The position numbers and the translations under genes were made by a program. Below, piece after piece: positions 1-64,000 of a stretch of 64,000 bases of DNA. How positions within the stretch are numbered: the stretch's first letter is position 1; every line of letters begins with the position of its first letter. The stretch comes from Chrysemys picta bellii. Its lineage: Eukaryota. Location: contig NC_088798.1 of assembly GCF_011386835.1 (NCBI RefSeq), positions 104,718,001 through 104,782,000 on the forward strand, in the 5' to 3' direction. The notes under the pieces were generated by a model. That model was not told where the DNA came from, searched no databases, and was given only the letters and a program-made list of their open reading frames with translations.

Positions 1-182
1 TTAGTTTGTTGCAACAGGAGAAGCAAACGGAAATCGCCAACTGGATGAAAGATGCCACCCTCTATGGCATTGCTCCCGTGCATTGGGCCACGCAGCCCTG
101 GAAGCCTGGCTAGAGTGCAGCGGGAGCACCATGGCTAACTCTCAGACACAGCTGTGGATAATTTTTCGACTGAACAATTTAC

Positions 183-296
183 CTCCATGGCTTTCTTCAG
201 CTGCTTGGCATCAAACTGTGCCGGTGTCATCATCAGTCCAAGGATCAGCTTGGCCAAGCTTCCTGACAGCTCTGATTTCAGATCGGCCATCAGATC
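183..296 (-). CDS. ANXA6: ANXA6 exon 17
   Basis: 114 nt, [38 protein letters not shown]. Confidence 0.96.
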
Positions 297-3200
297 CTGC
301 AAAAGGGATGGATGTCATCATGTTTAACTCTGTCTTCCTCACCAATCACAGCTCCGAGCAGCTAGTGATGGAGGGAGTCATGGCTACCCCCTAATCTTCA
401 GCGCTCCCTGCTGGCTAGCAAGGGGAAAGGTGCAGAATGCAGGATTAAGAGAGGGGAGTAAAGAAGAAATACCATGGGCAAATACTTAGGCTACCCTGTG
501 CCTCAGTGCCCCATCTGTAAAAAGGGGCTAAATACTTCTGCACTTTGGGTGACATGAGGAGAAAATCCATCAATGAGTGTGAAGTGCAGGTACTATGGAG
601 ACATGGAAATGGGCCCAAATTCTCAAGCGTCTCCTCTCATTATGAGTGCCTCTGTTCTGGGATGCCTCACAGGAGACCCCATTTCACAGGCAGGAGCTCA
701 GCTCTTGGAAGATCAGACCCCAAGTTGTCTAAAGTTGGACACTCAAAACTTGAGGCATCCAAAAACTGGGGCCATTTTGAAAATATGGCCCTTATTGACA
801 GGGTTATGTGGGTGAGAATGGACAGAAGAACTTTCCACTAAAGACCAGACTCCTTCCTGACTGGGATTTCTCTCACAGGAAAGGGATAAATACGAAAGAT
901 GCTGAACTCTGTCTGTGAGTCTTTCCCCTCTCACAGCTTCGTCAGACCTGGGGGAGACAGAGGAGACAGTAGTGGGGAAAGAGAAGGTGAAAATGAGCAA
1001 CCAGATGGAAGGGAAAGAGCAGAAAGGACAGGAAGGTGGCAGGAAGCGTCAGGGGAAAGGAGCCTGCGTCATTACCCTGCCAAAGTGAGACTTGTAGGTT
1101 CTCAAGATCTCCTGTCTCTGAGCGTTGCTCCTCTGTGTGACCACATCAATGATGGCGCCTTCGTCAGTGCCTGCAGTGACACAGAAACCAGCCCACGTGA
1201 AGACCAGGGGACTTCGCACTGCGGGGATGGGCCTGAAGGACAGGGAGGCATAGACAGAGCCAGTCCAGGCTCTAGACAGGGCCACTCAGCAAAGTCCAAG
1301 CTCCTGAGACATGTTTGCTGCCACAAGGCCTGTGAGGCGGAAAGATGGGTGTCTAGGGGACTGGGAGCTCCACTATCTAGACCCTTCTCAGCAGGATTGT
1401 GAGGGGCTTGGGGCAGAAGCCTTCCCCACCCTAAGGCCGTTTCTAACAACAGGCCTGGTATTCAGAGTCAGTCAGCACAGCACCTCCAAGGCAGTGGTAT
1501 CACACGATCACCCCAAATTGGCAGCACTCCCCAGGGCTGGGCTTGTGCAGCGTCTGCCAGTCATGGGGAGAACCTGACCAGAGAGCTGAGTATAGTTGGC
1601 AACAGCAACTTCCTCCAGCAAAACAATCGGACACTCGGGGGAGAATTTTCAAGTGTCTAGAAATCAGTGAGGAGCAAGTCCCATTTTCAAAAGTGACTTA
1701 GGCGCCTAAATCCCACTGAAAGTCTAATGGGTCTTTTCTAGCTCAGGTAGCTACGATTCTGGGAATCTCCCCTACCAGGAGAAAGGTGAGGCTACAGCTA
1801 ACTGTTAGGTTGACATTAACCCTGCTTCCTCCTGATCCACAGTGTGTCAGCCATGGCACCATGACTCAGGCTTGTGGGGCTACAAATAGGAAAGTAGACG
1901 TACAGGCCTGAGCTGTGAGACCCTCCCGCCTTGCTGGGTTTCAGAGGCCAGGCTCCAGCCAGAGCCCAAGTGTCTACACTGCTAGCCCTGAGAGCCAGAG
2001 TCAGGTACCCCAGACACTTTCCTCAATGTAGACACCAAAGGGTCTGATTAGTTTATCAGCCTGCCAGCGAAGAGCTGTTCCCTACTGTATGTTCTCCAGT
2101 CTAATTTTCAATGATCTAAGAGATGGGCTTTAGCTGTCCAGAGAGAGAGAGACACTCTGGGAGATCCCACTGGCAGGAAGTGTCCTGATATTTAGTCTAA
2201 ATTTCCCTTTGATCACATTTAATCACATCCTCTGATATCCCTCCTGGGCCATCCCAAACAGCCCCTCCCTTCCTACTTGTAGACCAGAGCTGGGTGAATT
2301 GAGAGCAACTATCCACAAACATCTCAGTCACCCAGGTGCTCCTCTCTTCCTGTTTCCTTCCCACAAAGATGTGCACAAGCAAAGGGCAGGAACCCAAGTG
2401 TTCATGAGAAGGGGATTTGTGGCCCATGGCCCAGAATCGTCTACTCAGGAATCAAAGTTTGTTCCCTAACTAAATAAAATTCATATTGGGTGGAAGTAGC
2501 TTCTAAAAGTTAGACCATCCAATGGGGGAACAGAAAAAAAATCACATGACTTTCGTGACCAGTCACACCCGTGCAAATCTCTAACACTTGAAGACATACT
2601 CACTGGTGTGAAGAGTTTGCAGATGCCTTTTAGGCTGAAATATGTTTGCAGAAAACATGCAAAACAAAGTCTGTCTGTTGAGGGACAATCAGTGATATGG
2701 AAAATGGGCCAAACTCTCTGAGTAAATCCTTCACTACAAGCTTTGCACTCTACGCAGCTCCAACTCCAGCTGCCTGAGCCAATGCTGACAGTTCTTTATT
2801 CCAGTCCATCTGCAGAATTATGGTTCTAGATCTTTATGCAGATAGTCTCAGACCTTCATGGGTTTTCTGCTTTAGAATCCACTAGGGAGTGGAACATTTC
2901 CCCAGAAGACAGAGGAGATAGGGCCGCCCACCTTCCACCAGGGCCCACAGTGTCCTACTTACCAAGTCCCTTCATTGCCTTCCTCAGCACCTTTGCGTCA
3001 CCATCAGCATTAAAGTCTGCAGCCGGGCGCACGGTTCCTCTCAGCTGCAGAAAGGTTAAGAGGTTTTAGATTAAATCCAGAAGCCCACTGGGCCAGGAGA
3101 GGAGAAGAAACAGAGGGAGAAGGCGTGTTAACCAGCAAGCCAGAGGCAAAGCGGCTAGTGGGATTAGAAAGCAGGTGGGGGGAGGGGGTGGATGCCGCGC

Positions 3201-6200
3201 CAGCAGTGTCCAGATACTGCCCACCCCGGGAAGGAAATAGCCAAGAAGCCCTGAAGAGGAGGCGCTGTTGCTTGTATAAATACCATCCTCGCCTCATGCT
3301 GCACGAGAGCCAGACTGGGCTTCACCACCTCACACGCCAGGCAAAGGGACAGAGCTGAGAACCAGGAATCAGCAGCACAAAGGGGATGAAAGTCTTTCCC
3401 CTCCCGCATTAGGCCAAATTCTACCCTCGGGTGTCCTCATGCAGCTCCCACCAACAGGAACGGAGCCGTCCGTGCCCCTCCACAGGCTGACTGGGCTGGG
3501 AAGGTCCTTGCCACCCAACCCAACCCTGCTCCTCATCTAATACTCTGCCAGGCAACATTCCCAGGGTGCTCCTTGAACAGCCTCGCTGCTGGGGACTGAG
3601 CCCCATGGTCACACACACAAGATCTGCAAAAGGTTCCTAGAAGATCTGCCGCACTGCCATTCCCCAGGGTGTCCATCCCCATCACCTTCTCTCCCCCCCC
3701 CCCCCCCCAGAGCCCTGGGATGTCTCATCAGTGCAACACCATTAATGTGGTGAACACAAGGCCCCCTGAGCCCCACTGCTGCGTGTGCATGAGACCTCCG
3801 TGAGGCACTGAAGCCAAGCTCCAGATTGCACGCAGTGTACGGTGCTGACATGGCACTGGACAGCACCAGCACCCAGCAGGATCCACCAGGCTTGCATTTC
3901 AGTGTTAGCAACATGTGTTAGTAGATACACGTGCTGCTGCCGCGTGGGGGGGAGCATCCAGCACTTCCGGGGTTAACTCATCACTGGAAATCAGAACCTC
4001 AAGGGAAACCTCGTGTTAATATGCACGGTACAGACGTCTGATTGGCCAGGGCAGCAGCCAGTTAGAAGGTGCCAGCGCGCAGAGGGAGGAAGCTGTGATT
4101 TCCAAGCTAGCAGGGAGCAGAGGAGGAGGGATTGGAGTGGGTTCTGACCTCTACTTTAGCCACTGCACTAAGCTCCCACATCCGATAGGCCACCTGCGCA
4201 GCTTCAGGGAAGAACTCACCTGCGGCGCTGAAATGGGAGGGGATAGGACGTCAAGGACAGTGAGCAACTGGGGAACTCACCAACACAGGACAGATCAGCC
4301 AGCACCATAACCCAACCGCTGAATGATCCCACGCCAGATCAGCCCACACCATCACCCGATCTCTAATGCCCCCAGGCCAGATCAGCCCACACCATCACCC
4401 GATCTCTAATGCCCCCAAGTCAAACCAGCCCACACCATCACCCGATCTCTAATGCCCCCAGGCCAGACCAGCCCACACCATCACCCGATCCCTAATGCCC
4501 CCAAGCCAAACCAGCCCACACCATCACCCGATCTCTACTGCCCCCAAGCCAAACCAGCCCACACCATCACCCGATCTCTACTGCCCCCAAGCCAAACCAG
4601 CCGACACCATCACCCGATCTCTACTGCCCCCAAGCCAAACCAGCCCACACCATCACCCGATCTCTACTGCCCCCAAGTCAAACCAGCCCACACCATCACC
4701 CGATCTCTACTGCCCCCAAGCCAAACCAGCCCACACCATCACCCGGTCTCTAATGCCCCCAAGCCAAACCAGCCCACACCATCACCCGATCTCTAATGCC
4801 CCCAAGCCAAACCAGCCCACACCATCACCCAATCTCTAATGCCCCCAAGCCAAACCAGCCCACACCATCACCCGATCTCTAATGCCCCCAAGCCAAACCA
4901 GCCCACACCATCACCCGATCCCTAATGCCCCCAAGTCAAACCAGCCCACACCATCACCCGATCCCTAATGCCCCCAAGCCAAACCAGCCCACACCATCAC
5001 CCGATCCCTAATGCCCCCAAGTCAAACCAGCCCACACCATCAGCCGATCTCTAATGCCCCCAAGCCAAACCAGCCCACACCATCACCCGATCTCTAATGC
5101 CCCCAAGCCAAACCAGCCCACACCATCACCCGATCTCTAATGCCCCCAAGCCAGATCAGCCCACACCATCACCCGATCTCTAATGCCCCCAAGTCAAACC
5201 AGCCCACACCATCACCCGATCTCTAATGCCCCCAAGTCAAACCAGCCCACACCATCACCCGATCTCTACTGCCCCCAAGCCAAATCAGCCGCCACTGCAA
5301 TTCAGTTCCTAATGCCCCTGGGGGCAAATCAGCCGCCACTCTAACCCAGTCCCTAAATGCCCCTCAGGACAGATCAGCCAGCATCCCAACCCAAATCTGC
5401 AGCCCTTTCCCCACAGCCTGAATCTTAGCGTGACCCAGAGCTGCTGAGACAATAGTGGGGCTTTTGTGCATTGTCAGGATAAAGCGACCGGATGGGGCGG
5501 GTGAGTTGAGCCTTGGGGGCAGAGGTGTTTTTCACGCTAGCATTGCCGTGACTCGGGGTGCACTGCATCGCCGGTTCAGCTGCTTCCCTGCGCTCTGGGA
5601 CACTGGTAGGTGACGAGGCGTTGGCTCCATAACATGAGCGATTGGTGGGCCGGGAACAGGGCAGGGAGGTTTCTCTGCTCCTTGCGCCCAGCACTGGGGG
5701 GACAAGGACAAAGCATTCCCCCCACCATTGCTTACAGCATGGGACCCACTCTAGTCCATATCCTGCATCTGCTGTGCTCCCCCGTTCGCGTCCCTGCCTT
5801 CCCCCAGCTGGCAGCAATCGGGTGCCACTGGGGGGACCGCAGGACTGTGAACAAGGCTGGGGCTCACATGTGTTTGGACAATGGCCCCGTCCCTGCAGGG
5901 TGCGGGGAGCTGGGTTGGGTTTTTACAGCTGCGTTCAGGGGCAGTTCCTATGAAAGGAGGCTGTTTCGCGCTGGCACGTCACCAGCGGGAGAGTGACTCA
6001 GCTGCAGATGTGGAGGGGGTCCCGTCCCAGTGCAAGCTGGAGATACGGGATACCACGGCACCCCTTCAGCAGCTCCCTCAAGCCCACGGACCGGGCAGCT
6101 ACAAACGCTTCAGCTCAGGTGGGGCTTCCCCCAAAGCCAACGTCTGACAGGGGCCTCTAGAGGCAACAATTGGGGGCGCGGAGGGGGAATGAGGGGATTG

Positions 6201-9200
6201 GGACAGGACTATAACCCCTCTGGTTGTGCTGACCATGTGGACTACAGGACCTGCTCCTATTGACGTCAGTGACAGACGATCATGCCCATGATGTGGATGC
6301 TCCACTTTGGCACCAGACCAGCGCTCCGTGCCTTTCCCTGGACTGCAGTGGAAACCCTCCAACAGGGCCCCAAGACGGAGCTCCAGTCAAGGAGGCTGGA
6401 GAGCCTAGAGTCTGGCCTCCCCATAGACCCCGGGGGACACTGGCGGGACAGTACAAGGTAGGCAGCGGGCGTGGCAGGAATGCTTACTCATCATCTCCCC
6501 CACACAGCTTCAGCAGGGCCTTCTTGTACTCGCCGGACGTGTCGTCCTGCAAAAGAAGAGGCAGAGGCTAAAACCACATGCGTGCACAGGGCAGACCTCT
6601 AGCCACATCGCGGAGCCAGGCCCCAGCCGGGGTTGTCTAGCTTGAGCAGGTCATGTGCTTCCCCTGGGCGGAGAGGGGCGTGACGCTGGGTCTCACAAAG
6701 TAGCTCATGAGTGGGAGGGGATTTCCTGGCTGCATTCTCCAAAGGAAGCCAAGGCACAAGGCAGAGGGGGGCCGGTTGGGGTGCCACCATCCACCACACT
6801 GTGGATTCAGGAACAAATCAGTTTGGTAACATATTAGAAGGAGCTTTAGCCAGCTGTGGGCAGTGGAACCCCAGAACTCACTGCAGTTCTGGGGGTGTCC
6901 AGACCAGGAGGGGAAAAAAATCTAGTCAGAGCCTTCCAAAAATGCCTGAGGGACGATTCCAGGGAGCATCGGAGAGTCTCTCCCTAAAGATGCCTCAGCA
7001 GCGAGTGGGGATTAAGGGGTTCTGCGTGTCAGAGAAGAGGCTGACGAGAGCTTTTCACAAAGCCAAAATCAACCCCAACAACTCCCCAATGTTCTCCTGT
7101 TGGTTTTCCAAGCCCACCTCCCTGCCGCCCCTCCTCACACTGTCAAAAGATGAGGAGAGGATGGGATTCCCTGGCCTCACGTGTCTCCATTACGTATGTG
7201 GTTGGGATCAAAGCTGAATTACTGGGTATTCTCCCGGCAGTGCCCTCCTTTTACCTTAATCATGCTGTGCAGGGACTTCTCATACTTGGTCCTGAACACT
7301 TCCCGGATATCCAGCATGTCGATCTCGCTGCGGGAGACCATGACGCGGATCAGCGTGTTGTCCTTGGTCCCCAGCCCCTGGAACGGACGGCCCCACAGGC
7401 CACGGCTTAGCCACACAATCATGCCAGAAAGTCACAACTTGTCTGCAGACAATTCGCCAGCTCAGAAAGAGGCGAAACCCTGGACGGACGGTTCTCTCTG
7501 AACTGGTCACCCAGCTGGGCTCCCAGTAACTCGCGAAACTAGCCTAATGCCAGCTAGTCAATGTCCCCGTGGCCCATTGTCAGAATCTCTGCTCATTCAC
7601 ACTGCTTGTCCCCAAGCCCCTGGAAGGTTAATTCTCCTGGAGCTCTGCAATCTTCTCCTAGAGCGCAGTTTCAGAGGAGAGCACCAGTGTCATTACGTTA
7701 GCCTGGGCTCGGATTTCCATGGCCAGAATGAATCTGCCCAGACTGTTCCCACCCCTCTGTCCCACGCTCTGCTGAACTCTCCCTGCTCACGCCCGGGTGT
7801 TAGAACCCTGCCAGGCCTGCGCCCAGAAGAGAGAGCCCCGTGCCTCTCACGGACTAAAGGAAACGGGGTTCATGCCTCGCTAGTGGGGTTTCCCTGACAC
7901 AGCACCTGCAGAGCCTGGGCTCCTGAGAACATCCTGCACCACTCACCTTCATGGCCTTGTAGAGCCTTTCAGCAAAATACTCTGGGGTGCTCCGGATGCA
8001 CTTCACTGCAGGAGAAACAATGAAGGTGAAAAAACAAGAAGAGTCACAAGAGTCCAGTGACCCCGACAGACAGGGCTCCCCATTGGCCAGCAGAGCAGAG
8101 TGGTTTCCTTAGCCCTTCTAACCACAGCACTCCAGCTCAGGGCACGGCTGACTCCTTCAAATCTTCCAGGCTCTCGGTCTCTTCCCCACACCTCCAACAC
8201 CACATTAGATGCTGCTCCCTAACCTACCCCCAGTTTCCCCTGTACCGTGTCTGTTTTCCTCCTGTCCCAGTATAATTCCCGAGGCTCCCTCTAAGGTGTA
8301 TTGTAACCCACCCGCATGACACTGGTCTCCTTCTAAGGTGTATTGTAACCCTCCGCAGGACAGTGGTCTCCCTCTAAGGTGTATTGTAACCCCCCGCAGG
8401 ACAGTGGTCTCCCTCTAAGGTGTATTGTAACCCACCCGCAGGACAGTGGTCTCCCTCTAAGGTGTACTGTAACCCACCTACAGGACAGTGGTCACCACTA
8501 AAGAGCCAGGATGAGTTACTGTATTGTGATGCCTCAGATGTTGCAGCTGTTGGCTAATCTAGTTAGAGAGAAATGAGCATCGCAGATGCTGCTGTGATGT
8601 AATAGCCGGAAAAGGTCTTTTTAATGGTGGGTCAAATCTTGGCGCTCTATTTTCCTGATGCAGATTACAGGTAACTCCTGTAGACATGGGACCCTCCCAG
8701 CTCTTCCTCCTTCCTTACCCTCTACAATAACGGGGGTATGGACTGAAGGAGGACTGGAGGATTTGGGCTTGCATTTACACGCACAGCGCGGAGCTGGCCC
8801 GGTGACACAGCAGGGGTTTGCACATATTTCCATGAGTCAGCCTCGCTGCGGGCTCCTCTCCGCTGTCCGGGGCTCTCCAGCCATTCCCTGCACGCTCAGG
8901 GGAACGTTACACGTTTTAGCACCAACGACTGTCCGCCCAAAATCTCTTTCCGAGATAGGACACCAGACTCGACAGACCCTGGCCTCATGCAGTCAGGCAA
9001 GTCCCACATTCATATACATGGGGGTACCCAGTCTGTGTTTTTCCACAGGGATTAGTGTGAAATTTTCAAACTTGGGTGCCTCAAGATGGATACCTGGGGC
9101 CTGATCTAAAGCCCATTGATACCATCAGGAATTCTGCCATGGATTTCAGTGGGCTTTGGAGTAGGCCCCATAATCCATGTTAAGGCACCTAAATAAAAGT

Positions 9201-10997
9201 GGCCCATTTCTGAGAGGTGCAGAGCACCAGGTGCCGTCAGTGGGATCACGGTATCGGTAAGTGCTCAGGTCTCTTCTTCAGAGATTTGGAGACAGGCCCT
9301 TCACTTTAAGTCCCCCCGTTTGACCCTTTTGGTGCGAGCGTCTCCTCTGGCCCTGCCCCTCCACCAGACAGCACCAGCTCACCCACTGCCATCATCAGCT
9401 TTTCAATGTCCCCAGACAGCTCGCCCCGGATGCTGTCCTCGATGGGCTTCCCGGAAATCTTCAGATACTCGTCAAAGACTGTGGGGTGAAAGCAGGAGAG
9501 AGGTCTCGTCACAAGCCACACTGGCATGGCCCAGAGGCGGGGGAAATGGAGGCCAGCGTCTTTGTGGGGGAGCAGACACCACTCTGCATGTTGGGGGCTC
9601 TCAGAGGCAGGGATTATTGCCTTTTAGGTGTTTGGCTGGCAAGAGGTGCAGAGCGTCCGGCTGTTCTCAGGAACCCTGCACATGGCTGCGTGGGAGGGTG
9701 AGAGGAGGAACTAATCTGTTGTGTTTTCTCTTCACTGCCATATGTCACGGTTGCAGCTCTTCCCCGTGGCGCTCCCCCATTGGCCACCAAGAGTGTGTTG
9801 GCCACCTGAAATCTTCAGCTGACACGCTGGGGATTGAACCGGGGACCTCCAGAACTAAACGCGTGGGCTCCTACAGCTTGAGCTAAAACCCCCAAACTCT
9901 ATGGCTTGGGGCTGTAACAACTCATAGCCTCTGTGTACCAGCATAGAAGGTCCCTGTAACCTGCACTCCCCGGCTTGAAGTGGTTTCCATCATATGCAGG
10001 GTTTACAGTTATGTTCAGTGGCTCGCAGCACCCCCACTATACAAATGGCTCCACTGCCTGTAACACCCACTCACCAATGGGTCAGACAGGCGCACCCCCT
10101 CCTTTGTGCATTAGCCAGATTGCGAGTCATTCGGACACTACAGCATGAAGGCGGCCAGCCAGTGGCTGGTTTACTCCACTACTTTCACAGCAAGTCTGCT
10201 TTTAAGGCAACTACCTTAAATGATGTGGGTTTTAATCAGCAGAGGCACCAACGACAATAATGAAAGCTACGAAGCATGTCTACAGAAACAAAATCCCTTG
10301 GGGTGAACAAGTTATTGCAGCCATGAGGCCTGAGAGAAGATGAAAAGGAGCATTCAGGGCTCCCCCAGCAATAGCCCGATAAGATTTTGCCAGAGATGGA
10401 ATGGGCACCGGGGTTTCCTCCCTCAAAATTCATTAGATCTCATGGAAAACGGTTACTTGTCCTTCCCAGGCGTGACCACCAGATGGCGAGAGCCAGACTG
10501 GCTGGCATGTCCACACAGAATCTGCAAGAACCAGCTAGCTGCTTTGTGGTTTGGCGATCTTATGATCACTTTGAAAACAGCTTACCCAGGCGGAGATGCT
10601 GTTTGCTCCGGTTTCCCAGGATGTAGATGAACTGGGCCTCGTCTGTGCCCCACTTCAGGTCGCCAGCTTCCAAAAGATCCTTGCAGAAAGGCGAAAACAG
10701 CAGCAAAAGCCCAGAGTCAGAGAGTGCTAAAATCCTGAACCCAGAACGCAACCCAGAACGAACACGCTCAACACCTGCCTTCAGTGCCAGCTCCAAACCC
10801 TAATGCCACTGCTTACAAAAGGCAAAGCTCCTTCCCCGTCTCAGGCTCGATCATTTGTTTAACTGACTTCATCTATAGGGACGTTATCAATTCAAAATCT
10901 GATTTGTCTTGTCTTCCTTCCCCCCGCCATATCTCACTGTGTCTGTGTGCAGTAAAAACAGTTACAACCGTGCAAGAGCACATGGCTGGAAGAGAGC

Positions 10998-11082
<85 letters not shown>

Positions 11083-14000
11083 CCTAGGTTCATATCCTGT
11101 TTGGGCCACAGCCATGTGTGTTTGTGAAGCTTTCTACTCGGTTAGAAAGCAGCTCTTGGGTGGCTCTTGTCCCCACGGCCTCTCAAATGCTGTAAGAGGG
11201 GGTGATAAACCTGGGCCTGAGCTGCAGAAGTCAGAGCTGAACTTTTCCAGTATGGGGTGTCTGCAACCAGGGCTTTGGGCTCCTTTCTAGCTGCCCAGAC
11301 ACATAGCAGAGCAATGAATAAACTACAAAAAGTGTGCTTAAAACTGAAGTCGGAGGGGCCAGGTTCTCGGCTGGTATAAATCAGCGTCGCTCCGATCTGA
11401 ACCAGCTAGGGATGCAGCCGGTGCCATGAAAAGCTCATTCTGACCCATCATTCTTCCTCCCAGTCACTGGCTGTGCCATAGTGATTGCCAGGGAAGTGAG
11501 CCGTCTCAATTCAGCGACACTTACCTTGGCATCCTGCTCCACCAGGTCCTCGCTCACGACATCGTCCTCCTCCCGCGTGCCCTGCATCAGAGACGAGAGG
11601 CCAGCGCCTCAGTCACAGAGGAATGAGGGCAGCGGACAGACAAGGGGGAATGGGGAGGGGCGGACGGATCAACGTACCTGAAGCAAAACAACGAGCATCT
11701 TCTTGAAGTGGCCCGAGGTGTCTCCCAGGACATCTGCCTCCAGCTCCCTCTCGTAGGCTGGAGCGTTGGAAAGGAAAATGGAAAGCACCTCAGCTCTGTA
11801 TTCAGGTTAGGCCGGAGCCCAACACAAGGCTCCCAGGATCCAGACCCCGGGTTCAAAGGACGTATGTGGAGCTGCTGTCCAGCATGCCACCCCTCTCTCA
11901 GATGCAATCAAAGCTGCACTGCCTTTCACAGCAAGCCCCAAACAAGCCAAACCCATTTCAGAGGCACTCCCCCCTGCCAACAACTCCCCTCGCCTCCACA
12001 GTCCCATCACCATAGTTTGACTTTTTTGGGGGCGGCTCCAGTCAAGCCAATGGCGCTGTGCATGGGAGGGGGGCAAATTCTGTGCCTGCCAACAGGGGCA
12101 CCATTTCAGGTTTTTTGGGGGGAAGGGACAACTTTAACCATGATTCCAGGAGCTACTTAGGCAACTGAAAACTCTATTTATTTTTGCAGTTAATAACTTA
12201 GAAATTCTCTGACAGGAGCACTGTATCTAATTCCTATATCAAGAAAGAAAATTAAGTAAATAGTAGACCCACTCAGCTCCAATACTAACATATTCTGACA
12301 TCTTGTGGGAAGTCACTTAAGGGACACTGGTTAGGTTTAAAATGGAAGTGTATATTCTTACTCAGCTACTCTTACTAAAGTCAGAAGGGACCATCGTGAT
12401 CATCTAGTCTGACCTCCTGCACGTCGCAGGCCACAGAACCTCACCCAGCCATTCCTGTGATAAACCCCTAACCTCTGGCTGAGTTACTGACTTCCTCCAA
12501 TCATGGTTTAAAGACTTCAAGTTCCAGAGAATTCACAGTTTAAATCTGCAAGTGACCCCCTGCCCCATGCTGCAGAGGAAGTGAAAAAACCACCAGGGTC
12601 TCTACCAATCTGACCCAGGGGAAAATTCCTTCCTCACCCCAAATCTGGTGATCAGATAGACCCCGAGCATGTGGGCAAAACCCACCAGGAAGATACCGAG
12701 ACAGAATTCTCTGTAGTAATTCAGAGCCCTCCCCAGCTAGTGTCCCGTCTCCAGCCGTTGGGGATTTTTGCTACAGGCAGTCACTGACAGGCCACACCAT
12801 TGTAGGCAGTCCTGTCATACCATCCCCTCCATACATTTATCAAGCTCAGTCTTGAAGCCAGTTAGGTTTTTTGCCCCCACTACTCCCCTTGGGAGGCTGC
12901 TCCAGAACTTCACTCCTCTGATGGATAGAAGCCTTCACCTAATTTCAAGCCTAAACTTGTTGATGGTCAGTTTATATCCATTTGTTCTTGAGTCCACATT
13001 GGTACTTAACTTAAATAACTCCTCTCCCTCCCTGGTATTTGTCGCTCTGAGGTATTTATAGAGAGCAATCCTATTTCCCCTCAGCCTTCTTTTGGTTAGG
13101 CTAAAAGGGTTCTCAAACTTCATCGCACCGCGACCCCCTTCTGACAAATTACTACACGACCCCAAGAGGGGGGACCGAAGTCTGAGCCCGCCTGAGCCCC
13201 ATCGTCCTAGGTGGGGGTGGGGGCAAAGCCAAAGGGCTTCAGTCCCAGGCAGGAGGCCTGTAACCTGAGCCCCGCTGCCCAGGGCTGAAAAGCCCTCAGG
13301 CTTTGGCTTCTGCCCTGCGTGAATGGAATCAGGCTTCAGCCCTGGCCCCCAAGTCTAAGCCAGCCATGGCGACCCCATTAAAACAGGGTCGCGACCCACT
13401 TTGGGGTCCCAACTCACAGTTTGAGAACCACTTAAACAATCCAAACTCTTTGAGTCTCCTCTCATAAGGTAGGTTTTCCATTCCTCTGATCATCCTAGTA
13501 GTCCTTCTCTGCACCTGTTCTAGACTGAATTCCTCTTTCTTAAACATGGGAGATCAGAACTGCACACAGCATTCCAGATGAGGTCTCACCAGTGCCTTAT
13601 ATAATGGTACTAACACTTCCCTGTTTCTACCTTGCCTGATGCACCCCAGGACTGTGTTAGCCTTTTTCACGGCCGCATCACATTGACAGCTCATAGTCAT
13701 CCTCCTGGGATCAACAAATACACTCAGGTCTTTCTCCTCCTCTGTCACTTCCAACTGATAAATCCCCATTTTATAGCAAAAATTCTCGTTAATCCCTAAA
13801 TGCATGACCTTGCACTTTGCACTATTAAATATCATCCCATTTCTATTACTCCAGTTTACAAGGTCATCCAGATCTTCTTGTATGATATTCCAGTTCTCCT
13901 CCATATTGGCAATACCTCCCAACTTTGTGTCATCTGCACATTTTATTAGCACACTTCCGCTTTTTGTGCCCAAGTCAGTAATAAAAATGTTGAATAAGAT

Positions 14001-17000
14001 TGGTCCCAAGACTGATCCCTGAGAACGCCACTAGTAACCTCCCTCCAGCCTGAGAGTTGACCTTTCAGCACGACCCATTGTAGTCTGCTCTTTAACCACT
14101 TCTTTATCCAACTTTCAGTTCTCCTATTAATCCCCGTTTTCTCCAATTTAACTAATAATTTCCTATGTGAAACTGTATCAAATGCCTTCCTAACATCCAC
14201 GCAGATTCGATCTACTGCATTTCCTTTGTCTAAAAATCAGTTCTCTTCTCAAAGAAAGATATTTCGCTTCTCTAACTCCAGCTGCCCAGCACCAATCAGA
14301 AAACTGAGTACAAAGGCAACAGCAACATTTGGGAAGTGCAAGGCCTTCTCCCACCCACGGGCGAGGATGCAGGCAGGTGCCCCCGAGAAGCATGCACAGA
14401 GTCTGGAGTGGAGGAGTCCATCTCAGGAGCAGCGGAGGGGGAAACACAGAGAAAGAGGCTATTGGGGGATATTCTAGTTCTGGTGAACCTGTGCCCCATC
14501 TGACTTAAATCCTCCCCTGCCCACAGGGCAGTGACTGCTGGCCTCCTGGCCCCAGAGAAGCCGGGACGCCCTTGTCCCCCATGCTAACCGTCTCTGTAGG
14601 CTTCCACCAGGTTGTGTATCTGCTGGTTGGTCCGGGATGCCAGGATCTCAATCAGGCATTTCTCGTCGGTGCCAATGCCCTGCAGGCAGGAAACACAACC
14701 ACCGCGTGAGATGTCACGTGCTGACGCCAGGTGGGTATCAGCCGAGAAGGGCAGCCTCTGGGGGACTGCGTCAGGGTGCGGGGTTAAGAACACCCGCCCT
14801 TAGAGGGGGCGGCCAGAGCTAGGCTATAGTACAGGTGACCCCTTTCACACAGCAAGCATCTGAGTGCGACCCCCCTTATCAACTAAAAACACTTTTTTAC
14901 ATATTTAACACTATTATAAATGCTGGAGGCAAAGCGGGGTTTGGGGTGGAAGCTGACAGCTCGTGACCCCTCACGTAATAACCTCGTGACCCTCTAAGGG
15001 TTCCCCACCCCCAGTTTGAGAACCCCTGGTGTAGCACATACTGTATTCTAGGATGGTCAGAGCGTGCCCTTTCCTCCCCCTTACCTGAAGGGCATCTTTA
15101 ATCTCCTTGGCATCAAAGTATGCCAGGGGCCGCATCAGACCCACAATCAGTCTCTCAAATTTCCCCGTCAGCTCCCGCTTCAGGTCTGCGATCAGGTCCT
15201 GGCCACCGGGCACAGAAGGGAGTACGAGGAGAGAGAGAGAGAGAAGGATCCATGAATGGCAGACTCTCTGGGAGAAAGGACTTATTAAGACAGCCTCCTT
15301 AGCTGTTTGGGAGGAGGTCATGACCTTCTCAGCAGGGCTGCTGGCAGAGTCCGGGCTGGCCATGGGTATCGGAAGGATTTTTCCCACCCTGCCATTAGCT
15401 AGTGAATTTTCCCAATGATTTTGCTTTGCTTTGTGGGCCCGTTGCCAGTCAGGCAGGGACAGGGAGAAGCAGGGGGCTGTACACCCTGCATGCTCTGGTT
15501 TGGAGGATGCAGCAAAGTCTCCCTCTCCTGCAGATCACAGAGCAGGATGTGTCACCGTCCGATTCTCTGGGGTTACCTTTCCGTAGAGCGATTTGTAGGC
15601 CTGGCTGATCTCGATTCTCTGCTTGTTGCTCCTGGACGTTATCAGGTCCAGTATGGCCTCCTTGTCACTGCCTGCAGGGAGACACGGTCAGTCACCCTCG
15701 TCCTACTGCCTAGATTTGGGTCTGCTCTAAGATCCAGCTTTGCCTGGACCAGAAGCGGATTCCAGCTCTGTGCTGGAGTTGGTAGGACAGAGAGCTGCGA
15801 CCAGGGCGCACCCATCCAGGGCTGGCCTACCTGGGACCAGGGTAATGGACTGATTGGTCTCAGGGACATCACTGGGGAAGGGGGGGCATAGCACGCTAGC
15901 ACAGGGAATGCCCCAATCACTCGTTCTCCCCGTGGGGATCCTGCACTGGGGCACCAGAGACTGTCCCAGGTCAGATCCGGACTGAAGCGCTGTGCCTTCT
16001 GCCTGCTTCTTCCCCCCACCAAGATAAGCCATGGGACATTTCCCATAGGAAGGCTGTTTGTGCATCATGAAGCCACTCCAGCACCCTACAAAAACAGACA
16101 GCAGTGCCCTGAAAACACATGCACTATGCGTCCTCGTTTACCAATTACATGGAGGCACAGGGAGGTGATGAAGCACCGGAGGGGGCAATACTGAAGGGCT
16201 AGGAGATGCTTTCATGGCCTTCTCCCCCTAATGCTCTCCCTTGCCATCAGAAAAGGGACAATCAGGGCATCCAGTGTCACCCCTCCATTCCGCTCCCACC
16301 CGGCCATGCCGCCCCAGAATGCCAGCACAAGGCCTGCTCCAAAGCCACTAACAACGGACACTGGACTGGGCCCATAGCGCGGCGGCAGTGGAAAGTACGC
16401 ACCGAACCCCTTCATAGCGTTGTACAGCGCCTCTGCATCCTGGCTCGCGTTGAAGTTCGGGAACTCCTTCACGGAGCCCCTGTACCTGCCAGCCTAGAGA
16501 GAGGAAACAAGAAAACAAATTGGGAAGCGCCAGCTGGAGGCTCCTCTCCACCGCCTGGCCAGAGCTGGCATGAGGTCATGCCTAGGGAGGTTTAGGTTGG
16601 ACATTAGGAAAAAGTTCCTAACTGTCAGGGTGGTTAAACACTGGAATAAATTGCCTAGGGAGGTTGTGGAATCTCCATCTCTGGAGATATTTAAGACTAG
16701 GTTAGATAAATGTCTATCAGGGATGGTCTAGACAGTATTTGGTCCTGCCATGAGGGCAGGGGACTGGACTCGATGACCTCTCGAGGTCCATTCCAGTCCT
16801 AGAATCTATGAATCTATGAGGGTGGCAATGTGAATGCGTGGGGCAAACCCAACATCTGATCCACCCAGCCACCGCTGAATTCCACCACTGGGCTTCTCAC
16901 CCAGCCTCCACAGGGGGCCCAGATCCACCAACAGCTGGGGGCATCCCAGACGAGTTACCTCCTTGTGCCCTGATGGAGCCTGGCCTTTGTTTCTGCTCCA

Positions 17001-20000
17001 GCCTGGCCCTTCTCCGGAGCGAAACAGCTCAGCCCGGCCAGCAGCCAACGGTGCGGCAATCATCTGTGCGCCGGGCCCCTGAGGCAGCTGGACCTGCTCT
17101 AACCACAGGGATCAGACCCCAGGATCCTCCCTTCACCCTTAGTCTCTGCAGTCCTAGCTGCTCCAGTGTGCGCGGCTGCTCTGCAGTTCTAGCACAACTA
17201 ACCAGGCGGGCTTGGCCATCGATTTGGATGGCAGGCCCAGCCAGAGTTGTTCTAGTGAACCCTCAAAAACAAAATGCTTTGGAGAGATGCCAGCCTCCAT
17301 CCACGGGGGGTTGAGAGGAGGCTCCCTGAGGGGCAGATTGTCCCATCACTCCTATGAGGTTTCACGCACCTTCCTCTGAAGCATCTATTACTGGCTGAGG
17401 TCAGCGATGGGATCCTAGACTAGGTGCAGGGCCGGCTCCAGGCACCAGCCCACCAAGCTTGTGCTTGGGGCGGCACCTGGAGGGGGGCGGCGTGGTGCTC
17501 CAGCTCCGGCCGCCGGGGAGAGCGGGGCCACGGCCGGGGCTCGCCGCCCTCCCCCCGGCGGCCAGAGTGCCGGGGAGAGCGGAGCCCCGGGCGGGCTCGC
17601 CACCCTCCCCCCGGCGCTCTGGCCGCCGGGGACAGCGGAGCCGCGGCGGGCTCGCCGCCTTCCCCCCGGCGCTCTGGCCGCCGGGGACAGTGGAGCCCCG
17701 GCTGGGGAGAGCGGAGCCCCGACCGGGACTCGCCGCCCTCCCCCCGGCTCTCTGGCCGCTGGGGACAGCGGAGCCCCGACCGGGACTCGCCGCCCTCCCC
17801 CCGGGGCTCCGGCCGCCCTCCCCTGCCGCGCTGGGGGGTGGGGGTGGCAGGAGGCTTTTTTGCCTGGGGTGGCAAAAAAGCCAGAGCCGGCCCTGACTAG
17901 GTGGAGCCCATGGTCCAACCCACCGTGGCAATTCCTATGCACCATGTTGCTATCAAGTCACCATGCACAGTTATAGCCCAGGAATAGAGTCTAAGAATGA
18001 AGAAGTCAAGTCAAACTGGGCAGAAACTCGGATTTCCCTCCCGGTGCCTGGCTAATTTTTAGCCACCAACGCCTTCCTCTCAGCCCAGTGCTGAATCAGC
18101 CATCACAGAGGCAGAATCATCTACAAAAGAGCTTGTGCAGGAACACGGAAGCAGGACAACCGTAAACAGCTGAGGCCCTGCTGGACAGCAGATATGACAC
18201 CCGATTAGCAGCACTCACTCAACCACCACAATGGTTCAGTTCAAGGAACTGAAGAGAGACCACAGCAGGGAGAAGCAGCTCTTCAAAAAGCAAGCAGTAG
18301 CATCGCTTTAGCTAGAGTGTGGGGAGGCAGTAGGGGCTGGTGACTCAAGCAGGAGACCGTGAGCCTGTTCTTAGAGCACCTCTGCTCTGGCCGTGTGCAC
18401 AGTCTCTGGCACGGCTAATAAGAGAAGCCGATCACTCTCCCTGCTGCTAGGGCAGGATCATGTTGCGGGTGATTCATCGGCAGGGCACGGCTTTATCCCT
18501 GCTTTCCCGTAACAAAGATCCTGAGGTCCCTTATTCCCTGTGTGAGCCGCTTACCGCACAAATGCCTTGGAGAGACGTGAATAAACGTTACAAGGCCAAG
18601 CCACCGGCAAAGGAGTCACTTGTCACCGGCTCCCGCAGAATGTGTGTGGGTGGGGCGTGTTCTCTGTGGAGACTTATCTCAGGGGAGAGCTCAGAGCAGG
18701 GGCCCATCGGGTGGCTAATCAGGTACCAGCAGAAGTTTTTTCTGCCTGGGGTGGCATAGATCACCCTGGCAGGGGCACACTCAGCACCCACCACTCGGGC
18801 AGAGGTTTAATCGTACCCAGCACTGGCAGGGCACTTCATAGTCCCAATGTGCTTTACAAATATTAACCTGTTCACCCTCACAGCCACACCACTCTGAGCC
18901 CGGTGGAGAAACAGAGCCACAGAGAGGCAAAGTGCCATGGGCAAGGCTGCACAGCGCGTCAGTAGCGGAGCAGGGAACAAAATGCAGGAGCCCGAAACTG
19001 TGCTGTATATATACGCACTTAGTAGGAATGGAGGGCCCCTTTGGCACTGAATGGGGGGAGGGGAAGCAGAGGCTGCTCCATGCTAGTAGTGAGCTTTCTG
19101 GGGCAATAACATCCCCCACTCCCATTCCTGCCTGGCTGGGAATGAGCCTGGGGGACTGCCTTCCTTCTTCCCCCCCAATTCCTCAGCTGTTTTATTTAGT
19201 GCATAGGCTATAAGACTCCCTCCTGCTCCCATCCCCCACTTCTGAGTCACACCGGCCTCTAGACAGCTGGAGCTCTTGACGCTATAAATAGGCAGGCAGC
19301 TCCGTGGAAGTCGAATTCCCTACACAGCTTCACTCCTCCTCACACAGCCTCAGCATCCACCCTGGGCCCAGTGATCCCTGGGTGCACATAGGGTGCACCC
19401 TATGCTCTTGCCACCTCTCTCTCGGGGGGGGGGGGTCACTTTCTTTACAGCGTGAATATTTGTCTGTCGCTTTAAGGGACTTCCCCTGTTTTGGGGACAA
19501 GACTTCCCCAGCGGATGAGATGAGAGAACGCCAGCTTCCCAACCACATGTCCTGCAGGGACACCTGGACACCCCCAGGGAGGGGAGCGGTGCTGACCCTT
19601 TGCCAGTGTGACAGCCACCATCTTGGCCAGCACCGGGATTGAACCTCTCGATCCAGGAGCACAAGGCCCTGCAGCCTGACCTCAGGAGCCAGGCTGTCCA
19701 GCGAGAGGCTCTAACAGACTCACACCCTTTGTGGAGCGGGCACCAAGAGGGAGACTTAACACACGCTGACCAGTGGCTCCTGGGTGCGTTGCAGCGGGAA
19801 GAAGCACCAGCCCCAGATGCACATGGGGGCTGCGAGGGATCAGGTGGCAGGCGCCCTCCAGTAGTGACAGGCGAGGGTGCGTGCAGACCTCACTGACACC
19901 AGAGATGGGATTTTCCACCCCTCCGCCCCCCTGGAGCTCGGCAGCGCGTGGGTGTTTGCTAATGGAGCTGCCAGATGGCAGAGGGCGAAGGGACTTGCTC

Positions 20001-21305
20001 TCTTAGCAGAACGGAGTTGTTCTCCTTCAGGGGAGTTGCCAGATCGGTTTCCTCTAGGCATGATGAGAGGCCAGGCTGGGACGTAGTGGGATCGCTGAAG
20101 TGCCCACTAAGGACGGGGCCGAGCAGGCAGAAGGACCCTTCCCCCAATCCGATATAAGTGCAGGGTTTGTAGCAAACAGCCCCCACCTGTGGCTGTTAAA
20201 GGTCACCCCCAGATGGCTGTCCCTGCTCCAGGCTAGAGGAGTGGTGGTGACCCTTCCCTTCGCTCACACTCGCCTCCCTCCTCCCCCTGTCTACACTACA
20301 ACAAAAGGTTTGGCAACAAGCTCTGGATTAGAACTTCTCGAGCTTCCAGCGCCCGCCTGGCATCCAGCCACAAGCGTCACCCCCGGCATTTTAAAAACAG
20401 GGGTTGCACCACTTGCTTGGAAAACCAGGGAAGTGGGGCCAGGCTGTGATCCCCATTAGACCAGTGTGAATCAGGAGTCAGTCCTTCGGTTTCTGGGAAG
20501 TTGCTCCAGATTTACACTGCGGTGGCTGAGACCAGAATCTGGGCTGAAGGCCATGAACTGGTCTGATCTATAACCTCCCCGGGGTGAATGAGAAGTTTGT
20601 GCTACACGCCACTTCTTTTGTCCCCACAGAGGCTCCTGACTCCCTCACCCCCCCTTTTTTCTTCTATTTTTCCTTTCCTTTCGTTCTTTCTCTCTTTCTC
20701 TCTTTCTTTCTTTTCCTACTAGTTCTTTTTTTCCATCTGTGTTCCCCTCTGTCTTTCTTCCCAGCCCCACTCAGATCACAACCATTTGGATCGTCCGGTG
20801 CCTCTGCTTTGTGTTTACACAGAGTGCTAGCCGAAGGATGAAACACCATAAACAGTGTCTGTCAGCAAGATCTCAAACCTCATGACTCGTGGATGAAAAG
20901 CAACGCCAGCTGCCAAACTTGTGGTTGCTTTCCTGCTTCTCAGCCTTACAAAGAAACTGCTCCCACCCTGAGCAGAAGTACTGAGTTACCCAGGACCACT
21001 ATGGCAAGAATTATGAACTGGGTCGGTGGATTGTACCAACCTGTTAGCTTCACTAACATGGCCCCCTGGCAAAATATGGGATGGACTCTTGGTAGCCAAT
21101 CCTTTAAGCCAGGACTGGCTGCTTTACATTGCCAGAGAGGCACAAAACCCCTGGAGTGAACCAGTGAATCTGTCCCAAGGACAAAATGGTGCACGGGGGA
21201 TCCCTGAGCCTCTCCATTTCTGCAGAGGAGTCGGCAGGAGGTAACCAGTGCTACAACATGTCCCGTGGGCTAGAGCTAGTACCGTACCTTGCCTGTGGGC
21301 GCCAT
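183..21305 (-). CDS. ANXA6: Annexin A6, 5'-portion (coding exons 2-17; gene continues off the left edge)
   Basis: Join (minus): 21288-21305, 16403-16493, 15577-15671, 15085-15198, 14589-14679, 11678-11757, 11525-11581, 10586-10679, 9383-9478, 7947-8005, 7255-7377, 6488-6546, 4149-4227, 2963-3044, 1076-1170, 183-296. This is 1347 nt (449 codons), open, all introns GT-AG. It reads [55 protein letters not shown]..., with the annexin repeats and the [16 protein letters not shown] linker specific to the 8-repeat ANXA6. Confidence 0.98.
1076..1170 (-). CDS. ANXA6: ANXA6 exon 16
   Basis: 95 nt, [32 protein letters not shown]. Confidence 0.96.
2963..3044 (-). CDS. ANXA6: ANXA6 exon 15
   Basis: 82 nt, [27 protein letters not shown]. 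Confidence 0.96.
4149..4227 (-). CDS. ANXA6: ANXA6 exon 14 (linker)
   Basis: 79 nt, [27 protein letters not shown]. Confidence 0.96.
4334..5290. repeat. 43-bp minisatellite, about 22 copies, in ANXA6 intron 13
   Basis: Unit CCAAACCAGCCCACACCATCACCCGATCTCTAATGCCCCCAAG; degenerate copies continue to about 5400. Confidence 0.95.
6488..6546 (-). CDS. ANXA6: ANXA6 exon 13
   Basis: 59 nt, [19 protein letters not shown]. Confidence 0.96.
7255..7377 (-). CDS. ANXA6: ANXA6 exon 12
   Basis: 123 nt, [41 protein letters not shown]. Confidence 0.96.
7947..8005 (-). CDS. ANXA6: ANXA6 exon 11
   Basis: 59 nt, [20 protein letters not shown]. Confidence 0.96.
8287..8495. repeat. 41-42-bp minisatellite, about 5 copies
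   Basis: Unit CCCTCTAAGGTGTATTGTAACCCCCCGCAGGACAGTGGTCT. Confidence 0.9.
9383..9478 (-). CDS. ANXA6: ANXA6 exon 10
   Basis: 96 nt, [32 protein letters not shown]. Confidence 0.96.
9822..9950 (-). mobile_element. tRNA-derived SINE fragment
   Basis: Minus strand TAGCTCAAGCTGTAGG...GGTCCCCGGTTCAATCCCC (A/B-box-like); no complete cloverleaf. Confidence 0.5.
10586..10679 (-). CDS. ANXA6: ANXA6 exon 9
   Basis: 94 nt, [31 protein letters not shown]; AAG acceptor. Confidence 0.95.
11001..11078. repeat. (TG)39 microsatellite
   Basis: Pure TG run. Confidence 0.98.
11525..11581 (-). CDS. ANXA6: ANXA6 exon 8
   Basis: 57 nt, [19 protein letters not shown]. Confidence 0.96.
11678..11757 (-). CDS. ANXA6: ANXA6 exon 7
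   Basis: 80 nt, [27 protein letters not shown]. Confidence 0.96.
12376..14258 (-). mobile_element. 5'-truncated CR1 LINE (RT C-terminus + 3' UTR), interrupted by a MITE
   Basis: Minus-strand peptides [29 protein letters not shown] (FADDTKL RT motif), [38 protein letters not shown]; frameshifted. Confidence 0.93.
13106..13432. mobile_element. hAT/Charlie-type MITE nested in CR1
   Basis: Termini GGTTCTCAAAC...GTTTGAGAACCAC; the CR1 sequence resumes on both sides. Confidence 0.8.
14589..14679 (-). CDS. ANXA6: ANXA6 exon 6
   Basis: 91 nt, [30 protein letters not shown]. Confidence 0.96.
14825..15028 (-). mobile_element. hAT MITE, partial; reverse-complement relative of 32762-32979
   Basis: Ends CAGTTTGAGAACCCCTG; internal sequence matches the 32.8-kb copy in reverse. 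Confidence 0.75.
15085..15198 (-). CDS. ANXA6: ANXA6 exon 5
   Basis: 114 nt, [38 protein letters not shown]. Confidence 0.96.
15577..15671 (-). CDS. ANXA6: ANXA6 exon 4
   Basis: 95 nt, [32 protein letters not shown]. Confidence 0.96.
16403..16493 (-). CDS. ANXA6: ANXA6 exon 3
   Basis: 91 nt, [34 protein letters not shown] flanks. Confidence 0.96.
16584..16819 (+). mobile_element. CR1 3' end (young subfamily)
   Basis: AGGTTTAGGTTGGACATTAGGAAAAAG...GACCTCTCGAGGTCC...(AATCTATG)2 tail. Confidence 0.9.
17427..17895. mobile_element. hAT MITE with perfect 8-bp TSD and internal ~55-bp GC minisatellite
   Basis: TIR CAGGGCCGGCT...AGCCGGCCCTG; TSD ACTAGGTG on both sides. Confidence 0.92.
19184..19291. 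promoter_or_regulatory. Candidate muscle-type enhancer in ANXA6 intron 2
   Basis: CAGCTG at 19184, TGAGTCA at 19243, CAGCTG at 19264, CTATAAATAG (MEF2 consensus) at 19282. Confidence 0.35.
21288..21305 (-). CDS. ANXA6: ANXA6 exon 2 coding part (MAPTGK); whole exon 21288-21346
   Basis: Long pyrimidine tract + CAG acceptor at 21347-21348, GCCATGG Kozak, 18 coding nt, donor GTACGG. Confidence 0.88.
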
Positions 21306-24300
21306 GGCTTCTGGGTCAGAATCAACGAGGGAGGAGGAAGAGGATGCTGCAGAAGAAAAGAAAAGAAAAACGTCAGGCAAAATGTCCTTTATGACTTTGG
21401 TGGGGGTTGTGCTCTCAGTCACAGCAATGTAAATTCGGAGTCAGGGGATCCACTCCAGATTTACACCGGCGTAACCGAGGCCAGACGTTTGGTCCATTAT
21501 GTCCTTTATTGGCCCCTATCCGAGGCTTGGCCAAACTCACACACACAATACAGTTGCTACAGGGCACGGATGCCTCTGTCGGGCAGAGATGCTGCGCAGA
21601 TTTGCTCTGCCCTTTATCCCCTCTCTTCCCCAGAGCCATTCTGCATGTATTGATAGACCTGGCGGGCAGAAATCCTGCTGCCATGCGCTGGCACATGGAG
21701 CATCGTTCCAAGAAATCCGCATTCACCAGTGAGAGCAGCAGTTTTGCTTCGCTCTCGGTCCCTGGCGTTCTGCTCTGCGCCAGGCAGCCTGGCACAGACA
21801 GACACAGGAAGGGGACAGGAGGGAAGGAAGAAACACAAAGTAAGTTGCACTTGAGTCAGCAAGGAGCAGAGCGTGGTCCCTGGGGAACGTTGCCATTGAC
21901 AGCCCGCTCCCCAATGGAAAGCCTGCTAGAGCAACTGGCTTTTCAGCACAGAGCACTGAAGTCTTGCGCCGAATGGCCGGAGACCTGGTTACCTAGGAGA
22001 CCTCCTCTCCCTCTCTGCATCCTGAGTGGTTGAGATTCTCTTGCTGTTGCTTCCTAGGGTTGAGCTCTCCATGGCTGGCGGGAGATGATCCCTCCCCAGA
22101 GCCCATGTTTGGGCAGCATCACACAACGGCCCATGGCTGCTTTGTCCCTGGCTGATCGCTGCGGGGTGTTCTGTCTCTTGTCGGACGCTCAGTCTCCATC
22201 GCTTTGCTGGCGACAAGTTATTGTCATGGCCCAGTTCAATTTTTAAGACCTCCTTCTGCTGGCACTAATTTACATAGGTGATGGGCCCAACCCAAAGCCC
22301 ATTGAAGTCAATGGAAAGTCTCCCACTGAATTCAATGGACTCTGGATCAGGCCCTGTGTGTTTTCCTCTTGCTGTCATTAAACCTCGGCACTGCTATGGC
22401 AACAGGTGTTACAATAAAACAATCGGACCCCACAGGAGCATGTCAGGAAGATTCAGCTTTTGCCACGAATACAAAAGCTCCCCTATTCCTGCTCCAGTCA
22501 CCTTGTATTCTCCTCTCCCTCTGCTTTCCCAGCTGTTCTCTCATTTACTGGAGAACGCCTCTAGGGGAGGAACGAATTGCTCTGGACAGGTACAGAGCAG
22601 GCAGCGCTGAACAAACTTCCCCTCCAGGATTCTGCCAACGCATCTCAGGCCTGGCCTGCGCCACCCCCTGCTATTCCAGTGCTTGGCTTCTCCCAAGAAA
22701 GCCACCCACCATCCCAGCAGACAGGTTTCATGTGGGATCTAAGCCCCGTTCAAGCCCAGGATCATCAGGAGTGGAAACCGAAGGCCGGATCCTGGCCTGC
22801 TCAGTCGTTTTTCCAAAGTCCTTGAAGTCAACCGGAGTTTGCCTGAGCGTGGACCTCAGAATCGGGCTCGATATGGACAGCACTTGATATTAGGAGCCAG
22901 CGGAACGCCAACCGTCTCAGAGACATTTTCCTCTGGAACAACATCATGCCATCTTGGCTTGGCATCGCCCTGTGGTGAGCTCAGCTCGCGTATCATCCTC
23001 CTTTGCACTGCGATAGCGTCCAGACAGCCCAGTCAGGGCTCGGGATCCTATTTTGCAAGGGGCTGCATCCCCACGAGGAGAGGATGCTGCGCTGGCCCCA
23101 GAGATATTGCAAGACACTCAGACACATCTTACAAAATCTTGGGGCAACCCTGCCAGCCAGGAGAGCCATCCAGGGAGACAGGGTTGGCTGGGGGAGCAGG
23201 GCAGTGGCCCCCGGGTACATACATGTCCCAGAGCACCAGTTCCAATGCTGGCCCTTTCAGAACACAAGAGAGTTGGGCTCAGTCTCGCCTGGTTTGGCAC
23301 AAATGGGGCAAGTGAGTCCCAGGCTACAGCGTATGGGGGCCCGTGTGAGAGAGAGAGCAGGCTGGAGAGGGCTCTCCAGAGCTCCCAGGCAGAAGTCCCG
23401 GCAAGCACAAGCCTGCAGGGGGCAGGAGCTGGAGAGGAGAGGTTAGGGGAGAGCAGGCCCATGGGGGGAAAGCCTCATCAGGGACAGAGCGAAGAGCCCT
23501 ACACCAAAGGTTGTGACGCACAGGAGGCTGGGTGGATGGCTTGTGTGTTGAACGCTGTTAAGAAGCCAAACTCCCAGCAGGGGAGGGTTATTGTGACTAC
23601 GCCTGCAGTGGGATGCTTACCAGGGGGAGAAGGGAAACTGAGGCAGCAGCAGAGGTCAATGCCTGACGGAGGAAGCCCCTGCTACAAGTGACGACCTCAC
23701 AATCCAGACCCCCTGCAGTGGGGTGTTGTGTTCAGAGACCTGACAGGGCGGGATGGGGCTGTGCTGCGTTCTAGAGAGCAGCTGGTTCGCTCCCTGTTCA
23801 CCATTTCATCCCGCAGGCCCTGGAGAGACAGAATCCCACCTCAGCTTCAATCAGTCCCTTATTTCTCCAGGGAGCCTGGGGCTAGAACCAAGTGCCACAT
23901 TTCAAGGTCTGCAGCGCGCTGTGCAGCTCCCTCTCACGGGCCCCTCACTCCATCTAGACTAGAAATCAAGCCGGATGCCAGAGACATACAGAGACCCGAA
24001 CCTAGGAAATACACCTCGGTTTCCATGGCAGCGCATCCTACTCCTACTTTAAGATAGATTTTACACCAACGGAAACAAGCCCTCACCGCTAAAGTCACTG
24101 CCGGTCACCAGGCAACGGACACCCCGTCCCCACAAGGGGGAGATTCACCAAAGAGGGGGAGCCATTTTCATTTTCCTCGGGACTAGAGAGAAGCAGAGGA
24201 TGATGGAGGGAGAGAAGCAGCTGGATAACGGAGCCTGGAAATGAATGAGTCTATTGAGTGTTATCTGACACCCATCGGGTCTCGGGACAACTCGTATCCA

Positions 24301-24604
24301 CCCGCAACTTCCTGGAGCCAATGCGCCATGTTGCAGGAAAATTCAATCCTGGCAAAGCCCCAGAGCAGCAATTCGGGCTGGGAGCACTTTTCAAAAACAT
24401 ACGTTGAATACATTTCACTTTCCATCCTGTTCACTTCCACAAAGCCTGTGTGCGCACGGCCAAAGCGAACCGCATTCAAACAGGAGGCTCTTCTCCCACA
24501 CAGCCCCAGAAGAGCCTGTGGAGAGGTCGTCCGGCTGGATTTCGGACACCACAATCATCTCCAGGGGCAGCAGGAAGGGTGGGCTTGCCTCATTGTTCCT
24601 CATG

Positions 24605-24795
24605 AGGTGAGGAGTCAGAAGTCCTGGGTTCTCTTCTTGACTGACTGCCACCGACTTCCTGGGTGACCCCAGGCAAGTCACTTAACCTCCTCCGTGCCTC
24701 AGTTTCCCCCCTGCTAAAATGGTGATAACAGTATGGTCTCCGGAGAGCGTTGCGGTGCTCTCCAAACATGAATGAAGTGCTTTGAGATGCTACAG
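24605..24795 (+). mobile_element. MIR/CORE-SINE-like fragment
   Basis: GTGACCCCAGGCAAGTCACTTAACCTCCTCCGTGCCTCAGTTTCCCC core. Confidence 0.75.
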
Positions 24796-25859
24796 AAGCA
24801 TCCGGCATCGTCACAGTTTCACTTGTGATTCTGAGAATTCCTTATGATTCTTATGCTCTGCTGAGAAACTCGGCGGCCTCTTCAGCCCCCTTTTATTTCC
24901 TATCCTCTTTCTGAAGGCACCCTCTTGGTTGCAGCTCTGCCCAGAGAGAGTGGGAGAGAAATGTCTGGCGGGGGTGGAGAGCGCACAGCTCAGATCTCCA
25001 ATGAGAGAGCCCGGCTCGCAGGAAGAGGCCTGGCTGGCTCCTGGCTGACAGCCTGGCCCTGCATTGCAGTCTGGCTGCAGGGCAGGGATCCAAAAACCAG
25101 CCGGAGTCACCCCTCAGCCTCCAGCAGCACGCGCTGCGCTGTCTGACCACGAACTGGCCAAGAGGCACAGAACTCTGCCGTTTTGCTGGTCTGCACTGGC
25201 CAGGCCCAGGGGGGTGCTGACGTGGGCTTTCACTGAGACTCATCGCCTGCCATATTTTCTCGGGGCCAGCTCCAAAACCCGGGCTTTTATCCACAAATGC
25301 TGAAGCCAGCAAGCCCAGAGAGTGAAATACCAGGAAGGTGCAGGGCTCAGGGCCCAGAGCAGCTGAACTGACAGGCTTTGCAAAGGGTGGCCAGCACCTG
25401 CCACAGCTCCAGGAGGGGTAGAGCTATGTGGGGGTGGCGTTGTGCGAGGGTACTTGCATAGATGGGGCCCCTCCCCGGGGCCCTGGGTGGGGGAGGGGCT
25501 TCTTGTGAATACTGCAGCGAGGAAATGAAGAGACCTGTACCCTATGAAAGCTTCCTGCCTGACTTCCTCTGATACAGATCACCTATCCGGGTCTGGCTCC
25601 CAGCTTTGCATGCAGCCCCAGAGAAATGTGCACCAGACACAGCCAAATTCATCTCACTGGGGTCTGATAACTCCCGACAGCACCTGGATCCCCTCTGGGG
25701 CAACACCACCTCACTGGAAGGAGCAGCTGCTCAGGGTTGCAGCTGGCCTTCGCATTATCCCCGTTCTTGGATGGGAGCAGGCCCATGCCGGAGTCACCAC
25801 AGCTCCATCCAGCACTGCTTTTTAACATGCTCCTGGTCCTCCTGGCCCTAGGAGAGGCG

Positions 25860-36859: not shown

Positions 36860-37884
36860 GTGAGAAGGGGGCTGTGGGGAGGAGGGAGAAGCACATTGGG
36901 AAGAAGTTATTTTTGCTGAGTTTACCTCAGACTCCGTTCATGTTCCATAGGCCCAAACAAAGTTTCCTGAGCATCGATAAAGCCTTGGGTGAGCTTTAGT
37001 CCTTGTGAAAGTCAGAGATGGATAGAGCCATGCCTGCTTCCCCGCCCAGCCCCAACTCAGCTCAGCCAATGCACCCCCCCCGTCATGACCAGCAGCACCC
37101 CTGCTTTTCCAGTCCTGGGCCCCAGCAGAGCTCTGCCAACGCACCCCAATTGTGACCTCCTCCAACCCTATCTGAGCAAGGATCTGGAGTCAGGCCCATT
37201 CGTTTCACCAGATTACACGTAGGCCTGCTCCCTGGAGTGCAGGGGGGGCAAAAAACACAAGGGACAAATCTGTGGGGAAGCTGCATTTCTGGGCTGTCCT
37301 GGGCCCAGGCTCTGCCGCTGCTTCACACGCAGAGCTCCCATGAACATCAAGAGCAGGCTTTGGTGTGTGGGACGGCTACAGATCCAGCATGTGTGCCATT
37401 GTGCTAATAATGCAGGGACAAACCTTTGCCCTCGGGGGCAATGCTAGGCAGGGCTTACGATTCCAAGCGGGAGGAGACCTCCGGGTGCCATGTGGCCCTC
37501 GCTCCATCGTCCCACAGGGAATTAACCTGCAGCTCTCCAGCGAAGCTCAGAAACGGGGCTTCTCCAGCAAATATAGGTAAAAAGTCAACACTGAATATTT
37601 CCTCTGCCCACATGCAGCTCTAACCCTAACCCTAAATCTCCCCCGAACCATAGGGACACTCCACACCACATCCTGTCCCCCTTTAAGGCCCCGCAGCCCC
37701 CACGTCTAGTTAATATGTGCACCCATCTTCCAGGTTGCGGGGATGGCCTTCGTTCCACAAGTTTGCCCAGCATCCTGCAGAACTGTCCTATCATGGAGAG
37801 GCCACATGAGTCAGGGCTTAATTTGTAATGGCAAGAGAGGCCAGGGCTCAAGCAATTGTTTTACATTCATAACGGATACAGCAA

Positions 37885-38350
37885 GCCCAGAGGTGCCGGG
37901 GCTCTGAACCGCCAGGCCCGGAGGTGCCGGGGCTCTGAACCGCCAGGCCTGGAGGTGCCGGGGCTCTGAACCGCCAGGCCTGGAGGTGCTGGGGCTCTGA
38001 ACCGCCAGGCCCGGAGGTGCCGGGGCTCCGAACCGCCAGGCCTGGAGGTGCTGGGGCTCTGAACTGCCAGGCCCAGAGGTGCCGGGGCTCTGAACCGCCA
38101 GGCCCGGAGGTGCCGGGGCTCTGAACCGCCAGGCCTGAAGGTGCCGGGGCTCTGAACCGCCAGGCCTGGAGGTGCTGGGGCTCTGAACTGCCAGGCCCGG
38201 ATGTGCCAGGGCTCTGAACTGCCAGGCCTGGAGGTGCCGGGGCTCTGAATTGCCAGGCCCGGAGGTGCCGGGGCTCTGAACTGCCAGGCCCGGAGGTGCC
38301 GGGGCTCTGAACTGCCAGGCCCGGAGGTGCCGGGGCTTTGAACTGCCGGG
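37885..38350. repeat. 31-bp GC-rich minisatellite, about 15 copies
   Basis: Unit GCCAGGCCCGGAGGTGCCGGGGCTCTGAACC, period 31. Confidence 0.95.
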
Positions 38351-39171
38351 CCTAGTCTTGCCACTGTCTCACTGAGTTTCCTTGGGCTAGTCAATTCATC
38401 TCCTAGTGCCTTGGCTTCCCCTGCTGTACAGTAGGGATGGTGCTTTGAGATCGGAGGATGAACAGTGCTGTGTAGGAGCTAAGTATTCTATTATTCCAGG
38501 CTGCTGGCCTGCACTGTGTTGAACTCTGTGACATGGTCTTGCGCTGCAACATTTACCCTTCAATGGCGTGTATCAAAGGCAATAGCTGAAGGGGAAGCAA
38601 ACCGCAGGATTCCAACAAGAAGCTCCCCTTCACCCACACTGCGCTATCACCATCGTCGGGGTAGATAGTACCCAGTGTCTTCCCTCGGGATTGGCACCCT
38701 GTTGTGCTAGGAGTTTGTTCAAACACTGGGGTAGAACTGGCCCCTTCCCCAAAGCGCTTTGCGTCTAACCACTCCACCTGCCCCATGCTCTCCACAGCGT
38801 AACTGGACTGGGCACCGCCTGGAAATGGAGGAGGTGGACACTGTTTTCTTTTTAAGCCTGGAGTGTGACTGCTGGAGCCAGGCGTTGAATAGCTCCATTC
38901 ACCACCTCCGAAGGAACCTGAATGCCTTCATGGCACGCGGGGGTGAAAGGAATTTTGTTTAACGAGTCGAAGAGTCAAGCCTTTGACTTGCTTTGAAATC
39001 TCTCCCCTTCATCTCCCGAGTTCCCCGGCCTCTCCATCCCCTCAGCGCCCCCTCCTCCCTCTCGGAGGGAACGGGAGAGTGTGGAATTGCTGCGGAGCTG
39101 TGAACAGTTGCAGCTGCTGCAGCCCCACTCCAGCAGCGCGGCTCCCTGGTTTGTGTCCGGCTTGCCCCAGC

Positions 39172-39226
39172 ATGAACTCCAAGGCCCTGGCTGTCCTGGG
39201 CTGCGGCCTTCTCCTCCTCCTCTTGG
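39172..39226 (+). CDS. PDGFRL-like exon 1 (signal peptide)
   Basis: 55 nt from ATG to strong donor G|GTAAGT; hydrophobic core LAVLGCGLLLLLL. Confidence 0.85.
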
Positions 39227-42200
39227 GTAAGTCTTGCTTTTCTGACTCTTTCCCTTCCTCCTACTCATTTCCCAAGCCCATACGTTTCCCTCCCCCTCCC
39301 TAGCTTGGTGCTCCTTGCATTCCTCAGTGGCCTACACCAGGATGCCTTGTTGGAGGGCAGGGCAGCATGCTGGAAAGGCATGGCATGAAGACAGTCCCTT
39401 ATTGCCTGCAACACCAGCAGGAACTCAGGGACTGTGGCTGTATAGGGACTTGCTTCTGCAGCTTTGGCCAGGCCGTGGTACTGGAACAACTTTGCCAATG
39501 GGCCCCAGCCCCAATTATTTTGGCTTGAGTGTCATCAAGGGAAAGATCCCAGGTTTTGCTGGCTTTGTGGGTCCGCATAAAAGGAAGCTGGATGAGTTTC
39601 CCTTCAGACATGCATCATGTACAGGAGCCATCTCTTCCCTGGCCAGAGAAGAAGGATACATAGGAGGGTGGTGAGTCAGATGGCTTGGCAGATTTGGGAG
39701 ATCCACATCTAAGTTAGGATGCCTGATCTCTTGCTCTCTGCCAGGTGCATCCCAGATGTCCTGGGCTTGGGTGCATGTGGGGATCACAGATAGGAGGCAA
39801 AAGCTACTTGCTACACAAATGCCTCCCAACAATCAATGAACAGAGAGCAGGCAAACCAGTGAGTGAACAGAGAGACCTCTTGTCTGCTCAGCTACGATAC
39901 TTTCACAGCATCTTCCTGTGCCAATACCCAGAAGCAGCTTAGAGTAGGAAGACAAGTAACCCTACTAGGAAAAGCCTTGTCTTATATGGCACAGGGATCC
40001 TGCCAGTCATGTCCTTTGCACGGTGAGTGGGTAAGAATTTCCTTGGTAAATAATGTTACCCTGCAAGAATTGCAGATTTCTGCCCTTTTGGGGATATGCC
40101 ATTTGGGACCCGATTTCCAGAACTTGTCTCTGGTTTTGAACCCGCGACTGATTATGGCCATTGTATCAGGCACACTCCCATTTTGAATACGCAAACAGCC
40201 TTTTGTGGATGTGAATTCCGGGATCCAAGAACCCAGGGCCAGATGCTCGGCTGGTGAAACGACACCGATGAACATCAGCTGAGGCGCTGGGCCGTATCCC
40301 AGTCAATGTGTGGTGGTAAACTGGTGCTGCCCCTCATTTTGTGGGCTCAGCTGCACACACAGAAATGGGGCATCTCATAACCGGACCCTTAGTGTGTCCA
40401 TGAAACCTGTGCTGTGGGTTAGGAGGGAGAATAAACATCCCGGCAGTGCCTGGGGCCTGACCTGGCCCTGTTGCTGAACAGCCTTTTGTAATTAAAGATC
40501 AGTGCAAGACCCTGCAAAGCCGCGCTGCGCCCTCTGCCCCTGTGGGCCTGTGTCTGCTGCTGCTCTGCTATCAAATGCGTCTTCTCTGTCCTCAGCTGAA
40601 TGTCAGGAGAAGGAAAAGCCCCCCAAAGCCACCGAGAAGAAGGTCACAAAAGAGCCCAAGCCAAACAAGCTCAAACCTCCCAAAGCAACAGGTGAAAAGC
40701 TCCATCAGGCAGCAGCCAAGCCCCCGAAGGGCAAAGCCGGAGTGAAACCCACGGCCCCTCCCAGCCAGGTGCACCCGCCTGCGTCCATCCTGACTCGGGT
40801 GGTGGCCAGGGGGCGGTTCCAGAAAGTGCCTGACTCCCTGACGCTGACGGCAGGCGACACCCTGGAGCTGCGCTGCAGAGGGCGGTCCGTCAGGTGGAGG
40901 TTCCCTGCGTACCTGGAGGACGAGGATGAGGGGCGGCTCAGGTGCGTGTCCGGGATGTGCAACGGGCTCTGGGAGGCTGTCCAGGCCCGGGGCCTGTCGT
41001 GGATGAGGGGTGAGCAGGGCCTGTGTGGGGTCCATTCCCCCGAGATGCCAAAGGCATCAAATGGCTTCAGTAAATGACATGCAGGAGGCTTGGATTTGGG
41101 GATGCCGGGCAGACCCTTGTTCTGGAGGCCAAGCACAGGTGAGGGCATGCAGCAGACGCGTTACCCTGGCGTGGACAATCGGAGCTCGTTTAACAGGCCC
41201 AAACACACAGACACCCCCTGCTCGCTCCGTGAGATCCACCAGGGAGCAAAGCTGGCAGGCGCTCAGGGATATAGAGCCCGAGTCTCACGTTCAGCTTGAG
41301 TCTGGCTGTGGCTTCCATTGCCCGTCCCACCTCTCACGCCCCACGGCCCTGGGCTGGGGGACAGTGCGAGCTACACAGCAGTTGGGAGCATGTTAAGAGA
41401 GGGGCTGTGCCAGGCACTATCCATCTCTCAGCATTTGGAGCACCCTGGCCACGTCTCCCGTTATTAACCATCTCCGGACTTCACCCCGCTGGGTGGGCAG
41501 GTAGGTCAGAGCGGGGGAGCTTGACACTCGGTGCCCACTGGGAATTGTTAGCGTGACCCTGTCATGCACGGTCTGTTCTTGGGCACAGGCTATGGGGGTA
41601 CAGGAAGCCCTTTGCCGGCCCCAGGCTGTCACGGTGGGCGTGGAGATAAGTGGGTGTTTTCCTGCCTCACGCAGTGCACAGTCAACCTGTGGAACTCATT
41701 GCCAGGGGATGTTGTGAAGGCCAAAACTATAACAGGGTTCAAAACAGAATTAGATACATTCTTAGAGGATCAGTCCATCAAGGGCTATTAGCCACGATGA
41801 CCAGGGATGCAACCCCCTGCTCTGGGTGGCCCTAGCCTCTGACTGCCAGAAGCTGGAAGTGGACGACCGGGGATGGATCACTTGATAACTGCCTGGTTCT
41901 GTTCATTTCCTCGGAAGCACCTGGCTTTGGCCATTATCAGAGACAGGACACTGGGCGAGATGGACCCTTGGTCTGACCCAGTCTGGCTGTTCTTATGTTC
42001 GACTGTTTGATGCAGAGGCCCAGGGTGACTCTCCTGGAGTCTGAGCAGGGCCCTCTCCCCTCTGTTTCAGAATCAAGCACTTTGAGAGGCACAGCCAGCT
42101 GCTGGTGGTGAACTCCAGGGCTGCTGACACGGGCGAGTACAGCTGCTGGTCCTTCCAGTGCCGGGACAGCGAGTGCCAGGACGGAGAGGACAGGACGGGC

Positions 42201-44773
42201 AAGGCTTTCATCTTCTTCACAGGTCAGGCTTCTGCGCTTAGACCGGTTTGGGGCAGGCAGGGGACATGAGCCAGAGAGCATCAGCATCTGCTCTCGTTAT
42301 CCAGCGGACAGGGAAGCCCCGGGTGAGGCCTGCTGCGGGCTAGGGCGTGTTACACAGGAGGCCGGCGCAGGTGGAGAGCCGGGAAGTGTCTCCCTGCCTC
42401 CAGTATGTAATCCCACTGCCCTCCTCCCTCCCCAGACCCCCAGGAGCTGTTCGTGCCGACGGAGGATTACTACGAAGTGGTCCAGCTGCGCACGAACCAC
42501 CCCACGCTCCTACCATGCCAGGTGACCAGCCCTCTGGCCAAGGTGACGCTGCACCGCGAATTCCCCCCCGAGGAGGTGGCCGTGGACGGGATCGACATCT
42601 CGTATGACGTGAAGAGGGGGTTCGTGATCCACCGCCCGCGGCCCTCGTATGCAGGGTCACTCTTCTGCATGGCCAGCCTGGACGGCATGCGGCAGATATC
42701 CACCAAGTACATGCTGATCTACATCAACTGTGAGTGACCGTTGCCTGGCAGGGATGGGAGATCCAGGTGGGAGAACACCTATGTGTTCCTTTGGTTTTGA
42801 GACCTCCACCTGCCTGCTTGCTGACATCCGCTGCCTTTACCCGAGCCAGCTCCACCCTTGTCAGCTCAGGAACGGCGCTAGCTAGCCAGAAACGCTCCAC
42901 CACACTAGCAGTGGGGACAGGAATGGGGACACAGAATTCCACCTGCCTTCCTAAGACAGAGCAGGAGGAATTAGCCCACGAGGCTGTGTATCGTTGCGGC
43001 CTTCTCACTGTCACTAGCGTTTCTGGGCACTGCTGCGCTCATACAGACCTGCTTATGCAGAGCAGACCCTCTGCCAGCTGAGCTATCCGGACATGTTAAC
43101 TGAGCGCCCCTGGTCACCTGCACTGGTCTGTAATTATCGAGGACCATACACATGCTGACGTACCATTCGTCAGCCCGCCAGATGAACACACGCCATCCAG
43201 CACAAGGAGATGGTAGGTTGCTACATTGACAGAGGTCTCTAAGCAGAAGCAGAGACCCCTTTAGCTGCTGGAGATACCTGTTAGCAGGCCTGTCCCTCCC
43301 TTAACCCAGCCCTAAAGCCCAGAAGGGTTGGCAGGGAGGTGGTGAGCTGATGGACGCTCAGCGCTACGGCTCCCTGAACTGCCATTGGTTGACTAGCCCA
43401 TCTCCTACGATCGGGAAGTGGCTAACCCATGGTACTTTGCCGCCCTTCCTAATCCTGCTTCTCACCACTTCACTCTTGACCTCGCAGACCCGTCCTCTGC
43501 TCCCAAACCCACAGTCAGCGCCTCAGCCGCCACTGTGCGGGCTGGAGAAAACTTCAACGTGACATGCACGGTTTTTGGAGAACCAGAAGTCGCGGTCGAT
43601 TTCACCTGGGAGTATCCGGGGCAGCAGGTAGGGAAGCGAGGTGGCTGGGTGGGAAGGGGGTTGTTAGCCTGATAATACCGAATGGCTCCAACCAAGATCA
43701 GGGTCCCATTGCGCCAGGCATTGTACCTACAAAGAGTAAGAGGCAGTCCTGGCCCCCCAGGGCTTACAGTCTAGACAGAGAAAGTGTGTGTGGGGGGAAT
43801 AAAGGCAAAAGAGGGAGGATGAGTTGCCCCAGGTCACACAGCAGGTCAGAGCCAGAAACAGAACCGAGTTCTCCTGACTCCCAGACCATGGTGCCTCCCC
43901 ATCTATAAGGGCACAGAGAGAAGAATGGGGCTTGTGCTGCACACAACTTTCCTTTCAGGGGCTTCTCCTCTGCAGCTGACCAGAGGCATTTTCCCCACAG
44001 GAAACAGCACAAAGGGCTGATGTGACCTTTGCAGAAGCACGGTTCACTCAGCACACCAGGGCCAACGAAACAGAACTGAACGGACATGGGCTGGGGCCTC
44101 CAGAATGATGGGCAGCTCCAGTGAAACCAATGACTGTGGGCGGGGGGGGGGGGGGGGGAGATGGCGGGGGGGCGGGAAATTGGGCTTCATCGGAAATGCA
44201 CACGGCGCCCTTTTCATGGAGTGGGAGGTAGTAGGTGGGGCCGCCATGCAGACCAGGTGTGAAGCTGAGGTCCCTTCTGCCCATCTCTGGTGACACTTTA
44301 CGGGGGAGATACCAGGAGCCCGTGGTGCTCCGTGCATGGAACAGGGGATGTCCGGGGGGTTGGCTAATATGCCCCCTCTTGCTACAGCAGATGCCAGTGA
44401 CCAGGGCTAGGCGTGAAGGGCTGTTGAGCATCGGATGAGCCCTTCCTTTGCCTCCAGCCCTGCACTTACCAGCCCCTAGCTCTGCAAGTGCTGCAGGCTG
44501 CCTAGGAAGGGACAGGAGCTCTCCAACCCCCATTCCGCGCTTGCTTTTCAGATTGGCAGGCCCCCCTACAGCCGCGAACGCGCCGACCTAGTGCGCCGAG
44601 GCGGGCAGGTGCAGCAGGAGTCCGAGAGCATCCTCTATGTGGACGAGGCACGCGCCATAGATGAGGGGCTTTACTCCTGCAGTGCCATGAACCTACAGGG
44701 CACCACCACCGTCTCCACCCGGATCCAGGTACTTCCAGCCACCCCGGCCCCGAGGGGGACCCGGTCTGGATAG
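39172..44773 (+). CDS. Platelet-derived growth factor receptor-like protein paralog (secreted, 3 Ig domains, 402 aa), complete gene
   Basis: Join: 39172-39226, 40596-40941, 42071-42222, 42436-42729, 43488-43627, 44552-44773. This is 1209 nt, open, all GT-AG, intron phases 1,2,1,1,0. It has a signal peptide MNSKALAVLGCGLLLLLL and PDGFRL hallmarks GRFQK, LELRC, YPAY-like FPAYL, ADTGEYSCW, KVTLHREFP, YDVKRGF, CTVFGEP and NLQGTTTV. No transmembrane or kinase exons; AATAAA at 44823. The ortholog symbol PDGFRL is withheld because synteny indicates a paralog. Confidence 0.93.
40596..40941 (+). CDS. PDGFRL-like exon 2 (Lys/Pro-rich stalk + start of Ig1)
   Basis: 346 nt, AECQEKEKPPK...SILTRVVARGRFQKVPDSLTLTAGDTLELRCRGRSVRWRFPAYLEDEDEGRL. 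Confidence 0.93.
41652..42000 (+). mobile_element. CR1 3' fragment (second subfamily) in PDGFRL-like intron 2
   Basis: CACAGTCAACCTGTGGAACTCATTGCCAGGGGATGTTGTGAAGGCCAAAACTATAACAGGGTTCAAAA...TTCTTATGTTC tail. Confidence 0.85.
42071..42222 (+). CDS. PDGFRL-like exon 3
   Basis: 152 nt, RIKHFERHSQLLVVNSRAADTGEYSCWSFQCRDSECQDGEDRTGKAFIFFT. Confidence 0.95.
42436..42729 (+). CDS. PDGFRL-like exon 4 (Ig2)
   Basis: 294 nt, DPQELFVPTEDYYEVVQLRTNHPTLLPCQVTSPLAKVTLHREFP...RQISTKYMLIYIN. Confidence 0.95.
43488..43627 (+). CDS. PDGFRL-like exon 5 (Ig3 N-half)
   Basis: 140 nt, YPSSAPKPTVSASAATVRAGENFNVTCTVFGEPEVAVDFTWEYPGQQ. Confidence 0.95.
44552..44773 (+). CDS. PDGFRL-like exon 6 (Ig3 C-half, stop)
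   Basis: 222 nt, IGRPPYSRERADLVRRGGQVQQESESILYVDEARAIDEGLYSCSAMNLQGTTTVSTRIQVLPATPAPRGTRSG*. Confidence 0.93.
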   Translation: MGRPPYSRERADLVRRGGQVQQESESILYVDEARAIDEGLYSCSAMNLQGTTTVSTRIQVLPATPAPRGTRSG

Positions 44774-44822
44774 CCAGGCCGTGCTACAGACAGGGAAGTC
44801 AGCGATGGCAACGCATAGAAGT

Positions 44823-44828
44823 AATAAA
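44823..44828 (+). terminator. Putative polyadenylation signal of the PDGFRL-like gene
   Basis: AATAAA 50 nt after the TAG stop. Confidence 0.5.
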
Positions 44829-45561
44829 AGGACCAGAGATCTCTTTGTGAGACAGGGACCAAATTTGCTTCCATTCTCCCGCCTCCCCTTCATGGGATTT
44901 ATTTACTCATTAAACTGACCAGCTTCTTCAAAGAGGAGAGACTTTGTTTTGTCCACAGGGTGCACTGAGGGGAGGCGAGAGGCTGCCCCAGGTGAGTCTG
45001 GGTCAACCCTGAGCAAGCAGAGCATTTCACTAGGATCCGAGACGGGAAACCAGTCCCTCTGTGCCACAGAGCCTTGCTGCCAACGTGCCCCAGAGCGGCA
45101 CATTGCTGGCTGGCAGGTTCTCTCACTGCTTCTGCTCTCTTGAGCTCTCAACACTACACCATGGGGAGCAGGGCCCAGGGTAGCAGAACCACGTCAGCTG
45201 GGTCACAGCTGCTGGGAAAGAAACTAGATCTGGGCAAAGCTCTCCGAGGGGAAGAGAGAGATGGAAGGTCGAAGCTGTTACGGTCCAATCCAAGTGGGGT
45301 CTGAACTTCTGCCAGGTTTAGGCCCACTTGGGCCTGGGATTCTGCCCAGGGCTCATTGCACATCGAGGGGTCAACAGCAATGTTCAGAACTGTGGGCTCC
45401 ACCTATCCCACAGCTCAGGGCTGGTTGGATCCAGGATTTGGGGTCCGGCCCAGCTCTAGTTCACGGTAGCAGATGGTTGTATCATTTTAGTCACCCGTGT
45501 ACCGTGTGCGATGACATACGTGCGTGGGTGTGCAGCGTATGGGAGCCTGCCGGGGCATATG

Positions 45562-46092
45562 CAAAGCTGTCCCTTGGGTATGGCAAATTGGGGCAACCGC
45601 TCTGGGCCCCGCGCTTTGGGGGGCCCCGCACTTCAGTGTGTGTGTGTCATGCGGGGGGGCGCTAGGCCGGCCCGGGGGTGGGGTGGGGTTAGGGGTGCCT
45701 CCTATTTCTTTTTCTTCCTCGGCATTTCAGGGCTCCGGCTCAGTCTCCGGCAGCAGCAACCCCAGCCCGCCCCGCCCCGCCCTGCCGGCTCCCAGCATTG
45801 CCCACCGCTGCACCAGCCACCAGTGTCCTAGCACCGCCGGAACACGCCAGCGCCAGGCTGACCCCATCCATTGCGCTTCTGCCCCCGGTCCCTCCCTTTT
45901 CCAGGACCCCCCAGAACAGGGGGGGCCCCCTCACCCCTAGCACAGGTGCCACCCTGTGACTCTCCATCATCCCTCACCCCCCAGCACTAGTGTCCCCTCC
46001 CCACACCAGATTTCACCTGTATAAAAAATGTTAAGGGGGGCCCCATACAGGCTGATTTCTCCCAGGCCCCCACCCCCCTAGGGACGGCCCTG
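45562..46092. mobile_element. hAT MITE
   Basis: CAAAGCTGTCCCT...AGGGACGGCCCTG; TSD GGCATATG/TGCATATG. Confidence 0.78.
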
Positions 46093-46604
46093 TGCATATG
46101 TGTATGCTTGTGGGAGCATGCAGAGTGTGTGTGCGTCAGCCTATATAGCTGTACATGTGTTTGTGCATAGTTATGTGTGCGCGCCTACACATCTGTATAG
46201 GCAAATGCCTGCGCGTGCATGAATATGTGCATGGCATGTATATGTGCAGTGCATGCGGGGTACTCACACATCCACACATGAGCACGCTTTCCCATGGGCA
46301 GCCCTGAACAGGGACCAACATATGTATTTTCTAGCAGCCATGAACTTTAATTCTAACATGCCACCAGTCACGCTGCCCTCCCTCATGGAACCATTTCATG
46401 GGGAAAGCCAAAGGGGAGACAGCCATGATATAGAAATACACCTGGTGGCCAGGAATGTCACCACCCTCTCTTATTGCCTACATCTGTGAGAACACGGGGT
46501 TCATAGCTCACCCAGTAGGGTCCCTGCCTGCAATTCTTACGCTAAGGATTGTACCTCTGGGAGGTGACAAATACCCCCTAATACAGCAGGCCAGAGAAAT
46601 GCAT

Positions 46605-46887
46605 CATAGAATTATAGATTAGGGTTGGAAGGGACCTCAGGAGGTCATCTAGTCCAACCCCTGCTCAAAGCAGGACCAACCCCAACTAAATCATCCCAGC
46701 CAGGGCTTCGTCAAGCCGGGCCTTAAACACCTCTAAGGAAGAAGATTCCACCACCTCCCTAGGTAACGCATTCCAATGCTTCACCACCCTCCTAGTGAAA
46801 TAGTGTTTCCTAATATCCAACCTAGACCTCCCCCACTGCAACTTGAAACCATTGCTCCTTGTTCTGTCATCTGCAACCACTGAGAAT
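46605..46887 (-). mobile_element. CR1 3' end
   Basis: CATAGAATTATAGATTAGGGTTGGAAGGGACCTC...; minus peptide [52 protein letters not shown]. Confidence 0.92.
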
Positions 46888-49800
46888 GACTGATGGCTGG
46901 AGGCCTCATCTCCCCCCTACCTCCCCTGACTCCTTCCTGACCGAGCAGGCTGAAAAGATATTAGCAAAAGACCAATTTGGGAGAGAGATAGCGAGCTGTG
47001 CAGTGCTCCCCGCAGCCTAATTGGTCCCAGGCACTGGGGAGAGCTGGGGCATGATAGAACGGCTGGTCAGACTCCAGAGATCCTCTTGGTCAGAGACCAG
47101 CAGAGGCAGCCTCCACGAAGGTTTGCAGCGTCTCTCCCTGGCTGTGACAGCCGTAACAGCAGGACTCAAGCTGCCTTTCCACTCCTGCCCATCCTTTCCT
47201 GTCTCCTGGCCCACAAGGAGCTGAGACTTCTTTTAAAATGAGTTTAGTGCCGGTGACAATTGCCTGATTGACAGCTCTGGGGAGCCACGTGCTCAGAGTC
47301 TCTGCAGAGCGGGGGTAGATCTTGCGGTTAGCACAATGGCATAGGACCCAGATCAGGATTCAGCTCCCAACTCTGCCACTGATGCCCTGGCTGCCCTTGG
47401 CAAAGTCACCGAGGGCCAGATTTTCCCAAGCGCTCAGCTCCCTATTCTATCTCGGGGTTCGTTCTGCACACCCCCATAGGCTCTCAGCTCCTTCCACGTA
47501 CAATCAGCGGCAACAGAAAGGCTCTCAGGAGCCTCTTGGCGTCTCTGCCAACTTCTCCTTTTTCGGGAAAAACTCTGCTTGCAGGAGGGATTTTTTAAAA
47601 ACAAGGGTTCATTTCTCTCTGTAGTGGGGTTTATTTAGACTGCTTCATTTCAGGGTTTCTTTGATTGGGGAATAAGGGGGGTCTTTTAGGCAGGTCGATA
47701 AGGGGCAGAGTTTCTGAAGTGCCCAGCAACCAGAAGCTCCCATTGCAACACGGGTGGCCAGGTTTTCAAGAGTTTAGCACCCCATGGGCTCCCACCCTGC
47801 TGAGTTCTTTCGAACATCCTTCGCCTCAGTGCTGCAGTTCCCCAGCTGTAAAATGGGGATAACACCTTCGCTCCCCCCACCCACCTGGGATAATTTAACC
47901 AGTGCTCTTGAGGGGCTCACAGACTATAATGATGGGGGCCAGATCTGTAGCTCGAAAACAATTGGTGAAAACAATTGGTGCAAACTCTCCCCCCACCCCC
48001 CAAGCTGCCTGTGTGTCTCTGTCCTGACAGGGAGGGGTAGGAGATGGGTAAGACGGTAGCTCAGTCAGTCCCTGGCTTCTCCACCGAGACAGCTGACAAG
48101 GAAGGCAAATCGTGGGGGTGCTTCCTATGGAGATCTGTGCGCTAGCCCCAGACCTGAGAGTCAACAGCTCCTTTCCGCCGGGAGGTGACCCTCGGGGCCG
48201 TCCGAGCCCACCCAGCATGCTGACGTAGGGTGGGAATTTCCATAGCATTAAGTGGCTTAGGAACATGAGTCCACACTGACCTGTGCTCCAGAGAGCATCC
48301 CAGCCAGGATCCCTTCCCCTGCCATCTGAATGTGAGCTCCAGAAAAACTTCAGCCAGCTCCAATGGGATCTCTAGGGCAGCTGAGGAGAGAAACACGGGC
48401 CAGCCCTGAAACACCCTCTGCTTCCAAAGGGCCCATGTTTGCCCTGCATCCGTTGTAGCGTAGGGCAAGGCATGTGTGACCCACAGCAGGAATCTGAGCT
48501 CTGTTCTCATACAGGAAAGGGCTTCTCACCGACTGCACTTATACACAACACCGTGAAGGGACCCTTGCTGCCAGTCTCCACATACCGTAAGGTCCTGGTA
48601 GCCGGCGTCTTCCCCTCTTTCCTAGTTTCAGGGAGGGTGCAGTACCTGCGGCAGCGCCATTCCAGCGGGGTCCCATTCTGGGTTCTGCAGCTGCTCCTCT
48701 GTTCTGGGACGAGGGTTTAACGCCCTCCCTCCCAAACACAGGGCAGGTTCTCTGCCCCCCATCTGTGGTGGGTCGATAGTTACAACCTTCCCACCGGTCA
48801 AGAAAAGGCTAAAGAACTCCTGTGGTCAGAATCCGCCCCAACCGGCCGCACCTGTCAGCCCAGCTAGCGCTCCTGGGCCAGGGGAGGAGATGCTGAGGAG
48901 CAGTTTGGGAGCACCGCCAACCTGAGGAGAGAAGATGGGCTGGTTTGTTTCTTTTGTTGAAAAACCTTGGCCACGCGAAGGGTGGGAACCAGCATTTCCC
49001 GCGGAGCCGGAGAGGCTGCTTCCCTCCTTTGTGTGCGGGAGGGGCCCGGCCCCTTCTGGGCCTGGGAATTACTTTCTTTTTTGGCTGGACTGTTTTATAC
49101 CCCTGGAAAAGGGCGGACTGTAAGGGCTGTACCCTACCTCCGGGCCAGGCCACAGGACTGCTGCTGCCCAGGGAACGATCTATGAGGTAAGTAGCCGCCT
49201 GCCCTGACCCCAAGGGGGCAACCTCAAGACACAACCCTTAACACCGTCCATGAGCCACTGACGCAATCCGTGCCGCAAGCCAAAGAAACGCACACGCCGC
49301 CACGTGGAAAATACTGACATTTCATTCTTTGGGTATCTTCCCCTCCCAGAACTGTGTTGTTACAGCCTTTAGCACACAGGCGTTACACACACACAGCTCC
49401 ACACTCCTGGTGCAAAGCTTAGGGGCAGTCTGTGGCACCAGCTAACGCTCCACTTGGTCTCTCCCGCCAGCATTCGCACGCCCAGTGGAAAGTGCTTGCG
49501 TGAATCCAATTAGTGCGTGTCAGCTCCCCAGCCATGCCGTTCTGGGCCGCCATCTCCTCTCGCCCCGCTTTACCGGTCTGCGTGGAGCACCGCAGTGCTC
49601 TGGGCACATTAGGGCACGGAGGAGGGGGGAAGGAAAGAGAAGACAGCCAGCGATGGGGCTGGCTTTACACATACCACTACAAACACAACGGGGACTTAGA
49701 AAGAAGCCACCCCTAGACGAGTAACAGCTACCCCAAAGTTAGCAGCCTCTGTTCGGCTTCCGCAGGAGGAGCTGGTATCACTGTGGCAAAGGGACATCAG

Positions 49801-52800
49801 CCACGTCTTCGGATGGATGCCAGACCCCGTGATGACTGGACCCCTAGCAGAGCACAGGGCCAGGGATTCTCGTCCCAGCCACTGTACTCTGAGCGAGTTG
49901 TAGGGTGGGACCCAAACATGGTTCAAATTCTCATTCAGCGGCAGGGGGGATTAACTCACTGCCACCAGTGCAGGCTTTGCTAACGGATGGTTCCTCATCT
50001 CAGACGGGCCCCGGGAGAGTCTCGGGGCTCTGAGCCCTCGGCGAGGGACGTGGGAGCACACACTTCAGGAGGCCACGTTGTCGTGACGCCTCCTATGACC
50101 GTCGCGCTTCTCGGAGCCAAGATTGATAGACTGTAAGGCCAGAAGGGACCCCTGGGGTGGCCTAGTCTGAGCTCTTAGACAGGTGCTTCTCTACCTAGTT
50201 CTTGAGCCTGCGTCAGCGCTCCCTTAGGCTGGTGTAACGCTGAGGTAGTTGCTCCTGTCACGTCAGTGTAAGCGAAAGGAGAATGGAGCCCACCAGAGCT
50301 GCCCCTGCCTGCTGCCATGCACCGTCTCTCTCTAGCCCTGGGCTCCGTAAGAAATGGGGCCGCAAGGAAAGGTACAAGATGGGGCAGCCGGGGAGCCGTA
50401 ATTAGTCAGTACTGAGTGAGCAATGACTTCTCCATTGTTCCCGAGAGCCCCGCTAAGTTCCCCTCACTCAGGCCCCAGGGCTTATGGGGGTTCTAGAAAG
50501 ACAGGCAAAGGTCTGAGACATCTTCAGGGGATCTTGTCTATCCCTCTCACAGACTGAGCTACGCAGAGCAGAACAGACTGGTTTCCCCCCAGCCCCCGTT
50601 GTGCCAACACTCGGCTCTCAGCGAGGATTGACCCTGTAGCAGTTCATGTTCTAGACACAGCTTCCTCCCGTCCCCCCGCCCCATTTGTTCACAAAGATGG
50701 TCGAGGAGAAATGCTTAGAATAGAATATCAGAGTTGGAAGGGACCTTAAGAGGTCATCTAGTCCAACCCCCTGCTTGTTAGTTGCGGTGTCAGTGATCTA
50801 GAGCATTTTTGTGCAATGTCTAAAAGACCCTCCTGGGGCCTGGAGTTTATAAAGGAAAGAGGCACAGAAGAGAACGAGAAAATGAAAAAGTGAGGAGGAA
50901 GAGAAGGGACAGGGAAGGAGGGGGAAGATCTTGAATTCCCCCCCTCCCCACTCCCACCCCCCCCCCCCGTGGAAACAGGCAGCTCCCAGACACAGAAAAA
51001 CCTCATTTCAGTGTGAAAATAGTGACCCTTCTTTGGGAAAATGGCCAATTTTCACCTGAAGCAAATTTCCAAATTGCCCAGGTCGCTTAGTGGGCTGAAC
51101 GGAATCGCGTGACTCTCCAAGCCCTGCCGGCTAGCACAGAAATGATGACAAAATTTCCGCGTGGGCCAAACTCTCACCAAAGAAACAGCCATTCTCCCAG
51201 GTAAATCTCGGCCAGGCCGACAGGGGTGGGTCTGCCCAGCCTGGCCGTCAGGTTGCGTGAGAACAAACTTGGAACAAACTCTTCCCACTTGACAAAACAG
51301 GACAATGGGAGCTGGAGGCATCGGGGCTCACTGGTTGAGAATTTTCAGAGTTCGGTGGTGTATGGGCCCTGCGTGGACAAGATGCCCGGTGGCCGTGACT
51401 CCGGTGTGAAGTGAGCATGGGGTTTTCGGCGTGCACAGACGCCTGTTCGCAGCCATTGTGAATTCTTCCAGGATCACCGTCATTTCCACAGCAATGGTGG
51501 GGAGAATTAAAAGGTTCACAAGGGGAGTAAACAACAGGAGCAGGTGAGCTCGCAAGGAACCAAGATTCTTTTCCAGGAGGTGTCCTGGAGCTACGAGAGA
51601 GAAAGGGGGTGAGTGTAGAGTGCAGCGGACAATACTTTGCGAACGACCGGGAGGCATCAGGGGCTCTTTGTACAGAGTGAATCCAATATGACGTCAAGGG
51701 GCCAGAGTCATATTTACAAAAAGGCTCCTTGACACCACACTGGCAAGTGGAAAGGAGTCTTAAAGGGGGAATAAATTACATTTGTGCCTTCTTTCCGGCC
51801 CTTTTACCCTGCCAGAGTGATGTCAAGGAGCCCAAGCGTAAGAGGAGATCTGGCGCCGCTGTGATGGGGTATAAACCTCCAGCTTGGTTAACCCAGCCTG
51901 AGCCCTGTTAGGCCACTGGGTGGCACCTGGAGGGGTGTTAGATGTAACTGGAGCTGGGCCTTCATAAGGGAAGGAGCAGAGCAGAAAGAAAGGCCAGGGA
52001 GGAGACCCAGGAGAGAGGTAGACCTAGGACTGTCTTCTCTTGGGCTAAGGGCAGAGAGGAGGCCAGAGCCAGAACTAGAAGGTGATGGCCCTTGAGGAAG
52101 CCTGGGGCAATAGGACTGTTGTCCTGAGCCAGGAGGAAGCAGGAGGCAGTGACAGCAAAGTCTAAGGGGGATTTGGACTGAAGCTTGGAGGACTGTGAAG
52201 AGGAGCTGCAGAAGGGGACAGGCACCTGCGGCAGCCCCTGAGGAGGGCAGATTCCAGGGAGGGAAGCCCTGGGAGGCAGTGCTCTGCCCCCCCATCTCCT
52301 CCCCAGAAGCACTACTGGACCACATGATCCATCCGCAGGCAGGGCTGGGATTTCTGAGACGGGGGCATGTTTGCTACAATCCCTCTTCCCCTCTGCTGCT
52401 CCCCAAACGCCTGCTGAAGGCGCTCACTGGTCCAGCTCTGGTTGCCACTGCTATGCAGTTTCCAGGGACAGGGGGTCCATGGGCCACCCTATGAAGCTGG
52501 AACCATCTGCTCCCAGAAAGCCTGGGCAGTGAGTGCACCAGGGAGAGACCAGCTCTGTCCACCTCTTGCCCACTGCGTTACCTTTCCCCATCCTCACCCG
52601 GCCCAGCAGACATTCCCCCTCTTTGCCGCCTCGGGCACCACTTCGGGTGCCTGCTACAGGCCATGGGAGCCGTTTCTCCAGCTGGGAACAGCAGGCTGGC
52701 TGCTTCTTCCGAAGCCGGTGTTGCTTCTTGGCCAGCAGGGGGCACCATCTTCTGCCCGTGACAACCCTGAGCCTGGGTCACACAGAGCAGCACATTCCAG

Positions 52801-53526
52801 CTCCGAGACTCTCAAAACTTTCCTTGCGGGGTTGTTCTCGAAGAATACCAGAGAGAGACGCCTAGGGGTCGCCTGACCCGCTGCGTGCCTGTGTACACCA
52901 CAAAGCTGCCCCGCGGGGGCTGATGCTGGACTCAGCTAGGTGCTGTTTTCAACAGCTCCATCTGAGACGAGCATCCTTCTCTTTGGTTCTGGTTAGAGCT
53001 GGACCCGAGCGGCGAACTTCAGCCCTGGAGCCTGATCCAAACTTCCCCAAAAGCGGAGGCTGTTCAGATGCAGGGCTCCGGTTCGGATTCACCTGGGCAA
53101 ACCAGTGCGGGGAACAGACCTCTTCTTCCCCACCCCAAATGCACCGGAGAGCCCTTTGGCTCCCCTTCTAACCACCGCTACTGACTGAGATGTGAAGCCA
53201 GGGGCAGCCAGGACATCTCGCGCCGCACGGGTCTAGGTTCTGGGGTGTCTCGTAAGCTCCCCCATGTTCAGAGTCAGACAGGGGGACACACAGGAGGGGT
53301 AAAAGCACTTTGAAAAGGTCCCGAGAAATACTGCACTGTTCACTTAGAGGGCGGCCGTCCCAAGGTTAGAAGTCTGAGGAACTCCCCTTCTACCGGACAG
53401 AGTCCCCATGACAGCAGCTCTGGGCCTGTGCAATAAAGGAAGGGCTAAAACGAGGGGTGGAAGAGTCTCTGGTGCCCCTCGCTTGCGTCCTCATCCCAGC
53501 AGCCTCCGTCGCCGCTTCCCGGAGCG

Positions 53527-53695
53527 CTACGTGGCGATGAGTGGCACCTCGCTGGAGGGGATGGGGAAGGTGGGGGAGGAGTCACCGTTCAGGACCCTGT
53601 ATAGCAGCTCTTCCTTCTCCCGGTGCGCCTGCTCCCGCAGCTGGGACTCCTTGTCCAGGGCCTCCCGAACCACCAGGAGCTTGTCAGACAGTTGC
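53527..53695 (-). CDS. CCDC69: CCDC69 exon 9 (terminal coding part)
   Basis: RQLSDKLLVVREALDKESQLREQAHREKEELLYRVLNGDSSPTFPIPSSEVPLIAT*. Confidence 0.94.
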
Positions 53696-56600
53696 CTGCA
53701 AAGAAACAGCAGGTGATGAAGCGGGCAGGGGACTGGACTCGATGACCTCTCGAGGTCCCTTCCAGTCCTAGAATCTATGAATCTATGAGCTGAAGTGGTA
53801 AGAACCCCGGAGTGAGATAAAGACGGGGATCAGGGCCCCGCCAGCCGTTCTGATCACTGCCAAAAGAGGCCAGGGCAGGGGGGGCATGGAATGGTCTTGA
53901 AAAGGGGTGGGGTGGATTATAGGCACTCCCAAAGCCAGTTAGGTACTGTGCCAAGTCACGGTCTTCCTCACACATACACACTCTCACCAGAGCCAGACTG
54001 GTGCTGTGCAAGGTCATGGTCTCTCTCCCTCTTCCACACCCCCCGAGCCGGATGGGTGCTAGGCAAGCCCACGTTCGTACATGTTCACCTGAACCAGACC
54101 AGTGCTCTGCAAAGTCACACACCCACAGGGGGCCTGGCTTGTGCACCTCAGCCCCTACTATCATAGCTCTACTCAGCTATCGCCCTCTGACCTGCAGCTT
54201 CTGTGCTAGCTTTGATGCCATGATCACACCTGCCGTTTGGGTCCTGTCCCCGCATCTAGTTATCAGCCTATAATTCAGAAAACAGCCTGTCCTGAGTGCA
54301 AGTCAAACCTAGCCCAGAGCTCAGCCCGTGAGCGCCGACGCTGGCAGCAGGTAGCTTGTTCTGCACTAGGCTGCGGATGTTACCTTGTCATTGTCAAGTG
54401 GTTCTGTGTCTGAACGTGCAGATCCTCGTTCTCCTGCTGAAGGGTTTTCACTTTCTCCTCCAGAAGCAGGTTCCTCTCCATCTGTGACATCCCAGAAGGG
54501 TTTGGGAAGGGAGGATTCAAAGGAGAGGTCAAGGGTCAGAAGTGACATGGATTTGGCAACAGACGATCCCCTACGCTGGTTAATGAGGTCCTGCCTAAGC
54601 GCCAACGTCAAAACGTTGGTGGTTACTGACAAAAGTTGCCTCTATGCGAGTTTAGTGATGCATAGCAGCAACCTGCTGTGTATGCCAGCAAGCACCCAGC
54701 TCCAATTAGTGCAGTCCTCCATCTGCTGGCTTCCCCCACTGGGTCTGCGCCCGACACGTTAGCTCGGCTGAGAGGCCAGCCAGGACAGAAAGCTGCCCCT
54801 AGGCAGCAGGTGAGCCAGAGGGGAATGCGCCTGGAGAACGCGGTTTGCATTCAGGTAGGTGGAACGCTCTCCTGCGAGCTGTGCTTTTCCATCTCCGCTA
54901 TTGCTGCCCCTGGAAAGGAGTCCATGCACTTTTTGGTAGAACCACATCAAACCCACCACTGTTTCCAAGTTCAGCAGCTTCTTGTCCAGGTCATGGATGC
55001 GTTCGTTCTTCATCTCTATGACAAAATGCAGACTCTCCAGTTCTTGCTCCCAGAAGTGGCTGGGGCTCCCATAATCCTAGAAGGGGAGAAAGAAAACGCA
55101 TGAGTCCCCCACTGACTGGAGAGGTTGGAGGGGCTAATGCATGGTTCTGGTTTGGTTCTTTATTCCTGAACGGAGATGAGCCAAGATGACGACCGTTAGG
55201 AGTCATAATTGTCCAGTGTTCTCAGTCCTGGAATGATAGGATTCTTACCCCATAAAATGTGCTTACTAGTGTTCATCCATACCCTACAGTTTTACGGCAT
55301 TTGCACTAGGCACCTGAGTGCAAGGAGCTTGAACTACCTGCATAATGCACATAATGTGTACCCTTAATTTTCTTATGATCTACTTCCTATCCCTTTGCTT
55401 ACTTCAACCATACTACAGGTTTACCAGGCACTACGAACACTGCCCTCTCCAGATCCAGTGATGGGGAGTCTTCCAGGGAGGCCTCTATTAAGCTTTTATT
55501 TTGGTGACAAAGCATTTATAGCATACAGATGCTTCTATGACTAAGTTTGAGCTGTCCATTGCCACAACTGCGAATCCAACAGGCTTGCTCGGAGACCCCG
55601 GCAAATGACGGGTTAAAGCAATACCTTCCCAAGAGGCCACAGTTTGTTTGTTTTCCTGCACCTGAATATGTTTCTTATAGTCTCTGCTCAAGATCGATTC
55701 CTCCACCCGTTTCATTTTCTCCTGGAAGGATTTCAGCTGGGAATTTAACCTGTCAATCGTCTCCTAGGGCAGAAGAGAAAGGAAGAGGGATGTGATTATG
55801 AGTCCTGTTTTATGACCTCCCCTCCAGCAGGGGCACTGTTTATATAAGGGAAGAAAATTACCTATTGCATTGTACAGAGGAGGCAGGAGTCAAACTGCAA
55901 GACATTTCACAATGAATAACAAAGTCCCATGTAGCAGTTCCCTAATACAGTATTTAATGGCAGCAGGGAGCAATTCCCACTATAATGCCTTCTGCCATCC
56001 TGGCTTCCCTGGTTACAATGGGTCAGTCGGTAACCACGGGAGAGATCTCTTTATAATTAGCACTTCCTGGGTTGCTTGCATAAGAACAGACTCCCGGACT
56101 CTGCCAAGTCTGCTCTGAGTCACAGTATGGCAGTTAGGCGGCTTGTTCGCACCAGTTTCACTTCTGGAGTGTTCCGGTTACAGACTTGCCTGCCAGTAGA
56201 GATGTGCCCTAACCAGAACCTAAGCTCTGAGCACCATTAACAACATGGAGACATTCCAAACACAACCCACCTGTCCCCTATGTCAATAGTGGTGTGATGG
56301 GGTGTCTGCCCCATACCAGCATGCAAGGGGTTAATAGAGCTCTAGAGAGGCTACGCAGGAAGCAGCCAATAGGAGAGGGACTGGAAGCAGCAGACAATCA
56401 GGCTGCAGGCCAGAGCAGGGTCAGTGACTCCCTGGAACTCAAGGAGGGAGGACTGGGTGCCTTGCAGGTGGAGGGAAGCTAGCACCCTGGACAGAGCAGG
56501 GCAGGAACAGGGGAGCCAGAGGGAGCACCTGGCTGGCTGCTAGGACTGGCATGCTGTGGCGAGGGTGAAGAAGGTGCTGGAGCTGTGGGGAACTCTGCAC

Positions 56601-59600
56601 TTTTTTGATTGAGCCAGTGAAGGACTGTTTTCTGTTTTGGAATGTAAAGCCCAGGTGGCCATTTTGATTTAAATATCTATTTGACTGCTGCAAAATTAAG
56701 GCAAGATCACTTTGTGAGAGGCCCCTCTGGGCTCATTCCCACAAACAGCCAGCCTGGGTTACTCCAAGGGTGGTGGGCTCCGGGCAGCACAAACAACCTT
56801 TGTTTTCTCAATTTGGCTCTTGTGAAAGTGAGGGGCCGACTGTGCTGTTTTACCCCCGGGATAGTTCAGGCAGGTCCCTTGCAAGCTTCTCCCAGCACCC
56901 TCAGACCTGTGCGCTGAATCTAAAGAGCTCTGCTCCACGGGGAATTGCTCAGCAAGCCAAAGCAAGGGGGCCAGCACCTGTAAGGAAGACTGGGCCGTTT
57001 GGTAGGATTCCCTTAAGAGCAGCATCTCCTGGTCATGGGCCCTCTGGACTTCTGCAGGGAAAACATAAAATCAGTGTCAGAATCAGGAGACAGGAAAGCA
57101 AGCCCTGCCCAAGCCCCTTACCCGCATAGAATGGCAGTAGATGGCACTGCCATAAAGGGGGGACCCGAGTTACTCTGGGCTAAGAGTCAGCAGAGGCTTG
57201 GGACTGTAAGCAGAGGAAATGCCGTTTTCTGGGGCAGCCTTGCAGTTGGGAGCTCCCTGGAGGACTCGCTCAGCTAAAGTCACAGGGCTGCTAGCTGCGT
57301 GATTGCTACGCTAAGGAGAGAGGCAATATGTCGCCCGTAGCGAGAGGAGAAAGAGAGGGAATGACCCCATCACCAGTCACAGCCGTACTGCTGAGACTGG
57401 GTGACCACATCTCGCATGGTTGGCTGCAGTGTAAACGCTCCCAGCTCCCAGAGAAGCATCCTGCTCCGATGGAAGGAGTCTCCTTTTTGAAGAATTTTAG
57501 GTTTATTTCAGAGGCACTGGCAGTGTAATACCCCAGTGGGGTCAATTTTCCAGACCTTAGGTTGGGTTTCTACAAACGCTCCATGCTAGTTAATGAAATA
57601 CAGAGTAATATCTCCTGCCAGCATTTCTCCATGCCCCTCCCAGGGTCCTCTCCCTCATGGCTTGGAGAGGTGCAGACAAGATAACAGTAAGGGAGCACCA
57701 CGGCAGCCCTGAGAGCATGACAGGTGACAGTATGGTAATCCAGAGGGCATGGGAGGTGCTTGCCAATGGGGTCAGTCAAAGAGCGGGCAGATCTCTTGGC
57801 AGGGCCGTCCCTAGCTATTCTGGGGCCCTACTCAGCCCACTCGCGGGGGTGGGTGGGGCCCCAGGCCTCGGGGGGGGGGGGGGGAAGAGGCTGGTCCCAG
57901 GCCTCGGGGGGGGGGCGGGGCTGGCTGGAACCACCCCCCAGCGGCACGGCTGGGGTCGGGTCGCTGCACTTCCTGCCGCCGGTGAGTGCAGGCCCAGCCC
58001 TGCTGCAGTCCTCAGGGGAGTGGGGGCAGAGCAGGGGCGGGAAGAGGCGGGGCTGGGGCGGGAAGGGGCGGGGCAGGGTTGGGGTGGAACAGGGGTGGGA
58101 AGAGGCAGGGCAGGGAAGAGGCAGGGCTGGGGCGGAGCAGGGGCTGGAGCAGCTCCCAACTGCGCAGGGCACCAGGAAATGTGGTGCCCCAAATTCCCTG
58201 GTGCCCTACGCAGCTGCGTACTTTGCGTCTGGGTAAGGATGGCCCTGTCTCTTGAACACACAACATCTAATGAAAATGCTGAATATTCATTACAGGAGCG
58301 ATCGGCCTCTGCTCAAGAGAGCCAAGGAGGTTGGAGAGGAGAAGACATGCAAGAGCAGCCCTGTGAGAAGTTTAAACCCTAGCGGTGGGGGCGTAGCGGG
58401 AAGCCAGCGCCCAGCAAAGGAGAGACTGGGGCCTTACCTCGGAGGTTCTCTTCATGCTCTCTGTTCAGTGTGTCGAACTGCTTGGAGAGCTGCTTGTTAA
58501 GCTCTAAATCTCTTTCCTTTTCCACCTAGAAACAAAGTGAGCAACAAGCCCTAAGTATCCGGGGATCTCAGAGAAATAAGTGTACCTGCCTGTGCAATCT
58601 CTTATTTATCTCCTGGGCGGCAGATCCAGTTTCCTGTTCCTATTTTCATGAATGAATTTAACTGTGGTGCTTATGACAGTGAGGGGTTAATATCACTGGC
58701 AACCATATACACTGGGGGAAGGGGAAAGAGCATCACACACAGCTCTGCTAGGACAGCTGACCTACGACTCCCTGGACTTTTCCAGGATTTCCTAGACAAC
58801 TGCCCTTTTTGCTGAGCTCTGCGAGATCAGTAAAAGGGGGACAAGGAGTGAACCACTGAGCTCAGTTTCGCTCACGACGAAGGCCATGATTTTGGCGTGT
58901 AAATTTCACAACAGAGTGCAGGGGAAAAAACAAGTCAGAGAAGGGGGAGAGCTCACCTTGCAGCAGCAGCTGTGATGTCCTGGGCCTAGACACAGCTTCC
59001 TGGCACTGTGAGCTGGGGAATGGGTCACAGCACCTCTCAGGCTGGGTCTGTCCGCCCCTCCGTAGGTGGAGCCGGAGGGGCCAAACCTGAATAGCGCTGC
59101 GACCCCGGTGCACCAGGTCACATGTGTTTTTACAGCCATTTCTGAGATTTCACGGACTTTATTCAAATTCACGATTTTCGTGAACTCCATGACAAAACTG
59201 TATCCTTACTTGTGGCCTTAGGTGTCTAGAAGTGGAAATCTGAGGACACTAACCTACAATACTGAGTCTGCTAACCCTGGGGAAGGCAGATCGGTGCTAT
59301 AACTGGGGGAGCAGGCCAGCTGGCTCTGAATGCGAGATCAGGGCCGGAAGGGGAATGTCAAAGCCTCCTAGCTGACCACCCAAAGGATCTCACGCTGTCT
59401 GGTGTCTTTGGAGACTATCAGGTCATCAAGGTCCTGCTATATACTACTCCCTAGCTCTGAACCTGTGGGAGTGGTGCAGTGTGAAGGTCAGGAAGCAGAA
59501 GCATGAATGCCCAGGACTGGGGTGACTGCGCTGGGACACTAGACAGACACTCTTGGGGTGGGGAAGCCACTTTGATCCAACCTGGATTTTAACGTCTTGG

Positions 59601-62600
59601 GTCAGTCTCTGGGTCTCTGCCTGGTGGGCTTCCTTCAGCCTCTCCGTTTCCTCCTGATGTCCTTGTAGCAGCCTCCCAATCTCCCTCTTCTGCTCCTCCA
59701 GCAGCAGGGCCTTCGTCGTCTCCACATCCTCGTGCAAGGGAGCTGCGATGACTGCAAATTAAACAGAAATGGCTAGACCGTGGCTGGCTGGTTTTGCTGA
59801 CAGGATTCTGGGGCTGTTTTCTACTCGGTCACCAGTTCGAATCCAGACCTGGTCAAGCTCATTATCGCTTGGGGGCGGTTTGGTGGCCCGCATAAACTAT
59901 GATCTCAGTCTAGTTCCTATTGGACAATTACCCACACTACTCCTGGCACTAATTAGCACCAATGGGCATCGTGTTGGCGGTCTGCACAATGGGGAGAAGT
60001 ATCGAACAGAAACAGGCGACTCCCTTGGCCTCCCAGTCCTGGGACTGACCCTTCCAGCTCAGGGCTGAGGGGTGTGGCTAGCTATTTCTCCCTGTACCAC
60101 AAACATGTCTCATTTAGGTCTTTGTTTCCTGTCAATCGTTCCCAGTTTCTGTGAGTGCATTCATTGCTCAACGACTAGTTGGAGCGAATCATTTCCAGCC
60201 ACCAAGTGCCTTGCAAACAGTTGGCTACAGCTGACTGCTAGTCACAGTTTGTTGTGCGAGAGTGGTCACGTGGTACAGTGTCCAATTCCTGATTGGGTGA
60301 CTGAAGCTATTTAAATGGGACTTTAGCCAATGACAAATACTGCTGAATAACTCAGCTGGTAGAGAGCACTTATCTCTGAGCTTGTCTGTAGTTCTATGCC
60401 TGAGCCAGCCATTCACATAAGGGCTAGAGTGTGTCAACTCCAGACAGGGCAACAATACACATACCCGTAAGGCAGTGTTTCTCGAACTGGGGTCACCACT
60501 TGTTACGAAAAGCCCCTGGAGGGCTGGGCCGGTTGGTTTGCCTGCCCCGCCCGTGGCTCCCACTGGCCACGGTTCGCTACTGCAGGCCAATGGGGGCTGC
60601 TGGAAGCGGCGGCCAGTACGTCCCTCAGCCCACGCTGCTTCCAGCAGCTCCCACTGGCCTGGAGCAGCGAACCGCGGCCAGTGGGACCTGCGGACGGGGC
60701 AGGTAAACAAACCGGCCTGGGGCTTTCCCTACACAAGCGGCGACCCCAGTTTGAGAAACACTGCCATAAGGTAATTCCTCCTACTAGCATACAGACACCA
60801 TCCTCTCCAGCGAATATCCTCCTCACTACTGCACCGACTGCTTCCTTAGGGGCGGGATTGTTTGTCTGGTGGGACGTTTTGGCCAGCTAGTGCAGTGTTT
60901 GAGCGGGCCGTTTGTGGTGTTCGCCTGGTCATACATATTTCTAGACTTGAGTCATCGATTTCTCTGTCCATGAACAAACACTAAGGCAGCTTCCCAGCGT
61001 TCTACCTACCCACTTCCCTTGGGCAAGCAGCTTGGTTTTTTAACTTGCTTCCCTTAGGAATTCGTGACATTTTCAGACCTTGCTCAGATTTTCATGACCA
61101 GTGTTGTCACCCAGGCATTCGAGAGTGACTAATAAGATCAGTTCATGAACAGCCGCACGTGGAATTTGCTGTTCATCTTGGAAACTGTTTGTGAATCTCT
61201 GATTCTCATTCCTGGGCAGCACAGGGAAAACTTACACTGATGCCCTGCCAATACCGAGCCTGCTTCATCGGTAGAGGGGCTTCTGTGGTGGCAGCATGAC
61301 ATGGATGGAGTTTCAGCATAGATCCCCGGCTGGTGTAACTCAGCGTCCCTCCATTGAGTCATTGAAGATGGGCTAATTTATGCCAGATGAGGATACAGAT
61401 CTTTATTTCTAGCCTGGCTCTGCATTGTGCAGTTTGTCTCATACAAGTTGGCAATATTTCCACTAGAACAAGCATGCATTTCCAGGAATGCATGCCAAAT
61501 ACTCTGTCGATTTCTAAGGAACCATCTGTGATGAAGTGGGAATCTCCTGTAATATTTTATGATTCCCATGAGTGCCTCAGTTTCTCTTTCTACTTTGCAC
61601 TGCTCCCCAGGCGGGGCAGAGAAAGAGACACGGGCTGTTGTGTCAGGTATCTGTATGGGGTGAAATAAATGGGCCAGTCAAGTACTGGCTGAAACCGCCC
61701 CATATCAATGGAGGGTCCGCAAAGACAACGGAAGCCCCAAAGACTGAGCAACTGACATTTATCCGTGGGACTCTCCTGCAGGCGGAGCGTGTGAACTCAG
61801 CACGGGTCTGCAGGAGGTGGACAATGGACCAAAAGGTGTCAGGTGGGTGGGATAAGAGCTGGCTTTTGAAGGGTCTCAACAGCTCTCACCTGGGAGTGAC
61901 ACAGGGACATGGAGGACCAGAGCCAGGAAAGGACACTAGATGGAAGGCTGGTGTGGCCAGAAGAGATGGTGTTTTAACCTTTATTCCTCTATGCTAATCT
62001 CAGGCCTTCCCAGTGCTGCGTTCCATCTGCCTCTGTTCTGAAAAGGCTGCCTGGTGCCTGTGCCAATACTTGCCGAGGCGCACTGAGCCCTGAAGTGTGT
62101 CCAAGACTCTGACCGGCGATTTATCTCAGTGGGACGTGTGTCTCAGGAGTGCTGAAGCCCGGAGGCTCAGTTTTGGAGGCACCGAGGCTGCCTTAAGGAA
62201 GAGTGGGACCCCTTGAGGGTCTGCCACATAGAAGGGGATCCTCCAAATGGCTGTTTAAAACCTGGCGTGTAGCATCAATACTGTGGCTCTGTGACGCCAT
62301 CTCAGGTGGGACTAATGCCAAGACCCCCAGGGAAACTGGAGTGAGAGAATCCACTCTGATTTAACTTGAGTCAGTAAAGCCCTTTTACCCCAGTGATCCT
62401 CAGACACATCGCCTCCCCGTCCGGAGGAGCTTTCTGAGCAAACACAGATGAGATGGCCTTGGTATGGACCAGAATAGAAGACTCACTAATCACAGTGCCA
62501 CTTTGGCTGCATCAGAGCTCACAGTGCTGCCTGTCTTAGCAGGTACAGGTGCATCTGCGCATGGAACACATTGGCCCATCTGTTTGGACCCGGTCTTAGC

Positions 62601-62736
62601 TTAATGCTTTTAAAGGGGTAGGTGCACTGAAAAGCCATGTGAGGAAACAGATGTACACCTCACCATGATTCTCTGTCTTCACGGCCGTCAGCTCCTGGGA
62701 AGCCTGCCCCTTTGGCTGCCGAGCTCTTAGTCGTTT
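53527..62736 (-). CDS. CCDC69: Coiled-coil domain-containing protein 69 (exons 2-9; exon 1 outside window)
   Basis: Join (minus): 62664-62736, 59582-59751, 58438-58525, 56978-57051, 55662-55763, 54957-55076, 54384-54481, 53527-53695. This is 894 nt, open, GT-AG. It contains VEKERDLEL, MKRVEESILSRDYKKHIQ, DYGSPSHFWEQELESLHFVIEMKNERIH and EKEELLYRVL, and ends PLIAT*. CCDC69 is the known neighbour of ANXA6. Confidence 0.95.
53723..53788 (+). mobile_element. Very short CR1 3' tail
   Basis: 65/66 nt identical to the 3' end of the CR1 at 16584-16819. Confidence 0.9.
54384..54481 (-). CDS. CCDC69: CCDC69 exon 8
   Basis: 98 nt, MERNLLLEEKVKTLQQENEDLHVQTQNHLTMT. Confidence 0.94.
54957..55076 (-). 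CDS. CCDC69: CCDC69 exon 7
   Basis: 120 nt, DYGSPSHFWEQELESLHFVIEMKNERIHDLDKKLLNLETV. Confidence 0.95.
55662..55763 (-). CDS. CCDC69: CCDC69 exon 6
   Basis: 102 nt, ETIDRLNSQLKSFQEKMKRVEESILSRDYKKHIQ. Confidence 0.95.
56294..56660 (+). mobile_element. Old LTR-like fragment
   Basis: Starts TGTGATGGGG; purine-rich interior; a similar start occurs at about 51860. Ends not resolved. Confidence 0.35.
56978..57051 (-). CDS. CCDC69: CCDC69 exon 5
   Basis: 74 nt, EVQRAHDQEMLLLRESYQTAQSSLQ. Confidence 0.88.
57800..58247. mobile_element. hAT MITE
   Basis: TIR CAGGGCCGTCC...GGATGGCCCTG; TSD TCTCTTGG/TCTCTTGA. Confidence 0.87.
58438..58525 (-). CDS. CCDC69: CCDC69 exon 4
   Basis: 88 nt, VEKERDLELNKQLSKQFDTLNREHEENLR. 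Confidence 0.92.
59582..59751 (-). CDS. CCDC69: CCDC69 exon 3
   Basis: 170 nt, VIAAPLHEDVETTKALLLEEQKREIGRLLQGHQEETERLKEAHQAETQRLTQDVKIQ. Confidence 0.85.
59771..60072 (+). mobile_element. LF-SINE-like ancient tRNA-derived SINE
   Basis: B-box-like GTTCGAATCCAG, followed by TCTCAGTCTAGTTCCTATTGGACA and TGGCACTAATTAGCACC blocks matching the recalled LF-SINE consensus. Confidence 0.7.
60473..60763. mobile_element. hAT/Charlie-type MITE
   Basis: TIR CAGTGTTTCTCGAACTGGGGTC...GACCCCAGTTTGAGAAACACTG; TSD CCGTAAGG/CCATAAGG. Confidence 0.9.
62664..62736 (-). CDS. CCDC69: CCDC69 exon 2
   Basis: 73 nt, KRLRARQPKGQASQELTAVKTENH; phase 0 to 1, matching the next exon. Confidence 0.75.
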
Positions 62737-64000
62737 CTGTGGGGAAAATAAGACGACTGGAATCATGAAAGCAGGGAGGAAAATGTAAAAAAACCCACGC
62801 TGGTTTGTGGCAGAGCCAAGACCTGAAGGGAATTGTGTCATGGATGAAACACCCTGAAATTAGTCCCCTGCAATGGGTCCCCGTGATGCGGCGTTATTTA
62901 GCAGTTCCTCTAAATGAAAGAGCTGCAGCAACATTCAGATCCCAGCAGCTCAGCTAGGTCCTGTCCAACCCAGAGCACTGCTCTCAATTGCCAGAGTGCG
63001 GCTGAAGTGTACCCAGCACGTTGTATTTATCCCTGGGGAGTTCAACCTGCAGCCCCAGCCAGCGACCCCAAGCCTCTGTCACACTCCATCCTGTTTAGCC
63101 AGCTCTGAATCTGGGCCAGTTCTCCTCCTAGGGAGCTCAGTATCGCCGCTATTTCCACCTTTGGCCTCCGGTTTTAGGCTGCTCCATCTCCGCTTAGCCC
63201 ACTGTGCCCTTCTGCCATCCCTCTCTCCTTTGGGTATGACGGAAAGTGACGCGTGGCTAACATGGTACAGCACACGAGGGGGAACGTGTAACCTGGGAGC
63301 GCCCATGCGGAGGGGCCCTGCCCCCATTATCGGGGAGATATCCTGTGGCATGTGAAGGGCTATTCCAGTGAGAAATCCCAGCAGAGGGACGTGAGAGTGG
63401 ATCACACGTGCCTGTTCATTTTCTCTCCCTCCTCACTCCTGGTTACTCACGTTCCCACTTGGCCCTGGATTTCTGTTTGCAGAAGTGCTCCGTAGAGAAG
63501 GCACGTACCCGCGAAGGGAGGAGGCACCCGCACGCCTCCCTTCACACTCCCTACCACACACAAATTCACCCACCCCACACACACACACACACGCTCATCC
63601 TACGCAGCCGCCCAGCCACACGGACAGGCTAGAAGATTTATTGTCCTTCCACCTTTTTGGGGGGGCCTTTCAGTCTCACCAGCAGGCCGGTCTGCTTACT
63701 AGGACCCTCCCGGCCCAAGGTACAAATCTCCACTTTGCCTTAGTATCGTTATCAGCCCCACACTCCCACAAGGGCCTTCTGGGATGGGGGCACTGGACAA
63801 TGTACAAATCTGTCCAGCAACCAGTCAGCGTGAGATGGGGTTAGCACCAAAACTCTTGGAGCTAGAGGGCTGGAAACATTTCCCAGTGCTCTTGCTGTTC
63901 CCCTCCCTTCACCCCCTCTTCACGCCACCTATGCATGCCCGGGACGCCGGACTACACGAGCCAGTCAGTGCTCGGGTCAGATAGTGGGTGCAGATCTGTT

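What the first reader, a model, noticed from the sequence alone, without database searches (positions are those of the whole stretch)
39172..44773. Intact, apparently uncharacterised second PDGFRL-type secreted Ig protein ('PDGFRL2')
Seen in sequence: six exons with open frame, canonical splice sites, signal peptide, three Ig domains with paired cysteines, an N-glycosylation sequon (NVT) and a polyA signal. Exon sizes 55/152/294/140 equal those I recall for human PDGFRL, but the residues are highly diverged, so this is an old paralog rather than the ortholog. With no transmembrane or kinase region it should be secreted. It may act as a ligand decoy or matrix protein (inference). A gene retained in reptiles and lost in mammals would be a useful comparative target.
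Basis: partly seen in the sequence, partly recalled or inferred. Interest (0 to 1): 0.85.

Follow-up and report, generated by a model that had tools for sequence, protein, structure and literature searches.

The report
Expressed turtle PDGFRL2, an old PDGFRL paralog
This is a real, transcribed turtle gene for a secreted three-Ig-domain protein, the ancient duplicate of PDGFRL; databases already predict it in many vertebrates under PDGFRL's name, it survives in some mammals, and its function has never been studied.

Summary
Six GT/AG-bounded exons at 39172-44773 (+) give a 402-aa open frame. It has a signal peptide, a disordered Lys/Pro-rich linker, three Ig domains and no membrane anchor. Spliced RNA contigs from independent studies remove all five introns exactly as predicted. 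Turtle dN/dS is 0.15-0.30, and about 0.1-0.19 in Ig2 and Ig3.

The "old paralog" reading is right. The protein is 42% identical to human PDGFRL but 95% identical to a Mauremys protein. It falls in a separate clade (99/99 support) that runs from sharks to mammals. Turtles also carry the canonical PDGFRL, next to MTUS1. This gene lies between ANXA6 and CCDC69. In gar the block is SLC7A-type / this gene / CCDC69, a duplicate of the SLC7A2-PDGFRL-MTUS1 block.

Two claims need correcting:
- It is not lost in mammals. Monotremes, marsupials, bats, felids, sloth, hedgehog, elephant and elephant shrew have predicted copies; no primate or rodent protein was found.
- It is not unannotated. It is auto-named "PDGFR-like protein" in dozens of genomes, and a human symbol PDGFRL2P exists.

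Function is untested. The fold matches the D1-D3 ligand-binding module of VEGFR-1, PDGFR, CSF-1R and KIT, so a soluble growth-factor binder or decoy is the best inference.

The parts
39033..39171 (+). 5' UTR (minimum extent)
   Evidence: Spliced RNA contig X10 record 9 begins at 39033 and X9 record 18 at 39131.
39172..39226 (+). Exon 1 coding part: start codon and signal peptide (residues 1-18, plus 1 nt of codon 19)
   Evidence: The 39226/40596 junction is seen in X3, X9 and X10.
40596..40941 (+). Exon 2: Lys/Pro-rich disordered linker (residues about 20-85) and the first half of Ig1
   Evidence: The linker has 15 K+R against 6 D+E, and 13 Pro in 66 aa. pLDDT is below 50 for residues 21-80 of the ortholog model. 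Junctions confirmed.
42071..42222 (+). Exon 3 (152 nt): second half of Ig1, with C159, C164 and C169
42436..42729 (+). Exon 4 (294 nt): the whole Ig2 domain, VEGFR-1-like and the most conserved domain
   Evidence: PF21339 at 3e-16. VEGFR-1 D2 at 1.6e-8. dN/dS 0.10-0.16. 51 of 99 positions are at least 90% conserved across the clade.
43488..43627 (+). Exon 5 (140 nt): first half of Ig3, with C309 and the NVT sequon at N306
44552..44773 (+). Exon 6 coding part: second half of Ig3 (C372), short Pro-rich tail, stop TAG at 44771-44773
44774..44912 (+). 3' UTR (minimum extent), with AATAAA at 44823 and ATTAAA at 44909
   Evidence: RNA contigs reach 44880 (X10) and 44912 (X9). Signals located.
53554..57061 (-). 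Downstream neighbour, tail-to-tail: 3' exons of CCDC69 (53554-53697, 54374-54499, 54954-55088, 55659-55763, 56975-57061)
   Evidence: These exons are collinear with the 294-aa MTUS1_CCDC69-domain gene next to the cat ortholog, at 45-86% identity by tblastx (about 60-86% for the four 3'-most exons, 45% for the fifth). The MTUS1 tail reaches only 36%. Mauremys, Pelodiscus, Emydura, Carettochelys, gar and kiwi have the same neighbour.
36636..36863 (+). Lone AG/GT-flanked exon of a cationic amino-acid transporter (SLC7A/CAT type): apparent relic of the upstream gene of the duplicated block
   Evidence: It is 70% identical to the turbot gene and 74% to the gar gene, both 614-617 aa AA_permease genes lying just upstream of the ortholog. 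No other exon was found in 17-39 kb with the turbot gene, nor anywhere in the window with the gar gene.
7935..16490 (-). Upstream neighbour, head-to-head: ANXA6 exons (residues about 236-268 at about 7935-8033; residues about 8-38 at about 16398-16490)
   Evidence: The best PDB hits are annexin VI, at 3.5e-12 and 1e-13.

Best explanation
The locus is the turtle ortholog of the second PDGFRL-type gene of jawed vertebrates, 'PDGFRL2'. It is an ohnolog-type duplicate of PDGFRL, and it arose as part of a three-gene block: SLC7A-type transporter / PDGFRL-type / MTUS1-CCDC69-type.

Shown: it is intact, transcribed, spliced as predicted and under purifying selection. It encodes a 402-aa protein made of a signal peptide, a disordered basic Lys/Pro-rich linker and three Ig domains. 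The predicted fold of those domains matches the D1-D3 ligand-binding module of class III/V receptor tyrosine kinases (VEGFR-1, PDGFR alpha/beta, CSF-1R, KIT). There is no D4-D7, transmembrane or kinase part.

Inferred (about 35-40% for this specific mechanism): it is secreted and binds a dimeric growth factor of the PDGF/VEGF or SCF/CSF-1 type through Ig2-Ig3. Because it cannot signal, it would act as a soluble trap or modulator. It may be tethered to matrix or heparan sulfate through the basic linker.
For: - Gene model and open frame.
- RNA: all five junctions in contigs from three studies, two of them full length.
- Selection: pairwise dN/dS among five turtles is 0.15-0.30. Ig2 is 0.10-0.16, Ig3 0.11-0.19 and the linker 0.6-0.96.
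- Orthology: 95% identity to the Mauremys 402-aa protein and 62-68% to monotreme, marsupial, bat and felid proteins, but 42% to the human PDGFRL cluster.
- Phylogeny: the type-2 clade has 99/99 support, follows the species tree from sharks to mammals, and places the window's protein sister to Mauremys.
- Both genes in one species: Pelodiscus, Pelusios, Varanus, Sarcophilus, Loxodonta, Rhynchocyon, Apteryx, Ambystoma, Rhinatrema, Erpetoichthys, Megalops and Anguilla.
- Synteny: type-2 lies next to CCDC69 in cat, four turtles, gar and kiwi. Canonical PDGFRL lies next to the 1336-aa MTUS1 in Eretmochelys. A SLC7A-type gene lies upstream of type-2 in gar and turbot. The window has ANXA6, a SLC7A relic and CCDC69.
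- Exon sizes 152/294/140 are shared by both paralogs.
- Fold: AF2 model of the 95%-identical ortholog has pLDDT 81.7. The best PDB matches are VEGFR-1 D1-6 (2e-21), PDGFR alpha/beta D1-3, CSF-1R D1-3 and KIT D1-3, with TM by target up to 0.70.
- No TM segment.
- Ig2 is the most conserved domain, and 5 of the 8 clade-diagnostic residues lie in it.
Against: - No binding partner was tested or predicted, so the decoy mechanism rests only on homology to receptor ligand-binding modules. Even canonical PDGFRL has no established ligand in the literature I could search.
- In the VEGFR-1 D2 alignment I did not systematically assess VEGF-contact positions.
- Secretion and signal-peptide cleavage are inferred, not shown.
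- The RNA runs are coded contigs, so neither tissue nor expression level is known.
- The whole-genome-duplication origin of the block is inferred from paralogous neighbours, not dated.
- Human chromosome positions for ANXA6, CCDC69 and SLC7A2-PDGFRL-MTUS1 are from my own knowledge.
Confidence: 0.85

Rival explanations
1. It is simply the canonical PDGFRL ortholog (the human 8p22 gene), fast-evolving in turtles.
For: It carries the same automatic name in databases, the same Pfam architecture, and the same 55/152/294/140 exon sizes.
Against: - It is only 42% identical to the human PDGFRL cluster, whereas the true turtle orthologs are 71-73% identical to human.
- It forms a separate clade at 99/99.
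- Pelodiscus and Pelusios have both genes.
- The canonical turtle gene spans 48.5 kb next to MTUS1. This one spans 5.6 kb between ANXA6 and CCDC69.
Confidence: 0.01
2. It is a decaying or non-functional duplicate: an open frame kept by chance and not expressed as a proper mRNA.
For: The gene has been lost or is unannotated in many placental orders and most birds, and a human pseudogene symbol exists. The neighbouring SLC7A-type gene has decayed to one exon in turtles.
Against: - Full-length, correctly spliced transcripts are present in several studies.
- dN/dS is 0.15-0.30 overall and about 0.1-0.19 in Ig2 and Ig3 across turtles that include both cryptodires and a pleurodire.
- All structural cysteines and the exon structure are conserved from sharks to mammals.
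Confidence: 0.03
3. It is a matrix or adhesion protein, or itself a ligand for a cell-surface receptor, rather than a growth-factor trap. The Ig module would mediate protein-protein contacts unrelated to PDGF/VEGF-type ligands, and the basic linker would anchor it in matrix.
For: - No ligand is known even for canonical PDGFRL.
- The Lys/Pro-rich linker has a net charge of about +9 and is disordered.
- Lower-ranked fold matches include adhesion molecules such as contactins and DIPs.
Against: The top 30 fold matches are all RTK D1-D3 or D2-D3 ligand-binding modules. The strongest sequence matches are to VEGFR-1 and VEGFR-2 D2, the principal VEGF-binding domain. The strongest constraint is on Ig2.
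Confidence: 0.3
4. It is the 5' part of a longer receptor gene whose TM and kinase exons lie further downstream.
For: Its homology is to RTK ectodomains.
Against: - There is a stop codon in exon 6 followed by polyA signals.
- The RNA contigs end 107-139 nt after the stop.
- The next gene, 9 kb downstream, is CCDC69 on the opposite strand.
- Full-length predicted orthologs are about 380-415 aa.
Confidence: 0.01

Closest known systems
PDGFRL (PRLTS; human NP_006198, 375 aa), the canonical paralog
   Same: Both have a signal peptide, a basic linker and three Ig domains (PF22854 / PF21339 / I-set), with no TM or kinase. Both have six coding exons with identical 152/294/140-nt middle exons. Both lie tail-to-tail with an MTUS1/CCDC69-family gene and downstream of a SLC7A-type gene.
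   Different: - Identity is only 42%, and the two fall in separate clades that split before the shark/bony-vertebrate divergence.
- The neighbour is CCDC69, not MTUS1, and ANXA6 lies upstream.
- The gene is compact (5.6 kb against 48.5 kb in turtles).
- The linker and C-terminal tail are longer (402 against 374 aa).
- Eight clade-diagnostic residues separate them, five of them in Ig2.
Database 'platelet-derived growth factor receptor-like protein' entries of the second type (e.g. Mauremys mutica and M. reevesii 402 aa; Panthera uncia 396 aa; Lepisosteus 397 aa), and the human symbol PDGFRL2P
   Same: They are orthologs. Identity to Mauremys is 95%, the exon structure is identical, the CCDC69 neighbour is the same, and they fall in the same clade.
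   Different: Only the species differs. These entries are automatic predictions that share their name with canonical PDGFRL. That PDGFRL2P is the human relic of this gene is my inference from the symbol; I could not read its locus.
Soluble VEGFR-1 (sFlt-1) and the D1-D3 ligand-binding modules of VEGFR-1/2, PDGFR alpha/beta, CSF-1R and KIT
   Same: The predicted three-domain fold matches (Foldseek 2e-21 to 1e-16, TM by target up to 0.70). Ig2 matches VEGFR-1 D2 by sequence. sFlt-1 is a precedent for a secreted receptor fragment that traps ligand.
   Different: This is a dedicated gene, not a splice or cleavage product of a receptor gene. It has only three domains, with 19-30% identity to these modules. 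Ligand binding has not been shown.

Membership tests
PDGFRL-type secreted proteins (both paralogs) | N-terminal signal peptide and no transmembrane segment or kinase domain | tested here: met
   The only hydrophobic stretch is at residues 1-23; the maximum elsewhere is 0.55. The model has a helix at residues 3-21. The stop is in exon 6 and the RNA ends soon after. Cleavage and secretion themselves were not tested.
PDGFRL-type secreted proteins (both paralogs) | Three Ig domains of the VEGFR/PDGFR D1-D3 type with conserved cysteine pairs | tested here: met
   PF21339 matches exon 4. PF22854, PF21339 and I-set are on record for the orthologs. C112, C212, C262, C309 and C372 are invariant, and C159 is at least 90% conserved. 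The fold matches RTK D1-D3.
PDGFRL-type secreted proteins (both paralogs) | Shared exon structure (middle exons of 152, 294 and 140 nt) | tested here: met
   The window, four other turtles, cat and turbot type-2 genes, and the Eretmochelys canonical gene, all have 152/294/140.
Canonical PDGFRL orthogroup (human 8p22 gene) | Groups with human PDGFRL in a tree; about 70% identity for sauropsid orthologs | tested here: not met
   Identity to the human cluster is 42%. It lies outside the canonical group, in a clade with 99/99 support.
Canonical PDGFRL orthogroup (human 8p22 gene) | Tail-to-tail neighbour is MTUS1 | tested here: not met
   The neighbour matches the roughly 300-aa CCDC69-type gene at 45-86% identity, and the MTUS1 tail at only 36%. 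Canonical turtle PDGFRL does have the 1336-aa MTUS1 as neighbour.
PDGFRL2 orthogroup (second paralog) | Member of the shark-to-mammal type-2 clade | tested here: met
   It is sister to Mauremys inside the turtles, within the type-2 clade at 99/99.
PDGFRL2 orthogroup (second paralog) | Conserved position upstream of, and tail-to-tail with, CCDC69 | tested here: met
   This holds for the window, cat, four turtles, gar and kiwi.
Class III/V receptor tyrosine kinases | Five to seven Ig domains, a transmembrane helix and a split kinase domain | tested here: not met
   The protein has three Ig domains only, no TM, and a stop after Ig3.
Soluble growth-factor traps (functional class, e.g. sFlt-1) | Binds a growth factor and blocks its receptor | not testable with these tools
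This needs binding assays.

The most novel reading that the evidence does not exclude
PDGFRL2 is a dedicated soluble binder of a PDGF/VEGF-family (or SCF/CSF-1-type) ligand, with a specificity distinct from PDGFRL. It has been conserved for more than 400 million years, yet was independently discarded in primates, rodents and most birds. If so, a whole layer of growth-factor regulation would be missing from the standard model mammals and would have gone unstudied. Because both paralogs carry one name in databases, some data labelled 'pdgfrl' in non-model vertebrates may also be assigned to the wrong gene.
Probability: 0.3. Interest if true: 0.6.

Novelty: already known. Interest (0 to 1): 0.38.

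Why it matters
This is an expressed and constrained secreted relative of the VEGFR/PDGFR ligand-binding module. It appears to be absent as a protein-coding gene from human and mouse, which may be why it has no functional literature. It can be studied in cat, bat, opossum, turtle, frog, gar and probably zebrafish.

There is also a practical annotation point. Two ancient paralogs share the single name 'platelet-derived growth factor receptor-like protein', so orthology-based transfer of PDGFRL data between species can hit the wrong gene.

The locus is also a clean example of a duplicated three-gene block (SLC7A / PDGFRL / MTUS1-CCDC69) with differential decay. In turtles the transporter copy is reduced to one exon.

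Tried and rejected
- Full-length protein as a query: the spliced 402-aa protein has no single reference. I searched with exon pieces and then worked from database orthologs. The fold is that of the 95%-identical Mauremys protein, not of the window's own sequence.
- Pfam on the downstream coiled-coil ORFs and on the annexin ORFs gave nothing useful. Their identity came from PDB hits and from the neighbour genes of orthologous loci.
- The search of earlier findings 'near' returned nothing.
- Literature: 'PDGFRL' with 'paralog' or 'ohnolog' gave no paper on a second gene. The title and abstract survey of PDGFRL showed only biomarker-type studies.
- PDGFRL2P: the symbol occurs once, in a human TCGA gene list. 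That passage lies beyond the text held, and no supplement was held, so I could not confirm its locus.
- SLC7A-like gene: a tblastx search with the turbot gene over 17-39 kb, and with the gar gene over the whole window, found only the one exon.
- Rejected readings: canonical PDGFRL ortholog, pseudogene, and truncated receptor gene (see rivals).
- Zebrafish: which paralog 'pdgfrl' refers to could not be settled. Cyprinids have both types.
Full report
**Observation**

The exons are 39172-39226, 40596-40941, 42071-42222, 42436-42729, 43488-43627 and 44552-44773 on the + strand. All introns are GT..AG. The spliced frame is 1209 nt, giving 402 aa with a single terminal TAG. The exon sizes are 55/346/152/294/140/222.

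The only strongly hydrophobic stretch is at residues 1-23, the signal peptide. Nothing later reaches TM-like hydrophobicity. Residues 20-85 are Lys/Pro-rich, with 15 K+R against 6 D+E and 13 Pro. Cysteines lie at 112/159 (plus 164/169), 212/262 and 309/372. There is one NVT sequon, at N306. AATAAA lies at 44823 and ATTAAA at 44909.

Exon 4 on its own is a complete Ig domain. It matches Pfam PF21339 (VEGFR-1-like Ig) at 3e-16 and VEGFR-1 D2 in the PDB at 1.6e-8. PDGFR-beta reaches only 0.24. Exons 5 and 6 carry the two halves of an I-set/Ig_3 domain.

**Expression**

Public runs hold the stretch with word shares of 0.17-0.38, roughly the exonic fraction. I laid four of them, from four studies. 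This gave two full-length spliced contigs, X10 (1475 nt, 39033-44880) and X9 (1389 nt, 39131-44912), plus pieces in X3. Once the tool's stated cut offsets are applied, all five predicted introns are removed at exactly the predicted GT..AG sites.

These are contigs, so they show that the spliced mRNA exists. They do not show its level or tissue. One low-depth contig in X3 joins exon 1 directly to exon 5. That would be an in-frame skip of 792 nt, and it is unverified.

**What it is**

A search of 1.84 billion representatives with exon 4 gave two tiers of hits, at 62-90% and 43-54% identity. Three further steps resolved them: full-length searches from a lungfish hit, from human PDGFRL and from a snow-leopard hit, a cluster look-up, and local BLAST.

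- The window's protein is 95% identical to a 402-aa Mauremys protein and 92-94% to Chrysemys, Terrapene and Chelonia.
- It is 82-87% identical to Pelodiscus, Emydura and Carettochelys, and 62-68% to echidna, marsupial, bat, felid and elephant proteins.
- It is only 42% identical to the cluster that contains human PDGFRL (NP_006198).
- True canonical PDGFRL orthologs, 374-375 aa and 71-73% identical to human, exist in the turtles Eretmochelys, Pelodiscus and Pelusios.
- Many species carry both genes.

An IQ-TREE analysis of 59 rows puts the window's protein sister to Mauremys. It sits inside a type-2 clade with 99/99 support that follows the species tree from sharks and rays through ray-finned fishes, lungfish, amphibians, sauropsids and mammals. 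The canonical sequences lie outside that clade, and a lamprey protein is equidistant from both. The duplication therefore predates the divergence of cartilaginous and bony vertebrates.

**Synteny**

Upstream in the window, on the - strand, are ANXA6 exons. The PDB best hits are annexin VI residues 8-38 at about 16.4 kb and residues 236-268 at about 8 kb.

Downstream, tail-to-tail, are coiled-coil exons at 53.5-57 kb. They are collinear with, and 45-86% identical to, the 294-aa MTUS1_CCDC69-domain gene beside the cat ortholog. They match the MTUS1 tail at only 36%. The same roughly 300-aa neighbour flanks the ortholog in Mauremys, Pelodiscus, Emydura, Carettochelys, gar and kiwi.

By contrast, the canonical Eretmochelys PDGFRL is a 48.5-kb gene lying tail-to-tail with the 1336-aa MTUS1.

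In gar the arrangement is SLC7A-type transporter (617 aa, +), then this gene (+), then CCDC69-type (-). Turbot has the transporter as well. From my own knowledge of the human map, this mirrors SLC7A2-PDGFRL-MTUS1 at 8p22, while ANXA6 and CCDC69 are adjacent at 5q33.

In the window the transporter survives only as a single AG/GT-flanked exon at 36636-36863. It is 70-74% identical to the fish genes.

An earlier first-stage note on this same stretch (s1-335632) proposed the same duplicated block, and my tests agree with it.

The middle exons of 152/294/140 nt are identical in both paralogs.

**Constraint**

I mapped the exact database proteins onto four other turtle loci and computed pairwise dN/dS.

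| Region | dN/dS |
|---|---|
| Whole CDS, NG86 | 0.20-0.30 |
| Whole CDS, YN00 | 0.15-0.21 |
| Ig2 | 0.10-0.16 |
| Ig3 | 0.11-0.19 |
| Ig1 | 0.26-0.60 |
| Signal peptide plus linker | 0.63-0.96 |

Across the whole clade, Ig2 is the most conserved domain, with 51 of 99 positions at least 90% conserved. Five of the eight residues that are fixed differently between the two paralogs lie in Ig2.

**Structure and likely mechanism**

I modelled the Mauremys ortholog with AF2 on a 59-sequence alignment. Mean pLDDT is 81.7, and 248 residues are at 90 or above. Residues 21-80 are disordered, and three beta-sandwich domains follow.

Foldseek against the PDB returns the ligand-binding modules of receptor tyrosine kinases as its top 30 hits:
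- VEGFR-1 D1-6 with VEGF-A (2e-21);
- PDGFR-alpha and PDGFR-beta D1-3;
- CSF-1R D1-3;
- KIT D1-3;
- VEGFR-2 D2-3.

TM scores normalised by target reach 0.63-0.74.

Shown: the protein is an isolated D1-D3-like module with a signal peptide and no anchor or kinase.

Inferred: it is secreted and binds a dimeric growth factor through Ig2-Ig3. Unable to signal, it would act as a trap or modulator. The basic disordered linker may hold it on matrix or heparan sulfate.

I put about 35-40% on this specific mechanism and about 30% on a matrix, adhesion or ligand role unrelated to those factors. No ligand is established even for canonical PDGFRL in the literature I could search.

The gene is not lost in mammals as a whole. 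Full-length predictions exist in the following groups:
- echidna and platypus;
- opossum, Tasmanian devil, bilby and wombat;
- at least nine bat genera;
- four felids;
- Choloepus, Erinaceus, Rhynchocyon and Loxodonta.

All placental hits rank above the marsupial ones. None is from a primate, rodent, lagomorph, artiodactyl, perissodactyl or canid, so the losses look lineage-specific. This is an absence of annotated proteins, not proof of gene loss. Among birds only kiwi appeared.

The gene is also not unannotated. It is in NCBI and UniProt for dozens of species, under the same automatic name as PDGFRL. The symbol PDGFRL2P occurs in a human TCGA gene list. By naming convention that implies a recognised human pseudogene of a 'PDGFRL2'. 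I could not read the passage or confirm the locus.

I found no paper that treats this gene functionally or describes the two-paralog history.

**Verdict**

It is the turtle member of an already predicted orthogroup, so its novelty as an object is low.

What remains open, and moderately interesting, is its function, its repeated loss (including apparently in human and mouse), and the naming confusion between the two paralogs.

Noticed in passing
window 36636-36863 (+): A single well-preserved exon of a cationic amino-acid transporter (SLC7A/CAT type). It is AG/GT-flanked and 70-74% identical to the intact gene that precedes the ortholog in turbot and gar. No other exon was detectable. In Mauremys the same roughly 700-bp segment (window 36513-37203) is 92% identical but inverted. 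It was not found within 10 kb upstream in Pelodiscus, Emydura or Carettochelys. It is probably a relic of the lost third gene of the duplicated block. Kiwi has a 423-aa prediction without Pfam hits that shares this exon.
   Followed up: partly
window 37885-38352: A 31-bp minisatellite of 15 copies (92% matches), about 0.7-1.1 kb upstream of the mRNA start. G-rich 14-45-bp repeat arrays lie at 36000-36430. The Mauremys locus has only about 190 bp (roughly six units) aligning to this array.
   Followed up: no
window 41600-42000 (intron 2): RNA-contig depth is very high here (thousands-fold in X1 and X3), with many loose ends at 41675-41686 and 41998-42000. This marks an interspersed repeat, transcribed from many genomic copies and not part of this gene's mRNA. 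From memory it looks like a CR1-type LINE 3' end.
   Followed up: no
window 39225 -> 43487 joint (run X3): One low-depth contig joins exon 1 directly to exon 5. Skipping 792 nt keeps the frame and would encode a signal peptide followed by Ig3 only. It is a single contig at depth 2, so it may be an assembly artefact or a rare isoform.
   Followed up: no
window 13557-14236 (-): A reverse-transcriptase fragment (PF00078, 6.5e-8) inside an ANXA6 intron, probably a LINE remnant.
   Followed up: no
window about 7.9-16.5 kb (-) and 53.5-59.8 kb (-): The flanking genes are ANXA6 (5' part, promoter region about 17-18 kb with GC 0.61) and CCDC69. A further coiled-coil ORF at 59447-59758 is probably an upstream CCDC69 exon; it was not matched to an ortholog here.
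   Followed up: partly
L004 (Eretmochelys) versus the window: The two paralogs differ about ninefold in gene size in turtles (48.5 kb canonical against 5.6 kb here) despite identical middle-exon sizes.
   Followed up: no
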